A DNA stretch of 63,355 bases, taken from IMG/VR virus record IMGVR_UViG_3300025674_009014. One strand, 5' to 3'. Every line of letters begins with the position of its first letter. Within the stretch, counting starts at the first letter, position 1. This document shows positions 1 to 63,355 of this stretch, one piece after another. Below the pieces are notes generated by a model. It ran no database searches and had not been told where the DNA came from. It was given only the letters and a program-made list of their open reading frames with translations. Origin of the DNA: an uncultured virus (IMG/VR IMGVR_UViG_3300025674_009014). Its lineage: Duplodnaviria; Heunggongvirae; Uroviricota; Caudoviricetes. A program made the position numbers and the translations under genes.

Positions 1-4
1 ATTG

Positions 5-3000
5 ATGAACAAATTAAAATTATCTTTAATTACTTCTTGCTACAATGCAGAAAAATTTATTGATGAAACTGCAGAATCTATATTATCTCAAAATTATGAT
101 AATTGGGAATGGTTGATATCTGATGATTTTTCAACGGATAACACTTATCAATCTATTGAAAAAATTAGTCAAAAAGATAATAGAATAAAAATAATTGTTC
201 CTAGATATAAAAAAGAAATTTGGTGGAATCCGCAGACTCATGCTAATGGTGACATTGTTTGTCATATAGATTCTGATGACATTCTGTTACCGAATACTTT
301 AGACAGAATTAACTATTATTTTAATTTGTTTCCTGAAAGTGTTTTGATGCACTTTAATGCAAACAAATATTTTGATGAATTTCCAAAAAATCCTAGAGAA
401 GACTTTTTAAGTAATTTCAAGGATAATGTTTTTATGACAACTGATAATGATTCTTTTCTGGAAGGCTTTGAAAAACTATGGCCGAATCGAACAAACATTT
501 TCGGCTATCTAAGAATTTTTAGAAATTTACCTGGAATTCAATTTCCAGTACATGAAGATGGTGACGCATGTTCGTCTAATGATGGCCAGTGGTTATTGAT
601 GTTGGAAGAGAGGGGTAAATGGGTCACAATTCCTAGGACCACTTATCTCGCAAGAGATCATGGAAATTCAGAAAATTATAGAAATTGGAATCCAAGAGGT
701 GAAGCACAACTAGCAATAGATGCTAGGAAAAGAAGAAAAGAATTTATTTTAGAATATCCAAGAAATATTAAATATTTTGATGATATTTATGATGCGGCAG
801 AATCAACATACACATCATTATTGAATCATGAAAATGAATCTAAAATAATCAGTTTTTGTAATTTTAATTATGATGCTCAAAAACAAGATAAAATTTTAAA
901 ATTATTCTATGATCATGAAATATATTTTGATTACTATGGAAATGTTGATTACTTTTATATTAAAATTAATTTAGAAACTAAACCGAATGATATAAGTTTC
1001 TTTATCAATATGATTGAAGAACAAAATAAAAATTCATGCGAAATAGTGTTATTTTGTGATAATTCTCATTTAATGAGAAATAATAGAACCCATGAAGATA
1101 TTTTGTTAAATATTAATAATTTATTGACAGAAATGGGTTATCATTTTTTGTGGTATAATAAAGACAATAGATTTACTATTGTTACAAATTCTAAACATGA
1201 AAATAAGAAGGTAATCGAAGTTAAAGAACAAGATTTTGAAGAAAAAAAATCACATAATGAATTAAATATTGTTGAAGCATTTGAGAAATTTGATGAATTA
1301 AATATTTTACAAATACATTCTGGTTGTGGAATTGAAATTCCTCCAAAAGGATATGGAGGAGTTGAGGAAGTTATTGGTCAGTATATAAATGCTGGTAAAA
1401 GAAGAGGTCACAATGTACAATTAAAGTATCTAGATTATATAACACAAACCGATTTAGAAGAGTTTGATGTTTTTCATAATCATATGGCAAATTTTAATGA
1501 TTTATTGAAAAATAGATTTATTCCATATATACACACTGTTCATGATGCCTGGGTAGGATTACAACAAAAATATAGTCCTTCTTACAATTTAATAAAATCT
1601 ACTATTAATAATTCGATTTTAAGTTTAACACCTATAGAGAATTTTATTTCATATTTTGACGCAAAAGACAAATTATATCATTTACATCATGGTGTAGATA
1701 CTAATTTTTATTATCCAAACTATGATAAAATTAAAGGAGAGAGATTAGTTTGTGTAGGAGGTGGGGATGATAGAAAAGGATTTCATTTAGCTATTCTTGC
1801 CGCACATAAACTAGGGTTACCTATTACTATTATAGGTGCTGATTCTATACACGATGATTACAATAAAGTTTTTTATCAAATTTATGAAGATTGTAAAAAT
1901 GATATTGAAATAAATTTATTGGGCAATGTATTAAAAAAAGATTTGAGAAAAATTTTAGCAGAACAGGATATTATAATACATCCAGCATCCATGGAAACAG
2001 GACAACCTTGCTTAGGTGTTCTTGAGGGAATGGCATGTGGTTTACCAGTAGTCGGAACTTTACAGGATGAGATGGAAATATCTGGTTTTTATCAGTGCGA
2101 TAGAACTGTTGATAGTATTGTTAATGGGATCAAGCACCACTTGAATAATCTAGATGCTTCATCAAATGAAGCAAGAAATTATGCGGTAAGCAGGAACTGG
2201 GATAATATATTTTTAAAATTAGAAAAATTTTATTATCAGGCCAAAGAATTAAAAAACAATGTTCCTTTTAAAATGGGCGATAGATTAATTTTTACATACA
2301 ATAATGATTTAAAAAATATTAATTTTGATGAATTCAAAAAAACAAATTTTGATATAACTATGAATCCTTATCCGAGAGTTGACATAAAAGGAAACGGTGA
2401 TGAAAAATTTATAGTTAGATTTTCAGATAAAGAGAGTGGACAGATTCATTATGAAAATGTGATAGGGGTGAATTGTTGGGCCGCATCATCTTTGGCCTAT
2501 TATGTGCCTTGGAAAATAGAAATATTCGAAGAAGAAACCGAAAAATTAGTTCATTATTATGAGACTGATTTAAAAGATAAAAAGGTTTTTATTTGGATTG
2601 ATTCTTCAGCAATGGGAGATAATTTGGCGTGGATGCAACCAATTGAAGAATTCAGAAAAAAACACAATTGTAAGATGATATGTAGCACCTTTTTCAATGA
2701 ATTATTTGAAAATGAATATCCTGATATTAAATTTGAGGCTCCTAATTCTGGATATAAAGATTTCGATTATCAATATAGAATTGGATTTTTTGAAAAATGC
2801 GAATTATCTCCTGTCGATTGTAAAGAAGTATCTCTTCAAGAGTTATGTGCACGAATATTAGGTTTCGATGATTGGGTTGAAAAACCATCTAAAATAACGG
2901 TTTATGAACAAGAAAATGAACTGGAAAAACCTTATGTGGCAATTGGCGTTCAGTCTACAGCACAAGCAAAATATTGGAATAATCCTGGTGCTTGGGATAA

Positions 3001-3448
3001 AGTTGTTGAGTATATAAAAAATAAAGGTTATGATGTTGTATGTGTCGATAAACACGGATCATTCGGTCAAGGCGAATATTTCAATTTAAGTCCTAAGAAT
3101 GTTATACCGAGACACGAAAGAACACTAAATCAAACAATAGCGACAATTGATAAAGCGAAGTTTTTTATAGGACTAGGTTCTGGATTGTCTTGGTTGGCAT
3201 GGTCTCTAAATAAAGATGTGATATTAATCTCAGGTTTTAGTAATCCATTATCTGAATTTTCTACAAAATGTCATAGAATTTTTAATGACAAAACTTGTAA
3301 TAGCTGCTATAATAGGCATAAGTTTAATCCTGGAGATTGGCTATGGTGTCCTGATCATAAAGGCACAGAAAGGATGTTTGAATGCACTGAAAATATAACT
3401 CCCGAAATGGTATTCGAAAAGATTGACAATTTAATAGAAATGGAATAA
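5..3448 (+). CDS. Multidomain glycosyltransferase: GT2 + GT4 + Aah/TibC-family protein O-heptosyltransferase
   Basis: N-terminal GT2 (SLITSCYNAEKFI...DDFSTD, DSDD). Central GT4/GT-B (IPPKGYGGVEE...HPASMETGQPCLGVLEGMACGLPVV). C-terminal Aah/TibC signatures (SAMGD, QSTAQAKYWNNP, FIGLGSGLSWLAW, ISGFS, CNSC..WCP..FEC). ATG at 5; the track's TTG at 2 is at the window edge. Confidence 0.88.
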   Translation: MNKLKLSLITSCYNAEKFIDETAESILSQNYDNWEWLISDDFSTDNTYQSIEKISQKDNRIKIIVPRYKKEIWWNPQTHANGDIVCHIDSDDILLPNTLDRINYYFNLFPESVLMHFNANKYFDEFPKNPREDFLSNFKDNVFMTTDNDSFLEGFEKLWPNRTNIFGYLRIFRNLPGIQFPVHEDGDACSSNDGQWLLMLEERGKWVTIPRTTYLARDHGNSENYRNWNPRGEAQLAIDARKRRKEFILEYPRNIKYFDDIYDAAESTYTSLLNHENESKIISFCNFNYDAQKQDKILKLFYDHEIYFDYYGNVDYFYIKINLETKPNDISFFINMIEEQNKNSCEIVLFCDNSHLMRNNRTHEDILLNINNLLTEMGYHFLWYNKDNRFTIVTNSKHENKKVIEVKEQDFEEKKSHNELNIVEAFEKFDELNILQIHSGCGIEIPPKGYGGVEEVIGQYINAGKRRGHNVQLKYLDYITQTDLEEFDVFHNHMANFNDLLKNRFIPYIHTVHDAWVGLQQKYSPSYNLIKSTINNSILSLTPIENFISYFDAKDKLYHLHHGVDTNFYYPNYDKIKGERLVCVGGGDDRKGFHLAILAAHKLGLPITIIGADSIHDDYNKVFYQIYEDCKNDIEINLLGNVLKKDLRKILAEQDIIIHPASMETGQPCLGVLEGMACGLPVVGTLQDEMEISGFYQCDRTVDSIVNGIKHHLNNLDASSNEARNYAVSRNWDNIFLKLEKFYYQAKELKNNVPFKMGDRLIFTYNNDLKNINFDEFKKTNFDITMNPYPRVDIKGNGDEKFIVRFSDKESGQIHYENVIGVNCWAASSLAYYVPWKIEIFEEETEKLVHYYETDLKDKKVFIWIDSSAMGDNLAWMQPIEEFRKKHNCKMICSTFFNELFENEYPDIKFEAPNSGYKDFDYQYRIGFFEKCELSPVDCKEVSLQELCARILGFDDWVEKPSKITVYEQENELEKPYVAIGVQSTAQAKYWNNPGAWDKVVEYIKNKGYDVVCVDKHGSFGQGEYFNLSPKNVIPRHERTLNQTIATIDKAKFFIGLGSGLSWLAWSLNKDVILISGFSNPLSEFSTKCHRIFNDKTCNSCYNRHKFNPGDWLWCPDHKGTERMFECTENITPEMVFEKIDNLIEME

Positions 3449-3451
3449 AAT
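3423..3451 (+). promoter_or_regulatory. Sigma70-like promoter TTGACA-N17-TAAAAT
   Basis: Near-consensus -35 (3423-3428) and -10 (3446-3451). It overlaps the ATG at 3450, so the downstream ATGs at 3474/3480 may be used. Confidence 0.45.
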
Positions 3452-4091
3452 GAATGAAGAAAATGTAGCAGAGATGTTGATGAATCCTAATTTTGCATCA
3501 TTAGTTGCTGAAAAACTTTTGTCCGCTGCTCCGTCAGAAGGACACACTGAAGAAGAGAAATGGTCTTTAGAAGATAAAGGATTTTATTTTCTATTTGATG
3601 AGATATACTCAGAATCTGTTTTGGGTGTAATTCAATGGATCCTTGAAAATAATTTTAGAAAAATTAAAAGACCAGAATTTTTGACTTTGTGTATAAATTC
3701 TCCGGGTGGAGACATGACATCGGCTTTTGCTTTGATAGATGTTATGAAAGGCTCATCTATTCCTATTCATACGATTGGATTAGGAATGATTGCTAGTGCA
3801 GGGTTATCAATTTTTATGGCAGGGAAAAAAAATCATAGATTGTTAACACCAAATACTAGCATATTATCACATCAGTATTCTTGGGGATCTTATGGTAAAG
3901 AACATGAACTCTTTGCTGTACAAAAAGAGTATGATTTAACTACGGAAAGAATGATAAATCATTATAAGAAATGCACAGGAATTAGTGATGATGATATTAG
4001 GAAATTTTTATTACCGCCTCATGATGTTTGGTTATCTTCTAATGAAGCTTTAAAATATGGTATATGTGATGAAGTTAAAGAAATATCTTAA
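3450..4091 (+). CDS. clpP: ClpP-family serine protease subunit
   Basis: INSPGG, IASAG (catalytic Ser), ILSHQ (His), HDVWLSSNEALKYGICDEV (Asp). Confidence 0.85.
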   Translation: MNEENVAEMLMNPNFASLVAEKLLSAAPSEGHTEEEKWSLEDKGFYFLFDEIYSESVLGVIQWILENNFRKIKRPEFLTLCINSPGGDMTSAFALIDVMKGSSIPIHTIGLGMIASAGLSIFMAGKKNHRLLTPNTSILSHQYSWGSYGKEHELFAVQKEYDLTTERMINHYKKCTGISDDDIRKFLLPPHDVWLSSNEALKYGICDEVKEIS

Positions 4092-4102
4092 AGGAATAAT
4101 TA

Positions 4103-4327
4103 ATGATAAAAACCATAAAACCGCAAGAATTTGCATTGATTATAGAAAATTTAGTTCTACAGACTAAAATGTCATATTTAGATGCAGTTTCACATTACTG
4201 TGAAGAACATAAAATAGAACCCGAAACCGTTGGAAAATTAGTTCAAGGAACCTTAAAGCAAAAAATTAGAGAAGAGGCAATAGATTTGCATTTTCTACCA
4301 AAAACTGCTACAATACCTGGATTATGA
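4103..4327 (+). CDS. 33: Late transcription co-activator gp33
   Basis: SYLDAVSHYCEEHKIEPETVGKLV...LKQKIREEA..LHFLPK; T4-like 33-59-32 gene order. Confidence 0.85.
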   Translation: MIKTIKPQEFALIIENLVLQTKMSYLDAVSHYCEEHKIEPETVGKLVQGTLKQKIREEAIDLHFLPKTATIPGL

Positions 4328-4929
4328 TTAAAATGGAACCATTTGATTGTTACAAAGAATATGTTGCAATCAAAACTCATTTTCATGCTGAAAAGTTTGA
4401 TTACTTTAGGCATAGAAAAAGAAAGGTCTCATACGAAACATTCAAAAAGCGTAAAGATCATTTCTTTTTTGTAAAATTAGCAAAAAATTTCAAAGATGAT
4501 GAAATCGTTAAATTTTTTGTGGCAAATTTCGTTGATGATGAAAACATGTGGATAGGTGATGCGCTTGACCCGCAGGCGGAAGTGTGTTACACTAATTGGA
4601 ATAAACGTGTACAGAGCATGAGTTATATTTTTAATAATGAAATTGACAAAATCTTAGATAAAGATAATTTTGAACAGTGGTTCAAAGTTGAAAAAGGTCA
4701 ACATCCATTATTGTTAAAATTAACAATTGCTAAATACATTAGTATAGAAACGTTTTCTATACTCAATATACTTCTTAATTTTATTCCTAATTGGGACAAG
4801 CAAATTGAGGAAAAATATGTTTGGCCTCAATTTAGAAATAAAGTTTTGAAATATGCTCCTTTTTTGGAGGTGGATAAGAATAAATTTCGTAAATTATTAC
4901 GAAATAAAATACAACAACATACACCGTAA
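4324..4929 (+). CDS. 59: Helicase loader gp59
   Basis: FDCYKEYVAIKTHF..FDYF, FKKRKDHFFF.KL, GQHPLLLK, ISIETFSIL, KYAPFL; gene order. Confidence 0.88.
   Translation: MIKMEPFDCYKEYVAIKTHFHAEKFDYFRHRKRKVSYETFKKRKDHFFFVKLAKNFKDDEIVKFFVANFVDDENMWIGDALDPQAEVCYTNWNKRVQSMSYIFNNEIDKILDKDNFEQWFKVEKGQHPLLLKLTIAKYISIETFSILNILLNFIPNWDKQIEEKYVWPQFRNKVLKYAPFLEVDKNKFRKLLRNKIQQHTP
4565..4593 (+). promoter_or_regulatory. Sigma70-like promoter inside gene 59 (TTGACC-N17-TACACT with extended TGn), likely serving gene 32
   Basis: -35 at 4565-4570, TG at 4585-4586, -10 at 4588-4593; sits in a conspicuous GC-rich patch of an AT-rich gene. Confidence 0.5.
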
Positions 4930-4948
4930 TACGACAATATACGAAAGG
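4909..4948 (+). promoter_or_regulatory. Four ATAC motifs at exact 10-nt spacing before the gene 32 RBS (candidate translational operator)
   Basis: ATAC at 4909, 4919, 4929 and 4939, then AAAGG and the ATG at 4955. Confidence 0.5.
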
Positions 4949-4954
4949 TAAATT

Positions 4955-5875
4955 ATGGCTTCTCTATCAGAACTCAAGAAAAACAGAAATTCTTTCCTAC
5001 AAAAACTCAACAAGGAAATCGAAAAAATCGATACTCCTTCAGAATCTAAAAGTTATATCGATGATCGCTTCTGGAAACCAGAAGTAGATAAAAGCGGTAA
5101 TGGTTATGCTGTTATTCGTTTTTTACCTCCCGTTCAAGGAGAGGATGTTCCTTGGGCTCGTGTTTTCAATCATGGTTTTCAAGGCCCAACAGGTTTGTGG
5201 TATATTGAAAATTCTCTCACCACTCTTGGTAAAAAAGATCCAGTTTCAGAATATAACACTCAATTGTGGAATTCTGGTATTGAGGCGAATAAAGAAATCG
5301 CAAGAAAGCAAAAACGTAGATTGACTTATATCAGTAACATTTATGTTATTTCAGATCCTAAAAATCCACAAAATGAAGGAAAAGTTTTTCTCTATAAATT
5401 TGGTAAAAAAATCTTTGATAAAATCAATGATCTCATGAATCCTGAATTTGAGGATGAAACTCCTGTAAATCCTTTTGATTTGTGGGAAGGTGCGAATTTT
5501 AAATTAAAAATTCGTAAGGTAGAGGGATATCAAAATTATGATAAATCCGAATTTGATTCTCCAGGTCAATTGTTGGAGACTGACGATGAACTAGAGGCAG
5601 TTTGGAATTCTCAGTATCCTTTGGTAGAATTTTTGGCAGAGGATAATTTCAAAACATATGATGAACTCAAAGAGAGACTTGATATGGTTCTTGCATTAGA
5701 CACTCCAAAAATTGAAGAGCCTGTTGTAATGACTGCTCAAAAACGTCCTACAGCTGAAGAGGAGATGCAGCAAGAGAGAAAACCGATGCCTGCATATGCC
5801 TCTTCTAGTAGCATGGACACAGATGATGACGATGAGGATATGTCTTATTTCGCTAGATTGGCTGAAGAAAATTAA
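4955..5875 (+). CDS. 32: Single-stranded DNA-binding protein gp32
   Basis: DDRFWKPEVDKSGNGYAVIRFLP, HGFQGP, YKFGKKIFDKI, GANFKLKIRKVEGYQNYDKSEF, acidic tail. Confidence 0.97.
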   Translation: MASLSELKKNRNSFLQKLNKEIEKIDTPSESKSYIDDRFWKPEVDKSGNGYAVIRFLPPVQGEDVPWARVFNHGFQGPTGLWYIENSLTTLGKKDPVSEYNTQLWNSGIEANKEIARKQKRRLTYISNIYVISDPKNPQNEGKVFLYKFGKKIFDKINDLMNPEFEDETPVNPFDLWEGANFKLKIRKVEGYQNYDKSEFDSPGQLLETDDELEAVWNSQYPLVEFLAEDNFKTYDELKERLDMVLALDTPKIEEPVVMTAQKRPTAEEEMQQERKPMPAYASSSSMDTDDDDEDMSYFARLAEEN

Positions 5876-8568
5876 TACAGCAGACTGTCTCTAAATGAGA
5901 CTGAAGAATTCGGTTCAGGTGGTATTTCTGTTACATTGTACTCCTGAACCGATATTCTTTTGTTGTCCACAAAATTAGAATTTGTGGCAGGAGGAATCAT
6001 CATAGGACTCATTGTCTGTTCTTTCATTAAACTATTTTCTTTTTGCATTTTAAAAACATGACCAAGTGCTAATAATTGTTCTCTATTAAAAAGTATTTCT
6101 GGATTATTAATTCGAGATTCACCGGCTATAAAAAGTTCAGGTTTTGTAAATACCGCACCATTTTTATTCATTGGTAATTTTAATATATTATTTTCAATAA
6201 CATCTGCAATAATTTCTCTTTTATCGTTCATTCCAGGTCTAGATTTGTAGAATTGATCGTATTTTCCTTCTTTTCTTGCCATTTCATCAGCAATTCTATA
6301 TAATACACTTTGAGCGCCTATGGGATTCATATTATGATGAAACGGTAATAATAAACTAATTGATTGACCTTCTTTATAATTACGTATGTCAGAATATGTT
6401 CCTCCAGAAGTTATATCGTATGCTTTTTTGTTGTGTACTATTTGTATATCTTTTTTAAATACTAAATCTCTCTGTTCTTTATCATAAGTGAATATTTCAC
6501 TTAAATTTGATATATTCATATTAGTGAATTTATTAATTTCATCCACAACACCTTTTAATATAGGGTTACTTTGTAAAATATTTTTTTCTTCGTTTAATTT
6601 TTCTGGGTTTTCTTGATTTAAATTTTTATCTGTATTATCAATGGATAATGGTTTTTCTCCTGCAGGATCAACTAATCTCATATTATCATTAAAATCATGT
6701 CCTTTAATTGATGTGGGTCTTTCTTCTTGTTTACCTTCTCTGATTTTGTTTTCTAATATTTGTTGTGCAACAACATTTGCAGTTCTATCCATATTTTCAT
6801 CATCACCTTCATCATCAAATTTTTGCACTGTTTCATTGGAATATACTAATTTGTTTAAAGATTCAAGCAATAATTGATTTGAATTTTGATCTATTTTACT
6901 GAAAGATGTGCCCGCTGGTTGAACGTTTCCTAAAGTATCGGTCATTGGCACTTTTGTTACACTCTGTCCAGTCGAAAAATCATATGCTATAGCATCACTT
7001 AGTTTAGTTAATGACGGATCATTGGTTTTTTCTAGTATATTCGATGCTAGATTCATGTAATTTCTACTATCTGCCTCAAACATTGCATCAATATTAGCAT
7101 CATTATTTTCTTCTGGATTGCTTAAAAGATTTAAAGAATTTGATATTTGATCATCTTGAATTCCTTCATTTCTAAACTTTTCAGTTGCCATGCCTATATC
7201 TTGATTATACTGATTTAGTAATAGAAGATCCTCAGGTGTCATAACATTTTGAGCATTGTTTCCGTCTTTTAAACCATATTTGTCTAGTAATTCTCTTTTA
7301 TTTTTAGCAGCGTCAACATATGACTTTGCTGCTTTTTCTGCTTCACTTTCATCTGATAAAACAGCGCCTAATGCTAAACCTATTGCTCCTCCCAATAAAG
7401 CACCTGCAATCATACCAATAGGAGATCCTAGAGATCCTATGAGAGCTCCTAATTTCATTCCTGCTATTGCACCCCCATAACTTCCTAGGGCAGCCAATGT
7501 TATTGATTTGACATTTAATTTAAATTTATCATTGTTTATAACTCCAAATACAGCACCTAATGCGCCACCTAGTAATATACCCGGTAAACCAAATCTAGAT
7601 CCTATCATTGCACCGAAACCTGCACTGATGAACAAACTTTCAAACATGCCGGTTTCGCCTTTTATTATTTTTTGCGTAGAATTTTCGCCCAGTATTGCTT
7701 GAAGAATTGATATTGCTCCTCCAAACATTATTCCAGGAATGATTCCTCTTATACCTGCAAGCGCAAATCCTGCTGCTGCTCCTATCATCAATTTATCATC
7801 TAAATCAGTTTCTTTAAAAAATGTGTCGATGAATTTTCCAACACCACTTAGAATATTATCTTCTTCAAATCCTGCTTTTATTGATTCGAATAATTTTGGT
7901 CCTAAAAGTAATGCGGCAATACCTTTGGTTATGCCTAATCCGGCAACACCTAAACTGGCAGGTATTAAACTTGAAATTAAAGATTTACCTTTAGGACCTA
8001 AAAAAATTGAACTTAGCATGTCAGTTAAAAAACCTCCTAAACCTTTGCTGGGTAAATTTGGTATTTTGCGGTCAAAAAATGGTGTAGATTTTTGTTTTTC
8101 CTGTCTATCTTCTTCGTCCTGATATCTTTTTCTATCAAATATTAACAATAATCTTTCTAACAAACTGTTAGTTTTATTCTGATTTTCTTTTGTTGGTGCA
8201 TTTTTGTTTGAAGTTTCAGGCTTATTAGCGGGTGAAGTTTCAGGCTTATTAGCGGGTGAAGTTTCAGGCTTATTGGCAGGTAAAGTTTCAGGCTTATTAG
8301 CGGGTGAAGTTTCAGACTTATTGGCAGGTAAAGTTTCTGTAGAATCTATGTTCAATAATTTTAGATTATCATTGATATCTTGAAAAATTAAATTGTTAGA
8401 TTTTTCAATTTCAAAAATTTGTTTGATGTTGGACGATATTTCTTTAATAGAACCTATTATATTTTTTGATAAATCATTATTGAAATATTCATCAAAATTG
8501 TTGTTTGTTTTATCGGAAGGTTTAAAATTTTCTCTTGTATAATTTAATAAATTTGTTATGGTTGCCAT
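5872..8568 (-). CDS. Probable tail tape-measure protein (gp29 equivalent)
   Basis: Helical N-terminus; long Gly/Ala hydrophobic stretch (GAAAGFALAG...GAIAGMKLGALIG); tape-measure-like C-terminal motif GAVFTKPELFIAGE..PE; directly follows the gp26/gp51 pair. Confidence 0.65.
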   Translation of the reverse strand: MATITNLLNYTRENFKPSDKTNNNFDEYFNNDLSKNIIGSIKEISSNIKQIFEIEKSNNLIFQDINDNLKLLNIDSTETLPANKSETSPANKPETLPANKPETSPANKPETSPANKPETSNKNAPTKENQNKTNSLLERLLLIFDRKRYQDEEDRQEKQKSTPFFDRKIPNLPSKGLGGFLTDMLSSIFLGPKGKSLISSLIPASLGVAGLGITKGIAALLLGPKLFESIKAGFEEDNILSGVGKFIDTFFKETDLDDKLMIGAAAGFALAGIRGIIPGIMFGGAISILQAILGENSTQKIIKGETGMFESLFISAGFGAMIGSRFGLPGILLGGALGAVFGVINNDKFKLNVKSITLAALGSYGGAIAGMKLGALIGSLGSPIGMIAGALLGGAIGLALGAVLSDESEAEKAAKSYVDAAKNKRELLDKYGLKDGNNAQNVMTPEDLLLLNQYNQDIGMATEKFRNEGIQDDQISNSLNLLSNPEENNDANIDAMFEADSRNYMNLASNILEKTNDPSLTKLSDAIAYDFSTGQSVTKVPMTDTLGNVQPAGTSFSKIDQNSNQLLLESLNKLVYSNETVQKFDDEGDDENMDRTANVVAQQILENKIREGKQEERPTSIKGHDFNDNMRLVDPAGEKPLSIDNTDKNLNQENPEKLNEEKNILQSNPILKGVVDEINKFTNMNISNLSEIFTYDKEQRDLVFKKDIQIVHNKKAYDITSGGTYSDIRNYKEGQSISLLLPFHHNMNPIGAQSVLYRIADEMARKEGKYDQFYKSRPGMNDKREIIADVIENNILKLPMNKNGAVFTKPELFIAGESRINNPEILFNREQLLALGHVFKMQKENSLMKEQTMSPMMIPPATNSNFVDNKRISVQEYNVTEIPPEPNSSVSFRDSLLY
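8210..8337. repeat. 24-bp tandem repeat, about 5.3 copies, encoding [S/L]PANKPET in the tape-measure candidate
   Basis: GAAGTTTCAGGCTTATTAGCGGGT-like units starting at 8210, 8234, 8258, 8282, 8306, plus a partial unit at 8330. Confidence 0.93.
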
Positions 8569-8762
8569 TACCTTCTCGCATTTTGTTGTTGTTTTAATCT
8601 TTCATTTTCTTCTTTAATATAATTAATTAATAATGAAATGTAAATGTCACGCTCAAACGGTAACATATTATCCAATTCAGTTAGACTATATTTATGGTGT
8701 TGCATAAGATTAAAGTTCGTAACATAATAATTTTCAAGAGAGTTATGACACAGGCTTATGAA
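8568..8762 (-). CDS. 51: gp51-like hub/tail assembly chaperone domain, probably entered by -1 frameshift from gp26 (first in-frame ATG is at 8705)
   Basis: Not in the ORF track. Translates FISLCHNSLENYYVTNFNLMQHHKYSLTELDNMLPFERDIYISLLINYIKEENERLKQQQNARR*. The stop overlaps the tape-measure ATG (TAATG). Confidence 0.8.
   Translation of the reverse strand, partial: FISLCHNSLENYYVTNFNLMQHHKYSLTELDNMLPFERDIYISLLINYIKEENERLKQQQNARR
8743..8755. repeat. 13-bp inverted-repeat arm 6 nt after the gp26 slippery site (pairs with 9497-9509)
   Basis: Plus-strand TTATGACACAGGC is the exact reverse complement of GCCTGTGTCATAA at 9497-9509. Confidence 0.85.
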
Positions 8763-9490
8763 AAAAAATCTTCGAGCGAACTTAATACAACGTTTTCTTC
8801 AATTCCACATTTTGAACATCTATATTTTTTATTGACTGATATACTAGGTAAATTTACAAAAAAGTTTTTTATTGATTCGAATTGATCATTATTAAGATTG
8901 TTTAAAAATTCAATAAATTCTTCTTTCTTATGTTCTTTTCTGTGATACAATTCATCTTTTAAATATATGTAATCTATCGAATTCACGATGACTTCAAATA
9001 ATTCATCGAATGAATTGCCGATATTTTCCGAAGTAGAAACTTTACTTAATGTTTCTACTGTTGGATATTTCATCACAATTCCCATTTCATTATTAAATTC
9101 AATTTTTGGACTAAAATTTTCTTTTTTTGTTGGTTTTATTTCATCGATTTTTATTTTTATTTTTTGATTTCCATCACATTCCATTCCTTTTGAATTTACA
9201 CCATTTCTATGTTTTAAATTCACTTCAATAGTTTCTCCAATTGATCTTGATCTTAATTGTAAAAATATATACTGCAAATCAAATAATGGTAAATCATCTA
9301 TATCTAATTCTGTTAAAACACAATTTGATAATATTTGCTTTATGGCACCTAATATATCTTTTTCATCGCCAGATTCAAGTGCCATTAACAAAATTTTCTC
9401 TTCTTTAACTAGAAAAGGTCTAAATTTAATTTTTTTTCCATTAGAAATTAACTCTAAATCATAAGTTGGTACTTCTATTTTTGGTAACAT
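8756..9490 (-). CDS. 26: gp26-like baseplate hub / tail assembly protein
   Basis: MLPKIEVPTYDL...IKFRPFLVKEEKILLMALES, FDLQYIFLQLRSRSIGE, MKYPT, C-terminal CSKC..LEDFF. Confidence 0.88.
   Translation of the reverse strand: MLPKIEVPTYDLELISNGKKIKFRPFLVKEEKILLMALESGDEKDILGAIKQILSNCVLTELDIDDLPLFDLQYIFLQLRSRSIGETIEVNLKHRNGVNSKGMECDGNQKIKIKIDEIKPTKKENFSPKIEFNNEMGIVMKYPTVETLSKVSTSENIGNSFDELFEVIVNSIDYIYLKDELYHRKEHKKEEFIEFLNNLNNDQFESIKNFFVNLPSISVNKKYRCSKCGIEENVVLSSLEDFFS
8762..8768 (-). other. Candidate -1 slippery heptamer U UUU UUU
   Basis: gp26 ends GAT TTT TTT TCA TAA; a -1 slip continues TTC ATA AGC CTG TGT CAT into the gp51-like frame. Confidence 0.7.
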
Positions 9491-9496
9491 AATTTT

Positions 9497-9509
9497 GCCT
9501 GTGTCATAA
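9497..9509. repeat. 13-bp inverted-repeat arm covering the gp26 ribosome-binding region (pairs with 8743-8755)
   Basis: On the mRNA it reads UUAUGACACAGGC, followed by AAAAUU and the gp26 AUG at 9490. Confidence 0.85.
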
Positions 9510-9534
9510 GTTTTTTTATATTCAAAATGAAATA

Positions 9535-10143
9535 TTATGCATTTTCACCTATATTATATGTATAAGGGTTAATATCACTACTACTTCTTATGGTAGTATT
9601 GATATCTGTAGAATTATCATCATTTCTTAACCAATATCTATATGCAAATGTCACGTTAATTCTTGCATAATCATTGGATGCTGCATTTAAAGAAAGTGAG
9701 CTAACAAGTGTCGGATAACATTCGTGAAAAGTACACGAATACATTAAACTGTTGGTTTCATTGAACATTGATAGATTTACGTTTTGAACATAACTATCAT
9801 AATAATTTACATCATGTGATATTGGATTGTTTATTAAATCCATCCAACTATCAAAAAATCTTTTTTCTTTCATACCATCTGATGTACATAAAAATGTCAT
9901 ATTTGTTTCTATGTAAGAACTGCCATATGGAATTTTTCTAATCGGACCATAAATTTTTTCGTCTGCTGTTAGTAAACTTCTACCAGGCAATTCGGCTAAT
10001 TCACAAAAATATGTCAGATTTCTTGCAGTGTTACTCAAAGACGAATTAGTTCCTGATGAAAAGGTAACTTCAAATCTATTAGTTATCGCAACCGATTTAT
10101 TTTCATTTATTTTGTTTCTAAAATCTGAAATAGATAGTGGCAT
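9535..10143 (-). CDS. gp54/gp19-like tail tube initiator
   Basis: NRFEV..FCELAELPGRSL..YGPIRKIPY..FFDSWMDLI..YPT..VTFAYRYW tube-fold pattern. Confidence 0.75.
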   Translation of the reverse strand: MPLSISDFRNKINENKSVAITNRFEVTFSSGTNSSLSNTARNLTYFCELAELPGRSLLTADEKIYGPIRKIPYGSSYIETNMTFLCTSDGMKEKRFFDSWMDLINNPISHDVNYYDSYVQNVNLSMFNETNSLMYSCTFHECYPTLVSSLSLNAASNDYARINVTFAYRYWLRNDDNSTDINTTIRSSSDINPYTYNIGENA

Positions 10144-10715
10144 TAAATCATCCTTTTACTTTTACTCCATACAGTTTTTTTATTTTCTTTTTCAAATTTT
10201 TCAATAGGTAAAAATAATGCAATTTCTTTTTCATCATCATCTAAAATAACTACTTTTGAAGTTATGTGTTTATACAGATATCGTTTAACAGTAGGTTTAA
10301 TTTGTGCAATTTTTGAAACATTGTCCCAGTTAATAGTTTCTATTTTATCTATTGAATCCATTAATTTTGCTCTCATTATTGGATGTAAATAATGAAAATT
10401 TAAACCTAAAAAACCATCCTTATACATTTTAACACATAAAATTAATGGAAACTTATCATAATATGGTAGAATATTTTTCCATTTTGGGTCATAAAAGTAA
10501 GTCGCCATTACTCCAGGTCGTATGTTGACTAAACTTTGTTTTTTATTTTTTTTGTAAAAATCGTTAGAATTTTTAACATCAGAAAATGTATTTGTTAATG
10601 CTGTGAGACCTCTAATTCTTCTCTGTAACCATTTTTTGGCATCTCTAGTTTTTTGTATGCCACGATTGCTATTAATTAATTTTTTTAATTTATCTGAGAA
10701 AGTTTCTTTTGCCAT
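10143..10715 (-). CDS. 2: DNA end protector gp2
   Basis: YFYDPKWKNILPYYDKFPL, GFLGLNFHYLHP..RAKL, VKRYLYKHI, LFLPIEKF. Confidence 0.9.
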   Translation of the reverse strand: MAKETFSDKLKKLINSNRGIQKTRDAKKWLQRRIRGLTALTNTFSDVKNSNDFYKKNKKQSLVNIRPGVMATYFYDPKWKNILPYYDKFPLILCVKMYKDGFLGLNFHYLHPIMRAKLMDSIDKIETINWDNVSKIAQIKPTVKRYLYKHITSKVVILDDDEKEIALFLPIEKFEKENKKTVWSKSKRMI

Positions 10716-10720
10716 GCTAA

Positions 10721-10728
10721 TATTTAGT
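10721..10728 (-). promoter_or_regulatory. T4-type late promoter variant ACTAAATA
   Basis: 5 nt upstream of the gene 2 ATG; no Shine-Dalgarno (SD) sequence. Confidence 0.55.
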
Positions 10729-11158
10729 TAAATAAATGATCTTCCGTAATTATTTCAAATTTCCATTTTCTGTCCTTGCAATATTCTTCAGCTGCTTTCC
10801 ATTTTGCCTCATTCACTCCATATGTATAAACTTCATTGATATATTTTTTTGACAGTCTATTTGGTTTTTTCGGAGGAGTTGTTTGTTTTTTCGGTTTTAT
10901 TTCAATTAGAATATTTTCAATGATATTTTTACTGTTTCTTATTTTTATCAAGAAATCAGGATAGTATTTATGAATTTTTCTATCGATAGGTGATCTATAG
11001 GGTATGATGATCTCTTCACTTGACCATTCTAATATATGTGGATTTTCTTCACAATATTTCATGAACTTTCTTTCCCACAATGAACGATATGTAACATTTG
11101 TAGGATCTCCTTTGTATTTTTCTATGTTTTTTATTCTGTATTTACCTTTGTAAGCCAT
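10724..11158 (-). CDS. 4: Head completion nuclease gp4
   Basis: MAYKGKY..KYKGDP...YRSLWERKFMKYC..WSSEE..IPY..YYPDF..EIKPKKQT..NEAKWKAA. Confidence 0.93.
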   Translation of the reverse strand: MAYKGKYRIKNIEKYKGDPTNVTYRSLWERKFMKYCEENPHILEWSSEEIIIPYRSPIDRKIHKYYPDFLIKIRNSKNIIENILIEIKPKKQTTPPKKPNRLSKKYINEVYTYGVNEAKWKAAEEYCKDRKWKFEIITEDHLFN

Positions 11159-11166
11159 AATAAATA
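11159..11166 (+). promoter_or_regulatory. Late promoter AATAAATA for the baseplate operon
   Basis: Followed by an AGGAGA SD and the ATG at 11187. Confidence 0.6.
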
Positions 11167-11186
11167 TATATTATAGGAGAAATAAT

Positions 11187-12119
11187 ATGCCATTAACAAA
11201 TCAATCAGATATTGCATTTAGAAATTTACCTTTTCGTAGTTTACCGAATGGTCAGGATAGTACAATCAATGCCAGATTTCCTTATAATTTAATTCATTCG
11301 GGTGGCACTGGAGATAATGAAAAATTTTGTCTTTTTATAATTAAGTCCAGAACAGTAGGTAATGCATTGAGACCTGCAGGATATATTGCTTTACCATTTC
11401 CTCAAGAATTGGATGATTCTGTAAATGTAACCTACACTTCTTCTAGTTTTGGAATAGCAGGAGCGGCAGCAACTGGATCTTTAACGAATAATTTTGAAAC
11501 AGATGCTGATAAATTAACCAATGCTTTGAAAAAGGGATTAGGATCTTTCAATGAGGATGCTTTTATTAAAGTTGCTACTGGATTAGCACTAAAAGCAGCA
11601 CCAGGATTAAAAGGTGCTGTTAATAATGCAACTGGAACTATAGAAAACCCTTTTTTGACGAATACATTTTCAGGAGTAGGATTTAGAGAATTTAGTTTTA
11701 ATTTCAATTTGATACCTAAAAACGATAGGGATCAAATACAATTGAGTAATTTGTTATATCTTTTTAAAAAAGCAATGATGCCTACAGACAAAATAACCAG
11801 AGATGGTTTTGCTGGAAATGGATTAGAATTATTCAAAAACACTGGTGTGCAGCAAATGCCTGATTTATTTGATGTTTTATTTTTTCCTACAACACAAAGT
11901 TTTAGAAATACTGATAGTGGAAATTTATTGTTGAAAATTAAAGATTCGGCGATAACGAGATTTGATGTTAATTTTTCAGGCGATACACCAAGCCCAGTAT
12001 TTTATGAAAATGATTCTCCTTTTTCCGCAGCTATTTCGATGACATTAAAAGAATCTGTCATATATACCAGAGAAAGGTGTCAGGAAGATTATTCTGACAT
12101 TTTAAATGAATTATTTTAA
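11187..12119 (+). CDS. 48: gp48-like baseplate tail-tube cap, paralogue 1
   Basis: ENPFLTNTFSGVGFREFSFNFNLIPKN, FKKAMMP, terminal MTLKES. Confidence 0.75.
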   Translation: MPLTNQSDIAFRNLPFRSLPNGQDSTINARFPYNLIHSGGTGDNEKFCLFIIKSRTVGNALRPAGYIALPFPQELDDSVNVTYTSSSFGIAGAAATGSLTNNFETDADKLTNALKKGLGSFNEDAFIKVATGLALKAAPGLKGAVNNATGTIENPFLTNTFSGVGFREFSFNFNLIPKNDRDQIQLSNLLYLFKKAMMPTDKITRDGFAGNGLELFKNTGVQQMPDLFDVLFFPTTQSFRNTDSGNLLLKIKDSAITRFDVNFSGDTPSPVFYENDSPFSAAISMTLKESVIYTRERCQEDYSDILNELF

Positions 12120-12130
12120 AAAAACTAAAC

Positions 12131-13261
12131 ATGTATCAAAAATATCCAGATCCTACAACTTTTATAAGTAAGTTAACATCAAGTCAAAACGTTTATAGAT
12201 ATCCTAAAAATGTTGGAGATAAAAATGAAGGTCTTCATCATTTTATGATTATAAAAGAATATAAATTTAATGAAGAACAGAAAGATAATGATTTATTTAA
12301 TGGCATAACATCATTTGAAAATAATATAACCTTTTCAGATGCATCTTTTACTGATTTGTATAGACAAATAAATTCTTTTATATTGTATCTTCCTTCGGGA
12401 TCATTGAGAACAGTTTATACTGCTGATTATCAGGATGTAGAAATTGGTTTTTTTGGTAATATTTTACAGAACAATTTAGGATTTTTAACAGATGAATTAA
12501 AAAGTGCTTATCAATCATATGTAAACAGTGAAGAAGGATTTATGGGCAAATCTCTTGATTTTTATTCTTCTATAGGAAGTTCTCTCATGGATGTTGGAGA
12601 AGTTGCATATAAAAATTATATGAAAGATGTATATGATAGATATCGTTACAATGCTTTGCAATTTGGAGGGGCATTTCTCAGTCCATTTACAGATGTATCG
12701 GCAAAAGATTTTGCTACGCAAACAATGAGAAAACTTCAAAATCCATATACATCTTTGGTTTTCACTGGAGTCAAAAGTTTGAGACAGCATAGTTTTTCAT
12801 TTGATTTTAGACCTAAAAGTAAAGATGATTCTAAAAATGTGTTAAGAATTATAGCAAAATTGAAAATGGGAATGTTGCCATCATTACCTACAAATAATGC
12901 TGGTGACAGTTATACTGTGCAAATTGACGATCCATCATTGGCAGATGTTGAGAAACATGAAAAATTGAACCCGACTGAGCAAAAAAAGTCCAAAGATTTC
13001 ACACTAACTGTTCAGTCAAATATGCCTTCTTTATTTTTTAAAATTCCAAATGTATATACAATTAGATTTTATGATTTTAACGGCAATTCTTCTGGAAATG
13101 CATATTTACATTCTATAGGTCAATCTGTATTGGAGTCTATTTCTGTGAAATATGGAAATTCTTTTTTTGAAAGTACCGCACTTCCAACAAATATTACGAT
13201 GAATTTATCATTCAAAGAAAATTTTGCCATAAACAGACAACGCATAGAAGAAGGATATTAA
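12131..13261 (+). CDS. gp48-like baseplate tail-tube cap, paralogue 2
   Basis: YRYP, LYLP, NPYTSLVFTGV.SLRQHSFSFDFRPKS, SVLESISVKY, MNLSFKE..INRQRIEEGY. Confidence 0.75.
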   Translation: MYQKYPDPTTFISKLTSSQNVYRYPKNVGDKNEGLHHFMIIKEYKFNEEQKDNDLFNGITSFENNITFSDASFTDLYRQINSFILYLPSGSLRTVYTADYQDVEIGFFGNILQNNLGFLTDELKSAYQSYVNSEEGFMGKSLDFYSSIGSSLMDVGEVAYKNYMKDVYDRYRYNALQFGGAFLSPFTDVSAKDFATQTMRKLQNPYTSLVFTGVKSLRQHSFSFDFRPKSKDDSKNVLRIIAKLKMGMLPSLPTNNAGDSYTVQIDDPSLADVEKHEKLNPTEQKKSKDFTLTVQSNMPSLFFKIPNVYTIRFYDFNGNSSGNAYLHSIGQSVLESISVKYGNSFFESTALPTNITMNLSFKENFAINRQRIEEGY

Positions 13262-13842
13262 TGTCTAATTATTTTGCAAATTATCCAAAGATTAATTATA
13301 ACATCAACAAAGATTTTCCAATTACAACTACTAATGTTGTGAATATATTAAATAGAATCAAAATAAAGGATTTCATAAAACAAAATTTAGTTTCTTATTA
13401 TCCTTATGTTATAAAAGATTTTGAGAGACCAGACACTATTTCTTATGATTATTATGGAACAACAATCATGTCGTGGTTAATCTTATTAGCAAATGATATT
13501 ATTGATCCTATGTATGATTGGCCTCTATTTGGAAAATCACTTGACAACTATATAGAATCAAAATATGGTTCTTTGGAGGATTCTAGAATCAATGTTCATC
13601 ACTATGAGAAAATACTTAGACCATCAGCAGAAATCATGACGGAAGATGGTTTATTGAGAAAAATCAACGAAAAAACTGTCATAATTGATGAGCAGACATA
13701 TAATATAACAAATGTGAATGAAAGAAGAGCGGTTTCTAATTTTGATTATGAAATACTGAAGAATGAGGAAAAAAGAAATATTCTATTAATCGATAGAAAT
13801 TATTCTCTTCAAATACAACAAGAATTGAGGACATTATATTAA
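13261..13842 (+). CDS. 53: Baseplate wedge protein gp53
   Basis: YFANYPKINY, ERPDTISYDYYG..WLILLANDIIDPMYDWPL, YIESKYGS, NEEKRNI. Confidence 0.92.
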   Translation: MSNYFANYPKINYNINKDFPITTTNVVNILNRIKIKDFIKQNLVSYYPYVIKDFERPDTISYDYYGTTIMSWLILLANDIIDPMYDWPLFGKSLDNYIESKYGSLEDSRINVHHYEKILRPSAEIMTEDGLLRKINEKTVIIDEQTYNITNVNERRAVSNFDYEILKNEEKRNILLIDRNYSLQIQQELRTLY

Positions 13843-13843
13843 C

Positions 13844-15595
13844 ATGGCAAATTTAACTGGAATTGATAATTCACCAAACACGGAACAAATTTTTCAAAAT
13901 GAGTGTAATTATAAAATAGAATTGTTAAATTATAATGATAGGGCATATGTGATAGGCGAATCTTTTTTTACTAGTTTAAACATATATGAATCTTTATTTG
14001 AGGATAATGTTATAAATGGTGATATTACTATATTAGATTCAGCAGGATTTGAGGAGAGATTACCTATCATAGGACAAGAAAAAATAAGAATAGAATTTAA
14101 TAATAAAAGAATTCCTGAAATAAGTTATAATGGAACATTTATAGTTTATAAAATGTCTGAAAAAATAAATGTTGATAGAAAACAGATGTATACATTATTT
14201 TTTATTTCGGAAGAATACATCATAAATTTGAAAAAAAAGGTATCAAAATCATATAAAGGATATACTGCCTCGGAAATGGTTTCTAAAATTTATGATGAAT
14301 ACATTTCAAAAAATGTTAAATATGACAATCACAAAGTATTGCATTATGATAAGCCAGGTGATAGTGACAATGCATTTTTAACTAATCATATTGTTTTTCC
14401 TAGAGTCAGACCTTTTCAGGCAATTAATATGATTTCTAGAAGATCGGCAGGCTCTTCTGTTGTTTCTGAAGATTTGGTTTTAAAATTTAAAAACTTTGGA
14501 TCGTTTGTTTTCTTTGAAAATAGAACTGGTTTTTGGTTTAAATCAATATCTGATCTATTGAATCCATTTACTTTGAAAAAATCTGCCGAATATATTAATA
14601 CAACAGATGAAATTTTTCAAGAAAAGGGTGTTGATGCTCAACTCATTTCATCACAATTGAGAGAAAATAAAGAAAAAGTCAGTGTGAGTAATCCAGCATT
14701 ATCTGTTTCATCTTTTGTGCCTATGTCCACATATGTAATAATTCCTCAAAATAATTACGGATACACTTTGACTAGTGGAGAAATAACTGTACAATCTTAT
14801 AGATTTATATCCACATTTGATGTCATATCAAATATAGTTGGTGGTATGTATGGCTCGACTTTATTGACTTATGATCCCATTACACAAATTGTTGGCGAAA
14901 ATGTTAACAGTCTAAAAAAACCAACACTGTCTAATTTTTCAAAAGGTAGAACAGATAATACAAAGAGACTGTATAATTTTTCAGGAGGAGTTGATGATTA
15001 TCAATACAACTACTTGAGAGATTTTTATGATTTTAGACATATATCCGAAAATAATTCACAAAAAATAAATTACCCAATGCTAACAAAGAATCATATTGGA
15101 ATGGAATCTGAAGAATCATTTTTTAAATACAGAATAACTAATTTTGGTCATAAACAAAGAAGACATTTGAGTTTATTAGAATCTGTAATGACAGGAAACA
15201 CAAAAAGATTTGCAACTTTTGACAGTCAAGTCGAGAGGTATGTGTTGACGAGTCCCGCACAAAGAAGAATGTTAAAAAATATTGTAGTTCAGATTAAAGT
15301 TGGCGGTGATCAAACTCGAAAAGTTGGTGAAGTGGTTGAATTGAAAATTCCTTCTAGTTATTATACCATTGATGGGGTTAATGAACCTCATACTTTTTAT
15401 AGGGGAAATTATTTAATAACTAAAATAAGACATAAAATTTCACAAAATTCAACATTTATAACAGAAATGGAATTGGTGAAAGATTCATTATTTACTAAAC
15501 TTCCTGTGCAAGATGATACTGATGAATCTGGAGTTGATCCTACAACAGGTGAATTGATAATCAGCTCTGATGGCAGATTAGGAGGAGGTGTTTAA
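13844..15595 (+). CDS. Baseplate hub protein (gp27-like)
   Basis: LNIYESLF..GDITILDS..LPIIGQEKI, VSKSYKG, FFENRTGFWFKSI, GNYLITKIRHKI..TEMELVKDS; lies between gp53 and gp5. Confidence 0.75.
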   Translation: MANLTGIDNSPNTEQIFQNECNYKIELLNYNDRAYVIGESFFTSLNIYESLFEDNVINGDITILDSAGFEERLPIIGQEKIRIEFNNKRIPEISYNGTFIVYKMSEKINVDRKQMYTLFFISEEYIINLKKKVSKSYKGYTASEMVSKIYDEYISKNVKYDNHKVLHYDKPGDSDNAFLTNHIVFPRVRPFQAINMISRRSAGSSVVSEDLVLKFKNFGSFVFFENRTGFWFKSISDLLNPFTLKKSAEYINTTDEIFQEKGVDAQLISSQLRENKEKVSVSNPALSVSSFVPMSTYVIIPQNNYGYTLTSGEITVQSYRFISTFDVISNIVGGMYGSTLLTYDPITQIVGENVNSLKKPTLSNFSKGRTDNTKRLYNFSGGVDDYQYNYLRDFYDFRHISENNSQKINYPMLTKNHIGMESEESFFKYRITNFGHKQRRHLSLLESVMTGNTKRFATFDSQVERYVLTSPAQRRMLKNIVVQIKVGGDQTRKVGEVVELKIPSSYYTIDGVNEPHTFYRGNYLITKIRHKISQNSTFITEMELVKDSLFTKLPVQDDTDESGVDPTTGELIISSDGRLGGGV

Positions 15596-17628
15596 TGGAA
15601 AGATTATCATCAGCATTGAGGGAATTGGAATCACAAGATTTTGCTGGATTGAGTGATTTTGTTTGGTGGTATGGGGTAGTCGAAGATCGTAAAGATCCTT
15701 TATTATTAGGCAGAGTTAAGGTTAGATGTATAGGGTTTCATACGGACGATAAAGATGAAATACCTACCGATGAACTGCCATGGGCACAGGTAATAAGTCC
15801 TATTACTTCTGCTGCTATATCTGGAATAGGAACTACTCCTGTTGGATTAGTTGAAGGATCTCACGTATTTGGTTTTTTTAGAGATGGTAGAGAAGGGCAA
15901 GAACCGGTAGTTTTAGGTTCATCTATAGGTATACCTTCAATGATTTCAAACAGAAATAAAGGATTTTTTGATCCAAGGTCTTTTGACGAGAGAACATCCT
16001 ATCCTTATCCGCCAATTTATATTGATAGATTCATCGATGGTCGTAGTGCGAAGATAGTAGATTTTAATGACACAGAAGAAAGTTTTTCTTTTACCGGTGT
16101 GAATTGGTTTTCTGAAAATAGATGTAAATTAGTTTTTGAAAAAGATGAAGAAACTAATAAATCAGTTGCTAATATAAAAATAGGCGAAGAAGTTGTTTTT
16201 TCCATGCAATCTTTTTCTCCAAATCCTAATGAAAATTTTATGGAATTTGACGTTAATGGTAATTTGATTTATAGTTTACCTTCAATAAATGTGATGTCTT
16301 ATGATCGGATAAAATTAAAAACAATAACAGATAAAGACATAAAAAATAATCCTCCTGAAAAAGAAACTGAAACAAATCAAACTTCTATAAATCCATTTTC
16401 AGATATAACAAAAAAATTGTTTTCAGTAAATGCACCGTTAGATGAATATAGAAAGAAATTGCATCAAAATATATTAACGGCAATACCTGAAATTAAAATT
16501 AATGTACCTGAAAATTGTTATTCTCCTGAATATCCTTTTAATCATGTGACCTATACTGAAAGTGGCCATCTTTTTGAAATGGATGATACTCCCGGCAGAG
16601 AGAGAATTAGATTATTACATAGAACCACTAGTTTTTTAGATTTTCAGAATAATGGTAATAGAATAGATAATGTAGTCGGTAAATATTATTTAATGATTGA
16701 TAATAATTTGGAATCATCAGTATTTGGTGATGAAATTCGAAATGTTGGGGGAATACAAAATATCTTAATAAATTCAAAAGGTAAAAAATCTGAATCGGTT
16801 TTGAAAATAAAAGGTAAAGGAGATTATCGGCTAGTATCAGAAGAAGGTAGTATTTCAATATCAGCAGGTGAAGATTTGACTTTATCTGGAAAAAGAGTGA
16901 ATGTAATAGCATCTAATGAAGATTCTGAAGAAAAGACATTTTTATTAGATGGTTTTAATTTTAGAGTCAAAGATTCTAATTTTGTAGTTTTTGAGGGGAT
17001 TAAAAATGAGATAAAACTTCAGACATTAGGTATACTTAAATTTGAAGCAGGATCGATGAATGTAAATGTAAACGGAGAATTAAGACAAACTTTTAACGGT
17101 TCTGTTCAAAAAGTGGTGATAGGTAAGGCATCAGAAGTTTATTCTGCCGTTGGTAATGCGAAAGTGGAATCTGCATCTTTAGGTAATTTGATGTTTTATT
17201 GTGTAAATCCTGTATCCGATATCATATTAAAACATGGATTAACCGAAGAAGTTAGTACATCTGAATTAAAATTATCCGGTGTTACCGGATTTGAATACAC
17301 TACTTTATTTGGCGGTGCAACATTTGATTTGAATTCTCCGATTCCATCCAATTTTAATGTTAATGCAACTGGAGATGTTGAGATGAATGGCTTTGGTCCA
17401 GCATCTTCTATAAAATTATATAATACGGCAGGCGCTAATATGACATTAAATCCTGCAGGTTTAATATCAATTAAAAATAGTGCATCTTCTCTAAAAGGAA
17501 TTATAGATAAAATATTAGATGCTATTTCAAAATTAACTGTGACTACTGCAAATGGTCCTAGTGGTACTCCTATAAATGCGGCCGAATTTTCAGCTATAAA
17601 AGTTGAACTAGCTACTTTATTACAATAA
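15595..17628 (+). CDS. 5: gp5-like baseplate central spike (OB-fold plus beta-rich C-terminus; no lysozyme domain seen)
   Basis: WWYGVVEDRKDPLLLGRVKVRCIGFH..LPWAQV..GFFRDG..QEPVVLG; YPFNHVTYTESGHLFEMDDTPGRERI. Confidence 0.9.
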   Translation: MERLSSALRELESQDFAGLSDFVWWYGVVEDRKDPLLLGRVKVRCIGFHTDDKDEIPTDELPWAQVISPITSAAISGIGTTPVGLVEGSHVFGFFRDGREGQEPVVLGSSIGIPSMISNRNKGFFDPRSFDERTSYPYPPIYIDRFIDGRSAKIVDFNDTEESFSFTGVNWFSENRCKLVFEKDEETNKSVANIKIGEEVVFSMQSFSPNPNENFMEFDVNGNLIYSLPSINVMSYDRIKLKTITDKDIKNNPPEKETETNQTSINPFSDITKKLFSVNAPLDEYRKKLHQNILTAIPEIKINVPENCYSPEYPFNHVTYTESGHLFEMDDTPGRERIRLLHRTTSFLDFQNNGNRIDNVVGKYYLMIDNNLESSVFGDEIRNVGGIQNILINSKGKKSESVLKIKGKGDYRLVSEEGSISISAGEDLTLSGKRVNVIASNEDSEEKTFLLDGFNFRVKDSNFVVFEGIKNEIKLQTLGILKFEAGSMNVNVNGELRQTFNGSVQKVVIGKASEVYSAVGNAKVESASLGNLMFYCVNPVSDIILKHGLTEEVSTSELKLSGVTGFEYTTLFGGATFDLNSPIPSNFNVNATGDVEMNGFGPASSIKLYNTAGANMTLNPAGLISIKNSASSLKGIIDKILDAISKLTVTTANGPSGTPINAAEFSAIKVELATLLQ

Positions 17629-17644
17629 AATTTAATGGAAATAA

Positions 17645-17824
17645 ATGAAAAGATTTAATGAAAATGACAAGGAAATTATTTTTAAAAATGAAACAATTTA
17701 TAATCATGGACTGGTCGAGATTTTACAGAAAACATTGGAAATCAATAATCAAATATTAAATGTGATTAATGAGAATAAAAAGATTTTAGAGGAAGCAAAG
17801 AAAAATGGCAGAACAGAACCCTAA
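17645..17824 (+). CDS. Small hypothetical protein (59 aa)
   Basis: MKRFNENDKEIIF...KNGRTEP*; fills the gap between gp5 and the ORF at 17805; not in the track. Confidence 0.5.
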   Translation: MKRFNENDKEIIFKNETIYNHGLVEILQKTLEINNQILNVINENKKILEEAKKNGRTEP

Positions 17825-20800
17825 TACCGGAGGAAATTTCGTTCAGCAAAATACTTTATTTGGTTTAGAGGGGCCAATTACTCAATTCATTACAAATGTT
17901 TATGAATTTTCAGATAATCTTTCTGATGTAATTGAAGATGTTGTATCATTTTTAAAGGTTGCCTCAGTTTTTTTAAAAGCATTGAAAAGTCCATTGGAAT
18001 TTATACTTTTACCTGTGTTGGAGAGTTTGGAATCATATATTTTGGATTTTAAAAATATAGGAGCAGGTGTATTAACGGTTTGGCCTTGGGAGGTAGGGAG
18101 AAATCCATCACCAATTGATTTTTCAGCACTATTGAATGGACTTAAAAAATTTGAAGATTATTATATATCGAATGAATCAAATAGCACAAATTTAACTGCA
18201 TCAGTAGATATACAACAACAATTAGATCAAAACAGTTCGGCATATGTTGGTGTTAAAAAATTGGTAGATTCTGAGACATTATTAAGTCAATCATCTCCTG
18301 ATTCAAAGAAAGATATTTTATCAAATTATCAAAGTTTGAAGAATTTTTTAGATTTAGATTCATCTTATTGGGACGAAAATCCTACGATTCAGGAAGGATT
18401 GAAGTTAGCAAAAACAATACTGAATGCTAAAGAACTCACTCCATCTGAGGTAATTGATAAGATATTGCAATCATTTGATGATGTGAATGATCCTCAACGT
18501 CCTACGGGTCAAGGTGATTATGTGGCATTTGTTATCATAGCAGCACTCCCGACATTCAGTGGAATAAACCAAGTTATAACTCAGTTTAGTAATTTTTTCG
18601 GAGGTGTTCTTGATAAATCTACTCCGGATGGAAAAGATGCTGCTAAAAAAACGGCCATGGAAGAAGTGATTGATTTAGGTGCTCCTGTTTTGCCCAAAAA
18701 TACATCAAAAGATGAAGAAAAACTTTTCTTTAATCAAATAAAACCTATTGATAATATACCTGATGGTACTTATAAGGCTGGTAATGATACAATTCCAATG
18801 TTTGAAAAAGGTGATTTAATTGTTCAAACACAGGAATCTTTTTTTTCACAATCTTTTTCCGCGGAAGTTGTAAAACATAATGATATCATTGTAAAAGATG
18901 GCCAAGTGTTAGAAAATAGTGTAACTGTTAGAGATGTGAATGGAGAGTTAATAAAAAAGCATTCTAATAAAAAAGATTCTAATCCTGGTATTATTCGTAG
19001 AAATTCTAATACTGAAGATGTGACAAAACATCCTATGTTTTTACCTGGAGATTCTGCAAAGGCTGAAAAAGCAAATGAAAAATATAGTTTATTAGCTGAT
19101 ATGGAACCAAATAAATTAGAATTGGATAATGTTTTTCCTGATGTTCCAGAATTAAACAAATTGAAAAGTGCAGCCAAAAGCGGAGAAGACATCTATAATA
19201 ATTCTTATCTTTACGATGAAAAATTTATTCAAAAATTTATAGATTTTGCGCAAACATTGTCTGTTGGAAAAACAGTAAATCATCCTTTTCTAAAAACTTC
19301 GGAAAATCAATCGACTTTAAGTTCAGATGATGGTATTGATGTGGTAGACCAGGTTAAAGATTTATTAAATTTTATACCAGGAACAGGTCTTAATTATCAT
19401 ATAAAAGAGGTGTTGGTAGAAAACACGGAAACGGGCCAAACTAAACCCTTAGAGTTTAAAAATATAAAAAGAGAATTATTTAGATTTTCTGAAGTTGAAA
19501 ACACCGTAGAAAAAAGTGTAGAAGAAAAAATTGTTGGAATGAATAAGATTAAACTAAAATTGGGTATCATGGAAAAGGATGGAACAATATCTGATACATC
19601 AGAAACGGCAAAAAAAGGTGTATCACCTCCAGGAAAAGTTGATTTTTTCAATTTTTCTGAAAATTTACCCAATGATAGAAACAATCCTCCCATAAAAATG
19701 GAAGGTAAAAAAAATGATGAAAAGTCTGGAACTCCACCTAATTGGAAATATTATAAAATTTCAGAATTTTTACCAATTTATGGTGAGATGATAGATAGAA
19801 TTGTTGGAATAATATCTTCTGTAAAAGGATGGATAAAAACAAAATCTGATTTGATAGACGAGGCAATCAAATTTTTAGAAGATTTTTCGAAGTTTCTTAT
19901 TGACACTAATAGGGCTATTCTTGAAGCACTGAGATTTTTAACTTTAGGACTAAATGCAACCGGGTTATATACTCTATCTTTGAGTGGTCAAGGTGGACCG
20001 GCAGGCTTTAAAGAGAAACTAAAAAAAGCAAAATTTTTACAAAAAAAAGCAAATCCTTTTCCAAGTATACAGTTAGAAACTGTCGATAAGACTGAAACTA
20101 TAACTAATCCTATTACGGGACTTGAGGAAGTTGTCACTACAAAAGTTTTAAAACCAGAATTAGTTCCTGCAGACAGAGAAAATTCTACCCCTACTCCACT
20201 CTCAGCAAGTGAGTTAAGTAATTTAAAATTTTCTATGGGAATAGTTTTTTATGCACAGGGTAATGATTCAGCTGGATTAGATAAATTTTTAACCAATTTT
20301 AGTACCGCTGAAACATTTGTTAATGCATTTTTAGGAAATTTTAATGATTCAGACACTATACTGGAAAAAATAAAACCATATGTATATGATATACAAGTTT
20401 TAAATTCTGACGGTGAATATGTGAGTGCCGAAAATGCGGTCGTAGATTCTGATTTTAAAATTAGAGTAATTTTTACTAATGATGCTCATAAATTTACCGA
20501 TGAAGAAATAGCAACATTAAATGATTTGCAGGGTAGAACTGTTGATATAAGACCAAGTGTGATAACAACAAATTTGCATCTCTCAAAAGAAGATGTGGAT
20601 AAAGGATTAGCAGAATTTACATTAACTAAAGATGGTAATCAAATTTTATTAAAAAATCCACCAGCAATTAGCACTAGTGTTGGTGCCAATAATCAAGTTT
20701 TTTATAATGTTGATTTTAATACAGTAGAGCCTTTATCTGCATCAGAAACAGGTGATGCTTCTTATATATTCACAGCAGTAGCGAATCCATTAATTACTAA

Positions 20801-20897
20801 TGAGAGAATAGAAATAACCGAAAGTAAAGTTTTAACTTCTGGTTTTAGGATTAAACAAACTAGTATTTTAGATGTGGAAATAAAGTATGCCATATAA
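17805..20897 (+). CDS. Large hypothetical virion/baseplate protein (1030 aa)
   Basis: Long ORF within the baseplate operon; helical ends flanking beta-rich inserts. Confidence 0.6.
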   Translation: MAEQNPNTGGNFVQQNTLFGLEGPITQFITNVYEFSDNLSDVIEDVVSFLKVASVFLKALKSPLEFILLPVLESLESYILDFKNIGAGVLTVWPWEVGRNPSPIDFSALLNGLKKFEDYYISNESNSTNLTASVDIQQQLDQNSSAYVGVKKLVDSETLLSQSSPDSKKDILSNYQSLKNFLDLDSSYWDENPTIQEGLKLAKTILNAKELTPSEVIDKILQSFDDVNDPQRPTGQGDYVAFVIIAALPTFSGINQVITQFSNFFGGVLDKSTPDGKDAAKKTAMEEVIDLGAPVLPKNTSKDEEKLFFNQIKPIDNIPDGTYKAGNDTIPMFEKGDLIVQTQESFFSQSFSAEVVKHNDIIVKDGQVLENSVTVRDVNGELIKKHSNKKDSNPGIIRRNSNTEDVTKHPMFLPGDSAKAEKANEKYSLLADMEPNKLELDNVFPDVPELNKLKSAAKSGEDIYNNSYLYDEKFIQKFIDFAQTLSVGKTVNHPFLKTSENQSTLSSDDGIDVVDQVKDLLNFIPGTGLNYHIKEVLVENTETGQTKPLEFKNIKRELFRFSEVENTVEKSVEEKIVGMNKIKLKLGIMEKDGTISDTSETAKKGVSPPGKVDFFNFSENLPNDRNNPPIKMEGKKNDEKSGTPPNWKYYKISEFLPIYGEMIDRIVGIISSVKGWIKTKSDLIDEAIKFLEDFSKFLIDTNRAILEALRFLTLGLNATGLYTLSLSGQGGPAGFKEKLKKAKFLQKKANPFPSIQLETVDKTETITNPITGLEEVVTTKVLKPELVPADRENSTPTPLSASELSNLKFSMGIVFYAQGNDSAGLDKFLTNFSTAETFVNAFLGNFNDSDTILEKIKPYVYDIQVLNSDGEYVSAENAVVDSDFKIRVIFTNDAHKFTDEEIATLNDLQGRTVDIRPSVITTNLHLSKEDVDKGLAEFTLTKDGNQILLKNPPAISTSVGANNQVFYNVDFNTVEPLSASETGDASYIFTAVANPLITNERIEITESKVLTSGFRIKQTSILDVEIKYAI

Positions 20898-23800
20898 TAG
20901 AACAGGAAAAATTTCGCAAGTAAACGATGATGAAACAATATCTGAAATAGATTTTGATTATTCAGTAGACCCGAAAAAATATTCAGATCTGGATTTAGCA
21001 AATGGTGTTATATTTGTTCCAATTTCTTCAGAATTCAGTATTCAATTTACTAGAAATATTTTTTCAAATTCTGTTACTGCATCTACGGATGAAAATTTGA
21101 TACGTGGTTCTGTACAACTAACTCATTTAGGATTATCCAGCACTTCTTCAGGTAATAATAATTTTTTAACGTTGACAAATCAGGCAAAACCTTCTTCTAT
21201 TATAGAATCATCGGTATTAAATGCTTATGAAAATGATATAGTTATGATGAGTACGGTCAGTACAACTAGCGACACGGTTGATATAACTCCAAAAATAAAT
21301 TTATCTTCCAATACGGTTTATTTTTTAAATTTGTCTTCTGATAATATTAAAGATTACAATGAAAAGGAAATATCTTTTGAAATTGGAAATGGTTTCATGA
21401 CAGATAATTCTAGAAGTTTTTATTTGAGTGATTATGGATTATATTCAGGTTTTTCCGTTAATGTGAATGATAGTGACTTGACTTTAGATTTTTTAGAATT
21501 ACCGAATGATAAAACTGAAAGACAAGTTGTATTGATCAATAGGGTTGATGGAGAGGGTAACATCATTCTTGATGATAATGGTGTTCCAATCAAAGAACCT
21601 AAGGAAATAGTTGCACAAGTTCCAAATGATGTTAATCTTGAACAATATCGTATAAATTTTTCATCGCAAGATTCTTTTTATTTATTTAGAGATACAGATA
21701 CCAAATCAACTTTCAACATTAATAAACCGTTATTCGGAACTATCGATGATGTTGAGCCTGGTAAAATAACTTTTAATATGGATTATTCCTGTTATTATTT
21801 AAACGTTGCTTATGTTGCAAGTGGAAGTAATACAAAAATTACAACTACATCGAATCATAATTTATTGGATGACGATTCTATTTACATATATGATGTTGTT
21901 TCTGGAGACATTACATCAGGTAAATATTTTGTAAAAAAAATTGATTCCAAAAATTTTACAGTGCCGTTTAATATTTCATCAAAAAGATCTGGAAGATTAA
22001 ATTTTCACCCGACATTAAGTGAAAATCAGTCAATAGTTAATGTTAAAAAAGTGGAGGGTCAAGATAAAGTAACTAAAAAAATAATAAAATCTCAACAAAA
22101 CATTATAACGTATTCAGATAGGGAAGAAATAGTAAATCATAGATTTAATACCATCATTTATGGAAATCCATCATCGAATGGTGTACTATCGCCAGCAACA
22201 AATGAAATGTTAGGAAGAATAATCAGAGGTAAAACTACTTTGATAAATTATGTTCCATTAAATACTGATGAACAAATTGTAGATGATACTTTTGTGAATA
22301 ATTCTATCATTGAATTATTTTCTGATGATAATAAAAAAATTATAGGACATATAAAGGCAAATACGTTTCCAAATCATAATGTACACCCATTCAATACATC
22401 TGCGCCAAATATCAGTAGTTTTTATCCCGCAGAAGGAACATCATCTACCAGTAAAATTAAAATTGTCACTATAAGTAGAGTAGCAGATGTCGGTAGGGTG
22501 ATTACAAATATAAAACATACTTTATCCGAAGGTGATAATATTTACATAGAAGGATATTTAGAGACAATTTTTACAGGAATTTTTACGGTATCTACAGTAT
22601 TAAATGATTTTACATTCGAATTTATCTTAACAAAAACCATTAATGAAAACTCTCCTTTTAATAGTAATCAACAACTTAAACTTTTATATTTTAATAAAAA
22701 TTTAGAGAAAACAGCCAATAATTTATCTGATACCGATAATTATCTTGAGAAATCTAGCATTTTTCAAGTCAGTTTTAGTCAATCTATGAACGTTTCAACA
22801 ATATCTGTCGCTAATAGCACACATATTTTAGTTGCAAATGGGTCTATAATAGAATTTAATGATGGTATAACCAAGGAATCTAGTACTATACAAATTTCAA
22901 AATCAGGAACTGATTTTTCTGCTGATGCATTGATTGATTTTGATTTAATCAGTTCAAATACAGGAAATGCAGAATTTACTATACATCCTACAAATTTAGA
23001 TAAATTTTCTACGTATTTTATACGAATTAAAAATCAAATTTCTGATTTAGGAGGAACTAGATTAACTTATGATTATACACTTAGGGAACCTATAACAACT
23101 GGAACTAGACCAGGTGATTCTGAAAATATAACAGATGAACCATATGATGTTCCTATCTATGATCTAGACACTACTGCTCCACAAGTTAAAAAAATATATT
23201 TTACAGATTCGAATACCAATAGTGAATTATATCAAGTTGTATTAGATAGTTTAAATGTTGATCAAATCACAGATCCTCTTGATTACAAAACAGTTGAAGT
23301 TGATTTAAATGACGAGTCATTGGTCATAATGTTTGATGAAAGTATTGATAGTTCAACTGTTACAGTAAATACACAAAATACCAGACCTTTTGGAACTGTA
23401 CAGCTATCATGTGACGATTTCATAACCGTTGTTCAGATGCAAGAACCTCTAATATCAACAACAACAAATCAATCAGACACTTATACTTTCAAACCAGTAG
23501 CAAATTTGTCTTCTAATTCCACATATACATTGCAAATATCTTCACGGATTGGTGATACTGCTATAAATAAAAATTTTCTTATTGGAGATAAAAATAGTGA
23601 CATAAGATCTGTAGTTTTGGATACTGGTCCAAATTTATCTAATTATTTTATAAAAGGTGAAACAATAAGAGGCACAAGAAAATTGTTTGTTAATACTACT
23701 TTAAATTTGCCCGATTTAAATTTTAACATATCAGGCCTAGAAAATGGTAAAATATTTTATGGTTTAACATCGGGTGGTAGAGGTAAAGTGTATGATTATC

Positions 23801-24945
23801 AAACAGAATTGGTGAATGGTATTGAAAAAATAATATCCATAGAATATACTCCTATAGAAACTGGTAGATATATTATTGATTTAAAACCTGGAGAAACCTG
23901 TTATTTTGAAGATGATGATAGTTATAGATTTTCTATAAATTTTACAGCAATAACATCATCACCTGAAGGCATAGTAATACGTTATATTCCCGATGAAAAA
24001 AGAATTATTTATAGAGAAATAAATCCTCTTTATACTTTTGATAGAGTAAATGATAGAATATATGGTTACCAGAGTAAAGGCATAGGAAGAACTTCCGATC
24101 CATCAGACATAGAATTGGCAGGATTTAAAACCACTGACGATACAAATCAAGTGACATATTATGCAACAGATATCAATGAAGATATATTAACAAATTCGTC
24201 AAATAACATTATCGATATAAAACCGAATACTAATTTTACATTTAAATTTTCTCAGACAATGAACACTAGCACATTAATATTTAATAATTCTAGTGGACTT
24301 GTTAGAAATAATGACAATGTTATTGTATCATATGATTCTAATTTTTCTAATTGTATACCTTTAGAAAATTTTACTAAATCGAATAATGATACTACATTTT
24401 CTTTCACACCAGCAATGTATACGAGTAATTATCAACTTTCTCAAAATAGTTCAATTTATGTTAAAGCATCAAACACTACTTTGACAAAAGGGGGAACTAT
24501 TTCTACTTCTTTGGGACACACAAACTATTTTAAAGTATCAAATACTAATAGTTTTCAAATTTTACATGTTTATGTGTACACTGGTATAGGTTCTAGAGAA
24601 GAGTTATTAGAAATCGATCCAGGACAATATAGTAACACTATTTCAGGTATTTTAACAAGCACATTTATTGAAATAATTTTTAATGAAACAGTTGATCCTG
24701 CAACTATTACACTGGGACAAGGTAATTCTGTAGAATTAACAACAGATTCGACTTTTACAAGTAATTTTGTTACTTCAGGAACAATTTCAATTTATGATTT
24801 ACATAAAAATAGAATAATCATAACACCAACATCTTATTTTTTAAATTTAACAGATTATTATTTGAGAATAAATACTAGTATTGAAAATCCTTATGGTGTG
24901 GCATTAAATAAGATGTATACATTTGATAAATTTACAGTAGAATAG
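20887..24945 (+). CDS. Virion protein with multiple Ig-like (Big_5/SbsA-like) domains (1352 aa)
   Basis: Repeated FSQSMN/FDESID/FNETVD...P..NLSSNTxY.L.I units; DTTAPQV linker. Confidence 0.7.
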   Translation: MPYNRTGKISQVNDDETISEIDFDYSVDPKKYSDLDLANGVIFVPISSEFSIQFTRNIFSNSVTASTDENLIRGSVQLTHLGLSSTSSGNNNFLTLTNQAKPSSIIESSVLNAYENDIVMMSTVSTTSDTVDITPKINLSSNTVYFLNLSSDNIKDYNEKEISFEIGNGFMTDNSRSFYLSDYGLYSGFSVNVNDSDLTLDFLELPNDKTERQVVLINRVDGEGNIILDDNGVPIKEPKEIVAQVPNDVNLEQYRINFSSQDSFYLFRDTDTKSTFNINKPLFGTIDDVEPGKITFNMDYSCYYLNVAYVASGSNTKITTTSNHNLLDDDSIYIYDVVSGDITSGKYFVKKIDSKNFTVPFNISSKRSGRLNFHPTLSENQSIVNVKKVEGQDKVTKKIIKSQQNIITYSDREEIVNHRFNTIIYGNPSSNGVLSPATNEMLGRIIRGKTTLINYVPLNTDEQIVDDTFVNNSIIELFSDDNKKIIGHIKANTFPNHNVHPFNTSAPNISSFYPAEGTSSTSKIKIVTISRVADVGRVITNIKHTLSEGDNIYIEGYLETIFTGIFTVSTVLNDFTFEFILTKTINENSPFNSNQQLKLLYFNKNLEKTANNLSDTDNYLEKSSIFQVSFSQSMNVSTISVANSTHILVANGSIIEFNDGITKESSTIQISKSGTDFSADALIDFDLISSNTGNAEFTIHPTNLDKFSTYFIRIKNQISDLGGTRLTYDYTLREPITTGTRPGDSENITDEPYDVPIYDLDTTAPQVKKIYFTDSNTNSELYQVVLDSLNVDQITDPLDYKTVEVDLNDESLVIMFDESIDSSTVTVNTQNTRPFGTVQLSCDDFITVVQMQEPLISTTTNQSDTYTFKPVANLSSNSTYTLQISSRIGDTAINKNFLIGDKNSDIRSVVLDTGPNLSNYFIKGETIRGTRKLFVNTTLNLPDLNFNISGLENGKIFYGLTSGGRGKVYDYQTELVNGIEKIISIEYTPIETGRYIIDLKPGETCYFEDDDSYRFSINFTAITSSPEGIVIRYIPDEKRIIYREINPLYTFDRVNDRIYGYQSKGIGRTSDPSDIELAGFKTTDDTNQVTYYATDINEDILTNSSNNIIDIKPNTNFTFKFSQTMNTSTLIFNNSSGLVRNNDNVIVSYDSNFSNCIPLENFTKSNNDTTFSFTPAMYTSNYQLSQNSSIYVKASNTTLTKGGTISTSLGHTNYFKVSNTNSFQILHVYVYTGIGSREELLEIDPGQYSNTISGILTSTFIEIIFNETVDPATITLGQGNSVELTTDSTFTSNFVTSGTISIYDLHKNRIIITPTSYFLNLTDYYLRINTSIENPYGVALNKMYTFDKFTVE

Positions 24946-24954
24946 GAGATCGAT

Positions 24955-25191
24955 TTGATAGACACTACAGGTTTGGCATTAGGAATTAAAACGGCACTCG
25001 ACAAAGCATTTATTAGCACAAGTCCAACAACTAGAGAAGAATTAGCAAATGATTTAGCGGTGGTTATTTCAGAATTTGCCGCAAAATTAGAAATTCAATT
25101 AACACATCCTATAAATGTGGTTGGAAGTACAACACCGGGAGGAATGGGTGGTCCTCTCATTGCATTTAATGCTAGAACAACAATAATTTAA
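24955..25191 (+). CDS. Small hypothetical baseplate/spike-associated protein
   Basis: TTG start after an AGGAG SD; immediately before gp25. Confidence 0.55.
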   Translation: MIDTTGLALGIKTALDKAFISTSPTTREELANDLAVVISEFAAKLEIQLTHPINVVGSTTPGGMGGPLIAFNARTTII

Positions 25192-25196
25192 GAATT

Positions 25197-25676
25197 ATGG
25201 CACAAAATATACTAGAAACGGCTTATATAGATTATGATAATCTTAATGAGTATGATGATGTAGGAGTACGTGTTGCAAATGAGAGATTGAGAAGAACTCA
25301 ACCTTTGGATTTAGATTTTACATTGAATAAAAATCCAACTTCTTCAGATTTATCAGTTAAAAGAGGATCCAATTCAATTAAGCAATCAATAAGATCTTTG
25401 TTATTGACAGATTATTATGAAAGATTATTTCGACCGGAATTAGGAAGTAATATTAGAAGATTATTGTTTGAACCCGTAGATTTTATTTCGGAAAGAATAT
25501 TAGAAGAGTCTATAACAAACGTTATTAATAATTTTGAACCCAGGGTAACCTTATTATCTGTAAATGTTTCTGCAAATCCAGATGAATATCGATATGATGT
25601 GAGAATAGTTTTTTCTATTAATAGGACTAATGAGCAACAAATTATAGATACTTTTCTAGAGACAACAAGAGGTTAA
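25197..25676 (+). CDS. 25: Baseplate wedge protein gp25
   Basis: DLDFT.NP, SIKQSIRSLLLT..ERLFRPELGS, NFEPRV. Confidence 0.93.
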   Translation: MAQNILETAYIDYDNLNEYDDVGVRVANERLRRTQPLDLDFTLNKNPTSSDLSVKRGSNSIKQSIRSLLLTDYYERLFRPELGSNIRRLLFEPVDFISERILEESITNVINNFEPRVTLLSVNVSANPDEYRYDVRIVFSINRTNEQQIIDTFLETTRG

Positions 25677-25679
25677 CAA

Positions 25680-27497
25680 ATGGATGAATCATATAAACTC
25701 AGGGTGTCGGAATTAGACTTCACTCAAATAAAAAATAATTTTAAAAAGTATTTACAATCACAAGATTATTTTAAAGATTTTGATTATGAAGGTTCTACGA
25801 TTAATGCATTATTGGATGTTTTAGCTTACAATACTCATTATAATTCATTTTATTTGAACATGGTAGCAAATGAAATGTTTTTAGAATCTGCAGTTTTAAG
25901 ATCCTCATTAATTTCTCTGAGTAAGTTGATTGGATACAAACCTAGATCTAGAATTGGTGCAACAGCAAATGTTAATGTTATTTTCTCTACCGATGATTCT
26001 CCTAATGTTTTAACAATTCCTAAGAAAACCAAATTTTTCACATCATTGAATGGTGTGAATTACACTTTTGTTACTGAAAATTCTTACACTTCTATTAATG
26101 AAAGTGGTTCAAATATCATAACGGTTCCAAATGTTTCATTGAAAGAAGGTGAGCCTCTAACATATACTTTTACAGCTAATACATCTGATGATTCACAGAG
26201 ATTTATATTGCCTAATTTAGGTATCGATAGTCAAACTATCGAGGTACAAATACAAGAATCGGTTACAGATACGAGAAGATCTCAATACACATTAGCGAGT
26301 GATTTATTTCAGATAGGATCGACTTCAAATGTATTTTTTATTGAAGAAACAACCGATTTTTACCATGAGATTAGATTTGGTGACAATGTTTTAGGTAGAA
26401 AACCTAAAACAGGTAATATCGTTATAGTTAATTATAACATATGTTCTGGTGTATTAGCTAATGACGCAAATTCATTTTTTTCAATTGGTTCAGTATCAGG
26501 TTATGACACAATTACAATCACAACAAATGATAGATCAAGAGGTGGTTCTGATGAAGAATCTTTAGAATCTATACGTTTTAATGCTCCTAAAAATTATTCA
26601 ACTCAAAATAGAGCAGTGACTACAGAAGATTATAGATCAATTATTCAAAGAGATTATCCCGGTGCTGATTCTGTTGTTGTATTTGGTGGAGAAGATGCGT
26701 TTCCACCTCAATTTGGTAAGGTTTTTGTTGGTTTAAGACCTAAGTCCGGATTGATATTATCATCTTCAGTAAAAGAAAGAATAAAAAATGATATACTAAA
26801 AAAATATAATGTGGCATCAATTACTCCAGAATTTATCGATATCGATTACATGAATATTGTTTTATCAACAACCGTAAAATTCAATTCCTCACTTACATCT
26901 AGAAGTATACAAACACTAAGAAATTTGATATCGAATTCTATTTCTAATTTTTCATCTACGCAAATTGAAAGTTTTAATAAAATTTTTAGAATATCAACTT
27001 TGCAAAGATATATTGACAACACGGATTCTTCAATTTTAGGCAATGACACTAAAATAAAATTAAAAAAAGAATTGTTTCCTACTATAGGAAATTCTCGGGA
27101 TTATTATGTGAATTTTAATAATACATTATATCATCCCTATGCTGGTTTTTTAGGTACGATATCATCGTCAATTTTTTCAATATTAGATGAATTTGATACC
27201 CAGAGAGATAATTGTAGAATAGAAAATAATGAAAATGTTTTAGTCATTTACAATATAGTCAATGGTCAAAAAGTTATCAGAATTGCGGATGCCGGATCAG
27301 TTGATTTTTTGACAGGAAGATTAGAATTAGTTAATTTTAATCCTATTTCTATTACAGGAAATAATTTAAGCATTTTTGCCATGCCTGATAATAACGATTT
27401 AGAAACAAAAAATGAACAAATTTTATTAATCAATTCAAATGATGTTACAATTGAGATGGATGATGTTTCTACAACAATAACCACTAATGCTCAATAA
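25680..27497 (+). CDS. 6: Baseplate wedge protein gp6
   Basis: ELDFTQIKNN..FKDFDYEGS..LLDVLAYNTHYN..NEMFLESA, QNRAVTTEDY, PPQFGKVF. Confidence 0.95.
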   Translation: MDESYKLRVSELDFTQIKNNFKKYLQSQDYFKDFDYEGSTINALLDVLAYNTHYNSFYLNMVANEMFLESAVLRSSLISLSKLIGYKPRSRIGATANVNVIFSTDDSPNVLTIPKKTKFFTSLNGVNYTFVTENSYTSINESGSNIITVPNVSLKEGEPLTYTFTANTSDDSQRFILPNLGIDSQTIEVQIQESVTDTRRSQYTLASDLFQIGSTSNVFFIEETTDFYHEIRFGDNVLGRKPKTGNIVIVNYNICSGVLANDANSFFSIGSVSGYDTITITTNDRSRGGSDEESLESIRFNAPKNYSTQNRAVTTEDYRSIIQRDYPGADSVVVFGGEDAFPPQFGKVFVGLRPKSGLILSSSVKERIKNDILKKYNVASITPEFIDIDYMNIVLSTTVKFNSSLTSRSIQTLRNLISNSISNFSSTQIESFNKIFRISTLQRYIDNTDSSILGNDTKIKLKKELFPTIGNSRDYYVNFNNTLYHPYAGFLGTISSSIFSILDEFDTQRDNCRIENNENVLVIYNIVNGQKVIRIADAGSVDFLTGRLELVNFNPISITGNNLSIFAMPDNNDLETKNEQILLINSNDVTIEMDDVSTTITTNAQ

Positions 27498-27500
27498 AAC

Positions 27501-30500
27501 ATGAATAATTTTTTAAATGATACAGAAAATGTTTTAATAGAAAAAAGAATTTCTAATTTAATAGAACAGCAATTGCCTTCTTTTTTACTTGAAGAAGGTC
27601 CTGAATTTGCAAGATTCTTAAAGACTTACTATAAATGGTCAGAATTGCATGAATTAACAGTTAACGATGTTGTGCAATTTGAGTTTAGGTTTTTTACTGA
27701 AAACGATGAAAACTTTTTAACTGAAAATGATGAAATTGTTATATTAGAGTCTGTTAGAAATGATTTTAGTGCTTTTATTAATGGCGAAACTATTATAGGA
27801 CAGCAATCAGGTGCTTCTGCAACTGTAGATAGAGATACTTATTTAAATAGTGATAAGATATATGTCAAAAATTTAACACGTATTGATTTTATTCCAGATG
27901 AAATAATTAAAGGGCAAACATCAAGAGTAGAAGCTAGAGTTAATTCTTTTTTTAAAAATCCTATGTTTGCGTCTAGATCTTTATTAAAAAATATAGATTT
28001 GAATACATCTACTACAACATATATCGATTTATTTTTTAAACAATTTTTAACTGATTTTGATTTTAATTTAGAAGCCGATAAGGCACATATAATAAAACAC
28101 ATTGTAGATGTTTATAGATCAAAAGGTTCGAATATATCCTTTGATTTTTTGTTCAAAACTTTATATAATGAGCAAAATTTAATTTATTACACTCCAAAAG
28201 AAGATATTTTTAAATTATCATCGGGACAATGGGTATCTAATAAATTACTGAGAATAGAAAGTGATGATCCTCTGATATATTTTGAAGGTAGAACTATTAC
28301 AGGTAAAAAAAGTTTATCAACTGCAATTGTTGATAGAGTCGATAGATTTGCATTAGGAAATTTAGTAGTTACAGAATTATTTCTAATAAATCCTCAAGGA
28401 AATTTTGTTATAGGTGAAACTATAAAAACAAATACAGTAGATGATGTATATGGTGAAGGTGTGGTTAGAGGAGTTATGACTGATGTTGACATTGTGAATC
28501 CTGGAACCGATTATGTGGTGGGTGATATTTTAACTATAACTGGCGGAGGCGGTATAGAAGCAACCGCAAAAGTCAGTGAGATTGCCAGTGGTATTTTAAC
28601 AGATTTTGAAATATTAGATGGTGGCGATGCTTACACATTAGAATCTGAATTGACTGTTAACAATTTCGGAACAAGAGGTTCAGGATTTGCAGGCAGAATA
28701 ACTGAAATACAGGATGCGTATACTTTTCATTTTAATAATGATTATATTTTTAATCATGCTGCTACTTTTTTAGACGCATTTGCATATGGAATGTCAGGAG
28801 ATCCTAGTTGTAATATAAGTTGTAGATTAATTGATGCTTTAGGATTTTTAAAATTAAATGCTGGACCAATTTCTTCTATAAAAACATTAGTTATCGGAAC
28901 TGGTTATGAATCAGAACCAAGCATTAGTGTAATAGAAAATCAGGTGTTGAATTTTTCAGATGATAGTGGTGTTAAAATTCTTAACCTAAATCCTGATCCT
29001 GATGATTTCATTTTTACGACAGCAATAACTGGTTTTTTTGATGCCAGTGAACGAATATATTCAGAAGATGGTAATAAAGTAGGAACTTTTTTCGGTTTGG
29101 TTCTTGATGAAAATAATACATCTAATCCATCTAGAATGAGAGTAAAAAATCTAGAATATTTGGGAGTTTATGGATTAGGTGCAAATGATTTAACGTTAGA
29201 TAATTCAAATTATTTAAATCCAGACAATCCTACCATATATGATTTAAGAATTGTTACAGGCGGTAAGATAGGTAATAGTTACAACAATTTTCAATTCAGA
29301 AGAGGTTTACGGGCAAATGATGAAAACATAGATGATGCTAATAATTACATTGATATTGAATATACTGATGAATATACAGATATGACTGCCGATTTTCAAA
29401 CTTTAAAATTTAATATCGATACCATATCAAAAGTTAACACAGATGCTATAGTTACAACAACATATAAACATGGTTTAGAAACTGGTTTAAGTGTAAATAT
29501 ATCTGGTGCTGATGATGATTTTTATAACGGTACCCATGAAATAGTTGTAATCAATAATTATTCTTTTAAGTATACTGTTGATTCGTTGGCAACAACACCT
29601 GTAACTGGTAATTTGTATTATGATGAAGGAATGGTTATTAAATTTACAACTCCATATAATCATGATCCAACCGATAGATTTTTGTTATCTGCAGTAGATT
29701 TTGAATCAAATGAAGTAATTATAGGATATAATAGTGGCGCAAGAGCAACTGTAAACACAGGAGCAGCATTTAGTCCGAATATTAATAAGGGCAGTAATGC
29801 TGTGGTGAGAGGTAGATCAGATGAAAATCAAAGTGGAGCAATTGCTGATATTGAAATAACTAATTTTGGAATAGGATATTCTACATCACCATCGATCAGT
29901 GCAACAGAAATAGGTGCGGGTAATGCTGTATTGACTGCCAGAATTGGTGCTATGGCAGATTCTCCTGGTAAATATTTTGATGAAAATGGTTTTTTGAGTT
30001 ATAATAAGAAAATTTTTGATGGATATTATTATCAGGATTATTCATATGTATTGAAGAATAAAATTCAATTTAATGAATATGAACAAGTTTTAAAAAGATT
30101 AATTCACCCAGCCGGAACAAAAATGTTTGGAGAATATATTATTCAGGCGGATGATTTGATTTTTAGTTTCGATAATTTTATAACTTTTGAAGATGGTTCT
30201 CCAATATTCATAGAAGGTGAAAATAATAATAGATTTTTAGCAGAGAAATATTTTGAGCCGAATCATAATGTTGAGTTTTATAGAAGAAAAGATATTGCAA
30301 CATATGGATCGGGTACATTAGTCAGGATTCAAGGCGGAAATAATATTATATCAACATCGAATTCTATTCAAAAATTAAGTGTTGATTTTGATGCTAATAG
30401 TTCAGTTATCATAGATGATGAGCAAAAATTTTTAATCACATATGGTGAGTTTAAACTTGAAAATTATTATAAGGGTAAAATATCATCTGATACTCAAAAT

Positions 30501-31982
30501 GTTCTTAGTAGAATAATTTTAAGTAATCCCGTAAGTTATACCAAGAATAATCTTTTCATAAATGAAGATTATTCCAATCTATTATTAGAAGACGGATTGT
30601 CATTATTAGGATTAGAAAATTATCAATATACCGAAGGATTAATTTCAAATTTTAGAGTAAATGATACTTTAAATCAAAGACTGAGTAATGGACATATTAT
30701 TACAACATCTGTTTTTAAAACAGAAACGGATAGTTCAAACAATAGGGTAATATTAGTGCATAATTCTGATTCATTAAATCTGGATCTAAGTTTAAATGTT
30801 TATACTAATGATACGACATCATCTTTAATCAGTTTTGATTCTAATTTAATTATTTCTAATACTTATGCATATAAAATACCTAAGATAGTCAATACAAGTT
30901 ATAATGTGAGAGATATAATAATAGAAACAGAATTAGATCATTCATTGGAAAATGATAATCGCATAACAATTTTAGACTCTAAACCATATAATGAATTAAA
31001 AATTTATGATGGAACTTATAATATTAAAGTGTTGGATAATAAAAGATTTCAAATTAGCACAACATTTTTAATTAGAAATGATTCAGTACCAGATTTTTAT
31101 ACTGCAAATGTTTATGTGACAGAAGGATCAGATTTTCAAAATGATTTTAAAGAGGGTGATTTTATAATTTTTAATAATAATAATTTAGAATCAGAGGTGC
31201 GCTCTATTATTAACTCATCTTGCATTTCTTTGGGAACAAGAATAACTTCAGATAAAACTGGTTCTTATAATTTGATAACCGAAAATTATCCTCCAGATAA
31301 CATCATATTAGAAGAAGAAGATGATGATGGTGGTGTGATAAATTTAACTCTTAATCAGAGAATATCAGATTTGACATCTTATGACAATAAGAATTACGAG
31401 TCTCATTTAATATTAGAACAAACTGTCAGAGGTTATACTACAGCAAATGGATTGAATGATGGACGCACAACTCTAGTTGGAATAAATTCTAAATTTCATT
31501 TGGATTTAATGGTTAATGATATAATAGCATTAACAACTAAAGAAGATATGACCTCAAAGATATTACAGATAAATGATTTTAATATTTTAATTTTAGAAGA
31601 TGATTTTAATCTTATAATAGATAATGATGGTATAAGTAGATTGATAGCGGAAGATTCTATAGAAAATCAAGAATTAGTTTTGAGTAGGCCATTAGGTAAT
31701 GGTACAGATGAACAAGAAATTATTTTATTTTCGACTAGAAATTTAGATTTAGAAGAAACAGATGATATAATGTTCTTAAATGTTCCATATGATGGATCTA
31801 ATAATTATATCAGAGTCAATGATTCATCGGCAAGAAAAGATGAAGGTTTACTTTTGCTTGATGATGGTGTTGGATCGAACAATCCTGCATATAATGGAAG
31901 TGTTTCATTATTGGGTAAAATATTATTTGAATCAAACACTCCATTTTATGATGTTAAATTAAAAACAGAAACAAAGTACTAA
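27501..31982 (+). CDS. 7: Baseplate wedge initiator, gp7-like, with inserted domains (1493 aa)
   Basis: IEQQLPSF..FLKTYYKW, YRSKGS..FLFKTLYN, YYQDYSYVLK..LIHPAGTKMFGE; lies between gp6 and gp8. Confidence 0.75.
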   Translation: MNNFLNDTENVLIEKRISNLIEQQLPSFLLEEGPEFARFLKTYYKWSELHELTVNDVVQFEFRFFTENDENFLTENDEIVILESVRNDFSAFINGETIIGQQSGASATVDRDTYLNSDKIYVKNLTRIDFIPDEIIKGQTSRVEARVNSFFKNPMFASRSLLKNIDLNTSTTTYIDLFFKQFLTDFDFNLEADKAHIIKHIVDVYRSKGSNISFDFLFKTLYNEQNLIYYTPKEDIFKLSSGQWVSNKLLRIESDDPLIYFEGRTITGKKSLSTAIVDRVDRFALGNLVVTELFLINPQGNFVIGETIKTNTVDDVYGEGVVRGVMTDVDIVNPGTDYVVGDILTITGGGGIEATAKVSEIASGILTDFEILDGGDAYTLESELTVNNFGTRGSGFAGRITEIQDAYTFHFNNDYIFNHAATFLDAFAYGMSGDPSCNISCRLIDALGFLKLNAGPISSIKTLVIGTGYESEPSISVIENQVLNFSDDSGVKILNLNPDPDDFIFTTAITGFFDASERIYSEDGNKVGTFFGLVLDENNTSNPSRMRVKNLEYLGVYGLGANDLTLDNSNYLNPDNPTIYDLRIVTGGKIGNSYNNFQFRRGLRANDENIDDANNYIDIEYTDEYTDMTADFQTLKFNIDTISKVNTDAIVTTTYKHGLETGLSVNISGADDDFYNGTHEIVVINNYSFKYTVDSLATTPVTGNLYYDEGMVIKFTTPYNHDPTDRFLLSAVDFESNEVIIGYNSGARATVNTGAAFSPNINKGSNAVVRGRSDENQSGAIADIEITNFGIGYSTSPSISATEIGAGNAVLTARIGAMADSPGKYFDENGFLSYNKKIFDGYYYQDYSYVLKNKIQFNEYEQVLKRLIHPAGTKMFGEYIIQADDLIFSFDNFITFEDGSPIFIEGENNNRFLAEKYFEPNHNVEFYRRKDIATYGSGTLVRIQGGNNIISTSNSIQKLSVDFDANSSVIIDDEQKFLITYGEFKLENYYKGKISSDTQNVLSRIILSNPVSYTKNNLFINEDYSNLLLEDGLSLLGLENYQYTEGLISNFRVNDTLNQRLSNGHIITTSVFKTETDSSNNRVILVHNSDSLNLDLSLNVYTNDTTSSLISFDSNLIISNTYAYKIPKIVNTSYNVRDIIIETELDHSLENDNRITILDSKPYNELKIYDGTYNIKVLDNKRFQISTTFLIRNDSVPDFYTANVYVTEGSDFQNDFKEGDFIIFNNNNLESEVRSIINSSCISLGTRITSDKTGSYNLITENYPPDNIILEEEDDDGGVINLTLNQRISDLTSYDNKNYESHLILEQTVRGYTTANGLNDGRTTLVGINSKFHLDLMVNDIIALTTKEDMTSKILQINDFNILILEDDFNLIIDNDGISRLIAEDSIENQELVLSRPLGNGTDEQEIILFSTRNLDLEETDDIMFLNVPYDGSNNYIRVNDSSARKDEGLLLLDDGVGSNNPAYNGSVSLLGKILFESNTPFYDVKLKTETKY

Positions 31983-31991
31983 CAAAAAAAT

Positions 31992-31999
31992 AATAAATA
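31992..31999 (+). promoter_or_regulatory. Late promoter AATAAATA
   Basis: 5 nt before the gene 8 ATG; no SD. Confidence 0.6.
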
Positions 32000-32004
32000 C
32001 TAAT

Positions 32005-33783
32005 ATGCCTAGACTTGTTACAGATAAATTCAAAATTCATATAGCAGAACAAATTGTTGAATCCGTTTCAGAAATAGACCCAACAAATTTGTATCTTTTT
32101 ATTGGTAAAACAGACCAATGGGAAGATGAAAACGATCCGCCTGCACCAACCCTATCGATTGCCAATACACATTTTAGGTATTGGGACGACATTTTATCAG
32201 CTAAAAAAATCACTCCATCTGACTTAAAACATGTCGTACCTAGAATTGAATGGTCCTTTAGTTCTAATTATACTGCGTACTCACACGATAATAATGAATT
32301 GTTCGATCAAGACTTTTATGTTGTTACAGATGATTATAATGTTTACAAATGTTTACAGAATAATCTTTCTAATGGTTCTTCGACTGTAAAACCAACTGGA
32401 AATGGTTTAAGTATAATAGAAAGTTCTGATGGATATAAATGGAAATTTATGTATTCCATTAAACCTAATGACATATTAAAGTTTTCAAATGAAGATTTTA
32501 TACCAGTTCAAAAAGTTGGAATCGAAACGATTATCGGTAAACAAAAAGAAGTGGAGGATACTGCAATAGATGGAGCGATTGATATTATTTCTAAAACATC
32601 TAATGGACATTTTAAAGTCACACTAAAATCTAATCCTTTGGGTGATAATGGAGAAGCGCAGGATTTTATAGTTGGAGAAACGTTATATGGTCAGATAAGT
32701 AATACGTCTTGTCAATTGATTAGTTATAACTCTGGAAATACTCAAATAGTTATTCAACCTGTAGCGGAAAAATTTTTAGCAGACGAAATACTCATTGGAT
32801 TAACATCTGGGGCAAGAGCGGAAGTTTTAAGTGATCCTATTTCTACTTATGAATTTGCTGAAGGAATTTTTAATTCAGTTGAAAATACCACATCTATGTT
32901 TTTATCTGTTACGGCAAATAATTTATTAGATAATTTATATGTCAATTCTACAATATACATTACAAATAATGCTGCTCAAGGTGAACAATCAAGAATAAAG
33001 AGATATGATTCTCAATCTAGGAAAATTTTAATTGATCCTCCATTCGCAATTACACCTAATACTTCTTCCGGATACATAATTTCTCCCAGTATAGATATAT
33101 CAGGAGATGGCAAAGAATCGAAAGCAAGAATTTTAGGTAATTCTACGCATGGAATCACTGAAGTTGTTGTATCCAATAAAGGTTTTAATTACACTTATGC
33201 GAATTCAAGAATTTATGCCAATAGTACACATGGATCAGGCGCTGCAGCAAAACCTATAATAGGACCGGTAGGAGGTCATGGTAAAAATGCAATAGAAGAA
33301 TTAAATGGCAGAAGATTATTGTTAGATGTAACATTAAGTGGAAATGAATTCGGATTTTTTACAATATCAAATGATTATCGACAATTTGGTTTATTGAGAG
33401 ATCCATTAAATTTTGACGGCAATGGTTTTTATACAGCAAGTTACGCTAATCAGACGATAAAATTGAAGTTGATGGAAATGTCAGGACGTTTTATTGTGGA
33501 TGAAAAAATATATGTAGGAGATACTTTAAACGATAGTACCGCTAATGGTACATTTGTTGATTTTTCATATAGAGATGAGATTAGATTGTCTTCAGTTTTT
33601 GGGTCTTTCACTGTTGATTCATATATTAGAGGAGAAACTTCAGGAGCGACTGCAAAAATTGGAATAGTCACCGAAAGAGATTTGAAACCATATAGTGGAG
33701 ATATACTATATGTTGAAAATAAAAAAACTGTTCAAAGAATAGCTGATCAAGTTGAAAATTATAAGATAATTCTGGAGTTTTAA
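32005..33783 (+). CDS. 8: Baseplate wedge protein gp8
   Basis: YLFIGK..W, KKITPSD..VVPRIEW, FYVVTDDYNVYKCL.N, DGYKWKFMY, GGHG, SGDILYVEN. Confidence 0.9.
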   Translation: MPRLVTDKFKIHIAEQIVESVSEIDPTNLYLFIGKTDQWEDENDPPAPTLSIANTHFRYWDDILSAKKITPSDLKHVVPRIEWSFSSNYTAYSHDNNELFDQDFYVVTDDYNVYKCLQNNLSNGSSTVKPTGNGLSIIESSDGYKWKFMYSIKPNDILKFSNEDFIPVQKVGIETIIGKQKEVEDTAIDGAIDIISKTSNGHFKVTLKSNPLGDNGEAQDFIVGETLYGQISNTSCQLISYNSGNTQIVIQPVAEKFLADEILIGLTSGARAEVLSDPISTYEFAEGIFNSVENTTSMFLSVTANNLLDNLYVNSTIYITNNAAQGEQSRIKRYDSQSRKILIDPPFAITPNTSSGYIISPSIDISGDGKESKARILGNSTHGITEVVVSNKGFNYTYANSRIYANSTHGSGAAAKPIIGPVGGHGKNAIEELNGRRLLLDVTLSGNEFGFFTISNDYRQFGLLRDPLNFDGNGFYTASYANQTIKLKLMEMSGRFIVDEKIYVGDTLNDSTANGTFVDFSYRDEIRLSSVFGSFTVDSYIRGETSGATAKIGIVTERDLKPYSGDILYVENKKTVQRIADQVENYKIILEF

Positions 33784-33786
33784 GAA

Positions 33787-36700
33787 ATGCCCAAATTAAC
33801 ACAAAATTTTAATATATCACCATATTTTGATGATTTTTCTGAGGATAATGAATTTTACAGAGTTCTTTTTAGACCAGGATTTTCTGTACAGGCTAGAGAA
33901 TTGAATCAGATTCAATCAATCATACACAATCAAATTGAAAAATTGGGTGATATAAATTTTCAAAATGGATCTAGAGTTTTTGGTGGAGAATTAACATTAA
34001 ACACAAAAATAAATTCATTGACAGTCAAAGTGGAGTATTTGGGTGAAGAAATAGATGTAAATAATTTTATAGGAAGAACTATTCAAGGACAAACTTCATT
34101 AGCAAAAGCAGAAGTTGTTGCTGCATCTTTATATACAAATCAAGATAATAATACATTAATGATTAATTATTTTGGTCAAACTTTGTTTTTAGATGGAGAA
34201 GTAATTAATACGATAGATGATGGTGTATCGTATTTTGCAGTTGTTACAGATTTAAATGATGGGATAGCAAATGCTGAAACATTAATAACCAACAATTCAT
34301 CTAAAAATGGTTCTGTTGTTGGTATAAATGAGGGTATATTTTATCTTGGAGGTTATTTTCTTTTTGTTCCAACTCAAAATATCATACTAGATAAATTTTC
34401 ATCCTTTCCAACTTATAGAATTGGATTAGAAATTGATGAAAGAATTATTAATTCTGTGCAAGACACATCTTTATTAGATAATGCTTTAGGATATCCAAAT
34501 TTATCTGCACCTGGAGCAAATAGGTATAAAATTACTTTAGATTTGGTTAAAAAAGATTTTTTCGAAAAAGGAAAACAAGTAATCCCATCAGGAACTGCAT
34601 TTACAATCGATGAAAAAGATTATAAATCAGGTACAATCAGCGTCACAACAGCGGTTGATCATAATTTAAATGTTGGTGATACGGTTGTTGTTTCAGGCGC
34701 ATTAGAAAATGTTGTAAATGGTAAACATGTAATTTCTTCTATAGGTTCTAGTACAACATTCAGTTATAAGATATTAGGAAAACCACAATTTTCTCAAATT
34801 GCAGGTGATGTGGAATATATAAAAGGCATTGTTGATCCTATAGAAAAAAATTCAGATCCGGGTTTTATAGAATTGCTTAGAGTTGAGAATGGAGAAAAAA
34901 CAGAAGAAATATTTTATCCTATCATAGGAGATATAGAGAAAACTTTAGCAAGAAGAACTTATGATACCTCAGGTGATTTTTTTGTGAGACCTTTTTCTAT
35001 TGATATTACAGAACATAAAATATCTGGTATAGCATCACCTAGATCAGCGGCAAATACTCTTGAAGGTGTTTTCGGCAGTGGTACGAATTTTGTTGATGAT
35101 TTGAATCAAGGTGATGTAATATTTTTCTCAGGAAATACACAAAAAACTTCAATTGTAGAGACCATACAAAATACAACTTTTCTAGTAGTTCAAGCTGGAG
35201 GTTCTTTTAATTCTTCTTTGGGTAATGGATCAGACTTTCAAAGAATAGGTGTTGAGGATAGATTCACATTAGAAATTGGTCCTGGTAAAGCATATGTCAA
35301 GGGTTTTGAATTTGAAACTATCACAACAAAATATTTAGACTTGAAAAAGGCAAGAGATACTAGAACCGTAACAGCAGAACAACAAGTGTTGAACTTTGGT
35401 CCATATATCAGAGTAACTGATTTATTTGCAAATAATGTAATTGATACTGGAGTGGATACTGCGAGTGGCGGTGGATCTGGTATGGATATTATTGATTTGC
35501 ATATGGTGAAATGGCCTTCAACAGATAAAACTGATGGTACTGCTAATTTAATATCATCATCTGCAGATACGGATATTTCTTTTGTTGGTATAAATTTATT
35601 ATCCACAGATGATATTAATAGAACAAAAATAGGAACTGCAAGAATCAGACAATTAGATTATTTTGGAGGCAGATCTTCCTCAGTGGATTCAAAATATGCA
35701 ACTGATGTAGTTTCTACTTCAGATAGAAGTTATCATAGAACATTTCCTGCTATTTTTGATGCTCACCTTTTTGATTTCAGATTTAATAAGATATCAGGCA
35801 CCGCTGGTGCAAATAATGATGATCCAACAATTATAACATTGGATAATTATTTTCCTACACCAAATTGCTTATATGGTGCTACCATTACTGTCAATACAAG
35901 TTTTCTAGGTGTTGTTACAACTGACACTAGACGAATTATATCATATACAGGAACTAGCACATCTGGTACTCCTTCAACAACTTATACAGCAGTATTAGAT
36001 ACTCCATTAACACAACCTACAAGAACTGATAGCACAACATATTCAATTAATTTTTCATTGAAAGATGTTAGGTCTGGTATAAAAATAAAAAGTCCTGGAG
36101 GAGGAGTATCATTTATTACAGCTGCATTTAATGTTGATGTTTCTGGTAAGTCAACACTTACCGATGAAGGGGATACAATATTATTTGATAATAACGATGA
36201 TCAAAGAACATTATTATTTCCACTTAACAATAAAGCTATTGCATCCACTTCAGATCGTAAATATAAATTTAAAAGAACTTATGACACAAGATTAAATGGA
36301 AATACAGCTACAATATCTACCATATTTGGAACAAATGAAAAATTTTATCCAGGTACTGCATCGGATCTAACATTATCTGAAAGTCAAGCGGAACAAAATT
36401 ACGTAGTCACTGTTTATGAGCCTGTTGATGGTAATCAAACAGGTAGAGAAGGTGATTATGTGGAATTTTCAAATTCATCTGGAAGTGGTTTATCAAGTGG
36501 TAGAAGTATAAGAACGGAATTAGGAGGACAGAGATTAGTTATTGATGTGGGCACTGATCATCCGGCAAGTACAAAATATGACTATTCAGATAAATACGTG
36601 CATGTTGTAGCAACAATGATGTCAGATGATGCCACTGTTGGTTCTGATATAGGTAAAAAAACTTTAATAAGTGGTAATACATCAGGAGCAGTAGTAGATT

Positions 36701-39700
36701 CTAGATCATCGGTTTTTACCCCACAATTAACTCAGGCGCAGCAAGGACAACTAGCATTTGGAACAGAGTTGGATTATTCTCCTGGCGCTATTAATAGTTT
36801 AAAAATATCAGACATAAAAAATATAGTTGCAATTGTTGATTCTAGAAGTCCTATACAAAATGTATCAAATGTTATGGTATCAAGTGCAATATCTGCACAA
36901 CAGCAAGGAACATTTAGTGCATATGATGTTACTGATAATTTTATTTTTAATAATGGACAGAAAGATAATTATTATGATTATGGAACAATTACTTTAAAAA
37001 ATGGTGCTCCAAAACCATTAGGACAAATTTTAATTGTATTGAATTATTATACTCATCAAGGATTCGGACCTTTTACTGTTGATTCGTACACTTACCAGGG
37101 AACAGGCAATACACCTTATGGTCAAATACCTTCTCATACTAGTCCAGTAACCGGTAAGACATTTTTATTAAGGGACGTGATAGATTTTAGACCAAAGAGA
37201 GTTGGTATTGAAACTGATAATGGAGGCGGATCTTCAAATGTAAATAATATTTTAACAACATCAAATGTTTTTTCTCAAAAATGTATGCCTGATTATGATT
37301 TTGAATTTGAATGCGATTATGATCATTATTTACCAAGAAAAGATAAGATTGTTCTGAATAGAGATAGATCATTTAAAGTGATTCAAGGTATTTCTGACTT
37401 AAATCCAGTTTTACCTCCAGATGATGATGAATCAATAACACTCTATACTTTAGAACTACAACCATATACAACTCAAGTTAGTGATATTAAAATAGGTTAT
37501 GTTGATAATAAACGATATACAATGAGAGATATTGGTAAATTAGAAAAAAGAATAGAAAGTTTAGAATATTATGTAACTCTAAGTTTGATTGAAAAAGAAG
37601 CTGATAGTTTAGTAATAACTGATTCTAATAACAATGATAGATTTAAAAATGGAATATTAGTTGATGCTTTTCAAGGCCACAATATTGGTGACGTTTTAAA
37701 TTTAGATTATAAATGTTCCATTGATTTTAAAGATAAAAAATTAAGACCATCATTTTATTCCGATTCTCATAAATTCGATATTGATTCCGAAAATACAACA
37801 TTAGTAAATAATAGTGGTATAATTACGTTGCCATTTTCAAAATCATTATTAGTCAGTCAACCATTTACAGCTTCTTATGATGGAGTGAATACTAAAAAGA
37901 TTGAAAAAATTATGCCATCAGGAGCAATACAGAATTATATAGGAGCAGTATTTCTTGATCCTCAGAGTGATACCTGGTATGATGTTGATTCTAGAGTGAG
38001 TGTAAAAGTAAATATAGAAGGTCAATTTGACAATTGGCAAAAAATAAATTATAGATTTGGTCACGGATCACAATGGAAAGATTGGGAAGAATTTTGGTCA
38101 GGTAAACAAATCAATGATGAAGTAAAACTTGGACTAAATGAGGGTGAATCTACAATTAACGAGAGATCTACACCTCTAACGAATCAACAAAAAACTGTGA
38201 CTGGAATTACAACTGGAAATATACCTGAGCAAATAATTAAAACTTTTGGTAATAAGGTTTTAAATATTAGTATAGTTCCTGCTATCAGAGAGCAAAAAGT
38301 GACATTCGTTGCAAAAGGATTACAGCCTAATGATGTCGCTGATGATCCTAGAAATTATCACTATGCTTTTTTTGGAGATACAAGAGTAACACACTTTATC
38401 AAGCAGGCAAGTGTTATAACATTGAACAATGTCAATACCGCAAATGTATTTAGAACTACTCCTGGAAATTTCGAAACAATTAGAATATCCGGATCTGTGG
38501 CAGAAGCAGGAAATACTGCAACAGTTGTTTACATGACAAATAGAAATTCTTTAAATTCATGCTCTATTATGGTCACTAATATGTCAAATGAAGAATCATT
38601 TAGAGTAGGACAAACAATAATAGGTAATGATACAAATTGTAGTGGTACTATTGATAACATTGTAAATTATGATATTACTGATAATCAATTAACCGTGAAT
38701 CAAGATGGAGTTACTGCTGGAGAATTTTTCATACCGAAATCATTATTCAAAAATAGTGATACAATGTTTAAAATTGTAGATAATATTGATGATATACCTA
38801 CTTTAACAACATCTGTCGCAGAATCTACGTTTTATTCAAAAGGTATTATAGATAACAAAATTGAAAATGGTATAGTTTCTCCCAGACCAATAATTAGAAG
38901 AAGAAATAATATTTCAAGTGAATTGGTGAATGCTGATGTTTTAGATTCAAATGAAAATGGTTCTGCTAATTTTTATTACCCTTTAGCGCAAACTTTTTTT
39001 GTTGATAATGACCTGTATCCAAAAGGAGTGTTTTTAGAAAGTGTTGTATTATTCTTTAACAAAAAAGATAATACAGTTGGCGCTAAACCTCCTGTAACTT
39101 TGCAATTAAGACCTATGATAAATGGAAAACCTAGTCCATCTATAATTATACCTGGATCGGAAGTGATATTGACTTCAGGACAAATAACAGCAAATACTTC
39201 TATACCTGTAGCATCTACGACTACTGGTCAATTTCCTGCTCTAGAAAGAGGTAATACTAATACTGCTAATGAGAGAGGTTTAGATATTGGCTCTAAAACT
39301 ATTTTTAAATTTGATTATCCTGTTTATGTAACTTCTGGTGAATATGCAATTGTATTATTGACAAACAGTACATCATATGAATTGTACGGTTTTGATCAAG
39401 GTGCTTTCTTAACAGGAACTAATATCGCAAATAATTTAACCGCTAAAAAATTAAATTATGTCGGTAATCTTTTCAAACCAGTCAATTCTGGCAGTTATTC
39501 ACCGCAGCAAGACAGAGGTTTGATGTTTGAAGTATATAGATGTGAATTTACAGAAACAAGTGGTTATACTAATTTCGTAAACAGACAAACCTCATTAAAT
39601 GCCAATACATCAAATACAGTATTTGATTCCTTTAAGTTGATGAGTGATGGTTTAGAATTTGCGAATACTTTTGTAGATTTTAAACATTCTTTCACTGATA

Positions 39701-40689
39701 GAGATCAAACGACTAGAAATAGTGAATTTAGATTTTCTGCAAATAAAACGGTTGAATTACAAAAACAAAAACAAATTTCATATATTACTAATACTTCTGA
39801 TGATCAATATTCAAATTCATTGATGATAAATTTATATTTTGAAACTGCAAACACTTTGATTTCGCCTGTTATAGATAAGTCAAGATTGTCATTAATTACA
39901 GTAGAAAACTTAATTAACAATGGCGAATTGACAAATTCTAGTATTATTATCACTAATAACGGAACAGGATATGATACTGACATTAACGGAAACACTTCCG
40001 TATTTGTTGTATCTTTACCAGATTATGGAACCGATAGAGCAACATTAGCTGCCAATGTTCACGCAAATTCCAGTGTTAATCAAGTTTATATTGTAAATCC
40101 TGGATCGGGTTATGTGACAACTCCTACAGTAACTGTTTATGATGGTGGTGTTGCAGGAGATGATAGTTCCAATGTTGCTTCTACAGTATCGATGGAAATT
40201 AAAATAAATGGTGAAGGTGCTAAAGCATCAGAAATGTTGAGTGCTAATAAAGAACATTCTTTCGGTGGAAATTTATTATCCAGATATATTAGTAAAAGAG
40301 TTACATTAGAAGAAGGTTTCGATGCCAAAGATTTGAGAATTTATTTAGATGTATATAGACCTAGAGGAACTAACATTCATGTTTATTATAAAGTTCTTGC
40401 AGATGGTGATCAAGAAAATTTTGATGAAAAGCCTTATGTTGCTATGGTTCAAGAAACTGCTTCCTCTACTTTTTCATTAAATGAAGATGATACTAAAGAA
40501 TTTGTTTTCAAAACATTTGATCAATATATATCTTATACTAATCAAGACGGAACAGTTTTTGATAATTTCAGAACCTTTGCTATAAAAATAGCATTTACGG
40601 TAAATAGAGCATCACAAACAAATTTTATAGGTATTCCAAAAGTTTTAAATATGAAGGCAATAGCACTTGATAGTGCTGGGGTTGCATAA
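33787..40689 (+). CDS. VrlC-like / DUF4815 large virion structural protein (2300 aa)
   Basis: FNISPYFDDF..YRVLFRPG.SVQARELNQIQS, APGANRYKI, LARRTYDTSGDF, KRYTMRDIGKLEKRIESLEYY, RFKNGILVD, PLAQTF. Confidence 0.85.
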   Translation: MPKLTQNFNISPYFDDFSEDNEFYRVLFRPGFSVQARELNQIQSIIHNQIEKLGDINFQNGSRVFGGELTLNTKINSLTVKVEYLGEEIDVNNFIGRTIQGQTSLAKAEVVAASLYTNQDNNTLMINYFGQTLFLDGEVINTIDDGVSYFAVVTDLNDGIANAETLITNNSSKNGSVVGINEGIFYLGGYFLFVPTQNIILDKFSSFPTYRIGLEIDERIINSVQDTSLLDNALGYPNLSAPGANRYKITLDLVKKDFFEKGKQVIPSGTAFTIDEKDYKSGTISVTTAVDHNLNVGDTVVVSGALENVVNGKHVISSIGSSTTFSYKILGKPQFSQIAGDVEYIKGIVDPIEKNSDPGFIELLRVENGEKTEEIFYPIIGDIEKTLARRTYDTSGDFFVRPFSIDITEHKISGIASPRSAANTLEGVFGSGTNFVDDLNQGDVIFFSGNTQKTSIVETIQNTTFLVVQAGGSFNSSLGNGSDFQRIGVEDRFTLEIGPGKAYVKGFEFETITTKYLDLKKARDTRTVTAEQQVLNFGPYIRVTDLFANNVIDTGVDTASGGGSGMDIIDLHMVKWPSTDKTDGTANLISSSADTDISFVGINLLSTDDINRTKIGTARIRQLDYFGGRSSSVDSKYATDVVSTSDRSYHRTFPAIFDAHLFDFRFNKISGTAGANNDDPTIITLDNYFPTPNCLYGATITVNTSFLGVVTTDTRRIISYTGTSTSGTPSTTYTAVLDTPLTQPTRTDSTTYSINFSLKDVRSGIKIKSPGGGVSFITAAFNVDVSGKSTLTDEGDTILFDNNDDQRTLLFPLNNKAIASTSDRKYKFKRTYDTRLNGNTATISTIFGTNEKFYPGTASDLTLSESQAEQNYVVTVYEPVDGNQTGREGDYVEFSNSSGSGLSSGRSIRTELGGQRLVIDVGTDHPASTKYDYSDKYVHVVATMMSDDATVGSDIGKKTLISGNTSGAVVDSRSSVFTPQLTQAQQGQLAFGTELDYSPGAINSLKISDIKNIVAIVDSRSPIQNVSNVMVSSAISAQQQGTFSAYDVTDNFIFNNGQKDNYYDYGTITLKNGAPKPLGQILIVLNYYTHQGFGPFTVDSYTYQGTGNTPYGQIPSHTSPVTGKTFLLRDVIDFRPKRVGIETDNGGGSSNVNNILTTSNVFSQKCMPDYDFEFECDYDHYLPRKDKIVLNRDRSFKVIQGISDLNPVLPPDDDESITLYTLELQPYTTQVSDIKIGYVDNKRYTMRDIGKLEKRIESLEYYVTLSLIEKEADSLVITDSNNNDRFKNGILVDAFQGHNIGDVLNLDYKCSIDFKDKKLRPSFYSDSHKFDIDSENTTLVNNSGIITLPFSKSLLVSQPFTASYDGVNTKKIEKIMPSGAIQNYIGAVFLDPQSDTWYDVDSRVSVKVNIEGQFDNWQKINYRFGHGSQWKDWEEFWSGKQINDEVKLGLNEGESTINERSTPLTNQQKTVTGITTGNIPEQIIKTFGNKVLNISIVPAIREQKVTFVAKGLQPNDVADDPRNYHYAFFGDTRVTHFIKQASVITLNNVNTANVFRTTPGNFETIRISGSVAEAGNTATVVYMTNRNSLNSCSIMVTNMSNEESFRVGQTIIGNDTNCSGTIDNIVNYDITDNQLTVNQDGVTAGEFFIPKSLFKNSDTMFKIVDNIDDIPTLTTSVAESTFYSKGIIDNKIENGIVSPRPIIRRRNNISSELVNADVLDSNENGSANFYYPLAQTFFVDNDLYPKGVFLESVVLFFNKKDNTVGAKPPVTLQLRPMINGKPSPSIIIPGSEVILTSGQITANTSIPVASTTTGQFPALERGNTNTANERGLDIGSKTIFKFDYPVYVTSGEYAIVLLTNSTSYELYGFDQGAFLTGTNIANNLTAKKLNYVGNLFKPVNSGSYSPQQDRGLMFEVYRCEFTETSGYTNFVNRQTSLNANTSNTVFDSFKLMSDGLEFANTFVDFKHSFTDRDQTTRNSEFRFSANKTVELQKQKQISYITNTSDDQYSNSLMINLYFETANTLISPVIDKSRLSLITVENLINNGELTNSSIIITNNGTGYDTDINGNTSVFVVSLPDYGTDRATLAANVHANSSVNQVYIVNPGSGYVTTPTVTVYDGGVAGDDSSNVASTVSMEIKINGEGAKASEMLSANKEHSFGGNLLSRYISKRVTLEEGFDAKDLRIYLDVYRPRGTNIHVYYKVLADGDQENFDEKPYVAMVQETASSTFSLNEDDTKEFVFKTFDQYISYTNQDGTVFDNFRTFAIKIAFTVNRASQTNFIGIPKVLNMKAIALDSAGVA

Positions 40690-40904
40690 TGAAATTAAAA
40701 ACTGATGATCCTAATTATTTAAGAGATAGTTTTTCGAATGCTATTATTAGAACAGATAAGAAAAATTTAGAAATTCATAGATTAAAAGTGAAACAAAATA
40801 ACAATATAACCAATAATACAGTTGAAATAAATAATTTGAAAAAAGAAATAAATGAATTAAAAGTTATGATGAAACTTATTTTAGATAAAATTTCTCAGGA
40901 ATAA
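40689..40904 (+). CDS. Small coiled-coil protein after the VrlC-like gene
   Basis: LRDSFSNAII...INNLKKEINELKVMMKLIL; start overlaps the upstream stop (TAATG). Confidence 0.7.
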   Translation: MKLKTDDPNYLRDSFSNAIIRTDKKNLEIHRLKVKQNNNITNNTVEINNLKKEINELKVMMKLILDKISQE

Positions 40905-40906
40905 AA

Positions 40907-43900
40907 ATGTCACTATCTGAAGCACTTACGGATATAGAATTAATTAATACGTTTGAGGACTGGAGGCTCGAGACAAATAAAATCATCAAAGTCATCATGG
41001 AATCTAGTGACGATGATGTTTTAAATGGAATCGTGACAACAGATATTTCAGGTGCCACGTATATAAATGTTGTAAATTCTAATACAATAACATCTAACAT
41101 TGCAACTGGTGTAAATCTTGTATACACTGGTTCTGGTTCCAGAGTAAATTTTCAAGATGCTGATGTTATTTCATTGGGTATTGCTAGAGAAATAAAAGTT
41201 AATGGAGGACCAGTAGTTAGTGGTTCAAATCCAGATTCTTATATACAAAGTGTTCAAATAAGAGATAGTGAGATTTTATTGAATGGACAGGCATTAAGAT
41301 CCGATGGAACATCAGAAATAGACTTTACTGAAGCAACAATAACTAATTTAGGAGAAGTACAGAAATTAAATGTTTACCCTGTTGTTCCGATAGGTGGCAC
41401 AGGAACTGCAGGAACATTACACGGAGTCAGTTTAAAAATAAATAGCACCTACACCGGTACTTTAACAGTTCAAGATGGTACTCATAATTTTACAGGTGCG
41501 GTGTTACTAGGTCCCGAGATAGATTCAGGAGATTTTCATTCCGGAGTTATACACAGCTCTGATATTACAGTAAATACTGGTTCTTATTTTATATCAAATA
41601 CTAGTTCGATGCTTGCGACTAATGATAGTGCAAATGTTGCTGTAGGTAAATTTCCAGAATGGGCAGGAATAGGATCTTCTAGAATACCAACATCTTCTTC
41701 TGGTAGATTGCATATAAGAAGAGATTTTTCAAATCCCAATACTTTAAAAACTACTGTTGATACAAGAGGTGATGAATTTGTAATAGAAGGTAACACATCA
41801 GTCGGTATGACTTTATTGGCAAATAATGCTGCAAATTCATATCTTTTCTTTGGTGATAGCACTACACCAGCACAAGGATACATTAATCATAGTAATCCGA
41901 GCAATTATTTAACTTTCGGAACAAACAGTGCCGATAAGATGAGAATATATTCTGAATTTGGAGGAAGTGTACAAATACCAGGTGCAGGTCAGTTTGAAAC
42001 TATAAGTGGAAAATTACATATTCATCAATCTTCCACGGATTTAGCGCACGGTATTTTTGTGAATTCTGATAGAGGAGAATATAGTGCGGTCAGAGTTGAG
42101 AGTAATCAAACTACTGCAAATGTGTTAAACATTACAACCGCTTCTTTGACATCAGGTTCGATGGTTAATTTAAGATATGAACCTTCAACGATAAGTTTTA
42201 CAGGATCATTATTACAAATACATGATGACAATCAAACCGGTGATACTAGATCTTTGATTAAAATAGAGCAAAGCCATCCTCAAGCAACTGGCGTCAGGTT
42301 AATGGATTTATATACTCAATCAGGAAAAGGAATTTATATAAATCAAGATTCTGATAATTATACTTTATCAATTGATGCTGAAAATACTACAACGAATACT
42401 ATTGATATTTTAGTCGATAGTTTGTCTTCAGGTACTGGATTACATTTAAGATCTACGGCAGATCATACTTCAAATTTGGTTAGTTTTATTTCAAATGGTA
42501 CCGGTACGCAAGGTACTACACTGTATGTGAAAACAAGCGCCATAGATTTAGTTGATACAGTTTTAGTTGAAAATGATTCTTCTAAAATATTTCAAATTGA
42601 ATCCACGGGCAATGTTGGTATCAACATAAACGAACAAGAAGTTATTGTAAAGACAGGATTTAATACAGTAGGCTTTGCCTATGCTAATACTGCACTGTAC
42701 ACTCTGCATGTTGGTGGAACATTAGGGGTAGAAGCCAATTCTATATTTAATGGTTATGAAACAAGAGTTAATGCAAATCTTGTTGTACAGAATGCAAATA
42801 CTACAATTGCTGTTTTTGATGCTACTGATTCAGGATATTCCATTATTGGTATAGGTGAGAATGCAACTGAATTCCAAGACACTACATTATACTTATCTTA
42901 TCCAGGAGGTGACCGACAGGGTTATTCTTATATGGGAATGGGTCAAATTTTATTCGATCCTCCTCCAGGATCAGAGTTACAACAATATAGACCGAGAAGA
43001 TGGGCTATCGAATTTAATCAATATAACAATAGTCTTTATTTTCCAGGAATATTGACTGTTGCGAATAATGTGGTAGTGTCAAAAAATTTAAGTGTAGGAA
43101 GACATATAACAGGTGAGAGAACTATTACGATTGATGGTGATGCTAGTTTTGCTGATGATAGCGTTTTATTCATTGAAGAAGTGAATGGAAATGGATCCGT
43201 TTATTTTAAACACACTGCTGAATTTGCCAGTAATACACACATAAAGAAAAATCTGAGAGCTGCCACTGCAAATGTCGATGGAGAAATGACAGTAACCGGT
43301 AATACGGTAATTGGTCCTGATGGAACTTTTCATGTTGACACTCAAAGTTATATGATTGGAGAATCTACATTTAGATCAGATGTACTTATGGATGAAGATT
43401 TGACAATTACAAATGATTTAATTGTTGATGGTAATTTGATCACCTTTACAAGCAAAGATTCTAATTTCATAGTAAATGGTAATTTTCAATACACAGGTTA
43501 TAATGTTTTTGTTGAACACACTACATCAAATACCAATATTAGAGGTACGGTAAATTTAAAAGGTAATACTACTATTCATGCTGAAAATGTTTATATTAGC
43601 AGTACAACATCCAATACATTTACGCAAGGAAATATAACAGCCAGAGGAAATGTCACGCTCAACGGGACTAATTTAGACATTGCATCAAACACAGATATTG
43701 ATGGAACATTATATAATCAAGGTAACGTTTCATTGGTTAGCATCGATACTGGTGCTAGAACAGATGCCATTGTCAAAATCAATAGATCTACTGATCCAAC
43801 CCAGCATGGTAATACTGTTATTTTGGATAAATTGACAATAACTGGAAATACAAAAATTATTGAAAATCTTGTTGTTGATGGAGAAGTTAGTTTAAGTGGA

Positions 43901-44953
43901 TCATTAGATATGCCTTCTGGTGATATTTTTGCGAATAATATATTTGTAGAATATGATGCTACGGTTAAAGGAAACCTAAATGTTTCAGAAGGAGACATTT
44001 TAGGTAGTGATGACATGAGATTGAAAAATTTATTAACTATCACAGAAGGATATTTGACAGTTGCTAATGCTCAGGCAAATTCTTATTTTGCAGGTGATTT
44101 GACTGTGGGTAATAATGTGGTAATCAAAAAAGGCACTTTAACTATACAGGACGGTGATATTGTGGGTAGTGATGATTTGCATTTGAGAGGATTTTTGAGT
44201 GCGAATGGAAAAATAGGAACTAATCAGGAAATTGAAAGTAATGCTTTTATAATCACAACAGGTAGTCAAACTAATATTCTTGGTAATAATACTCTTAAAA
44301 TAACCGGTCCTGATCCTGCCCAAAATAGATCAGGAAATGTTTATATAACAGGAAATACCAACATAACTAAATCATTGTGGGTCTCTGCAAATTCTTTTTT
44401 TGGTGAAGATGTTTTCATTAAGGGTTCTGTTACTGCTGGAGACGTTATATATGAGGGAATTTCAGCAGATAGTTTAAATACTCCGTTGGTCAACGCTGAA
44501 GTTTTACAAGTTTCAACAACAACAACACTGGCAGATACCTTCATAGGAACTTCTGCAGATCCTGCAACTATTGAATTGGTCGGAACTGTTAGTATAGATG
44601 GAGAAATAACAATTGTAGGTGATATTGATTTAACAGGTTATGCATTAACGGCAGATACGGTGAATGTTATAGATATTAATATGACTGGTGCAATAAGTGG
44701 TGTAACTGATCTTGATTCTCAAACTCTTTCAATTTCATCTGTTGCACAATTAGCGGCATTAGAAGTTGAAACTGATGTTTTAATAAATGGTGTATTAAAT
44801 ACAGGAGATACTGAAATTAATGAGGATTTAAAAGTATTAGGGCGAATTGAGTGTGATGGTGTAGATTGTAGATTACCAGTTTATGATTCTGGAGGATCAT
44901 TATTAAATGGTCTTGAGTTAACTATTGATACCGCAAACATTCCAACCATTTAA
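40907..44953 (+). CDS. Tail fibre/whisker-like beta-rich protein (1348 aa)
   Basis: N-terminal NTFEDWRLETN anchor motif; GNVGI and LHIxx fibre motifs; many GNxTI/GDL beta-helix-like repeats. Confidence 0.7.
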   Translation: MSLSEALTDIELINTFEDWRLETNKIIKVIMESSDDDVLNGIVTTDISGATYINVVNSNTITSNIATGVNLVYTGSGSRVNFQDADVISLGIAREIKVNGGPVVSGSNPDSYIQSVQIRDSEILLNGQALRSDGTSEIDFTEATITNLGEVQKLNVYPVVPIGGTGTAGTLHGVSLKINSTYTGTLTVQDGTHNFTGAVLLGPEIDSGDFHSGVIHSSDITVNTGSYFISNTSSMLATNDSANVAVGKFPEWAGIGSSRIPTSSSGRLHIRRDFSNPNTLKTTVDTRGDEFVIEGNTSVGMTLLANNAANSYLFFGDSTTPAQGYINHSNPSNYLTFGTNSADKMRIYSEFGGSVQIPGAGQFETISGKLHIHQSSTDLAHGIFVNSDRGEYSAVRVESNQTTANVLNITTASLTSGSMVNLRYEPSTISFTGSLLQIHDDNQTGDTRSLIKIEQSHPQATGVRLMDLYTQSGKGIYINQDSDNYTLSIDAENTTTNTIDILVDSLSSGTGLHLRSTADHTSNLVSFISNGTGTQGTTLYVKTSAIDLVDTVLVENDSSKIFQIESTGNVGININEQEVIVKTGFNTVGFAYANTALYTLHVGGTLGVEANSIFNGYETRVNANLVVQNANTTIAVFDATDSGYSIIGIGENATEFQDTTLYLSYPGGDRQGYSYMGMGQILFDPPPGSELQQYRPRRWAIEFNQYNNSLYFPGILTVANNVVVSKNLSVGRHITGERTITIDGDASFADDSVLFIEEVNGNGSVYFKHTAEFASNTHIKKNLRAATANVDGEMTVTGNTVIGPDGTFHVDTQSYMIGESTFRSDVLMDEDLTITNDLIVDGNLITFTSKDSNFIVNGNFQYTGYNVFVEHTTSNTNIRGTVNLKGNTTIHAENVYISSTTSNTFTQGNITARGNVTLNGTNLDIASNTDIDGTLYNQGNVSLVSIDTGARTDAIVKINRSTDPTQHGNTVILDKLTITGNTKIIENLVVDGEVSLSGSLDMPSGDIFANNIFVEYDATVKGNLNVSEGDILGSDDMRLKNLLTITEGYLTVANAQANSYFAGDLTVGNNVVIKKGTLTIQDGDIVGSDDLHLRGFLSANGKIGTNQEIESNAFIITTGSQTNILGNNTLKITGPDPAQNRSGNVYITGNTNITKSLWVSANSFFGEDVFIKGSVTAGDVIYEGISADSLNTPLVNAEVLQVSTTTTLADTFIGTSADPATIELVGTVSIDGEITIVGDIDLTGYALTADTVNVIDINMTGAISGVTDLDSQTLSISSVAQLAALEVETDVLINGVLNTGDTEINEDLKVLGRIECDGVDCRLPVYDSGGSLLNGLELTIDTANIPTI

Positions 44954-44972
44954 TGTAAAACATAGGTAAAAC

Positions 44973-45980
44973 ATGTCTCGACCAACTACCAGATCAGAAC
45001 TTAAAGAATACGCTTTAAGGAATTTAGGTAAACCTGTAATTGAAATAAATGTTGATGACGATCAATTAGAGGACAGACTAGACGAGGCGTTACAGTATTT
45101 TCAAGAATATCATTTTGATGCGACTGAAAAAATTTACCATAAACATCAGATAACAGGTTCAACATTATTAATAGATTCTTCTAATGGAACATTAGAAAAC
45201 AATGAAACTATAACCGGATCAACATCTAATGCGACTGCGGTAGTTGTTTCTTCAAATAGCAGTATCATAACTTTCAAAGACCATAAAGATTCAAAAGGTA
45301 TTTCAAATAATAATACAGCTTCTAGTTTCACCAATGGTGAAACGATTACTGGATCAAAATCCGGTAGTACTATTATTACTCCATCAAGTGGAGACATAGT
45401 AACTTTTGGAGATGTTGACAATAAGTATATAGGTTTATCTGATGCCATAGTTGGAGTATTATCTATTTTTGATATTCAAGATACGAGTGGTTCACAAACA
45501 TCAAGTGATATGTTTTCATTCAGATATCAATTTCATTTAAATGAAATGCCATATTTGACGGCTGGTTCAATTATTAACTATAAAATGTCAATGCAACATA
45601 TTCAATTATTGAATGATATTTTTGTGGGTAAGAAGCCTATTAGATTTAATAGATTACAAAATAGATTGTATCTAGATCTAGATTGGAATTCTGATATTGA
45701 AATTGGCGAGTTTATTGTTGTAGAAGCATTTAGAATCATAGATCCAACAAAATTCGCAGACGTATATAATGATATGTTTTTAAAAAGATATGTCACAGCA
45801 TTATTCAAAAAACAATGGGGATCAAATTTGATCAAATATCAAGGTGTTTCATTACCGGGAGGTGTTACCCTTGACGGTAGACAACTTTATGATGATGCCA
45901 TAAATGAAATAAGAGAAATTGAAGAGCAAGTTCAAAATAGATTTCAATTACCTATTGACTTTATGGTAGGACCAGGTTAA
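44973..45980 (+). CDS. 13: Neck protein gp13
   Basis: LKEYALRNLGKPVIEINVDDDQLEDR.DEALQYFQEYHFD, KQWGSNL.KY.GV.LPGGVTLDG. Confidence 0.95.
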   Translation: MSRPTTRSELKEYALRNLGKPVIEINVDDDQLEDRLDEALQYFQEYHFDATEKIYHKHQITGSTLLIDSSNGTLENNETITGSTSNATAVVVSSNSSIITFKDHKDSKGISNNNTASSFTNGETITGSKSGSTIITPSSGDIVTFGDVDNKYIGLSDAIVGVLSIFDIQDTSGSQTSSDMFSFRYQFHLNEMPYLTAGSIINYKMSMQHIQLLNDIFVGKKPIRFNRLQNRLYLDLDWNSDIEIGEFIVVEAFRIIDPTKFADVYNDMFLKRYVTALFKKQWGSNLIKYQGVSLPGGVTLDGRQLYDDAINEIREIEEQVQNRFQLPIDFMVGPG

Positions 45981-46846
45981 TGGCAACAAATCCATATTTT
46001 AATCACTTTCAAAATGCACCAGAGCAAAATTTACATCAAGATTTGATAATTGAGTCTATTAAAAATTTTGGAATTGATGTATATTACTTGCCTAGAACAT
46101 TAGTTAATCTAGATTCATTATATCTAGAAGATACTATATCTGAATTTTCAAATGCTTATTTAATTGAGATGTATGTTAAATCAGTTGATGGTTTTGAGGG
46201 CGAAGGTGATTTTATTTCTAGATTTGGATTAGAGATTAGAGATCAAGTAACATTTTCTGTTGCTAGAAGAAGATGGGATAATTTAGAAATTCTAGATTAT
46301 GTCAGACCTAAAGAAGGCGATTTAATATTTTTTCCATTAAATAAAAAACTTTATGAAATAAGGTTTGTAGAACATGAATCCATGTTCTATCAATTTGGAA
46401 AACTTCCTATCTATGATTTAACATGTGAATTATTTCAATATGATGATCAATCAATCGATACTGGTATTGATGATATTGATGTCATCGAAGAAAAATATTC
46501 ATACTCAATTGAAGTAATTTTAGATGGTAATACTGGATCAGGTGAGTATCAAAATAATGAATACATATATGTTGGTGATAATTTTGAAACATCTAATACA
46601 ACCGCAAAAGTTTTGAGTTGGAATTCAATTGACAGTGTATTAAAAATTACTGATATTGTGGGAACTTTTTCGGTTTCACAAAATGTAATAGGTCAAACAA
46701 GCGGAGCAGAATACACGATATCTACAACTCCAAATACACAAGTATTTGTCAATGATTCTACGGCAGATAATGTGACAATTGAAACAGAAGCTGATGGAAT
46801 TATAGACTTTTCGGAAACAAATCCTTTTTCAGAAAGTAATTACTAA
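45980..46846 (+). CDS. 14: Neck protein gp14
   Basis: EQNL.QDLIIESI..GIDVYYLPR, GFEGEGDFISRFGLEIRD, RPKEGDLIFFPL, DFSETNPF. Confidence 0.95.
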   Translation: MATNPYFNHFQNAPEQNLHQDLIIESIKNFGIDVYYLPRTLVNLDSLYLEDTISEFSNAYLIEMYVKSVDGFEGEGDFISRFGLEIRDQVTFSVARRRWDNLEILDYVRPKEGDLIFFPLNKKLYEIRFVEHESMFYQFGKLPIYDLTCELFQYDDQSIDTGIDDIDVIEEKYSYSIEVILDGNTGSGEYQNNEYIYVGDNFETSNTTAKVLSWNSIDSVLKITDIVGTFSVSQNVIGQTSGAEYTISTTPNTQVFVNDSTADNVTIETEADGIIDFSETNPFSESNY

Positions 46847-47196
46847 ATTTTAGTTGCTTCTGGTATAACAGTTATCATACCATCAACAATTCTTTCTTTC
46901 GTGATACCGTCAGATTGCAAATATTCTACATCATATACATAAAGACCTGAGGGTATATTTGCCGTATCAGTTGCTGAAGCGGATATTGTCACATTACTTC
47001 CTGAGATGGAAGTTGTGAATGTTAATATTAGAGATGTGTTGGTTGTGGTATAATTTTTTCTCATCTGAGAAAAACAAGAACCTGTACTGATGCTCACATT
47101 TTGACTATTTGCATTTTTAGTTACAAATGTTTTTTCAAATGTTGAGCCTTGATAAAGAGTTAAATTTTGTCCTTGAGTTTTGATTGATGTTGCCAT
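46843..47196 (-). CDS. Small Ig/BppU-like virion-associated protein
   Basis: NLTLYQGSTF..SQMRKNY..ISASATDTANIPSGLYVYDVE..RIVDGMITVIPEAT; has its own late promoter. Confidence 0.7.
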   Translation of the reverse strand: MATSIKTQGQNLTLYQGSTFEKTFVTKNANSQNVSISTGSCFSQMRKNYTTTNTSLILTFTTSISGSNVTISASATDTANIPSGLYVYDVEYLQSDGITKERIVDGMITVIPEATKI

Positions 47197-47201
47197 GTAA
47201 C

Positions 47202-47209
47202 TATTTATA
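47202..47209 (-). promoter_or_regulatory. Perfect T4 late promoter TATAAATA
   Basis: 5 nt before the ATG at 47196; no SD. Confidence 0.7.
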
Positions 47210-47211
47210 AA

Positions 47212-47219
47212 ACTAAATA
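47212..47219 (+). promoter_or_regulatory. Late promoter variant ACTAAATA for gene 15
   Basis: Back-to-back with the minus-strand box; GGAG SD at 47241. Confidence 0.55.
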
Positions 47220-47248
47220 TTACAAATATTAAAAAATTTTGGAGTAAA

Positions 47249-48166
47249 ATGTTAGGACAAACTTTCTACCATCAAACCATTAGAAAATATGTAGCTGTTT
47301 TTGGCACATTATTCAATGATATTAGCATTCAGAAAAAAAATTCTAGTGGAAATATTGTATCTACCATTAAAGTTCCAGTCGCTTATGGACCTAAGCAGAA
47401 GTTTTTAAACAGATTACAATCTGATCCAAACTTAGATCGTCAAATATCGATTAAATTACCCAGAATTGGTTTTGAAATGACCAATATTAATTATGATCCA
47501 GAGAGAAAATTAAATCCTATTGGCAGACAATTCAGAAAAAGTTTTGATGATGGTAACAGAATACTGAAATCGTTATATAATCCAAATCCATATACATTTG
47601 ATTTTAGTTTGTTTTTATTTGTTGAAAATGCTGAAGATGGTACACAAATATTAGAACAGATTTTACCTTTTTTTACTCCAGAATTTACAGTCAGTGTAAA
47701 TATTCTTACGGAAATGGGTATTAAATTAGATGTTCCAATTATTTTAAATTCCGCATCAGTAGAAGATGAGTATATAGGTGATTTTACTCAAAGGAGAGCA
47801 ATAGTTTGGACTTTAGATTTTACTTTAAAAGGTTTCATATATCCTAATATAAAATCATCTGATAAAATAATAAAATCCATTTCTATAGCATTCAGAGATT
47901 TAGACATTAATAATCAGGGTGAGTTTAATTTAGATTATTTGGAGTTGGAAAGTTCAACTAATTATGCGAATGAAAGAATCAAATTAGAAAATGATGATTA
48001 TTTTCTTTTTGAAACTAGCAATGATAATTTAAGTCATAGAAATGTAATATCAGATATTACCATTGAACCTCAGACAGAAAACAGTAAAGAATTGGTTGAC
48101 AAGACCTTAACAATTTTCAATCCTCCAGTATTGTATGATGCTGACACAGATGAGTATGAATCATGA
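47249..48166 (+). CDS. 15: Tail sheath stabiliser/terminator gp15
   Basis: FYHQTIRKYVAVFGTLFNDI, KVPVAYGPKQKFL.RL, LPRIGFEM, QILEQILPFF.P. Confidence 0.95.
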   Translation: MLGQTFYHQTIRKYVAVFGTLFNDISIQKKNSSGNIVSTIKVPVAYGPKQKFLNRLQSDPNLDRQISIKLPRIGFEMTNINYDPERKLNPIGRQFRKSFDDGNRILKSLYNPNPYTFDFSLFLFVENAEDGTQILEQILPFFTPEFTVSVNILTEMGIKLDVPIILNSASVEDEYIGDFTQRRAIVWTLDFTLKGFIYPNIKSSDKIIKSISIAFRDLDINNQGEFNLDYLELESSTNYANERIKLENDDYFLFETSNDNLSHRNVISDITIEPQTENSKELVDKTLTIFNPPVLYDADTDEYES

Positions 48167-48498
48167 AATATTTTATTTTAGTGCTATTATTTTTATCTTC
48201 TTGTACTATAAAGGAGAAAGAACAAATTGATCCGTGGAAATCAACTATTATACAATATGGCATGATTAGTTGTATGAAAAGTTTGACAGAAGTTTATGAT
48301 AAAAAATATGTTAATGATAAAAAATGGAATGGTCAAAAAGTTGCATTGCATTGTGGGTGTTCAATAGATCACTTGAGAAAAAAATTTCCGCAAGAGTATT
48401 TTATGACAAAATTAAGAAATAATGAATTAGGTGAAGAATTAAAAAATGCAAGTGATTATTGCAAAAATATTAATGGTAATTGGTATGAGGAAAAATGA
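48163..48498 (+). CDS. Putative lipoprotein (111 aa)
   Basis: MKYFILVLLFLSS|C lipobox-like signal; four further Cys residues. Confidence 0.6.
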   Translation: MKYFILVLLFLSSCTIKEKEQIDPWKSTIIQYGMISCMKSLTEVYDKKYVNDKKWNGQKVALHCGCSIDHLRKKFPQEYFMTKLRNNELGEELKNASDYCKNINGNWYEEK

Positions 48499-48896
48499 AA
48501 GAATTTTCTGAAAAATTAGATGATTTACTTGACATATCAAGTGAAATCAGATACAGTTCAAATGTTGTTGAAAAAGTGAAAGTCGAATCAAATGAAGAAG
48601 ATGTGGAAAATGACTACAAATATGCTAGAGAAAATATTTATAATATTATTGAAAGAGGTCAAGATGCTATCAGTGAATTGATGCAAGAAGCTAAAGATAG
48701 CGGTAATGCTAGAATGTATGAAGTTTTGGGACAATTAATAAAAACTGTCGGTGAACAAAATCAAAATTTGTTAAATGTCCATAAGCAGATAAAAGATATA
48801 ACAAAAGAAACAAAATCATCTCCTAAAAACGTTACTAATGCTCTATTCGTGGGTAGCACAGCAGAATTACAAAAAATGTTAAAGGATAAGGATTAA
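48495..48896 (+). CDS. 16: Terminase small subunit gp16
   Basis: DYKYARENIYNIIERGQDAI, RMYEVLGQLIK, NNAL-like TNALFVGSTAELQKML. Confidence 0.93.
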   Translation: MKEFSEKLDDLLDISSEIRYSSNVVEKVKVESNEEDVENDYKYARENIYNIIERGQDAISELMQEAKDSGNARMYEVLGQLIKTVGEQNQNLLNVHKQIKDITKETKSSPKNVTNALFVGSTAELQKMLKDKD

Positions 48897-48899
48897 AAA

Positions 48900-52458
<3,559 letters not shown>

Positions 52459-52463
52459 AAAAA

Positions 52464-52471
52464 TATTTATA
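52464..52471 (-). promoter_or_regulatory. Perfect late promoter TATAAATA for the HNH gene
   Basis: 5 nt before the ATG at 52458; no SD. Confidence 0.65.
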
Positions 52472-52509
52472 TCATAATAAATAAGTAACGGTCTGAAAAA
52501 TGATATTTT

Positions 52510-52517
52510 AATAAATA
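52510..52517 (+). promoter_or_regulatory. Late promoter AATAAATA for gene 18 (second copy at 52476-52483)
   Basis: Upstream of the AGGAGA SD (52548) and the ATG at 52558. Confidence 0.6.
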
Positions 52518-52557
52518 TGAATAGTATGAATTTATAAACGAGATCACAGGAGAAAGT

Positions 52558-54891
52558 ATGGCATTTATGGTTAGTCCAGGGGTAAATGTTTCTGAAGTTG
52601 ATTTGACCACTAGGGTACCAATTCCTTCAACATCCGTTGGAGCATTTTCAGGACTTTTTAAATGGGGCCCAATAAACGAAATTGTATCTGTTGTAGATGA
52701 TAATGATTTAGTTGCAAAATTTGGTAAAACAGATCAATACACATATCCATCAGTTATGACAGCAGCTAGTTTTTTGTCTTATTCTAATAATCTACAAGTA
52801 GTACGTGCTGCAAATACAAGTTTGGCAAAAAACTCTTCTACTTCAGGAACTGGAATTTTAGTTGAAAATGATGATGATTATGAAAAGAATTTTGAAAGTA
52901 CAGGAAGTGATGGAATTAATTTTTGCGCAAAATATCCTGGTAGTATAGGAGATAGTTTAAAAGTTAGCATGTGTTTACCTGACAGAGCAAATACAGAAAT
53001 ATCTGCCGATGGTTCTGTAAGACTTGCGGCAAACACTAAAGTTGCATTAACTGGTTTATTTGATGCAGATCCTAATGTAACTTTATTTGAAGGAACAGGC
53101 GGTAACGATGTTGCAAATGAATTGCGTGTTGGAGATGTAATTGAAATACACGGAGGAAATGTTGGTGTCGTAACAAATGTTGCAAGTAATACTAGTTTCA
53201 CGGCAGTAAAGTATGATCCAAATAATGCAGGTAATGTTGAAATAAATTTATTTGAGGAATCATCTGTTGCGGCAAATACTATCATTAGATATGCTCGATC
53301 AGCATTTGAAGAAAGTGAGACTATTTTTGGAACAATTAGTATTCCTTCAAATTCAAAAAGCGTAATTGGATCAAAAACATTTTTTCAATATCAAATTAGT
53401 GTCGGAGACATATTAAGATTTACTGATTCACAAGGTGTGGATGTGGCAAGAAAAGTTGCATCAATAGAATCCAATTTTGCATTAACATTAGTCGAACCTG
53501 TAGATAATTCTGTTTCTGCAGCTAGTTTTTCCAGAGAATGGGAATATAGAAGTAGTTTCGAAAATGCACCTTTAACCAGTGCCTTTGCGGCAAAAGAAAC
53601 AGGAAATAAAGATATTTTAGATGAAATTCATTTAATTGTTTTGGATGAAGATGGTTTGATTACTGGAACTCCAGATAAAAGAGGTTTTGGAACAAAATCT
53701 TCAGTTTCAGTTTTAGAAAGATATCCAAATCTTTCTGTGGCAAGTAATGCTGTAGGAGAAAATGGTAACAGTGTATATTATAAAGAAATAATAAATCGTA
53801 ATTCTCAATTTGTTAGATGGTTGGATCATGATAGTACTGGTGATGGAATTGTGTTTGGTTCATCAACATTGAGTAATTCTTGGGGTAGTCAATTATCATT
53901 TGGTGAAACAAAACCTTTTAACGGAAGTTATTCATTGAATTTAGGTGGTAATATTGGATCTGCTAGATTTAATGCAACAAATTCTCTATCAGGAGGAGAT
54001 GATGGTAATTCATCAGCAAGTGATGCCGATAGAATCGCAGGTTTTAATTTCTTTAGAAATCCGGAAGATATTGATGTCTCCTTAGTGATGACTGGAGAAG
54101 TTTCTGAGATTGTGCAGACTTATGTTATTAATAACATATGTGAATATAGAAAAGATTGCGTTGCGTTTGTATCACCAACTTATTCTGATGTATCAACAAG
54201 AGGATCTGAAGTCAATAATATTGTGACAAAAAGATCGAAACTACCAAGTTCTAGTTATGCAGTTATGGATGGTAATTTTAAATATGCTTTTGATAGATTT
54301 TCAAGTGTAAATAGATACATACCTTTGAATGGTGATCTTGCTGGTTTATGTGCGCAATCTGATAATCAAAATCCATTCGTATCACCTGCTGGCTTTAATA
54401 GAGGAAACATAAGAAATGTTACAAAATTAGCCTATAACCCTACTTTAGCAGATAGAGATAGACTTTATGGTGCTGGTGTTAATCCTGTAATTTCTCTACC
54501 AGGAGGCGGTACAATATTATTTGGCGATAAAACATTATTATCAAAACCATCAGCATTCGATAGAATAAATGTCAGAAGACTTTTCATTATTCTAGAAAAA
54601 GCAATTGCTAATGCTGCTCAGTTTTCATTGTTCGAATTCAATGATGAATTCACAAGAGCAAGTTTTGTTAGTTTAGTAGAACCATTTTTAAGAGATGTTC
54701 AAGGTAGAAGAGGTATTACTGATTATAGAATAGTGTGTGATTCTACAAATAATCCTCCGGTTGTTGTGGATAGAAATGAATTCAGAGGAGATATTTTCAT
54801 TAAACCAAGTAGATCTATCAATTTCATTAATTTAAACTTTGTTGCGGTATCAACAGGTGTAGAATTTAGTGAAGTAATCAACGCAATATAA
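52558..54891 (+). CDS. 18: Tail sheath protein gp18
   Basis: SPGVNVSEVDLT, FKWGP, RKDCVAFVSP, SPAGFNRG, GDKTL..SAFDRINVRRLF, IKPSRSINFI.LNFVA. Confidence 0.97.
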   Translation: MAFMVSPGVNVSEVDLTTRVPIPSTSVGAFSGLFKWGPINEIVSVVDDNDLVAKFGKTDQYTYPSVMTAASFLSYSNNLQVVRAANTSLAKNSSTSGTGILVENDDDYEKNFESTGSDGINFCAKYPGSIGDSLKVSMCLPDRANTEISADGSVRLAANTKVALTGLFDADPNVTLFEGTGGNDVANELRVGDVIEIHGGNVGVVTNVASNTSFTAVKYDPNNAGNVEINLFEESSVAANTIIRYARSAFEESETIFGTISIPSNSKSVIGSKTFFQYQISVGDILRFTDSQGVDVARKVASIESNFALTLVEPVDNSVSAASFSREWEYRSSFENAPLTSAFAAKETGNKDILDEIHLIVLDEDGLITGTPDKRGFGTKSSVSVLERYPNLSVASNAVGENGNSVYYKEIINRNSQFVRWLDHDSTGDGIVFGSSTLSNSWGSQLSFGETKPFNGSYSLNLGGNIGSARFNATNSLSGGDDGNSSASDADRIAGFNFFRNPEDIDVSLVMTGEVSEIVQTYVINNICEYRKDCVAFVSPTYSDVSTRGSEVNNIVTKRSKLPSSSYAVMDGNFKYAFDRFSSVNRYIPLNGDLAGLCAQSDNQNPFVSPAGFNRGNIRNVTKLAYNPTLADRDRLYGAGVNPVISLPGGGTILFGDKTLLSKPSAFDRINVRRLFIILEKAIANAAQFSLFEFNDEFTRASFVSLVEPFLRDVQGRRGITDYRIVCDSTNNPPVVVDRNEFRGDIFIKPSRSINFINLNFVAVSTGVEFSEVINAI

Positions 54892-54904
54892 GGAGTAAAA
54901 AAAT

Positions 54905-55507
54905 ATGGCTTTTAATGTATCGACTTTTCGCAGTAAAATGAAACATGATGGAGCAAGACCTAATTTATTTAAAGTCTTGATGACAACACCCGCTATAAAT
55001 TCTAGATTAGTTCCTGGAGCTGATTTAGAATATTTTGTTAGAGCTACTAGCATACCAGGATCTACTATCGGAACAGTAACAGTTCCTTATATGGGTAGAG
55101 AAATAAAACTAGCAGGAAATAGAACATTTGCTGATTGGACTGTGACAGTTATAAATGACGAAAACTTTAGTTATAGAGGTCTATTTGAAGAATGGATGGA
55201 TTCAATAAACCTTCATCAGGCTAATTATAGACAGGGAACCGGTACTAGTACTGATTATACTGACCCAAGCGGCACGGTTGTACAACAATTAGCTAAAACT
55301 GGAGATTTTAGTAGTCCACAAGTTGTCAGGCAATATAAATTCTATAATTTGTTTCCGATTGATATAAGTGAGATAACATTAGATTGGGGAGATAATGATT
55401 CTGTTGAAGAATTTACAGTAACATTTGCTTACGATTATTGGAAAACAGAAGCCCCTAATCCTAAAACAGGAGGAACGGGTCCCGAAGGACTAAGAGCAAC
55501 CGGATAA
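54905..55507 (+). CDS. 19: Tail tube protein gp19
   Basis: GARPNLFKV, IPGSTIG..VPYMGREIKLAGNRTFADWTVTVIND, EEFTVTFAYDYW. Confidence 0.96.
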   Translation: MAFNVSTFRSKMKHDGARPNLFKVLMTTPAINSRLVPGADLEYFVRATSIPGSTIGTVTVPYMGREIKLAGNRTFADWTVTVINDENFSYRGLFEEWMDSINLHQANYRQGTGTSTDYTDPSGTVVQQLAKTGDFSSPQVVRQYKFYNLFPIDISEITLDWGDNDSVEEFTVTFAYDYWKTEAPNPKTGGTGPEGLRATG

Positions 55508-55528
55508 TTTTAATCCATTTTATCATTT

Positions 55529-55590
55529 TTTTCTGATTTTGCAAGTGAATAAATAAAACAGTAATATTTTATTCACTTGCATTCAGGAAA
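55529..55590 (+). promoter_or_regulatory. Hairpin sequestering the portal RBS, with a late promoter (AATAAATA, 55548-55555) inside its 5' arm
   Basis: Perfect 14-bp stem 55540-55553/55568-55581, plus a basal stem TTTTCTGA/TCAGGAAA that covers the AGGA SD. Confidence 0.7.
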
Positions 55591-55593
55591 GAT

Positions 55594-57264
55594 ATGCTAT
55601 TTGATATATTTGGATTTACTATCGGAAAAAAAGAATCCAAGAAAAATGAAAAGATACAAAGTTTTGCTCAAGTTGAACATGAAGACGGTGCGGTTACCGT
55701 AGCATCTGGAGGTGCTTATGGAACGTATATTGATACTGAAGGTGCCATAAAGAGCGAATCAGAGTTAATAAATCGTTATAGAGATATGTCCTTACAGGCA
55801 GAAGTCGAAAATGCTATAGACGATATTGTTAATGAAGCGATTATATCAATAAAAGACAATCCTATAGTGGATATAAAATTAGATAATCTAAACCTATCCG
55901 AAAATATAAAAAATAAAATAAGAGCAGAATTCAAAGAGATATCTAAATTATTAGATTTTCAAAATTTAGGTTATGATTTATTCAGAAGATGGTATGTTGA
56001 TGGTAGAATTTATTATCATGTTGTTATTGATGAAAAAAATACTAAAAAAGGTATTCACGAATTAAGATTATTAGATCCTCGCAAGATAAAAAAAATCAGA
56101 GAAAATAAATCTCTAAAACTTCCAAATGGTGACACTCAAAAACAAATACAAGAATATTATGTCTATAATGAAAAAGGTATATATCAATCGCAAGGACAGA
56201 CAATAGGAACTGCATTTACAAATGCAGCATCTGGTTTAAAAATTTCTTTAGATTCTATTGTTTATTGTCATTCTGGATTATTAAATTCCACAAAATCATT
56301 AGTATTATCATACTTACATAAAGCTATAAAACCTCTCAATATGCTCAGAATGATTGAAGATTCTTTAGTCATTTATAGGATATCAAGGGCACCCGAAAGA
56401 AGAATTTTTTATGTAGATGTTGGAAATTTACCTAAAGTACGAGCAGAACAATATATGCGTGATTTGATGACAAGATATAAAAATAAACTTGTTTATGATG
56501 CGAATACTGGTGAAATACGTGATGATAGAAAACATATGTCAATGTTAGAAGATTACTGGATGCCTAGAATGGAGGGGGGTAGAGGTACCGAGGTAACAAC
56601 ATTGCCAGGAGGTCAAAATCTAGGTGATATAGAAGATGTTATATACTTTCAAAAGAAACTTTATAAATCATTAGGTGTTCCACTCTCTAGATTAGAATCA
56701 GAAGCATCTTATACCATTGGTAGAGCAACGGAAATTTCCAGAGACGAAGTTAAATTTACCAGATTTATTAATAGATTACAAAATAAATTTTCAATTTTAT
56801 TTGATGAATTATTGGAGAGACAATTAAGTCTTAAAGGTATTATGAGTAGAGATGATTTTAAAGAAATTAAAAATCAACTCTATTATCATTATGAAAGTGA
56901 TAGTCATTTCACAGAAATGAAAAGAAATGAATTATTACAAGACAGACTTAACTTATTAAGAGATTTATCAGAATACACTGGAAAATATTATTCTAATGAG
57001 TATGTGAGAAAAAATATTTTATTGATGAGTGATGATGACATCAAAACAAATGATGAACAAATTGCGAAAGAACTGGAAGATCCAAGATTTTCTGGAGAAG
57101 ATGATATGCAAATGAATAATTCTTACGAACAAGAATCTGAAAATGTTTTGAATGAAAATCTCATTGAGAAAATTATAGAAAGCAAATTTGAATCTAGTAA
57201 AAATGACGAAAAACTGAAAAACACTATAAATGATATTTTATCTACTATAAAGTTAGACGATTAA
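55594..57264 (+). CDS. 20: Portal protein gp20
   Basis: FRRWYVDGR, LSYLHKAIKP.NMLRMIEDSLVIYRISRAPERRIFYVDVGNLPK, EDYWMPR.EGGRGTE. Confidence 0.98.
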   Translation: MLFDIFGFTIGKKESKKNEKIQSFAQVEHEDGAVTVASGGAYGTYIDTEGAIKSESELINRYRDMSLQAEVENAIDDIVNEAIISIKDNPIVDIKLDNLNLSENIKNKIRAEFKEISKLLDFQNLGYDLFRRWYVDGRIYYHVVIDEKNTKKGIHELRLLDPRKIKKIRENKSLKLPNGDTQKQIQEYYVYNEKGIYQSQGQTIGTAFTNAASGLKISLDSIVYCHSGLLNSTKSLVLSYLHKAIKPLNMLRMIEDSLVIYRISRAPERRIFYVDVGNLPKVRAEQYMRDLMTRYKNKLVYDANTGEIRDDRKHMSMLEDYWMPRMEGGRGTEVTTLPGGQNLGDIEDVIYFQKKLYKSLGVPLSRLESEASYTIGRATEISRDEVKFTRFINRLQNKFSILFDELLERQLSLKGIMSRDDFKEIKNQLYYHYESDSHFTEMKRNELLQDRLNLLRDLSEYTGKYYSNEYVRKNILLMSDDDIKTNDEQIAKELEDPRFSGEDDMQMNNSYEQESENVLNENLIEKIIESKFESSKNDEKLKNTINDILSTIKLDD

Positions 57265-57268
57265 TTAA

Positions 57269-60200
57269 ATGTCAAATGATAATAATAAGCAATTAAAACT
57301 AAATGAAGTTTTAGCTGCATCTCTAGCATACACTCAAAAAGAATTTAAAAGAGCTAAGCAAGAGCTAATAAAAGATATAAAAGAAATTTTTGATCCTGAA
57401 ACTGGTGAGAAGATAAAAGTTCTTGAAATAGCAGGTGAGCAAGGTCCTAGAGGTGAAAAGGGTGAAAAAGGTTTAGATGGTTCTCCTGGTGAAAGAGGAG
57501 AAAAAGGTGAGAAAGGTGATCCAGGTAAAATAGGGCCACAAGGACTTCAAGGGCCACAAGGACCTCAGGGAGAAATTGGACCACAAGGTCCTCAGGGTGA
57601 TGTAGGTCCAAAAGGCGATGACGCACAAGTAGAACCATTAAAGCAAGAGTTAGAAAAATTAAAAACTGTTGTAAAAAATATTGGTTCACAAGCAGCATCT
57701 ACTGCGCAAAAAGTATCGACTGGTTGGGGAGATACTTATGGAGGAGGTGGCGGTAGTGATATTGTATCAATAGGTAAAAACTTAGAAGTCACATCTAACA
57801 CAGTACAACTATATTCAAATGTAGAATATACTCCAACAAAAACTACCTTAAAATTTAAATCAATAAAAACAGGTAGTGGTCTTTTTGCTGCACAGAATAA
57901 TTCTTCCATAATTATATCTTTTGATCCTGATTTATTGTCAATAAATGATGATAATAATTTAGTCGTCAATCAATCATTGATTATCGGACAGACTCAATCT
58001 TTAAAAATTGGTGAAGGTACACAAAATGCTGTATTAGGTTTTCACAGCACCTCTGGTAATGATTTTACTATTAGAGATAGTAATGGTGACAGAATATTTT
58101 CAGTTCTTGAGTTAAAAGAAGTCGATGAAAGTTTTCTGGGCTCTGAAGGAGATGTTTTAAGGGTTACGTCCAATAATACTTTAGAGTTTTCTCCTGCCTC
58201 GAAACCTATAGAGATTTCTGAAACGCAGGTTTCTGGAAATACAATCTCAAATTTAGAACACATATCCGTAAATTCTGATGATGGTTTTTATTTAGAAAAT
58301 GGTCAAAACAATTCTTCAGTTATTATTAGATCAAATATATTAGATCAGATAAGACCATTAACTTCAGGATCATCAGGATCAGCAGGAACTTCAGGATCAG
58401 CAGGAACTTCAGGAACTTCAGGATCATCAGGAACCTCAGGAGTAGATGGAAATTTTGGAGGCGCTTCTTTTGAATATGATTATGATGATTCTATCATCGG
58501 TGATCCTTCAACTGGAATTTTTAGATTCAATAGCACATCATCTGCATCTATAACTGAATTGATTATAAATCACTTGGATAATAATTCTAGTGATATAGAA
58601 TCATTTCTACACACTATAGCTGGATCGACAAGCACGATTAAGGGTCATGTTAGAATTTCTCTAAAAGGTGATAATTCTGCATACATGCTATTTACCATTA
58701 GTGATTCTGTCGATGGTGGTGCTGGTAATAATTTTGATATAGTATCAATCAATTATGTTACTTCTTCTAATGAAATTCCATTTAATGATGGCGATAGCTG
58801 TGTGGTTACATTTGCTAGAACGGGTGATGCAGGAACATCTGGTACTTCTGGTTCATCCGGTACAGCAGGATCTTCTGGTTCATCTGGTCGAGATGCAAGT
58901 GCAGGATCATCAGGATCATCAGGATCATCTGGTACATCAGGAACTTCAGGATCTGTAGGTAGTGCAGGTAGTGCTGGATCATCTGGAAGTTCAGGTAGTG
59001 CAGGATCATCTGGAAGTTCAGGTAGTGCAGGATCATCTGGAAGTTCAGGTAGTGCAGGTAGTGCCGGATCAGCAGGTAGTGCAGGATCTTCAGGTTCAGC
59101 AGGTAGTGCAGGTAGTGCCGGATCAGCAGGTAGTGCAGGATCTTCAGGCTCAGCAGGTAGTGCAGGTAGTGCCGGATCAGCAGGTAGTGCAGGTAGTGCA
59201 GGTAGTGCTGGATCATCTGGAAGTGCCGGATCATCAGGTTCTGCAGGTAGTTCTGGTTCATCTGGTAGTTCAGGAAGTGCTGGAACTTCTGGATCGTCTG
59301 GACTAACATATGCAAGTTCTGGTTCATCTGGTAGTTCAGGAAGTGCTGGAACTTCTGGATCATCGGGAACTTCTGGATCATCGGGAACTTCTGGATCATC
59401 CGGTAGCGCTGGAAGTGCAGGAAGTGCAGGTAGTGCTGGTTCATCTGGTAGTTCAGGAAGTGCTGGAACTTCTGGATCGTCTGGATTAACATATGCAAGT
59501 TCTGGTAGCGCAGGTTCGTCTGGAACATCTGGTAGTGCTGGAACTTCTGGTAGTTCTGGTAGTGCTGGAACTTCAGGTAGTTCTGGTAGTGCTGGATCAT
59601 CTGGAAGTTCTGGATCTGCAGGTAGTTCTGGAAGTGCAGGAAGTGCAGGTAGTGCTGGATCATCTGGAAGTTCTGGATCTGCAGGTAGTTCTGGAAGTTC
59701 TGGATCTGCTGGTTCTGCTGGATCTGCAGGTAGTTCTGGAAGTTCTGGATCTGCAGGTAGTTCTGGAAGTTCTGGATCTGCAGGTAGTTCTGGAAGTTCT
59801 GGATCTGCAGGTAGTTCTGGAAGTTCTGGATCTGCTGGTTCTGCTGGATCTGCAGGTAGTTCTGGAAGTTCTGGATCTGCTGGTTCTGCAGGTAGTTCTG
59901 GAAGTTCTGGATCTGCCGGTTCTGCTGGATCTGCAGGCAGTTCTGGTTCATCTGGTACTTCTGGCACATCTGGTTCTGCTGGTACTTCTGGGGTTGATGG
60001 AAATTTTGGTGGCGCAGGCTTTGAATTTGAATACGAGAACGTACAAAGTCCATTCAATACATCATTTCCTTATGGTTTATTTCGATTAAATAATGGAACT
60101 CAAAACTTATCAGATAAAATATACATTAAATTTTTTGATAATAATTATACAGATTTACAAAATTTTCTTAGAACAATAGATGATTCAACTAGCACCGTAA

Positions 60201-63200
60201 AAGGTCATTTAAAGATTTCTAAAAAAGGACAAGAAGAAGATTTTTTATTATTTGTAATAACTCAAAATTTAATAGAACATCCTCAAGAATCTTACTATGA
60301 ATTAAGTATTCAAATATTAGAAGAATCTTCAACAATTCCTTTTAACGATGAAGATATTTGTGTATTAACTTTTGCAAGAACTGGTGATAAAGGTGAAAAA
60401 GGAGATGATGGATCATCAGGATCTTCTGGTACATCTGGAACTGCAGGAACAGCAGGATCTGCAGGAACTTCAGGATCTTCTGGTCGAGATGCAAGTGCTG
60501 GTTCTTCTGGATCTGCAGGTACCGCAGGATCTTCTGGTAGTTCGGGTTCTGCTGGTTCTTCAGGAACTTCTGGTAGTTCAGGAAGTTCAGGAACTTCAGG
60601 ATCATCTGGTCGAGATGCAAGTGCGGGTTCCGCCGGTACATCAGGATCCTCTGGAAGTTCAGGTTCCGCCGGTACATCAGGATCCTCTGGAAGTTCAGGT
60701 TCTGCTGGCAGTGCTGGATCTTCTGGTAGTTCAGGTTCTGCTGGCACATCAGGATCCTCTGGAAGTTCTGGATCCTCTGGAAGTTCAGGTTCTGCTGGCA
60801 GTGCTGGATCTTCTGGTAGTTCAGGTTCTGCTGGCACATCAGGATCCTCTGGAAGTTCTGGATCCTCTGGAAGTGCTGGATCAGCAGGTAGTGCTGGAAG
60901 TGCTGGATCAGCAGGTAGTGCTGGAAGTGCAGGATCTTCTGGATCCTCAGGATTTGACGGTGATCGATATAGTACAATTTCTTATACAACAAATGTTGTA
61001 GATGTTGTTGGCTTTAAAACTTTTATACTTGAAGATATTGATAGACAATATGCTCCACGACAAGAAGTATTAATTTCATACGGAAATGATTATAGAACTT
61101 ATTTTCAAGGTGTAGTTGTCAGTTATAATGATAAAACAGGTGTATTAGTAATAGATCCTGAAGAAGCGGAGATGTCATCGTATCATCTTCAATTAAATGA
61201 TAGAAGAGATGAAATTCATCAAATAGCTTTAGAAAATGATGGATATTTGTTAAATGAACAAGACAATAGTAAACTTGAGACTGAAAATTTAATAAAAACA
61301 CTATCACTAGAAAATGATGAACAATTACTACTAGAAAACGGATCAGAAAAACTTATAATAGAAGAAAAAGAATATGATTTTTCTAGTGGAATGTATGTAG
61401 GAAATTTTGATAAATTAGTTTTAGAAAATGGTGACAAATTTCTTTTTGAAGAGGCTGAAGGTATTCATGATCTTCTGATTGAGGATGGTAGCAATTTTAT
61501 ATTAGAAAATACATTTTCGTTCTGGTATGTGAATCTAAGAGGCGCTCAGGGTATTCCAGGGTCATCAGGTTCATCAGGTAGCAGTGGCAGTGCAGGCAGT
61601 TCCGGAAGTTCTGGATCTTCTGGAAGTTCGGGAAGTTCAGGTTCATCAGGTAGCAGTGGCAGTGCAGGTAGTTCTGGTAGTGCAGGTAGTTCTGGTAGTG
61701 CAGGTAGTTCTGGCAGTGCAGGTAGTTCTGGAAGTTCAGGAAGTGCAGGATCTTCTGGTTCATCTGGTCGAGATGCAAGTGCAGGATCTTCAGGATCGTC
61801 AGGCACATCTGGAACTTCAGGTTCTACAGGAACTTCAGGTTCTACAGGAACTTCTGGATCATCAGGTAAAGATGGAACTTCTGGAAGAGATGCTAGTGCT
61901 GGTACTTCTGGTTCGGCAGGAACTTCAGGAGAAGCACCATACGCATATGTCTATAAAGTAACAGTTAATTTAGATGAAGGTGGTGAGAATGTTTTCACAT
62001 TTGATGAAGTTCCTTTAGATTCATTATTACTGTATAAAGGTTTTAAATATAAATTTGAACTGGATGATCCTTCAAATTTAAATTATGAATTATCTTTATC
62101 TAATTATTTTGAGGGTATTCATAATCCAGGATCTATTGGACAAGATGATATAGATGTTACATATGGTATCGAAAGAATTGGTACTCCAGGAACACCTGGT
62201 GCTTATATCGCATATCAAGTTCCTTTTTCATCGAATCCTATAATTTATTATTATAATAAGGTTTCTCCTGGAAATTCCAATGAAATAATAATTGAAAGAA
62301 TTTCTTCAGGCACATCGGGATCAGCAGGTTCATCAGGCAGTGCTGGATCAGCAGGTTCATCAGGCAGTGCTGGAAGTGCTGGATCTTCTGGTTCATCTGG
62401 AAGTTCTGGTAGTGCCGGATCAGCAGGTAGTGCCGGATCAGCAGGGTCTGCTGGTAGTGCTGGTAGTGCCGGATCAGCAGGTAGTGCAGGAAGTGCTGGT
62501 AGTGCTGGATCAGCAGGTAGTGCAGGAAGTGCTGGCAGTGCCGGATCAGCAGGTAGTGCAGGATCAGCAGGTAGTGCAGGATCAGCAGGTAGTGCGGGAA
62601 GTGCTGGTAGTGCAGGATCAGCAGGTAGTAGTGGTACATCTGGTGTAGATGGTGGTACATACGTACACAGTCAAACAACTCCTAGTAGATATTGGGTCAT
62701 AAATCATAATTTAAATACCAGTAGACCTGTAAATGTTATATTCACTGATTCTGATTATGTACAAATATTTCCGCAAACTGTAAGATTTACAACAAGAAAT
62801 TCTATTGAGATCATATGGCCAGTGGGGGTTAATCAAACTGGTTATGCAACTGTAACTTTTGGGGACAGTTCTTCAGGATCAGCAGGTAGTGCAGGTAGTT
62901 CTGGTTCTGCAGGTTCTTCTGGCTCTACAGGAACATCTGGATCTTCTGGTCGTGATGGTGGTGCATTTATTCATCGACAAGATATAGCATCCACAACTTG
63001 GATAGTTAATCACTATCTAGGCACTAGACCTTTAAGTTTTGCCATCACAGATTTAGATTTTAATGTAATTTTAACTGATAAAGTTTCTTATATCGATAAT
63101 AATACAGTTCAAATTACTTTTCCTAAACCCACAACAGGATATGTTGCCTTAACATTCGGAGATTCATCTTCAGGATCAGCAGGTAGCAGTGGTAGTGCAG

Positions 63201-63355
63201 GTAGTGCAGGATCAGCAGGTAGTGCAGGGTCTGCCGGTAGTGCTGGATCAGCAGGTAGTGCAGGGTCTGCCGGTAGTGCAGGGTCTGCCGGTAGTGCCGG
63301 ATCAGCAGGTAGTGCAGGTAGTGCAGGTAGTGCAGGATCAGCAGGTAGTGCAGGG
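57269..63355 (+). CDS. Giant collagen-like, Gly-Ser/Ala/Thr-rich fibre protein (>=2029 aa, 3' end beyond the window)
   Basis: ATG 4 nt after the portal stop; frame stays open to the window end. MSNDNNKQLK..., a classical GPQ/GEK collagen tract, then (GSA/GSS/GTS)n blocks alternating with globular domains. Confidence 0.9.
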   Translation, partial: MSNDNNKQLKLNEVLAASLAYTQKEFKRAKQELIKDIKEIFDPETGEKIKVLEIAGEQGPRGEKGEKGLDGSPGERGEKGEKGDPGKIGPQGLQGPQGPQGEIGPQGPQGDVGPKGDDAQVEPLKQELEKLKTVVKNIGSQAASTAQKVSTGWGDTYGGGGGSDIVSIGKNLEVTSNTVQLYSNVEYTPTKTTLKFKSIKTGSGLFAAQNNSSIIISFDPDLLSINDDNNLVVNQSLIIGQTQSLKIGEGTQNAVLGFHSTSGNDFTIRDSNGDRIFSVLELKEVDESFLGSEGDVLRVTSNNTLEFSPASKPIEISETQVSGNTISNLEHISVNSDDGFYLENGQNNSSVIIRSNILDQIRPLTSGSSGSAGTSGSAGTSGTSGSSGTSGVDGNFGGASFEYDYDDSIIGDPSTGIFRFNSTSSASITELIINHLDNNSSDIESFLHTIAGSTSTIKGHVRISLKGDNSAYMLFTISDSVDGGAGNNFDIVSINYVTSSNEIPFNDGDSCVVTFARTGDAGTSGTSGSSGTAGSSGSSGRDASAGSSGSSGSSGTSGTSGSVGSAGSAGSSGSSGSAGSSGSSGSAGSSGSSGSAGSAGSAGSAGSSGSAGSAGSAGSAGSAGSSGSAGSAGSAGSAGSAGSAGSAGSSGSAGSSGSAGSSGSSGSSGSAGTSGSSGLTYASSGSSGSSGSAGTSGSSGTSGSSGTSGSSGSAGSAGSAGSAGSSGSSGSAGTSGSSGLTYASSGSAGSSGTSGSAGTSGSSGSAGTSGSSGSAGSSGSSGSAGSSGSAGSAGSAGSSGSSGSAGSSGSSGSAGSAGSAGSSGSSGSAGSSGSSGSAGSSGSSGSAGSSGSSGSAGSAGSAGSSGSSGSAGSAGSSGSSGSAGSAGSAGSSGSSGTSGTSGSAGTSGVDGNFGGAGFEFEYENVQSPFNTSFPYGLFRLNNGTQNLSDKIYIKFFDNNYTDLQNFLRTIDDSTSTVKGHLKISKKGQEEDFLLFVITQNLIEHPQESYYELSIQILEESSTIPFNDEDICVLTFARTGDKGEKGDDGSSGSSGTSGTAGTAGSAGTSGSSGRDASAGSSGSAGTAGSSGSSGSAGSSGTSGSSGSSGTSGSSGRDASAGSAGTSGSSGSSGSAGTSGSSGSSGSAGSAGSSGSSGSAGTSGSSGSSGSSGSSGSAGSAGSSGSSGSAGTSGSSGSSGSSGSAGSAGSAGSAGSAGSAGSAGSSGSSGFDGDRYSTISYTTNVVDVVGFKTFILEDIDRQYAPRQEVLISYGNDYRTYFQGVVVSYNDKTGVLVIDPEEAEMSSYHLQLNDRRDEIHQIALENDGYLLNEQDNSKLETENLIKTLSLENDEQLLLENGSEKLIIEEKEYDFSSGMYVGNFDKLVLENGDKFLFEEAEGIHDLLIEDGSNFILENTFSFWYVNLRGAQGIPGSSGSSGSSGSAGSSGSSGSSGSSGSSGSSGSSGSAGSSGSAGSSGSAGSSGSAGSSGSSGSAGSSGSSGRDASAGSSGSSGTSGTSGSTGTSGSTGTSGSSGKDGTSGRDASAGTSGSAGTSGEAPYAYVYKVTVNLDEGGENVFTFDEVPLDSLLLYKGFKYKFELDDPSNLNYELSLSNYFEGIHNPGSIGQDDIDVTYGIERIGTPGTPGAYIAYQVPFSSNPIIYYYNKVSPGNSNEIIIERISSGTSGSAGSSGSAGSAGSSGSAGSAGSSGSSGSSGSAGSAGSAGSAGSAGSAGSAGSAGSAGSAGSAGSAGSAGSAGSAGSAGSAGSAGSAGSAGSAGSAGSAGSAGSSGTSGVDGGTYVHSQTTPSRYWVINHNLNTSRPVNVIFTDSDYVQIFPQTVRFTTRNSIEIIWPVGVNQTGYATVTFGDSSSGSAGSAGSSGSAGSSGSTGTSGSSGRDGGAFIHRQDIASTTWIVNHYLGTRPLSFAITDLDFNVILTDKVSYIDNNTVQITFPKPTTGYVALTFGDSSSGSAGSSGSAGSAGSAGSAGSAGSAGSAGSAGSAGSAGSAGSAGSAGSAGSAGSAGSAGSAG
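57434..57620 (+). repeat. Classical collagen Gly-X-Y tract (GEQ GPR GEK ... GPQ GPQ GDV GPK)
   Basis: About 20 consecutive triplets in the frame of ORF 57269. Confidence 0.9.
58361..63355 (+). repeat. Low-complexity 9-nt-period repeats encoding GSA/GSS/GTS triplets, in seven blocks
   Basis: Approximate blocks: 58361-58440, 58829-59994, 60409-60955, 61549-61930, 62306-62645, 62870-62950, 63170-end. Confidence 0.93.

Follow-up and report, generated by a model that had tools for sequence, protein, structure and literature searches.

The serine-rich repeat proteins of streptococci and staphylococci are glycosylated by GtfA/B, which prime the Ser repeats, and then by co-encoded GT4/GT2-type enzymes, which extend the glycan. 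Glycosylated phage particles have so far been reported mainly from mycobacteriophages; in mycobacteriophage Che8 (Freeman et al. 2023, as described in PMC12619734 and PMC11256854), phage-encoded glycosyltransferases (GTs) modify structural proteins of the phage itself, with the glycans located at the C-termini of its capsid and tail-tube subunits. The TibC/Aah enzymes (bacterial autotransporter heptosyltransferases, BAHT) transfer heptose from ADP-heptose to serine, form a dodecameric ring and combine a beta domain and a GT-B-like core with a four-Cys iron finger, a catalytic Asp and Thr, Lys and Trp donor contacts. The acceptors of TibC are serines in autotransporter passenger domains, structurally unlike triplet repeats (PMC4358343, section 6). 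Its Arg286 provides adenine specificity, and the R286A exchange abolishes or largely reduces activity (PMC4358343, section 11). Here, we analyze DNA of an uncultured aquatic T4-like phage (the window, i.e., the whole stretch of 63,355 nt) that encodes an enzyme with the TibC/Aah beta domain, core, four-Cys finger, catalytic Asp and Thr, Lys and Trp contacts, at 36-39% identity and with a thumb region that aligns gap-free. Unlike TibC and Aah, the enzyme is phage-encoded, is placed behind 775 aa that include GT2 and GT4 domains, lacks an adjoining autotransporter gene and is linked to Gly-X-Ser repeat proteins. It is built as follows:

5..3448, + strand: multi-domain glycosyltransferase, 1147 aa in one open frame (GT2, alpha/beta domain, linker, GT4, Aah/TibC-like domain)
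8..757, + strand: GT2 domain of GT-A fold, residues ~2-251, DxD motif at D89 (PF00535, structure matches)
767..1198, + strand: clade-conserved alpha/beta domain, residues ~255-398 (pLDDT 79-97 over residues 261-390)
1295..2254, + strand: GT4 domain of GT-B fold, residues 431-750, with K591 and E664-X9-E674 (PF00534/PF13692, structure, motifs)
2345..3445, + strand: Aah/TibC-like domain with beta domain, D872, T985, K989, W1063 and iron-finger Cys (TIGR04414, Foldseek, residue columns)

In a 99% identical contig (L004), the stop codon of the upstream gene ends on window base 1. The same unbroken ORF is present in L004 and in a further contig (L003), and contigs of run X9 cover positions 1-2438 and 2435-3712 of the window gap-free; the fusion is thus not an assembly chimera, and a cut-off ORF is likewise ruled out. 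An earlier note had proposed a GT2-GT4-protein O-heptosyltransferase fusion, and HMM searches returned all three expected matches (PF00535, PF00534 and TIGR04414), which together with the unbroken relatives confirm the architecture. GT2 and GT4 thus stand as described, while the N-terminal part turns out to hold an additional, fourth domain at residues ~255-398. Downstream lie ClpP-like, gp59 and gp32 genes; upstream, L004 carries a GT4-FkbM gene and one gene without Pfam match. No autotransporter gene was found next to the enzyme, either downstream in the window or upstream in L004. RNA-library contigs from two runs cover small pieces of the enzyme gene, which is no demonstration of transcription, and the nearest record (G001, 25 kb) lacks the gene.

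The C-terminal domain matches TIGR04414 over residues 799-1142 (318 bits against a curated cut-off of 200) and TibC (4RAP/4RB4) at ~1e-60; PHROGs holds no family for it. Its AlphaFold model (mean pLDDT 95) shows the N-terminal beta domain from about residue 781 (nt 2345), the GT-B-like core and the insertions of the TibC protomer. In the structural comparison that the note had suggested, the model aligned with TibC at TM 0.88 (Foldseek E 3e-37, rmsd 2.5-3.0). The MGD motif contains D872, the equivalent of the catalytic Asp110, and the donor contacts Thr226, Lys230 and Trp305 correspond to T985, K989 and W1063; all four positions are kept in 75/75 viral domains. The predicted iron finger (C1098, C1101, C1115 and C1127, in CNSC, WCP and FEC) retains its four Cys in 73/75. 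In a quick tree with weak deeper forks, Aah, TibC and 12 bacterial sequences form a branch (SH-aLRT 100) that excludes the window domain, which thus falls outside the classical Aah/TibC clade. It belongs to a broad radiation in aquatic phages that spans 250 viral contigs.

PF00535 matches residues 7-129 (4.5e-20), the GT2 model (residues 2-251) has the GT-A fold with VIA Z ~18-20 to chondroitin polymerase, heparosan synthase and SpsA, and the DxD motif is kept across the 13 clade rows compared. PF00534 matches residues 579-685 (6.2e-9), and the two-Rossmann GT-B model of the GT4 domain superposes on 7fg9 (VIA Z 28, rmsd 2.6, 298 aligned). Its donor motifs comprise basic RK590-591 and acidic E664, the latter in an E-X9-E spacing instead of the usual E-X7-E. 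The intervening alpha/beta domain gave no Pfam or atlas match; judged from DSSP strand order in the model, it resembles a cut-down methyltransferase fold. GT4 is fused to the enzyme in 23/30 homologues scanned and adjoins it as a stand-alone gene in L060/L071, while a stand-alone GT2 lies upstream in L075/L079.

A candidate acceptor is encoded in the same window, along with a second Ser-rich protein:

57269..63355, + strand: fibre-like ORF of >2029 aa, directly after the portal gene and continuing past the window end (candidate acceptor)
40907-44953: Ser/Thr/Asn-rich ORF, 1348 aa

The fibre-like ORF contains 298 X-S/T/A-G triplets (SAG 136, SSG 116, TSG 37), 507 Ser and a short GXY collagen stretch (residues 56-118). 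Relative G057 has the same gene after its portal gene, followed by a second such gene.

Enzyme and repeat co-occur in viruses in both directions. Among repeat-picked viral contigs of at least 30 kb, 24/53 (15/26 + 9/27) carry the enzyme versus 0/45 controls (Fisher p 2e-8, with p values overstated because related phages are non-independent and controls not habitat-matched). Conversely, the repeat is present in 25/40 enzyme-bearing contigs versus 1/45 controls. In a set of 50,697 phage records, four carry the enzyme, and the only long repeat matches are in three of these four. The named isolate Microcystis phage Mel-JY01 has the enzyme gene next to that of a repeat protein. There are exceptions on either side: LR756504 (636 kb), G063 and G085 (85% complete) have the enzyme and no strict repeat, G010 (84% complete) and G033 (79% complete) show repeats without an enzyme match, and 29/53 repeat contigs, most of them fragments, gave no enzyme match. 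The repeat was found in 1/7 close-relative contigs; the G056 contig stops before the portal region. Of the 80 contigs listed that were picked by T4 portal, 5 reach 30 kb, so the set was too short to serve as control. The genus of G143, in which 4/18 genomes lacking the enzyme match the repeat pattern, is uninformative, as the enzyme occurs in the seed genome only.

The association recurs in bacteria. A GTS-repeat ORF is present in 15/22 loci with a homologue lacking the Arg286 equivalent versus 0/11 loci with Arg286, and the partner is mostly a small exported protein encoded by the next gene. In the family of Methylobacter luteus (121 genomes), the repeat occurs in 13/17 genomes with the divergent enzyme versus 6/104 others, and in M. 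luteus itself, a named isolate, the enzyme gene adjoins that of the repeat protein. Repeat-masked BLAST of 22 proteins gave no cross-matches among phage fibres, methanotroph exported proteins and Polaromonas-type lipoproteins, so the repeat is their shared feature. A literature search that included few subscription papers and no supplements returned nothing on phage Aah/TibC homologues or a GTS-repeat link.

Taken together, the data favor, at a probability of roughly 0.6, a phage-encoded O-glycosylation system for the phage's own Ser-rich fibres. The iron-finger domain would put the first sugar, heptose or a sugar from another nucleotide sugar, on Ser of (Gly-X-Ser)n repeats in fibre-like structural proteins, here the product of ORF 57269-63355. 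This would happen in the cytoplasm of the host cell, either before the particles assemble or as they do. That the target is protein Ser/Thr, as previously suggested, is favored by the co-occurrence. GT4 and GT2 would probably lengthen the primed glycan, and the product of the upstream GT4-FkbM methyltransferase gene may cap it. Sequential action of the domains on one glycan, part of the original proposal, is doubtful: the GT2 fusion is confined to the window enzyme's clade among the homologues scanned, and the GT4 motifs are lost in L018. The glycan might aid folding or stiffening of the proline-free fibre, protect it from proteases or mediate adhesion. Against this reading stand the 54 kb between enzyme and repeat gene, the enzyme/repeat exceptions, the unmatched controls, the missing Arg286, the degenerate L018 GT4 and the different acceptors of TibC. 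Like the serine-rich repeat system, the proposed one would follow a priming-extension logic, with another priming family, another repeat and no accessory Sec. Compared with Che8 by published description (excerpts of PMC12619734 and PMC11256854), modification of the phage's own structural proteins, here deduced from sequence, would be the common element; the enzyme is of Aah/TibC type, and the candidate sites are hundreds of fibre-repeat Ser.

If true, the fibres of many large aquatic phages are heavily glycosylated by a phage-encoded enzyme, with bearing on virion adsorption, decay and grazing. The Aah/TibC family would gain another class of acceptor and perhaps another donor, and glyco-engineering could make use of a soluble enzyme paired with a simple repeat tag. 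Mel-JY01 and M. luteus make the idea testable now. More tentatively, and at somewhat less than an even chance, the large, previously undescribed branch without Arg286 may O-glycosylate (Gly-X-Ser)n as a portable tag on giant fibres of aquatic T4-like/jumbo phages as well as on small proteins exported by methanotrophs and Polaromonas-like bacteria, with multi-GT fusions such as ORF 5-3448 building the full glycan; the Aah/TibC fold would then be mainly a phage one and the autotransporter enzymes of pathogens one offshoot of the radiation.

The enzyme might instead be a protein O-glycosyltransferase that acts mainly on other virion proteins, such as the product of ORF 40907-44953 or of small fibre-like genes upstream in relatives, with the repeats merely marking the same phage groups. 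The passenger-domain serines targeted by TibC (PMC4358343, section 6), the enzyme-bearing genomes devoid of repeats and the opposite-strand genes that flank the GT cluster in close relatives would fit, but the paired genes of bacteria, in which the partner proteins have the GTS repeat alone in common, would go unexplained, and we consider this explanation unlikely. Somewhat less probable again is that the cluster alters host LPS or other surface glycans for superinfection exclusion or grazer evasion, a common reading of cyanophage and jumbo-phage GT clusters (PMC12801897, PMC7824862). GT2 and GT4 enzymes frequently act on LPS and capsule, and for these two domains alone this reading is still plausible. 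The C-terminal domain shares the GT-B core of WaaC/WaaF (GT9) and a weak PF01075 match (7.8e-9), but it has both beta domain and iron finger and is far nearer TibC: LPS GT9 structures align at TM 0.43-0.53 with 12-14% identity, TIGR02193 scores 26 bits against a cut-off of 185, identity to Aah is 39% over 353 aa versus a single 49-aa match to WaaC, and the tree places it on a branch separate from four LPS GT9s (SH-aLRT 97). HMM, structure, tree and identity hence rule out an LPS GT9 enzyme, the grouping on which the note had staked its assignment. DNA hypermodification of the type carried out by T4 glucosyltransferases is highly improbable: DNA-glycosylating phage GTs are known (bioRxiv 2023.12.21.572611) and gp59 and gp32 are close neighbours of the enzyme gene, but the window ORFs scanned include no DNA-modification gene, T4 alpha-glucosyltransferase ranks only 20th among GT4 structure matches, and the TibC fold and repeat link are at odds with it.

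The donor is less clear than the fold. The supposedly full Aah/TibC signature holds for the beta domain, MGD and four Cys, but not for two donor-site residues. Arg286, which contacts adenine N1, is replaced by Thr1044 (Arg is present in 7/75 viral domains and absent in 68/75), and the heptose stereo-selector Pro300/Ser294 by Gly1058 (Gly in 62/75). Both plasmid Aah/TibC-type proteins compared have Ala at the latter site, which is therefore variable within the family. Given the effect of R286A on TibC (PMC4358343, section 11), the domain could be a catalytically impaired scaffold or peptide-binding module for GT4/GT2, but this is hardly credible with Asp, Thr, Lys and Trp invariant, with non-Arg versions standing alone without other GT domains (L036, L039, bacterial loci), and with a clade-specific Arg eight residues earlier (R1036) in 23/23 clade members, which, from its position, might stand in for Arg286. 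For an active fibre-glycosylating enzyme, loss of the Arg286 and Pro300 equivalents leaves ADP-heptose unproven as donor, at about even odds; of the proposed priming with ADP-heptose, the Gly-Ser/Thr repeat acceptor is favored by co-occurrence and the donor is not secured. The suggested Gram-negative, ADP-heptose-producing host rested wholly on that donor and is likewise unproven. HldE-kinase-like genes, none above cut-off, occur in 5/38 enzyme-bearing phage records versus 1/45 controls (p 0.09), gmhA-like genes in 2/22 records, and hldE in 5/5 bacteria with an enzyme-repeat pair, counts that are compatible with a heptose donor without deciding the matter.

The open reading frame (ORF) at 5-3448 (+ strand) runs as one complete frame of 1147 aa and recurs unbroken in two contigs at 99% identity and in contigs of independent sequencing runs, confirming the multi-domain GT gene proposed in the earlier note; the note's interpretation of that gene is supported in part. 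The surrounding DNA comes from a T4-like myovirus: the window also carries genes for gp59, gp32, baseplate, neck, terminase, sheath, tube and portal proteins. In each of 15 public DNA runs from nine studies, 76% or more of the words sampled from the gene were found; the runs are labelled freshwater, estuary, seawater or marine plankton, or carry no label, and the window's own source may be among them. Pfam and two AlphaFold models give the following layout.

Domains of the protein encoded at 5-3448 (+), in residues
2-251: GT-A/GT2 domain, DxD at D89
about 255-398: alpha/beta domain without family assignment
400-428: disordered linker
431-750: GT-B/GT4 domain
from about 781: C-terminal TibC-like domain

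The C-terminal domain matches TIGR04414 at 318 bits (cut-off 200), the TibC structure with a TM score of 0.88 (E 3e-37), and plasmid Aah with 39% identity across 353 aa, versus TM scores of 0.43-0.53 for LPS GT9 enzymes and a single 49-aa match for WaaC. A quick tree (IQ-TREE) was built from 93 rows, left after thinning 120 domains at 85% identity in a sample seeded with the window's protein; in it, four E. coli GT9 enzymes split off from all TibC-like rows (SH-aLRT 97), so the grouping with LPS GT9 that the earlier note named as refuting its reading is not seen. Aah and TibC share one branch with 12 bacterial rows (SH-aLRT 100); the window's domain lies outside it, that branch being placed among many viral lineages, and deeper forks are weak. 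The domain is predicted to work like the bacterial autotransporter heptosyltransferases (BAHT), whose HMM it passes, but it differs from them in three of the features tested, namely Arg286, clade membership and an autotransporter neighbour; we therefore file it as a BAHT-like variant.

The equivalents of TibC Asp110, Thr226, Lys230 and Trp305 (D872, T985, K989 and W1063) are all kept and are invariant among 75 distinct viral domains, the window's included. The four cysteines (C1098, C1101, C1115 and C1127) are likewise kept, as in 73/75 viral domains, whereas Arg286, retained in only 7/75, is Thr1044 in the window domain, and Pro300 is Gly1058. According to the TibC structure paper (PMC4358343), Arg286 bonds adenine N1 and its alanine mutant loses most activity. 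An arginine eight residues before this site, R1036, occurs in 23/23 clade members and 0/93 others, and may compensate for the missing Arg286. From these residues the enzyme looks active, and its donor may or may not be ADP-heptose.

Relatives were encoded by 250 stretches in an IMG/VR scan, 80 of which were retained, and by four of 50,697 named phage records. One of the four is Microcystis phage Mel-JY01, and the others come from huge uncultured phages, two of them sharing length and coordinates. Among 30 homologues scanned, GT4 occurs in 23, a methyltransferase in nine and GT2 in six, all of the latter close relatives. Separate genes for GT4 (L060 and L071) or GT2 (L075 and L079) adjoin the enzyme at other loci, and one homologue, L018, has lost its GT4 motifs with its other domains retained. 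A GT4-FkbM gene lies upstream of the enzyme in the 99% relative L004, and a gene sharing its N-terminal motif precedes the enzyme in a 735-kb phage. The Mel-JY01 record (L001, PP395634.1) labels its GT4-TibC-like fusion 'methyltransferase FkbM'. Tandem TibC-like genes occur in L060 (6470-8511), L071 and L128, the second copy without the N-terminal beta domain.

A candidate acceptor is encoded in the window after the portal gene, at 57269-63355, where the ORF combines a short collagen stretch with 298 X-S/T/A-G triplets; the related viral contig G057 carries the same repeat gene at the same place, plus a second one. Viral contigs picked by repeat pattern alone (at least 162 stretches; 56 contigs of at least 30 kb, 53 searchable) matched TIGR04414 in 24/53 cases, 23 above the cut-off, versus 0/45 control contigs (Fisher p 2e-8). 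These controls, 40 tRNA-picked and five portal-picked contigs of at least 30 kb among 80 matches listed for each, are of similar median length. In the reverse direction, 42 enzyme-bearing contigs were taken, 40 of them searchable, and the repeat occurs in 25/40 versus 1/45 controls (Fisher p 4e-10); in both comparisons the controls are of unmatched habitat and kin contigs are not independent. Some observations count against the link: within the DNA stretch around the enzyme, the repeat was present in 0/28 close versus 26/52 distant relatives; LR756504, G063 and G085 carry the enzyme without a strict repeat, and G010 and G033 the repeat without an enzyme match. When two repeat queries were run against the named phages by blastn, a codon-dependent search, Mel-JY01 and the two 735-kb records alone gave long matches, and one of the queries missed Mel-JY01. 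In Mel-JY01, an 805-aa TSG/SSG repeat ORF (635-3052, + strand) is unannotated, and the record lists opposite-strand shadow ORFs. In a 735-kb phage (LR756501.1), the strict Gly-Ser/Thr pattern gives 1446 overlapping matches, spread over several loci. Downstream of both repeat fibres in G057, an ORF (L523 2-673) ends in many tandem (C-x-C-N-F/Y-C) cysteine repeats.

Among 37 bacterial genome loci, 15 of 22 with a non-Arg286 domain also have an ORF with GTS/GTA repeats, usually as the adjacent gene, versus 0/11 Arg286 loci (p 2e-4), and four further loci without a residue call have one too; L255, L259 and L272 resemble phage contigs that ended up in genome bins. These two-gene pairs, in which the non-Arg286 enzyme lies beside a small, apparently exported or lipoprotein-like (GTS/GTA)n protein, occur in genomes of Methylobacter and its kin, in Polaromonas-like ones and in one of Binatia.

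Bacterial pair loci
L241, 6899-7759
L246, 6906-7883
L253, 9142-10035
L244, 9175-9540
L257, 1474-2292

The partners belong to several unrelated families and start with putative signal peptides in Methylobacter and its kin, or with putative lipoprotein signals in the Polaromonas-like genomes; with repeats masked, BLAST found no matches across the groups of phage fibres, methanotroph proteins and lipoproteins. In the Methylobacter luteus family (121 genomes), 17 carry a divergent enzyme scoring 113-335 bits (split or partial in three of them), and two more at about 650 bits were counted as putatively classical by their score. The repeat pattern occurs in 13/17 enzyme genomes versus 6/104 others, and in 10/14 with the three seed genomes left out. 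In a second bacterial group, only the seed genome has the enzyme, and 4/18 others matched the pattern.

We propose that, in the host cytoplasm, the TibC-like domain would prime serines on the phage's own Gly-X-Ser fibres, GT4 and GT2 would extend the glycan, and the upstream methyltransferase would perhaps cap it. Protein O-glycosylation of the repeats is probable (about 0.62), in a scheme whose catalytic steps we infer throughout; sequential action on one glycan is a more tentative idea, at somewhat worse than even odds. The usual interpretation of GT clusters in phages is modification of the host surface or of DNA (PMC12801897 and PMC7824862), and mycobacteriophages are reported to carry virion glycans made by their own enzymes (Freeman et al. 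2023, as described in PMC12619734 and PMC11256854). In a search of openly accessible literature listings, no paper on Aah/TibC homologues from phages turned up.

ADP-heptose as the donor is close to a coin toss. CDP- and UDP-heptoses exist, and viruses with heptose enzymes are known (PMC11461863). HldE-kinase-like genes occur in 5/38 enzyme-bearing phage records versus 1/45 controls (p 0.09) and gmhA-like genes in 2/22, counts compatible with heptose and not decisive; hldE is present in 5/5 tested bacteria with an enzyme-repeat pair. One enzyme-bearing phage (G065, L530 3191-14860) has a long nucleotide-sugar gene cluster including a gmhA-like gene, its remaining genes judged by eye.

Cyanobacterial LPS mostly lacks heptose, and ribosomal protein S21 is typical of phages tied to Bacteroidota. 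Because Mel-JY01 has a cyanobacterium as recorded host and encodes S21 (22183-22410), the Gram-negative, ADP-heptose-producing host suggested earlier is not a safe deduction; given S21, the recorded Microcystis host may itself deserve checking.

Elsewhere in the window, a ClpP-like protease gene (3450-4091) directly follows the GT gene, as in its closest relatives L004, L006 and L007, and is missing from that place in L012, L018 and L020. A tape-measure-like ORF (5872-8568) has a short ETSPANKP-type tandem repeat near its N-terminus, and the two tandem genes at 11187-13261 are paralogous members of the baseplate tail-tube cap family (phrog_230). Between the genes for terminase and sheath, the opposite strand carries an HNH endonuclease (52033-52458).

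What the first reader, a model, noticed from the sequence alone, without database searches (positions are those of the whole stretch)
8743..9509. Perfect 13-nt long-range pairing links the gp26 ribosome-binding site to the sequence just after its slippery site
Seen: on the minus-strand mRNA, UUAUGACACAGGC (9509-9497) ends 6 nt before the gp26 AUG and contains the only SD-like AGG there. GCCUGUGUCAUAA (8755-8743) is its exact complement and starts 6 nt after the U UUU UUU heptamer at the end of the same gene, about 740 nt away. Both arms are GC-richer than their surroundings. Known: -1 frameshift stimulators usually begin about 5-9 nt after the slippery site and are usually local hairpins or pseudoknots. 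Inference: a duplex that loops out the whole ORF would both block initiation and stall the ribosome on the slippery site. Frameshifting through it would re-open the RBS, coupling initiation to the gp26 : gp26-gp51 ratio. I know of no described phage element of this kind. Alternative: DNA inversion sites, but there is no recombinase in the window.
Basis: partly seen in the sequence, partly recalled or inferred. Interest (0 to 1): 0.9.

Follow-up and report, generated by a model that had tools for sequence, protein, structure and literature searches.

The report
Long-range pairing at phage frameshift site
In a group of uncultured T4-like phages, the leader of the baseplate gene 26 message is exactly complementary to the stretch just after a conserved ribosome-slipping site about 740 bases downstream; the pairing has been kept through deep divergence and sits where related phages carry a local hairpin.

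Summary
On the minus strand, UUAUGACACAGGC (9509-9497) ends 6 nt before the gp26 AUG. Its exact complement (8755-8743) starts 6 nt after an in-frame U UUU UUU heptamer.

Within this window alone it is not beyond chance: 42% of simulated windows hold such a repeat. Comparison with relatives is what makes it real.
- **Conservation.** Both arms (core GACACAGGC / GCCUGUGUC) are kept in a monophyletic clade of gp26 loci, down to about 45% amino-acid identity. The 5' arm sits in otherwise unalignable leader sequence and at varying distances from the AUG.
- **Pairing.** The helix is 10-15 bp and 90.5% of cells pair. Two flanking pairs change while staying paired (G-C/A-U/G.U and U-A/U.G/C-G).
- **Frameshift.** The heptamer and an open -1 frame encoding the gp51 tail are present in all loci that reach the site. 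T4 gp51 is a gp26-like domain plus that tail.
- **Position.** 31 of 120 other lineages have a local helix starting just after the heptamer (most often at +6/+7). The window's clade has none.

Best reading (0.55): the 5' leader supplies the second strand of the -1 frameshift stimulator. Blocking of the ribosome-binding site applies only to the window's subclade (8 of 40 sequences). Independent compensatory events are few (about 2), and nothing has been tested experimentally.

The parts
9497..9509 (-). 5' arm UUAUGACACAGGC in the gp26 leader. The conserved core GACACAGGC is 9505-9497 and holds the SD-like AGG at 9500-9498.
   Evidence: sequence; the core is present in 10 of 10 distinct sequences of the protein-defined clade, and in 34 of 37 distinct complete loci found through the 3' arm alone.
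8743..8755 (-). 3' arm GCCUGUGUCAUAA. It starts right after the gp26 stop codon, 6 nt after the heptamer. In the -1 frame it encodes S-L-C-H-N.
   Evidence: It pairs with the 5' arm with probability of at least 0.98 in 40 of 40 folded mRNAs.
8762..8768 (-). In-frame slippery heptamer U UUU UUU.
   Evidence: An in-frame T TTT TT(T/C/A) occurs in every locus that reaches the site.
8756..9490 (-). gp26 (baseplate hub, 244 aa), the zero-frame product. The helix loops out this whole ORF.
   Evidence: PF12322, E 4.1e-58; phrog_150.
8568..8762 (-). The -1 frame continuation (64 codons plus stop), which is the gp51 tail. It would be made as a gp26-gp51 fusion.
   Evidence: phrog_634; 530 of 550 phage records cover at least 80% of it, in most listed rows from residue 2; it aligns to T4 gp51 residues 211-244.
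5872..8568 (-). gp29-like hub / tape-measure gene directly downstream (898 aa).
   Evidence: weak phrog_794 tape-measure hit. Its place matches T4 gene 29.
9535..10143 (-). Tail-tube-family gene directly upstream. Its stop codon lies 44 nt before the gp26 AUG, so the 5' arm is intergenic.
   Evidence: PF06841, phrog_45.

Best explanation
The gp26 mRNA of this phage clade closes on itself. A 10-15-bp helix forms between a conserved 9-13-nt element in the 5' leader and the segment 5-6 nt downstream of a conserved U UUU UUY heptamer at the end of gp26.

A ribosome decoding the heptamer meets this duplex at its mRNA entrance. It pauses there, and a fraction of ribosomes slip to the -1 frame. Those ribosomes make gp26 extended by the 64-residue gp51 tail. 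This mirrors the short and long forms that T4 makes from two paralogous genes (26 and 51) and that lambda makes as G/GT.

The leader therefore plays the part that a local downstream hairpin plays in related phages, acting like a built-in antisense strand. In the window's own subclade the 5' arm also contains the only SD-like AGG. There the same helix should hinder 30S binding until a ribosome at the end of gp26 melts it.

What is shown and what is inferred:
- **Shown:** arms, spacing, conservation, complementarity, heptamer, the conserved -1 frame product, and the lack of a local structure in this clade.
- **Inferred:** that the helix forms in vivo, that it stimulates slippage, and that it gates initiation.
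For: **1. Conservation.** In a FastTree of 120 gp26 clusters, the 7 clusters with a leader/post-heptamer duplex of -20 to -26.5 kcal/mol form one clade (support 97). Paths within it reach 1.25 changes per site. The rest of the leader is unalignable, and the arm sits 6 to 17 nt from the AUG.

**2. Search by the 3' arm alone.** A metagenome scan returned 51 loci, of which 41 were complete gp26 loci and 37 were distinct. 34 of the 37 have GACACAGGC in the leader.

**3. Pair counts on 40 distinct sequences.**
- 90.5% of cells pair, against 26-47% when the partner is slid.
- Pair 7/807: GC 22, AU 13, GU 2, other 3.
- Pair 6/808: UG 14, CG 12, UA 12, other 2.
- Covariation score 0.117 against 0.082 (1 of 500 shuffles reach it).

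**4. Frameshift signal.** 213 of 234 loci matched my strict signature. Of the other 21, 20 show the heptamer on inspection or by identical ends: T TTT TTC with a later stop, T TTT TTA, or a 5'-truncated ORF. One contig ends before the site. The -1 frame is open for 57-69 codons in every locus whose DNA runs that far, and 530 of 550 phage records conserve it as protein.

**5. Fused form in T4.** T4 gp51 residues 1-201 are PF12322 (E 3.9e-52), and its tail aligns with the window's -1 extension.

**6. Same place, other partners.**
- 31 of 120 clusters have a local helix of at least 7 bp starting at +1..+10, most often +6/+7.
- 32 of 120 have z below -2.
- The 7 clusters of this clade have none (z -0.22 to +0.71).
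- Two loci with the same 3' arm but no 5' arm pair it with a downstream partner.

**7. Predicted folding.** The MFE and the centroid of an 861-nt fold both hold the helix. Pair probability is at least 0.98 in 40 of 40.

**8. Plausibility.** RNA oligonucleotides of 12-18 nt annealed downstream of a slippery site induce frameshifting in vitro (PMC3001050, abstract read).
Against: - In the window alone the repeat is within chance (42% of simulations).
- Ten of the 15 helix pairs never vary, and part of that is due to how the sequences were chosen.
- With phylogeny taken into account, only 3 independent contrasts exist at pair 7/807. About 2 go the same way and none goes opposite, and the sign test cannot reach significance.
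- The 3' arm is also constrained by coding (S-L-C-H in the -1 frame).
- 3 of 40 sequences have an uncompensated mismatch at pair 7/807. Two of these are A:C and one is U:U.
- Outside the clade, own leader/post-heptamer pairing is no better than permuted pairing (2323 of 10000 permutations).
- Many phage G/GT-type sites work without any stimulator, so the helix need not serve frameshifting.
- Folding predictions ignore ribosomes and kinetics, and the segments end near the arms.
- There are no expression, probing or proteomic data.
Confidence: 0.55

Rival explanations
1. The helix is a translational operator only. It masks or crowds the gp26 ribosome-binding region to keep gp26 synthesis low or to make it depend on ribosomes already on the message. 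Its position next to the heptamer is a by-product of using the end of the ORF as the partner.
For: In the window's subclade (8 of 40 sequences) the arm holds the only SD-like AGG. In the others the arm ends a few nt before the SD, inside a 30S footprint (inference). A ribosome terminating at the stop codon next to the 3' arm would melt the helix.
Against: 32 of 40 sequences keep a free, canonical SD 3' of the arm. The partner lies exactly at +5/+6 from the heptamer, where 31 of 120 other lineages have local helices. That coincidence is unexplained by this reading.
Confidence: 0.15
2. The helix serves mRNA metabolism rather than decoding. It could protect the 5' end, be a processing site, or set the stability of the gp26 cistron inside a polycistronic late transcript.
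For: The helix brackets one ORF exactly. 5'-proximal duplexes are known to stabilise bacterial mRNAs (recalled, not checked here).
Against: At 10-15 bp it is short for RNase III (recalled). No transcript ends could be examined, because all the runs found were held as contigs. It does not explain why this clade lacks the local post-heptamer structure seen elsewhere.
Confidence: 0.1
3. The two motifs are conserved for separate reasons and their pairing has no function. The 3' arm is kept by coding. The 5' arm is kept as some leader signal, or by hitch-hiking.
For: The 3' arm encodes a conserved S-L-C-H. Few independent compensatory events exist. The repeat is unremarkable in a single window.
Against: Two independently conserved 10-mers would be exact reverse complements by chance at about 4^-10 per register. 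The 5' arm moves relative to the AUG yet stays complementary. At pair 6/808, C occurs opposite G in 12 of 26 sequences but opposite A in only 1 of 14.
Confidence: 0.1
4. It is a DNA-level inverted repeat, either a pair of binding sites for one protein or sites for inversion of the gp26 segment.
For: Identical sequence in inverted orientation flanks a gene (pair I3).
Against: Contigs from 4 DNA runs of 4 studies are collinear, and no strand-changing joint was reported. Every locus examined has gp26 in the same orientation as the gp51 frame. G.U pairs (GU 2, UG 14) are mismatches at the DNA level and fit only the mRNA sense strand. No second copy of the motif occurs elsewhere in the 63 kb. A recombinase was not searched for systematically.
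Confidence: 0.05

Closest known systems
Lambda G/GT-type tail assembly frameshift (Levin 1993 and Xu 2004, as described in PMC5009743; passages read)
   Same: A short and a -1-extended long form are made from one gene near its 3' end. The gene lies next to the tape-measure-like gene (gp29 here). The slippery heptamer is conserved across a very wide phage group.
   Different: The protein family is PF12322 (gp26/gp51), not a known chaperone family. T4 encodes the two forms as separate paralogous genes. In this clade a long-range helix accompanies the site. I found no paper describing a gp26-gp51 frameshift.
Long-distance frameshift elements of barley yellow dwarf virus and relatives, and of IS3411 (PMC5009743; passages read)
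   Same: [quoted passage not shown]
   Different: In those systems the distant partner lies 3' of the site and pairs with a loop or bulge of an adjacent local stem-loop. Here the partner is the 5' leader of the same ORF, there is no local stem, and the long-range duplex itself is the barrier.
Antisense-induced frameshifting (PMC3001050, abstract read; PMC1616946, search listing only)
   Same: A plain duplex formed by a separate strand annealed downstream of the slippery site suffices. The optimum of 12-18 nt is close to the 10-15 bp seen here.
   Different: Those are synthetic oligonucleotides added in trans. Here the 'antisense' strand is a natural part of the same mRNA.
MS2 long-distance (Min Jou) interaction that masks the replicase start
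   Same: A ribosome-binding region pairs with a distant coding segment and is freed when ribosomes translate through the partner.
   Different: In MS2 an upstream gene's translation opens a downstream gene's start. Here the partner is at the end of the same ORF, and in 32 of 40 relatives the SD itself is not in the helix.

Membership tests
-1 programmed ribosomal frameshift site with a downstream RNA stimulator | In-frame X XXY YYZ heptamer | tested here: met
   U UUU UUU at 8768-8762. T TTT TT(T/C/A) is in frame in every locus that reaches the site.
-1 programmed ribosomal frameshift site with a downstream RNA stimulator | The -1 frame is open and encodes a conserved polypeptide continuous with the upstream ORF | tested here: met
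   The window has 64 codons, matching phrog_634. 530 of 550 phage records align over at least 80% of it, in most listed rows from residue 2. T4 gp51 has the fused architecture.
-1 programmed ribosomal frameshift site with a downstream RNA stimulator | A stable structure begins about 5-9 nt 3' of the heptamer | tested here: met
   The helix starts at +6 or +7 from the end of the heptamer in 40 of 40 sequences. The other strand is about 740 nt upstream, not local.
-1 programmed ribosomal frameshift site with a downstream RNA stimulator | The structure is supported by covariation | tested here: inconclusive
   Two pairs show three pair types each, and the covariation score is reached by 1 of 500 shuffles. 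However, only about 2 independent double changes exist and the sign test is not significant.
-1 programmed ribosomal frameshift site with a downstream RNA stimulator | The frameshift product is made, and its level depends on the structure | not testable with these tools
   No proteomic, reporter or raw RNA-read data were available. All runs found were held as contigs.
Phage tail assembly chaperone pair (G/GT type) | Overlapping ORFs joined by a -1 shift, lying between the tube gene and the tape-measure gene | tested here: met
   The order is tube-family gene, gp26, gp51 frame, gp29-like gene.
Phage tail assembly chaperone pair (G/GT type) | Sequence or fold membership in a known chaperone family | tested here: not met
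   The only Pfam family with E-value up to 0.01 is PF12322, T4_baseplate. The resemblance is one of arrangement, not of family.
Long-distance frameshift element (BYDV type) | An adjacent local stem-loop whose bulge or loop pairs with a distal 3' element | tested here: not met
   There is no significant local structure (z 0.12; z -0.22 to +0.71 for the clade). The partner lies 5' of the site.
Invertible DNA segment | Both orientations are present in populations, with a recombinase nearby | tested here: not met
   Only the collinear form was seen in contigs of 4 runs from 4 studies. A recombinase was not searched for systematically.
Rfam families | A match at the gathering score | tested here: not met
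   Over 8400-9700 there are two sub-threshold chance hits only: 24.7 bits against a cut-off of 60, and 20.5 against 51.3.

The most novel reading that the evidence does not exclude
The gp26 message is a self-gating loop in which the 5' leader is the frameshift stimulator. Whenever no ribosome sits on the start region, the leader anneals behind the slippery site. The frameshift ratio then reads out the initiation rate. In the window's subclade, each ribosome reaching the end of gp26 re-opens the start for the next one. This would be a natural cis-antisense coupling of initiation and recoding, of a kind not described for any phage or cell.
Probability: 0.3. Interest if true: 0.9.

Novelty: new variant of a known kind. 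Interest (0 to 1): 0.8.

Why it matters
If the helix works as proposed, it is a natural frameshift stimulator whose second strand is the mRNA's own 5' leader. That layout ties how often translation starts to which protein form is made. It is known so far only from synthetic antisense experiments.

It also draws attention to a frameshift that appears universal in marine T4-like phages, including the cyanophages, and that I did not find in print. That frameshift explains why their 'gp51' is only a fifth of the length of T4's (PMC3037559). It makes T4 gp26/gp51 the counterpart of lambda G/GT.

Current GenBank records annotate gp26 and gp51 as separate genes.

Tried and rejected
1. **Pairing as a general feature of gp26-gp51 loci: rejected.** Own leader/post-heptamer duplexes beat permuted ones overall (0 of 10000 permutations). 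Once the 7 clusters of the GACACAGGC clade are removed they no longer do (2323 of 10000).

2. **Cross-clade covariation: not relied on.** By eye, the L014-type arms (UGAUUGAGGA / UCCUUGGUCA) and the ACCUUUGUCAU-type arms looked like compensatory variants. But the 9 clusters with mid-range duplex energy (-12 to -20 kcal/mol) are scattered on the tree (9 changes; 500 of 500 shuffles are as low). Within the ACCUUUGUCAU group many leaders carry an uncompensated AUGUC.

3. **A T4-type late promoter just 5' of the arm: dropped.** TATAAATA (motif recalled from memory) has no exact copy near gp26. In the window it occurs 5 times against 14.5 expected.

4. **Local stimulator in the window: none.** The 136 nt after the heptamer fold no better than shuffles (z 0.12).

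5. **Sequencing runs.** Nothing can therefore be said about expression or transcript ends. The 'skips' mostly have short sides (23-25 letters) at 85% likeness, and I take them to come from other organisms.

6. **Earlier findings of this scan:** none for this genome.

7. **The window's own assembly** is not held, so no genome-wide motif count was possible.

Full report
**1. The observation**

On the minus strand, TTATGACACAGGC occupies 9509-9497 and ends 6 nt before the ATG at 9490. The ORF ends GAT TTT TTT TCA TAA (stop at 8758-8756). GCCTGTGTCATAA follows at 8755-8743. The complement is exact for 13 nt.

The 244-aa ORF is gp26 (PF12322, E 4.1e-58; phrog_150). The 45-aa ORF 8705-8568 matches the C-terminal part of phrog_634, 'baseplate hub assembly catalyst', which is gp51. 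An 898-aa gp29-like gene follows, and a tail-tube-family gene precedes. The -1 frame entered at the heptamer T TTT TTT (8768-8762) runs open for 64 codons into that gp51 ORF.

**2. Chance**

The 13-mer is not a dispersed repeat. A perfect 13-nt inverted repeat within 1.5 kb and with at least 6 G+C appeared in 42% of 200 simulated windows. The window by itself proves nothing, so everything below rests on comparison.

**3. The frameshift context is very widely conserved**

- Isolated phages reach only about 41% identity in gp26.
- P-SSM2, S-RIM32 and S-8S56 annotate gp26 and gp51 as separate CDSs. P-SSM2 and S-RIM32 both show T TTT TTC, one codon, a stop, and gp51 in the -1 frame.
- 213 of 234 loci then held matched this signature as I first coded it; all but the two GenBank loci and the window itself had been retrieved by protein similarity.
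- Of the 21 others, 13 have T TTT TTC with the zero-frame stop 24 nt later and 4 have T TTT TTA. One search inspected 12 of these; the rest have ends identical to them.
- Among the remaining loci, L150 has T TTT TTC with the stop 21 nt later, L143 has T TTT TTC preceded by TCT, and L086 has the heptamer in a 5'-truncated ORF. L213 ends before the site.
- The -1 frame is open for 57-69 codons in every locus whose DNA runs that far.
- The window's 64-residue -1 extension finds 550 phage records, and 530 cover at least 80% of it. In most listed rows the match starts at residue 2, directly after the heptamer and across the annotated gp26/gp51 boundary.
- T4 gp51 (249 aa) is PF12322 over residues 1-201 (E 3.9e-52), the same family as T4 gp26. 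Its residues 211-244 align with the window's extension (E 6e-4).
- Sullivan et al. 2010 (PMC3037559, passages read) noted that cyanophage gp51 is about 20% of the length of T4 gp51, without giving an explanation.

Together these results indicate that these phages make gp26 and a gp26-gp51 fusion by -1 frameshifting, while T4 encodes the two forms as paralogous genes. I found no paper on this. The searches were gp26+gp51+frameshift, baseplate hub+PRF+cyanophage, hub assembly catalyst+frameshift, gp51+slippery, and T4-like+ribosomal frameshift+baseplate. Only the held open-access library was searched.

**4. The pairing is conserved in one deep clade**

I worked with 281 complete loci, of which 190 were distinct, grouped into 120 clusters at 80% amino-acid identity. 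I computed the best duplex between the leader (-45..+3) and the 25 nt after the heptamer.
- Seven clusters stand apart at -20 to -26.5 kcal/mol. The next best is -15.5, and the bulk lie between -2 and -10.
- On a gp26 tree these seven form one clade (support 97), with internal paths up to 1.25 changes per site and identities down to about 45%.
- Their leaders are otherwise unalignable. The arm lies 6 nt (window, L005, L007), 14-15 nt (L010, L012) or 17 nt (L011, L019) from the AUG.
- A metagenome scan for the heptamer plus the 3' arm, which says nothing about the leader, gave 51 loci. Six were unrelated contexts and four were truncated. Of the 37 distinct complete gp26 loci, 34 have GACACAGGC in the leader.
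- Of the three misses, L403 is a 5'-truncated gene with a mis-assigned start. L383 and L366 lie outside or at the edge of the clade (37-46% identity) and pair the same 3' segment with a downstream partner instead.

**5. Pair counts**

I aligned 40 distinct sequences, with the left end set 8 nt before the core, so the alignment leans towards the helix. The core pairs are fixed partly by how the sequences were selected. In that alignment 15 pairs give 90.5% paired cells, against 26-47% for slid partners.

| Pair (columns) | Counts |
|---|---|
| 7/807 | GC 22, AU 13, GU 2, unpaired 3 |
| 6/808 | UG 14, CG 12, UA 12, unpaired 2 |
| 5/809 | UA 31, UG 1, unpaired 8 |
| 18/796 (uses the last A of the stop codon) | UA 24, unpaired 16 |

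- Ten pairs never vary.
- The covariation score is 0.117 against 0.082 in shuffles (1 of 500 reach it).
- On a tree built from the coding columns alone there are only 3 independent contrasts at pair 7/807. About 2 go the same way, none goes opposite, and the sign test is not significant.
- At pair 6/808 the 5' base switched U/C at least 6 times, almost always opposite G.
- The G.U pairs fit only the mRNA sense strand.

Covariation is therefore real but thin. The main evidence is sustained exact complementarity of a non-coding element.

**6. The same place holds local helices in other lineages**

- Folding the 70-75 nt after the heptamer, 32 of 120 clusters have z below -2.
- 31 of 120 have an uninterrupted local helix of at least 7 bp whose 5' strand starts at +1..+10, most often at +6 or +7.
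- Some are tight hairpins (L149, L116, L048, P-SSM2). Others are stems closing 30-45 nt onto the conserved AUGCAACA region (L066, L113, L167, L082).
- The seven clusters of the window's clade have no such structure (z -0.22 to +0.71). The window's own 136 nt give z 0.12.
- An 861-nt fold of the window's mRNA holds the 13-bp long-range helix in both the MFE and the centroid (z -2.5). The helix has pair probability of at least 0.98 in 40 of 40 relatives. The caveat is that those segments end near the arms.

**7. Mechanism**

The post-heptamer segment appears to be under selection to be double-stranded, with an evolutionarily labile partner. In this clade the partner is the 5' leader. A duplex supplied by a separate strand is enough to induce -1 shifting, with an optimum of 12-18 nt (PMC3001050, abstract). 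So a 10-15-bp leader/post-heptamer helix is a credible stimulator.

Known natural long-distance stimulators (BYDV, IS3411, possibly T7 gene 10) have 3'-distal partners that dock onto a local stem-loop (PMC5009743, passages). Here the partner is 5' and there is no local stem.

Eight of the 40 sequences have no SD apart from the AGG inside the arm. The other 32 have AGGAG, GGAG or AAGGA 3' of the arm. Feedback between initiation and the frameshift ratio is plausible but is pure inference.

**8. DNA-level alternative**

Contigs from four DNA runs of four studies cover the stretch collinearly; two of them span it in a single record, with 1 and 4 differences. No variant lies in either arm or in the T8 run, and no strand-changing joint was reported. 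One contig lacks one A at 9511, just 5' of the arm. One of these runs may be the source of the window. No Rfam family reaches its threshold.

**9. Verdict**

The helix is very likely real and selected (about 0.85). Its role as the frameshift stimulator is the best-supported function (0.55). Coupling to initiation is an open and attractive possibility (about 0.3).

Noticed in passing
window 8568-9490 (minus strand); L001-L353: A -1 frameshift joining gp26 to the gp51 tail looks universal in marine and other T4-like phages: an in-frame T TTT TT(T/C/A) and an open -1 frame of 57-69 codons. GenBank records annotate two separate genes. T4 gp51 is a gp26-family domain (PF12322, residues 1-201) plus that tail. 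I found no paper on it.
   Followed up: yes
L149, L116, L048, L001, L066, L113, L167, L082 (the 75 nt after the heptamer): Different lineages carry different local helices starting 5-7 nt after the heptamer. Some are tight hairpins. Others are stems that close onto the conserved AUGCAACA coding segment about 50 nt downstream.
   Followed up: partly
window 57269-63355 (plus strand, runs off the end): An ORF of more than 2029 aa lies directly after the T4-type portal gene (55594-57264, PF07230). It has 15 stretches of collagen triple-helix repeat (PF01391, E 1.8e-125). This explains the G+C rise to 0.39-0.44 at 58-62 kb.
   Followed up: partly
whole window: The T4 late-promoter octamer TATAAATA (recalled motif) is under-represented: 5 copies against 14.5 expected, and all 100 shuffles had at least 5.
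   Followed up: no
window 8627-8645 and 9078-9096: A second inverted repeat (19 nt, 89% complementary) links the gp51 frame with the middle of gp26. It is AT-rich and was not examined in relatives.
   Followed up: no
window 10724-11158 (minus strand): The gp4-like head-closure protein (phrog_218) also matches the TnsA-like endonuclease N-terminal domain (PF08722, E 1.4e-23).
   Followed up: no
window 9511: The A-run just 5' of the 5' arm varies in length by one base between strains: A7 in the window, A6 in L003/L004 and in one contig of run X5.
   Followed up: no

Follow-up and report, generated by a model that had tools for sequence, protein, structure and literature searches.

The closest described relatives of the enzyme considered here are the bacterial autotransporter heptosyltransferases (BAHT; TIGR04414; PDB 4RAP, 4RB4) of the TibC-TibA and Aah-AIDA-I systems (PMC4358343). 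TibC acts on Ser and not on Thr; its Arg286 contacts the adenine, confers ADP specificity and is required for activity, an Arg286-to-Ala exchange abolishes or largely reduces heptosylation, and Trp305, Lys230, and Thr226 contact the sugar and phosphate (PMC4358343). The phage enzyme shares with TibC and Aah the family, the catalytic Asp, and the iron finger, and is likewise proposed to act on Ser of a repetitive surface protein. It differs from them in being virus-encoded, in its fusion with a GT2 and a GT4 domain, and in lacking Arg286 and Pro/Ser300, and the partner of the phage type is a Gly-X-Y protein rather than an autotransporter passenger. Heptose transfer from ADP-heptose and assembly into a dodecamer are features of the bacterial family. 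Thr-glycosylated collagens use an enzyme family other than the Aah/TibC type.

The recognized stabilizers of prokaryotic collagens at the X and Y positions are Pro, or KGE/KGD salt bridges (PMC11923368). EPclA of Escherichia coli O157 prophages (PMC3368898) carries Gly-X-Y rods between globular domains and is encoded in a phage structural gene region, as is the fibre described here; EPclA is short, stabilized by Pro and charge, and unglycosylated, whereas the present fibre has more than 300 Pro-free Ser/Ala triplets and repeated spacers. As far as the accounts citing them extend (PMC11923368, PMC8968730), Bacillus BclA and vent-worm cuticle collagen combine O-glycosylation of hydroxy residues with a collagen that lacks hydroxyproline; these are Thr-rich Gly-Pro-Thr proteins, in contrast with the fibre, which has Ser at X, often at Y, and no Pro. 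Phage-encoded glycosyltransferases coat the mycobacteriophage virion (Freeman et al. 2023, as cited in PMC12619734), where the targets named by the citing paper are subunits of the capsid and the tail tube, modified at their C-termini, compared with hundreds of proposed fibre sites here. The mimivirus system, in the part described by PMC9546862, joins collagen and collagen-modifying glycosyltransferases in one virus; it is a eukaryotic virus with hydroxylysine chemistry, unlike that of the fibre.

The window, a 63,355-nucleotide stretch of DNA from an uncultured, aquatic, T4-like phage (IMGVR_UViG_3300025674_009014), encodes a giant Ser-rich Gly-X-Y protein and a TibC-type enzyme (Table 1). 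In many phages, and in some bacteria as well, the Ser-type repeat is accompanied by a TibC-type glycosyltransferase, and the phage therefore probably coats the fibre with sugar itself. Judged from sequence, it is rather probable that the gene product is a long, collagen-like virion fibre glycosylated on Ser by the phage's own Aah/TibC-type domain.

Table 1. Features of the enzyme and fibre loci in the window.
Feature	Position	Strand	Remarks
GT2 + GT4 + Aah/TibC-type glycosyltransferase fusion, 1148 aa	2..3448	+	Proposed modifying enzyme; TIGR04414
Aah/TibC-type domain, aa 800-1143	2399..3430	+	Profile and residue mapping to TibC
T4-type portal gene (gp20), constant neighbour upstream of the fibre gene	55594..57264	+	PF07230, E 7e-178
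Giant Ser-rich Gly-X-Y fibre gene	57269..63355	+	At least 2029 aa; 3' end past the window edge
N-terminal charged segment, aa 1-55	57269..57433	+	Kept in 60/60 orthologues; candidate anchor
Classical Pro/charged collagen, aa 56-118, 21 triplets (GPQ, GEK)	57434..57622	+	Triplet count and profile search
Stretch resembling a coiled coil, then a Gly linker and non-repeat sequence, aa 119-366	57623..58366	+	Sequence
Ser-type triplet blocks, aa 367-399, 519-919, 1039-1233, 1425-1541, 1681-1797, 1870-1899, 1969-2028	58367..63352	+	Proposed O-glycosylation acceptors
Spacer domain A copy 1, aa 394-520	58448..58828	+	Mostly beta
Spacer domain A copy 2, aa 911-1040	59999..60388	+	42% identity with copy 1
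Spacer domain B with acidic insert, aa 1234-1424	60968..61540	+	Sequence match to other Ser-collagens
Spacer domain C, aa 1556-1680	61934..62308	+	Weak tail fibre family match, phrog_693, E 7.6e-6
Spacer domain D copy 1, 72 aa, all-beta	62651..62866	+	phrog_21918; phrog_16122 (virion structural protein), E 4e-4
Spacer domain D copy 2	62957..63166	+	43% identity with copy 1

Anatomy of the Ser-type fibre

The fibre gene starts 4 nt past the portal stop codon, and its frame is free of stops over 2029 aa. Gly at every third residue, in 21 + 311 triplets, marks the protein as collagen-like. The 311 triplets, counted beyond residue 200 in runs of at least five, include 130 GSA, 111 GSS, and 35 GTS; X is Ser in 245 and Thr in 39, Y is Ser in 146 and Ala in 138, and Pro occurs in one. 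A giant Ser/Ala/Thr repeat nearly devoid of Pro, preceded by a short classical GPQ collagen, had been reported in an earlier note on this DNA, and both descriptions hold. The Ser-type blocks contain ∼394 Ser and 47 Thr, with a longest unbroken run of 58 triplets. The rods are not a simple DNA repeat, as their codons are mixed (Gly GGA 152, GGT 134; Ser AGT, TCA, TCT), and open reading frames in other frames or on the opposite strand across them were dismissed as repeat shadows.

The same note had called the fibre unannotated, which is correct for the spacer domains, none of which has a Pfam family, but not for the repeats, which match PHROG tail fibres and Pfam Collagen (PF01391, 409 bits). 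Residues 1-55 have no PHROG family and only a Pfam match below threshold, and residues 119-366, which matched no Pfam or PHROG family, are mostly missing in shorter orthologues. Domain A was seen solely within Gly-X-Y proteins among 75 loci read, and in a tail protein of Pelagibacter phage HTVC010P (E 1e-4, a weak match at the level of annotation). Domain A fibres exist in Ser, Pro, and other flavours, and 13 Gly columns in a three-residue register that flank the domain are conserved among the Ser, Pro, and Gln types, which favours reading the Ser rods as collagen. The initial 83 aa of domain B are matched at 39-42% in two other Ser-collagens. Neither domain A nor domain D found a Foldseek match at E 0.001, and their best Z scores (6.2 and 6.9) stayed below 8, which does not in itself imply a new fold; ESM Atlas matches were to unnamed clusters only, viral wherever taxa were recorded.

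The protein would comprise an N-terminal anchor and a short ordinary collagen, followed by Gly-X-Y rods interrupted by small repeated beta-domains. This build resembles that of other phage collagen fibres, with Ser, Ala, and Thr in the rods in place of the Pro or charged residues of sister fibres. Outside residues 56-118, Pro and salt-bridge stabilizers occur only in a handful of triplets at the edges of blocks; the lack of known stabilizers in the rods makes an ordinary prokaryotic collagen less likely and leaves unaffected the idea that the fibre works like one. Sugars probably stabilize a putative triple helix that is devoid of Pro and salt bridges, and would also coat the fibre. Adhesion, shielding, or LPS mimicry had been put forward in the earlier note as roles for such a coat. 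A parallel is (Gly-Pro-Thr)10, which, according to the statement in PMC11923368, remains a coil unless galactosylated.

It is unlikely that the enzyme glycosylates the repeats and no triple helix forms, the rods acting as flexible bottle-brush linkers or folding into polyproline-II bundles, and their period of three residues reflecting the acceptor pattern of the enzyme. The rods lack Pro and nearly lack charged pairs, Gly-rich polyproline-II bundles are known, for example in the phage S16 adhesin (PMC12227593), and the same enzyme type adjoins small exported bacterial proteins that have short tracts and no evident trimer domain. Against this, the Ser rods sit around domain A in precisely the position and register that Pro-rich collagen has there, an ordinary collagen segment lies within the same chain, and unbroken runs extend to 58 triplets. 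Polyproline-II (polyglycine-II) bundles are compact and consist of short Gly-rich helices joined by turns; the runs here are long and lack regular turns, which does not by itself decide against a bundle. A trimer prediction for domain A with flanking repeats (three copies, 47-row alignment) scored 0.20 against a mark of 0.42 and weighs neither way.

The Aah/TibC-type fusion enzyme

The enzyme at the start of the window is a genuine GT2, GT4, and Aah/TibC fusion, as previously proposed: it scores 318 bits on TIGR04414 (cut-off 200) and matches TibC at E 1e-61. Asp873, Thr986, Lys990, and Trp1064 correspond to TibC D110, T226, K230, and W305, and Cys1099/1102/1116/1128 to the iron-finger cysteines; the catalytic Asp, Lys230, Trp305, and the four Cys are conserved in 72/72 viral sequences. 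The positions of TibC R286 and P300 are occupied by Thr1045 and Gly1059. The mapping of this column is supported by the Arg that classical bacterial members have in it. In a tree, the phage enzyme falls outside the 12-row bacterial Arg286 clade. A ClpP-like gene lies downstream of the enzyme and GT4/FkbM genes upstream, with no cognate autotransporter found among these neighbours.

In the favoured reading of a Ser-glycosylated fibre, the Aah/TibC-type domain would place the first sugar on serines in the cytoplasm. Extension and methylation of the glycan may fall to the GT2 and GT4 parts of the fusion together with the GT4/FkbM protein encoded upstream. The Ser preference of TibC fits the Ser-dominated repeat. 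The sugar need not be heptose. Transfer of heptose from the host ADP-heptose pool, a sub-case of this reading, has in its favour the TIGR04414 score above cut-off and the retained sugar and phosphate contacts (Trp305, Lys230, and Thr226), and is unlikely given the loss of Arg286, whose replacement by Ala in TibC is so damaging, the exchange of Pro300 for Gly, and the missing AEDFTG-type loop of classical members. The earlier interpretation stands for the fusion enzyme and its co-occurrence with the repeat, but heptose is not supported, as Arg286 is Thr here and Arg occurs at this column in just 7/72 viral sequences.

Co-occurrence of enzyme and repeat

A Ser/Thr Gly-X-Y open reading frame lies within 10 kb of the enzyme in 32/80 viral enzyme loci, or in 16/30 clusters at 70% identity. 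A strict Ser-triplet DNA pattern is present in 28/48 whole enzyme records and its reversed form in 0/48. Conversely, TIGR04414 was detected in 15/45 records with the Ser-triplet pattern and in 1/48 with a Pro-triplet pattern (p 5e-5). After reclassification by translation, made post hoc following the searches and based on 10-kb flanks only, the enzyme accompanies Ser-type repeats in 16/38 records and their absence in 0/55 (4/4 and 0/13 among records at least 90% complete). These counts and the 32 loci answer favourably the co-occurrence test across phage genomes that had been named beforehand as a possible refutation. Domain A provides an internal control, with the enzyme in 7/33 Ser-type and 0/39 other records over similar kb searched (p 0.003). 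Because the sampled records are mostly fragments, include near-duplicates, and come from related genomes, they are less independent than the p values imply.

Records that carry the pair range from 66 to 735 kb and differ in gene order. Both genes are present 1.7 kb apart in the cultured Microcystis phage Mel-JY01, for which a literature search found no paper; nor did one find a paper on the pairing of a Ser-type Gly-X-Y repeat with a TibC-type enzyme. In the window they are 52 kb apart, in agreement with the separation of more than 50 kb given earlier, and the relative G005 shows the same distant layout. No repeat lies within 10 kb at any of the 28 enzyme loci closest to that of the window. 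The link is not obligatory: the enzyme occurs without collagen in LR756504 (636 kb) and G206 (176 kb, 85% complete), and the repeat without the enzyme in G103 (148 kb, 84% complete) and G116 (23 kb, 76% complete). The enzyme is also absent from five records, all incomplete, that have ordinary head genes after the portal. Four enzyme-less fragments of the window clade offer no test, as they stop short of the region 48-52 kb upstream of the portal where the enzyme lies in the window and G005; the same is true of five close enzyme records that have neither a collagen hit or pattern nor the portal region.

In a bacterial collection, 15/22 loci of Arg286-less enzymes contain a Gly-Thr/Ser-Ser gene, 13 of them within 160 nt of the enzyme, compared with 0/11 loci of enzymes that keep Arg286; long Ser/Thr/Gly-rich adhesin-like frames lie alongside in the four of the latter that were read. 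The bacterial repeats are short, with 11-38 triplets per tract, and belong to small proteins that have a signal peptide, so that the triplet may be an acceptor tag instead of a helix. Cultured Methylobacter strains have the gene pair.

These distributions bear on whether the fibre is left unglycosylated, with the enzyme directed at other phage proteins or the host surface and the co-occurrence a product of shared ancestry or surface-gene islands. Genomes with one gene only, the single independent pair on supported branches of the enzyme tree (a test without power), and the aquatic phage papers that interpret glycosyltransferases as modifiers of host O-chain or LPS (PMC7029224, PMC10747093, PMC12801897) are in keeping with such a view. 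We nevertheless give it a low probability, because the pair recurs across viral records of varied size and order and in bacterial chromosomes, sister fibres with Pro or Gln rods lacked the enzyme in all 39 records, and characterized members of the TibC family modify protein Ser (PMC4358343).

Tentatively, the Ser-glycosylated fibre may represent an undescribed, widespread class of collagen in which Ser O-linked sugar replaces Pro as the helix stabilizer and is made by a separate, Arg286-less TibC branch with a donor other than ADP-heptose. Aquatic phages would use it for virion fibres with beads and a glycan coat, several hundred nanometres in length, and in some bacteria short tracts of the repeat would serve as a transferable tag that directs glycosylation of exported proteins. 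If so, many aquatic-phage glycosyltransferases that are at present classed as modifiers of host LPS would act on the fibres of the phages' own virions, the TibC family would gain a new class of substrate and probably also a new donor, and sugar would become a third stabilization route for prokaryotic collagen, beside proline and salt bridges. The model is directly testable, as Mel-JY01 and the Methylobacter strains are cultured and the proposed acceptor repeat is simple, with a period of three residues.

The portal locus and the proposed virion location

A fibre orthologue occupies the same position in 60/60 relatives identified by their portal (72-100% portal identity), with lengths of 879 to more than 3331 aa; one relative with an 87% identical portal has a fibre still open at 3331 aa. 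A near-identical virus record carries the same gene with different repeat numbers, open at 2320 aa. The presence of the gene in independent records and 60 orthologues rules out an assembly artefact. The earlier placement of the fibre at the T4 head-gene position is right in that it directly follows the portal, but the fibre has shifted the head genes elsewhere and not taken their place: in three relatives with a full-length match (five records searched), gp23 is encoded ∼26-35 kb beyond the portal on its downstream side. The C-terminus of complete orthologues is of the tail-fibre type (phrog_19602, E 1.6e-11; Peptidase_G2 below cut-off), and this C-terminus and domains A and C are shared with annotated tail or virion proteins, in weak matches at the level of annotation.

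That the protein is glycosylated yet displayed on or released from the infected cell is very unlikely: the signal or lipoprotein-like N-termini of the bacterial partners and the distant head genes would suit it, but the fibre protein as read has no hydrophobic leader, its gene comes after those for tail sheath, tube, and portal in the same orientation, and its domains match tail and virion families. Contigs from RNA runs match short unique stretches of the fibre gene, and DNA may be present in those libraries.

The fibre gene and its place behind the portal

The window is a low-GC, T4-like phage fragment with baseplate, neck, terminase, sheath, tube and portal genes, and its DNA is present in freshwater, estuarine and marine sequencing runs. 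Among cultured phages, none has a portal more than 54% identical to that of the window, and the closest are those of Synechococcus phages. Relative to the window, one base is inserted and one omitted at the very start of the portal gene in three sequencing runs, and a phrog_1462 gene (497 aa, function unassigned) separates the small from the large terminase gene.

Coordinates of features in the window and in other records
Feature	Record	Coordinates	Strand	Basis
GT2 + GT4 + Aah/TibC fusion (the enzyme)	window	2-3448	+	domain searches
Fibre gene	window	57269-63355	+	
Portal start, base differences	window	55595-55600		sequencing runs
phrog_1462 gene	window	48900-50393		
Acidic motifs, domain B	window	60968-61540		by eye
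Acidic motifs, baseplate and tail-completion genes	window	27501-31982, 47249-48166		by eye
Cys-rich tail ORF, radical SAM/SPASM genes	L571; L099	12348-15831; 2-673		
Orthologue with PKD domains	L590	6164-14851		
Collagen frame of Mel-JY01	L102 (PP395634)	2-3049	+	
Two hypothetical genes	PP395634	1-2298	-	GenBank
Tandem TibC-like genes	L059	6470-8508		
Stand-alone TibC-like gene	L105 (LR756504)	457181-458245		
Two-gene unit	L498	8899-11098		

The earlier note described a giant Ser-rich Gly-X-Y protein preceded by a short classical collagen, and both descriptions are confirmed. The frame is open for 2029 aa, up to the window end; aa 56-118 consist of 21 classical triplets, and a further 311 triplets lie beyond aa 200 (GSA 130, GSS 111, GTS 35), of which one contains Pro; synonymous codons are mixed in the repeats. 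In a near-identical record the same frame reaches 2320 aa and is still open, with repeat counts that differ from those of the window. As collagen rises 0.286 nm per residue, the part of the Ser rods that lies in the window would by itself reach ∼270 nm.

The rods are split by recurring spacer domains, with A and D present twice (copies 42% and 43% identical, respectively) and B and C once. The predicted structures of A and D (pLDDT 88 and 90, respectively) are rich in beta structure; fold searches gave no clear structural match for either model, and neither domain has a Pfam family. Domains C and D weakly match PHROG tail or virion families, and domain A is shared with a tail protein of Pelagibacter phage HTVC010P and, in Caulobacter phage DMCA, with a gene of the tail region. 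Domain B repeats short acidic L-L-L-E-D/N-G-type motifs, which recur in baseplate and tail-completion genes. Each complete orthologue has one of several alternative C-termini; among these, one shows similarity to a tail fibre family and a weak match to Peptidase_G2. In a 2896-aa orthologue (L590), the usual C-termini give way to PKD domains plus an extended Ser/Thr-rich region.

A search for portal relatives returned 80 loci, of which 76 were read. Portals that are 72-100% identical have an orthologue with the same N-terminal segment directly downstream (60/60); portals that are 52-57% identical are followed by ordinary head genes (n = 13), and the other three loci are too short. The shortest orthologue has 879 aa and the longest more than 3331, with the same domains shuffled, and the complete ones often have two further genes behind them, one of 106-112 aa and one for a second Ser fibre. 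Because gp23 lies 26-35 kb further on in three relatives, the fibre gene is the first of an inserted island that separates the portal from the head genes. The place after the portal given by the earlier note thus holds, with the head genes beyond the island rather than replaced, and this position does not show that the protein is a head fibre. Downstream of the fibre genes, relatives (L571 and L099) have radical SAM/SPASM genes and an ORF ending in a Cys-rich (CPCNCNF)n tail, an arrangement reminiscent of a peptide-modification cluster.

Co-occurrence of Ser-type collagens and the enzyme

Co-occurrence of the enzyme with Ser-type repeats across phage genomes, proposed earlier as a check, is found. 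IMG/VR scans gave at least 154 stretches with a Ser-triplet pattern and at least 133 with a Pro-triplet pattern; 50 contigs were picked per pattern among the matches listed, with long ones favoured, and their records searched for the Aah/TibC family profile TIGR04414, which is present in 15/45 Ser-pattern versus 1/48 Pro-pattern records. On translation, eight Ser-pattern hits are not Ser collagens and the sole Pro-pattern positive carries one. Reclassified in this way, TIGR04414 is present in 16/38 Ser-type records versus 0/55 others (4/4 versus 0/13 at 90% completeness), counts that, like those below, include near-duplicates and are not independent, the independent-pairs test having one pair. 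An internal control is provided by 75 domain-A loci, all of which encode Gly-X-Y fibres, whether of the Ser, Pro, Gln or Lys type. Among the 72 records searched (own virus and two others left out), the enzyme is present in 7/33 Ser-type versus 0/39 other records, abutting the fibre gene in two of the seven and lying ∼1 kb off in one.

A Ser/Thr Gly-X-Y ORF lies within 10 kb of the enzyme at 32 of 80 viral loci (0/28 closest, 32/52 others), and the strict Ser-triplet pattern, which is blind to mixed GTS/GTN and GTS/GTD types, occurs in 28 of the 48 whole enzyme records searched. Four of 50,697 GenBank phage records contain the enzyme domain; three were examined, and the fourth matches one of these in length and coordinates. 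Ser/Thr collagens accompany the enzyme in LR756501 and the cultured Microcystis phage Mel-JY01. The enzyme is present without a collagen in virus record G206 and in the 636-kb phage LR756504, where none was found anywhere in the record; records G103 and G116, both incomplete, have a collagen and no enzyme. In the window's own clade, only the contigs of the window and G005, a relative with the same distant layout, span both genes. The Mel-JY01 collagen frame is open for 1016 aa with 202 Gly-X-Y triplets (GTS 77, GSS 57), 1.7 kb upstream of an FkbM-TibC-like fusion; the minus-strand genes in GenBank are probably a mis-annotation.

Enzyme residues and bacterial relatives

Alignment to TibC places Asp110, Lys230, Trp305 and four Cys in 72/72 viral sequences and the Thr226 equivalent in 71/72, while the Pro300 column is mostly Gly. 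Arg286, which contacts adenine N1, bars guanine and is required for activity in TibC according to PMC4358343, is Thr in the window enzyme and Arg in 7/72 viral sequences. With the catalytic and iron-finger residues kept and Arg286 replaced, the window enzyme appears to be an active protein O-glycosyltransferase, and its sequence does not fix the donor. A GT4/FkbM protein precedes the enzyme gene in a near-identical record. Tandem pairs of TibC-like genes retaining Arg286 occur at viral loci L059, L070 and L078, with no Ser collagen in the flanks and three pattern matches elsewhere in one of these records; the stand-alone gene of LR756504 has a long branch.

The bacterial genome collection holds 37 enzyme loci, 11 with Arg286, 22 without and four not aligned over the enzyme length. 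A Gly-Thr/Ser-Ser gene is found at 0/11, 15/22 (13 of them within 160 nt) and 4/4 of these, respectively. Partner proteins, found in Methylobacter, Polaromonas and others, are small and carry a signal or lipoprotein-like leader; a few of the MAG contigs may be binned phage. Two-gene units at L498, L500-L514, L519 and L531-L533 pair an Arg286-less TibC-like gene with the gene of a small exported protein or lipoprotein bearing a Gly-Thr-Ser tract; the taxa are Methylobacter, Polaromonas, Burkholderiaceae and Binatia. In the enzyme tree, 12 bacterial Arg286 rows split from the other 73, and the window enzyme falls inside a supported 12-row viral clade.

Proposed glycosylation and folding of the rods

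The earlier interpretation, a fibre glycosylated with heptose, is partly supported: repeat and enzyme co-occur, and with Arg286 lost, heptose is not supported as the sugar. No paper pairing the Aah/TibC family with collagen-like proteins and no description of Ser-type phage collagens was found in a search of mostly openly accessible literature; such genes could be listed in the annotation tables that supplement phage metagenome studies. Most likely, the TibC-type domain would O-glycosylate the fibre chains on Ser, trimerisation would be aided by the N-terminal collagen, by the spacer domains and by a C-terminal domain, and the trimeric fibre would be mounted on the virion. Its role there may be adhesion, shielding or mimicry. 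Folding of the rods may depend on the sugar, by analogy with (Gly-Pro-Thr)10 (PMC11923368). Since the bacterial tracts of the same repeat are short, a real alternative is that the repeat serves as a glycosylated tag and forms no helix. Triplets of Ser and Ala are expected to be weak helix formers. The triple-helical reading of the Ser rods is suggested by position, because next to domain A they occupy, in register, the place that Pro rods have in sister fibres.
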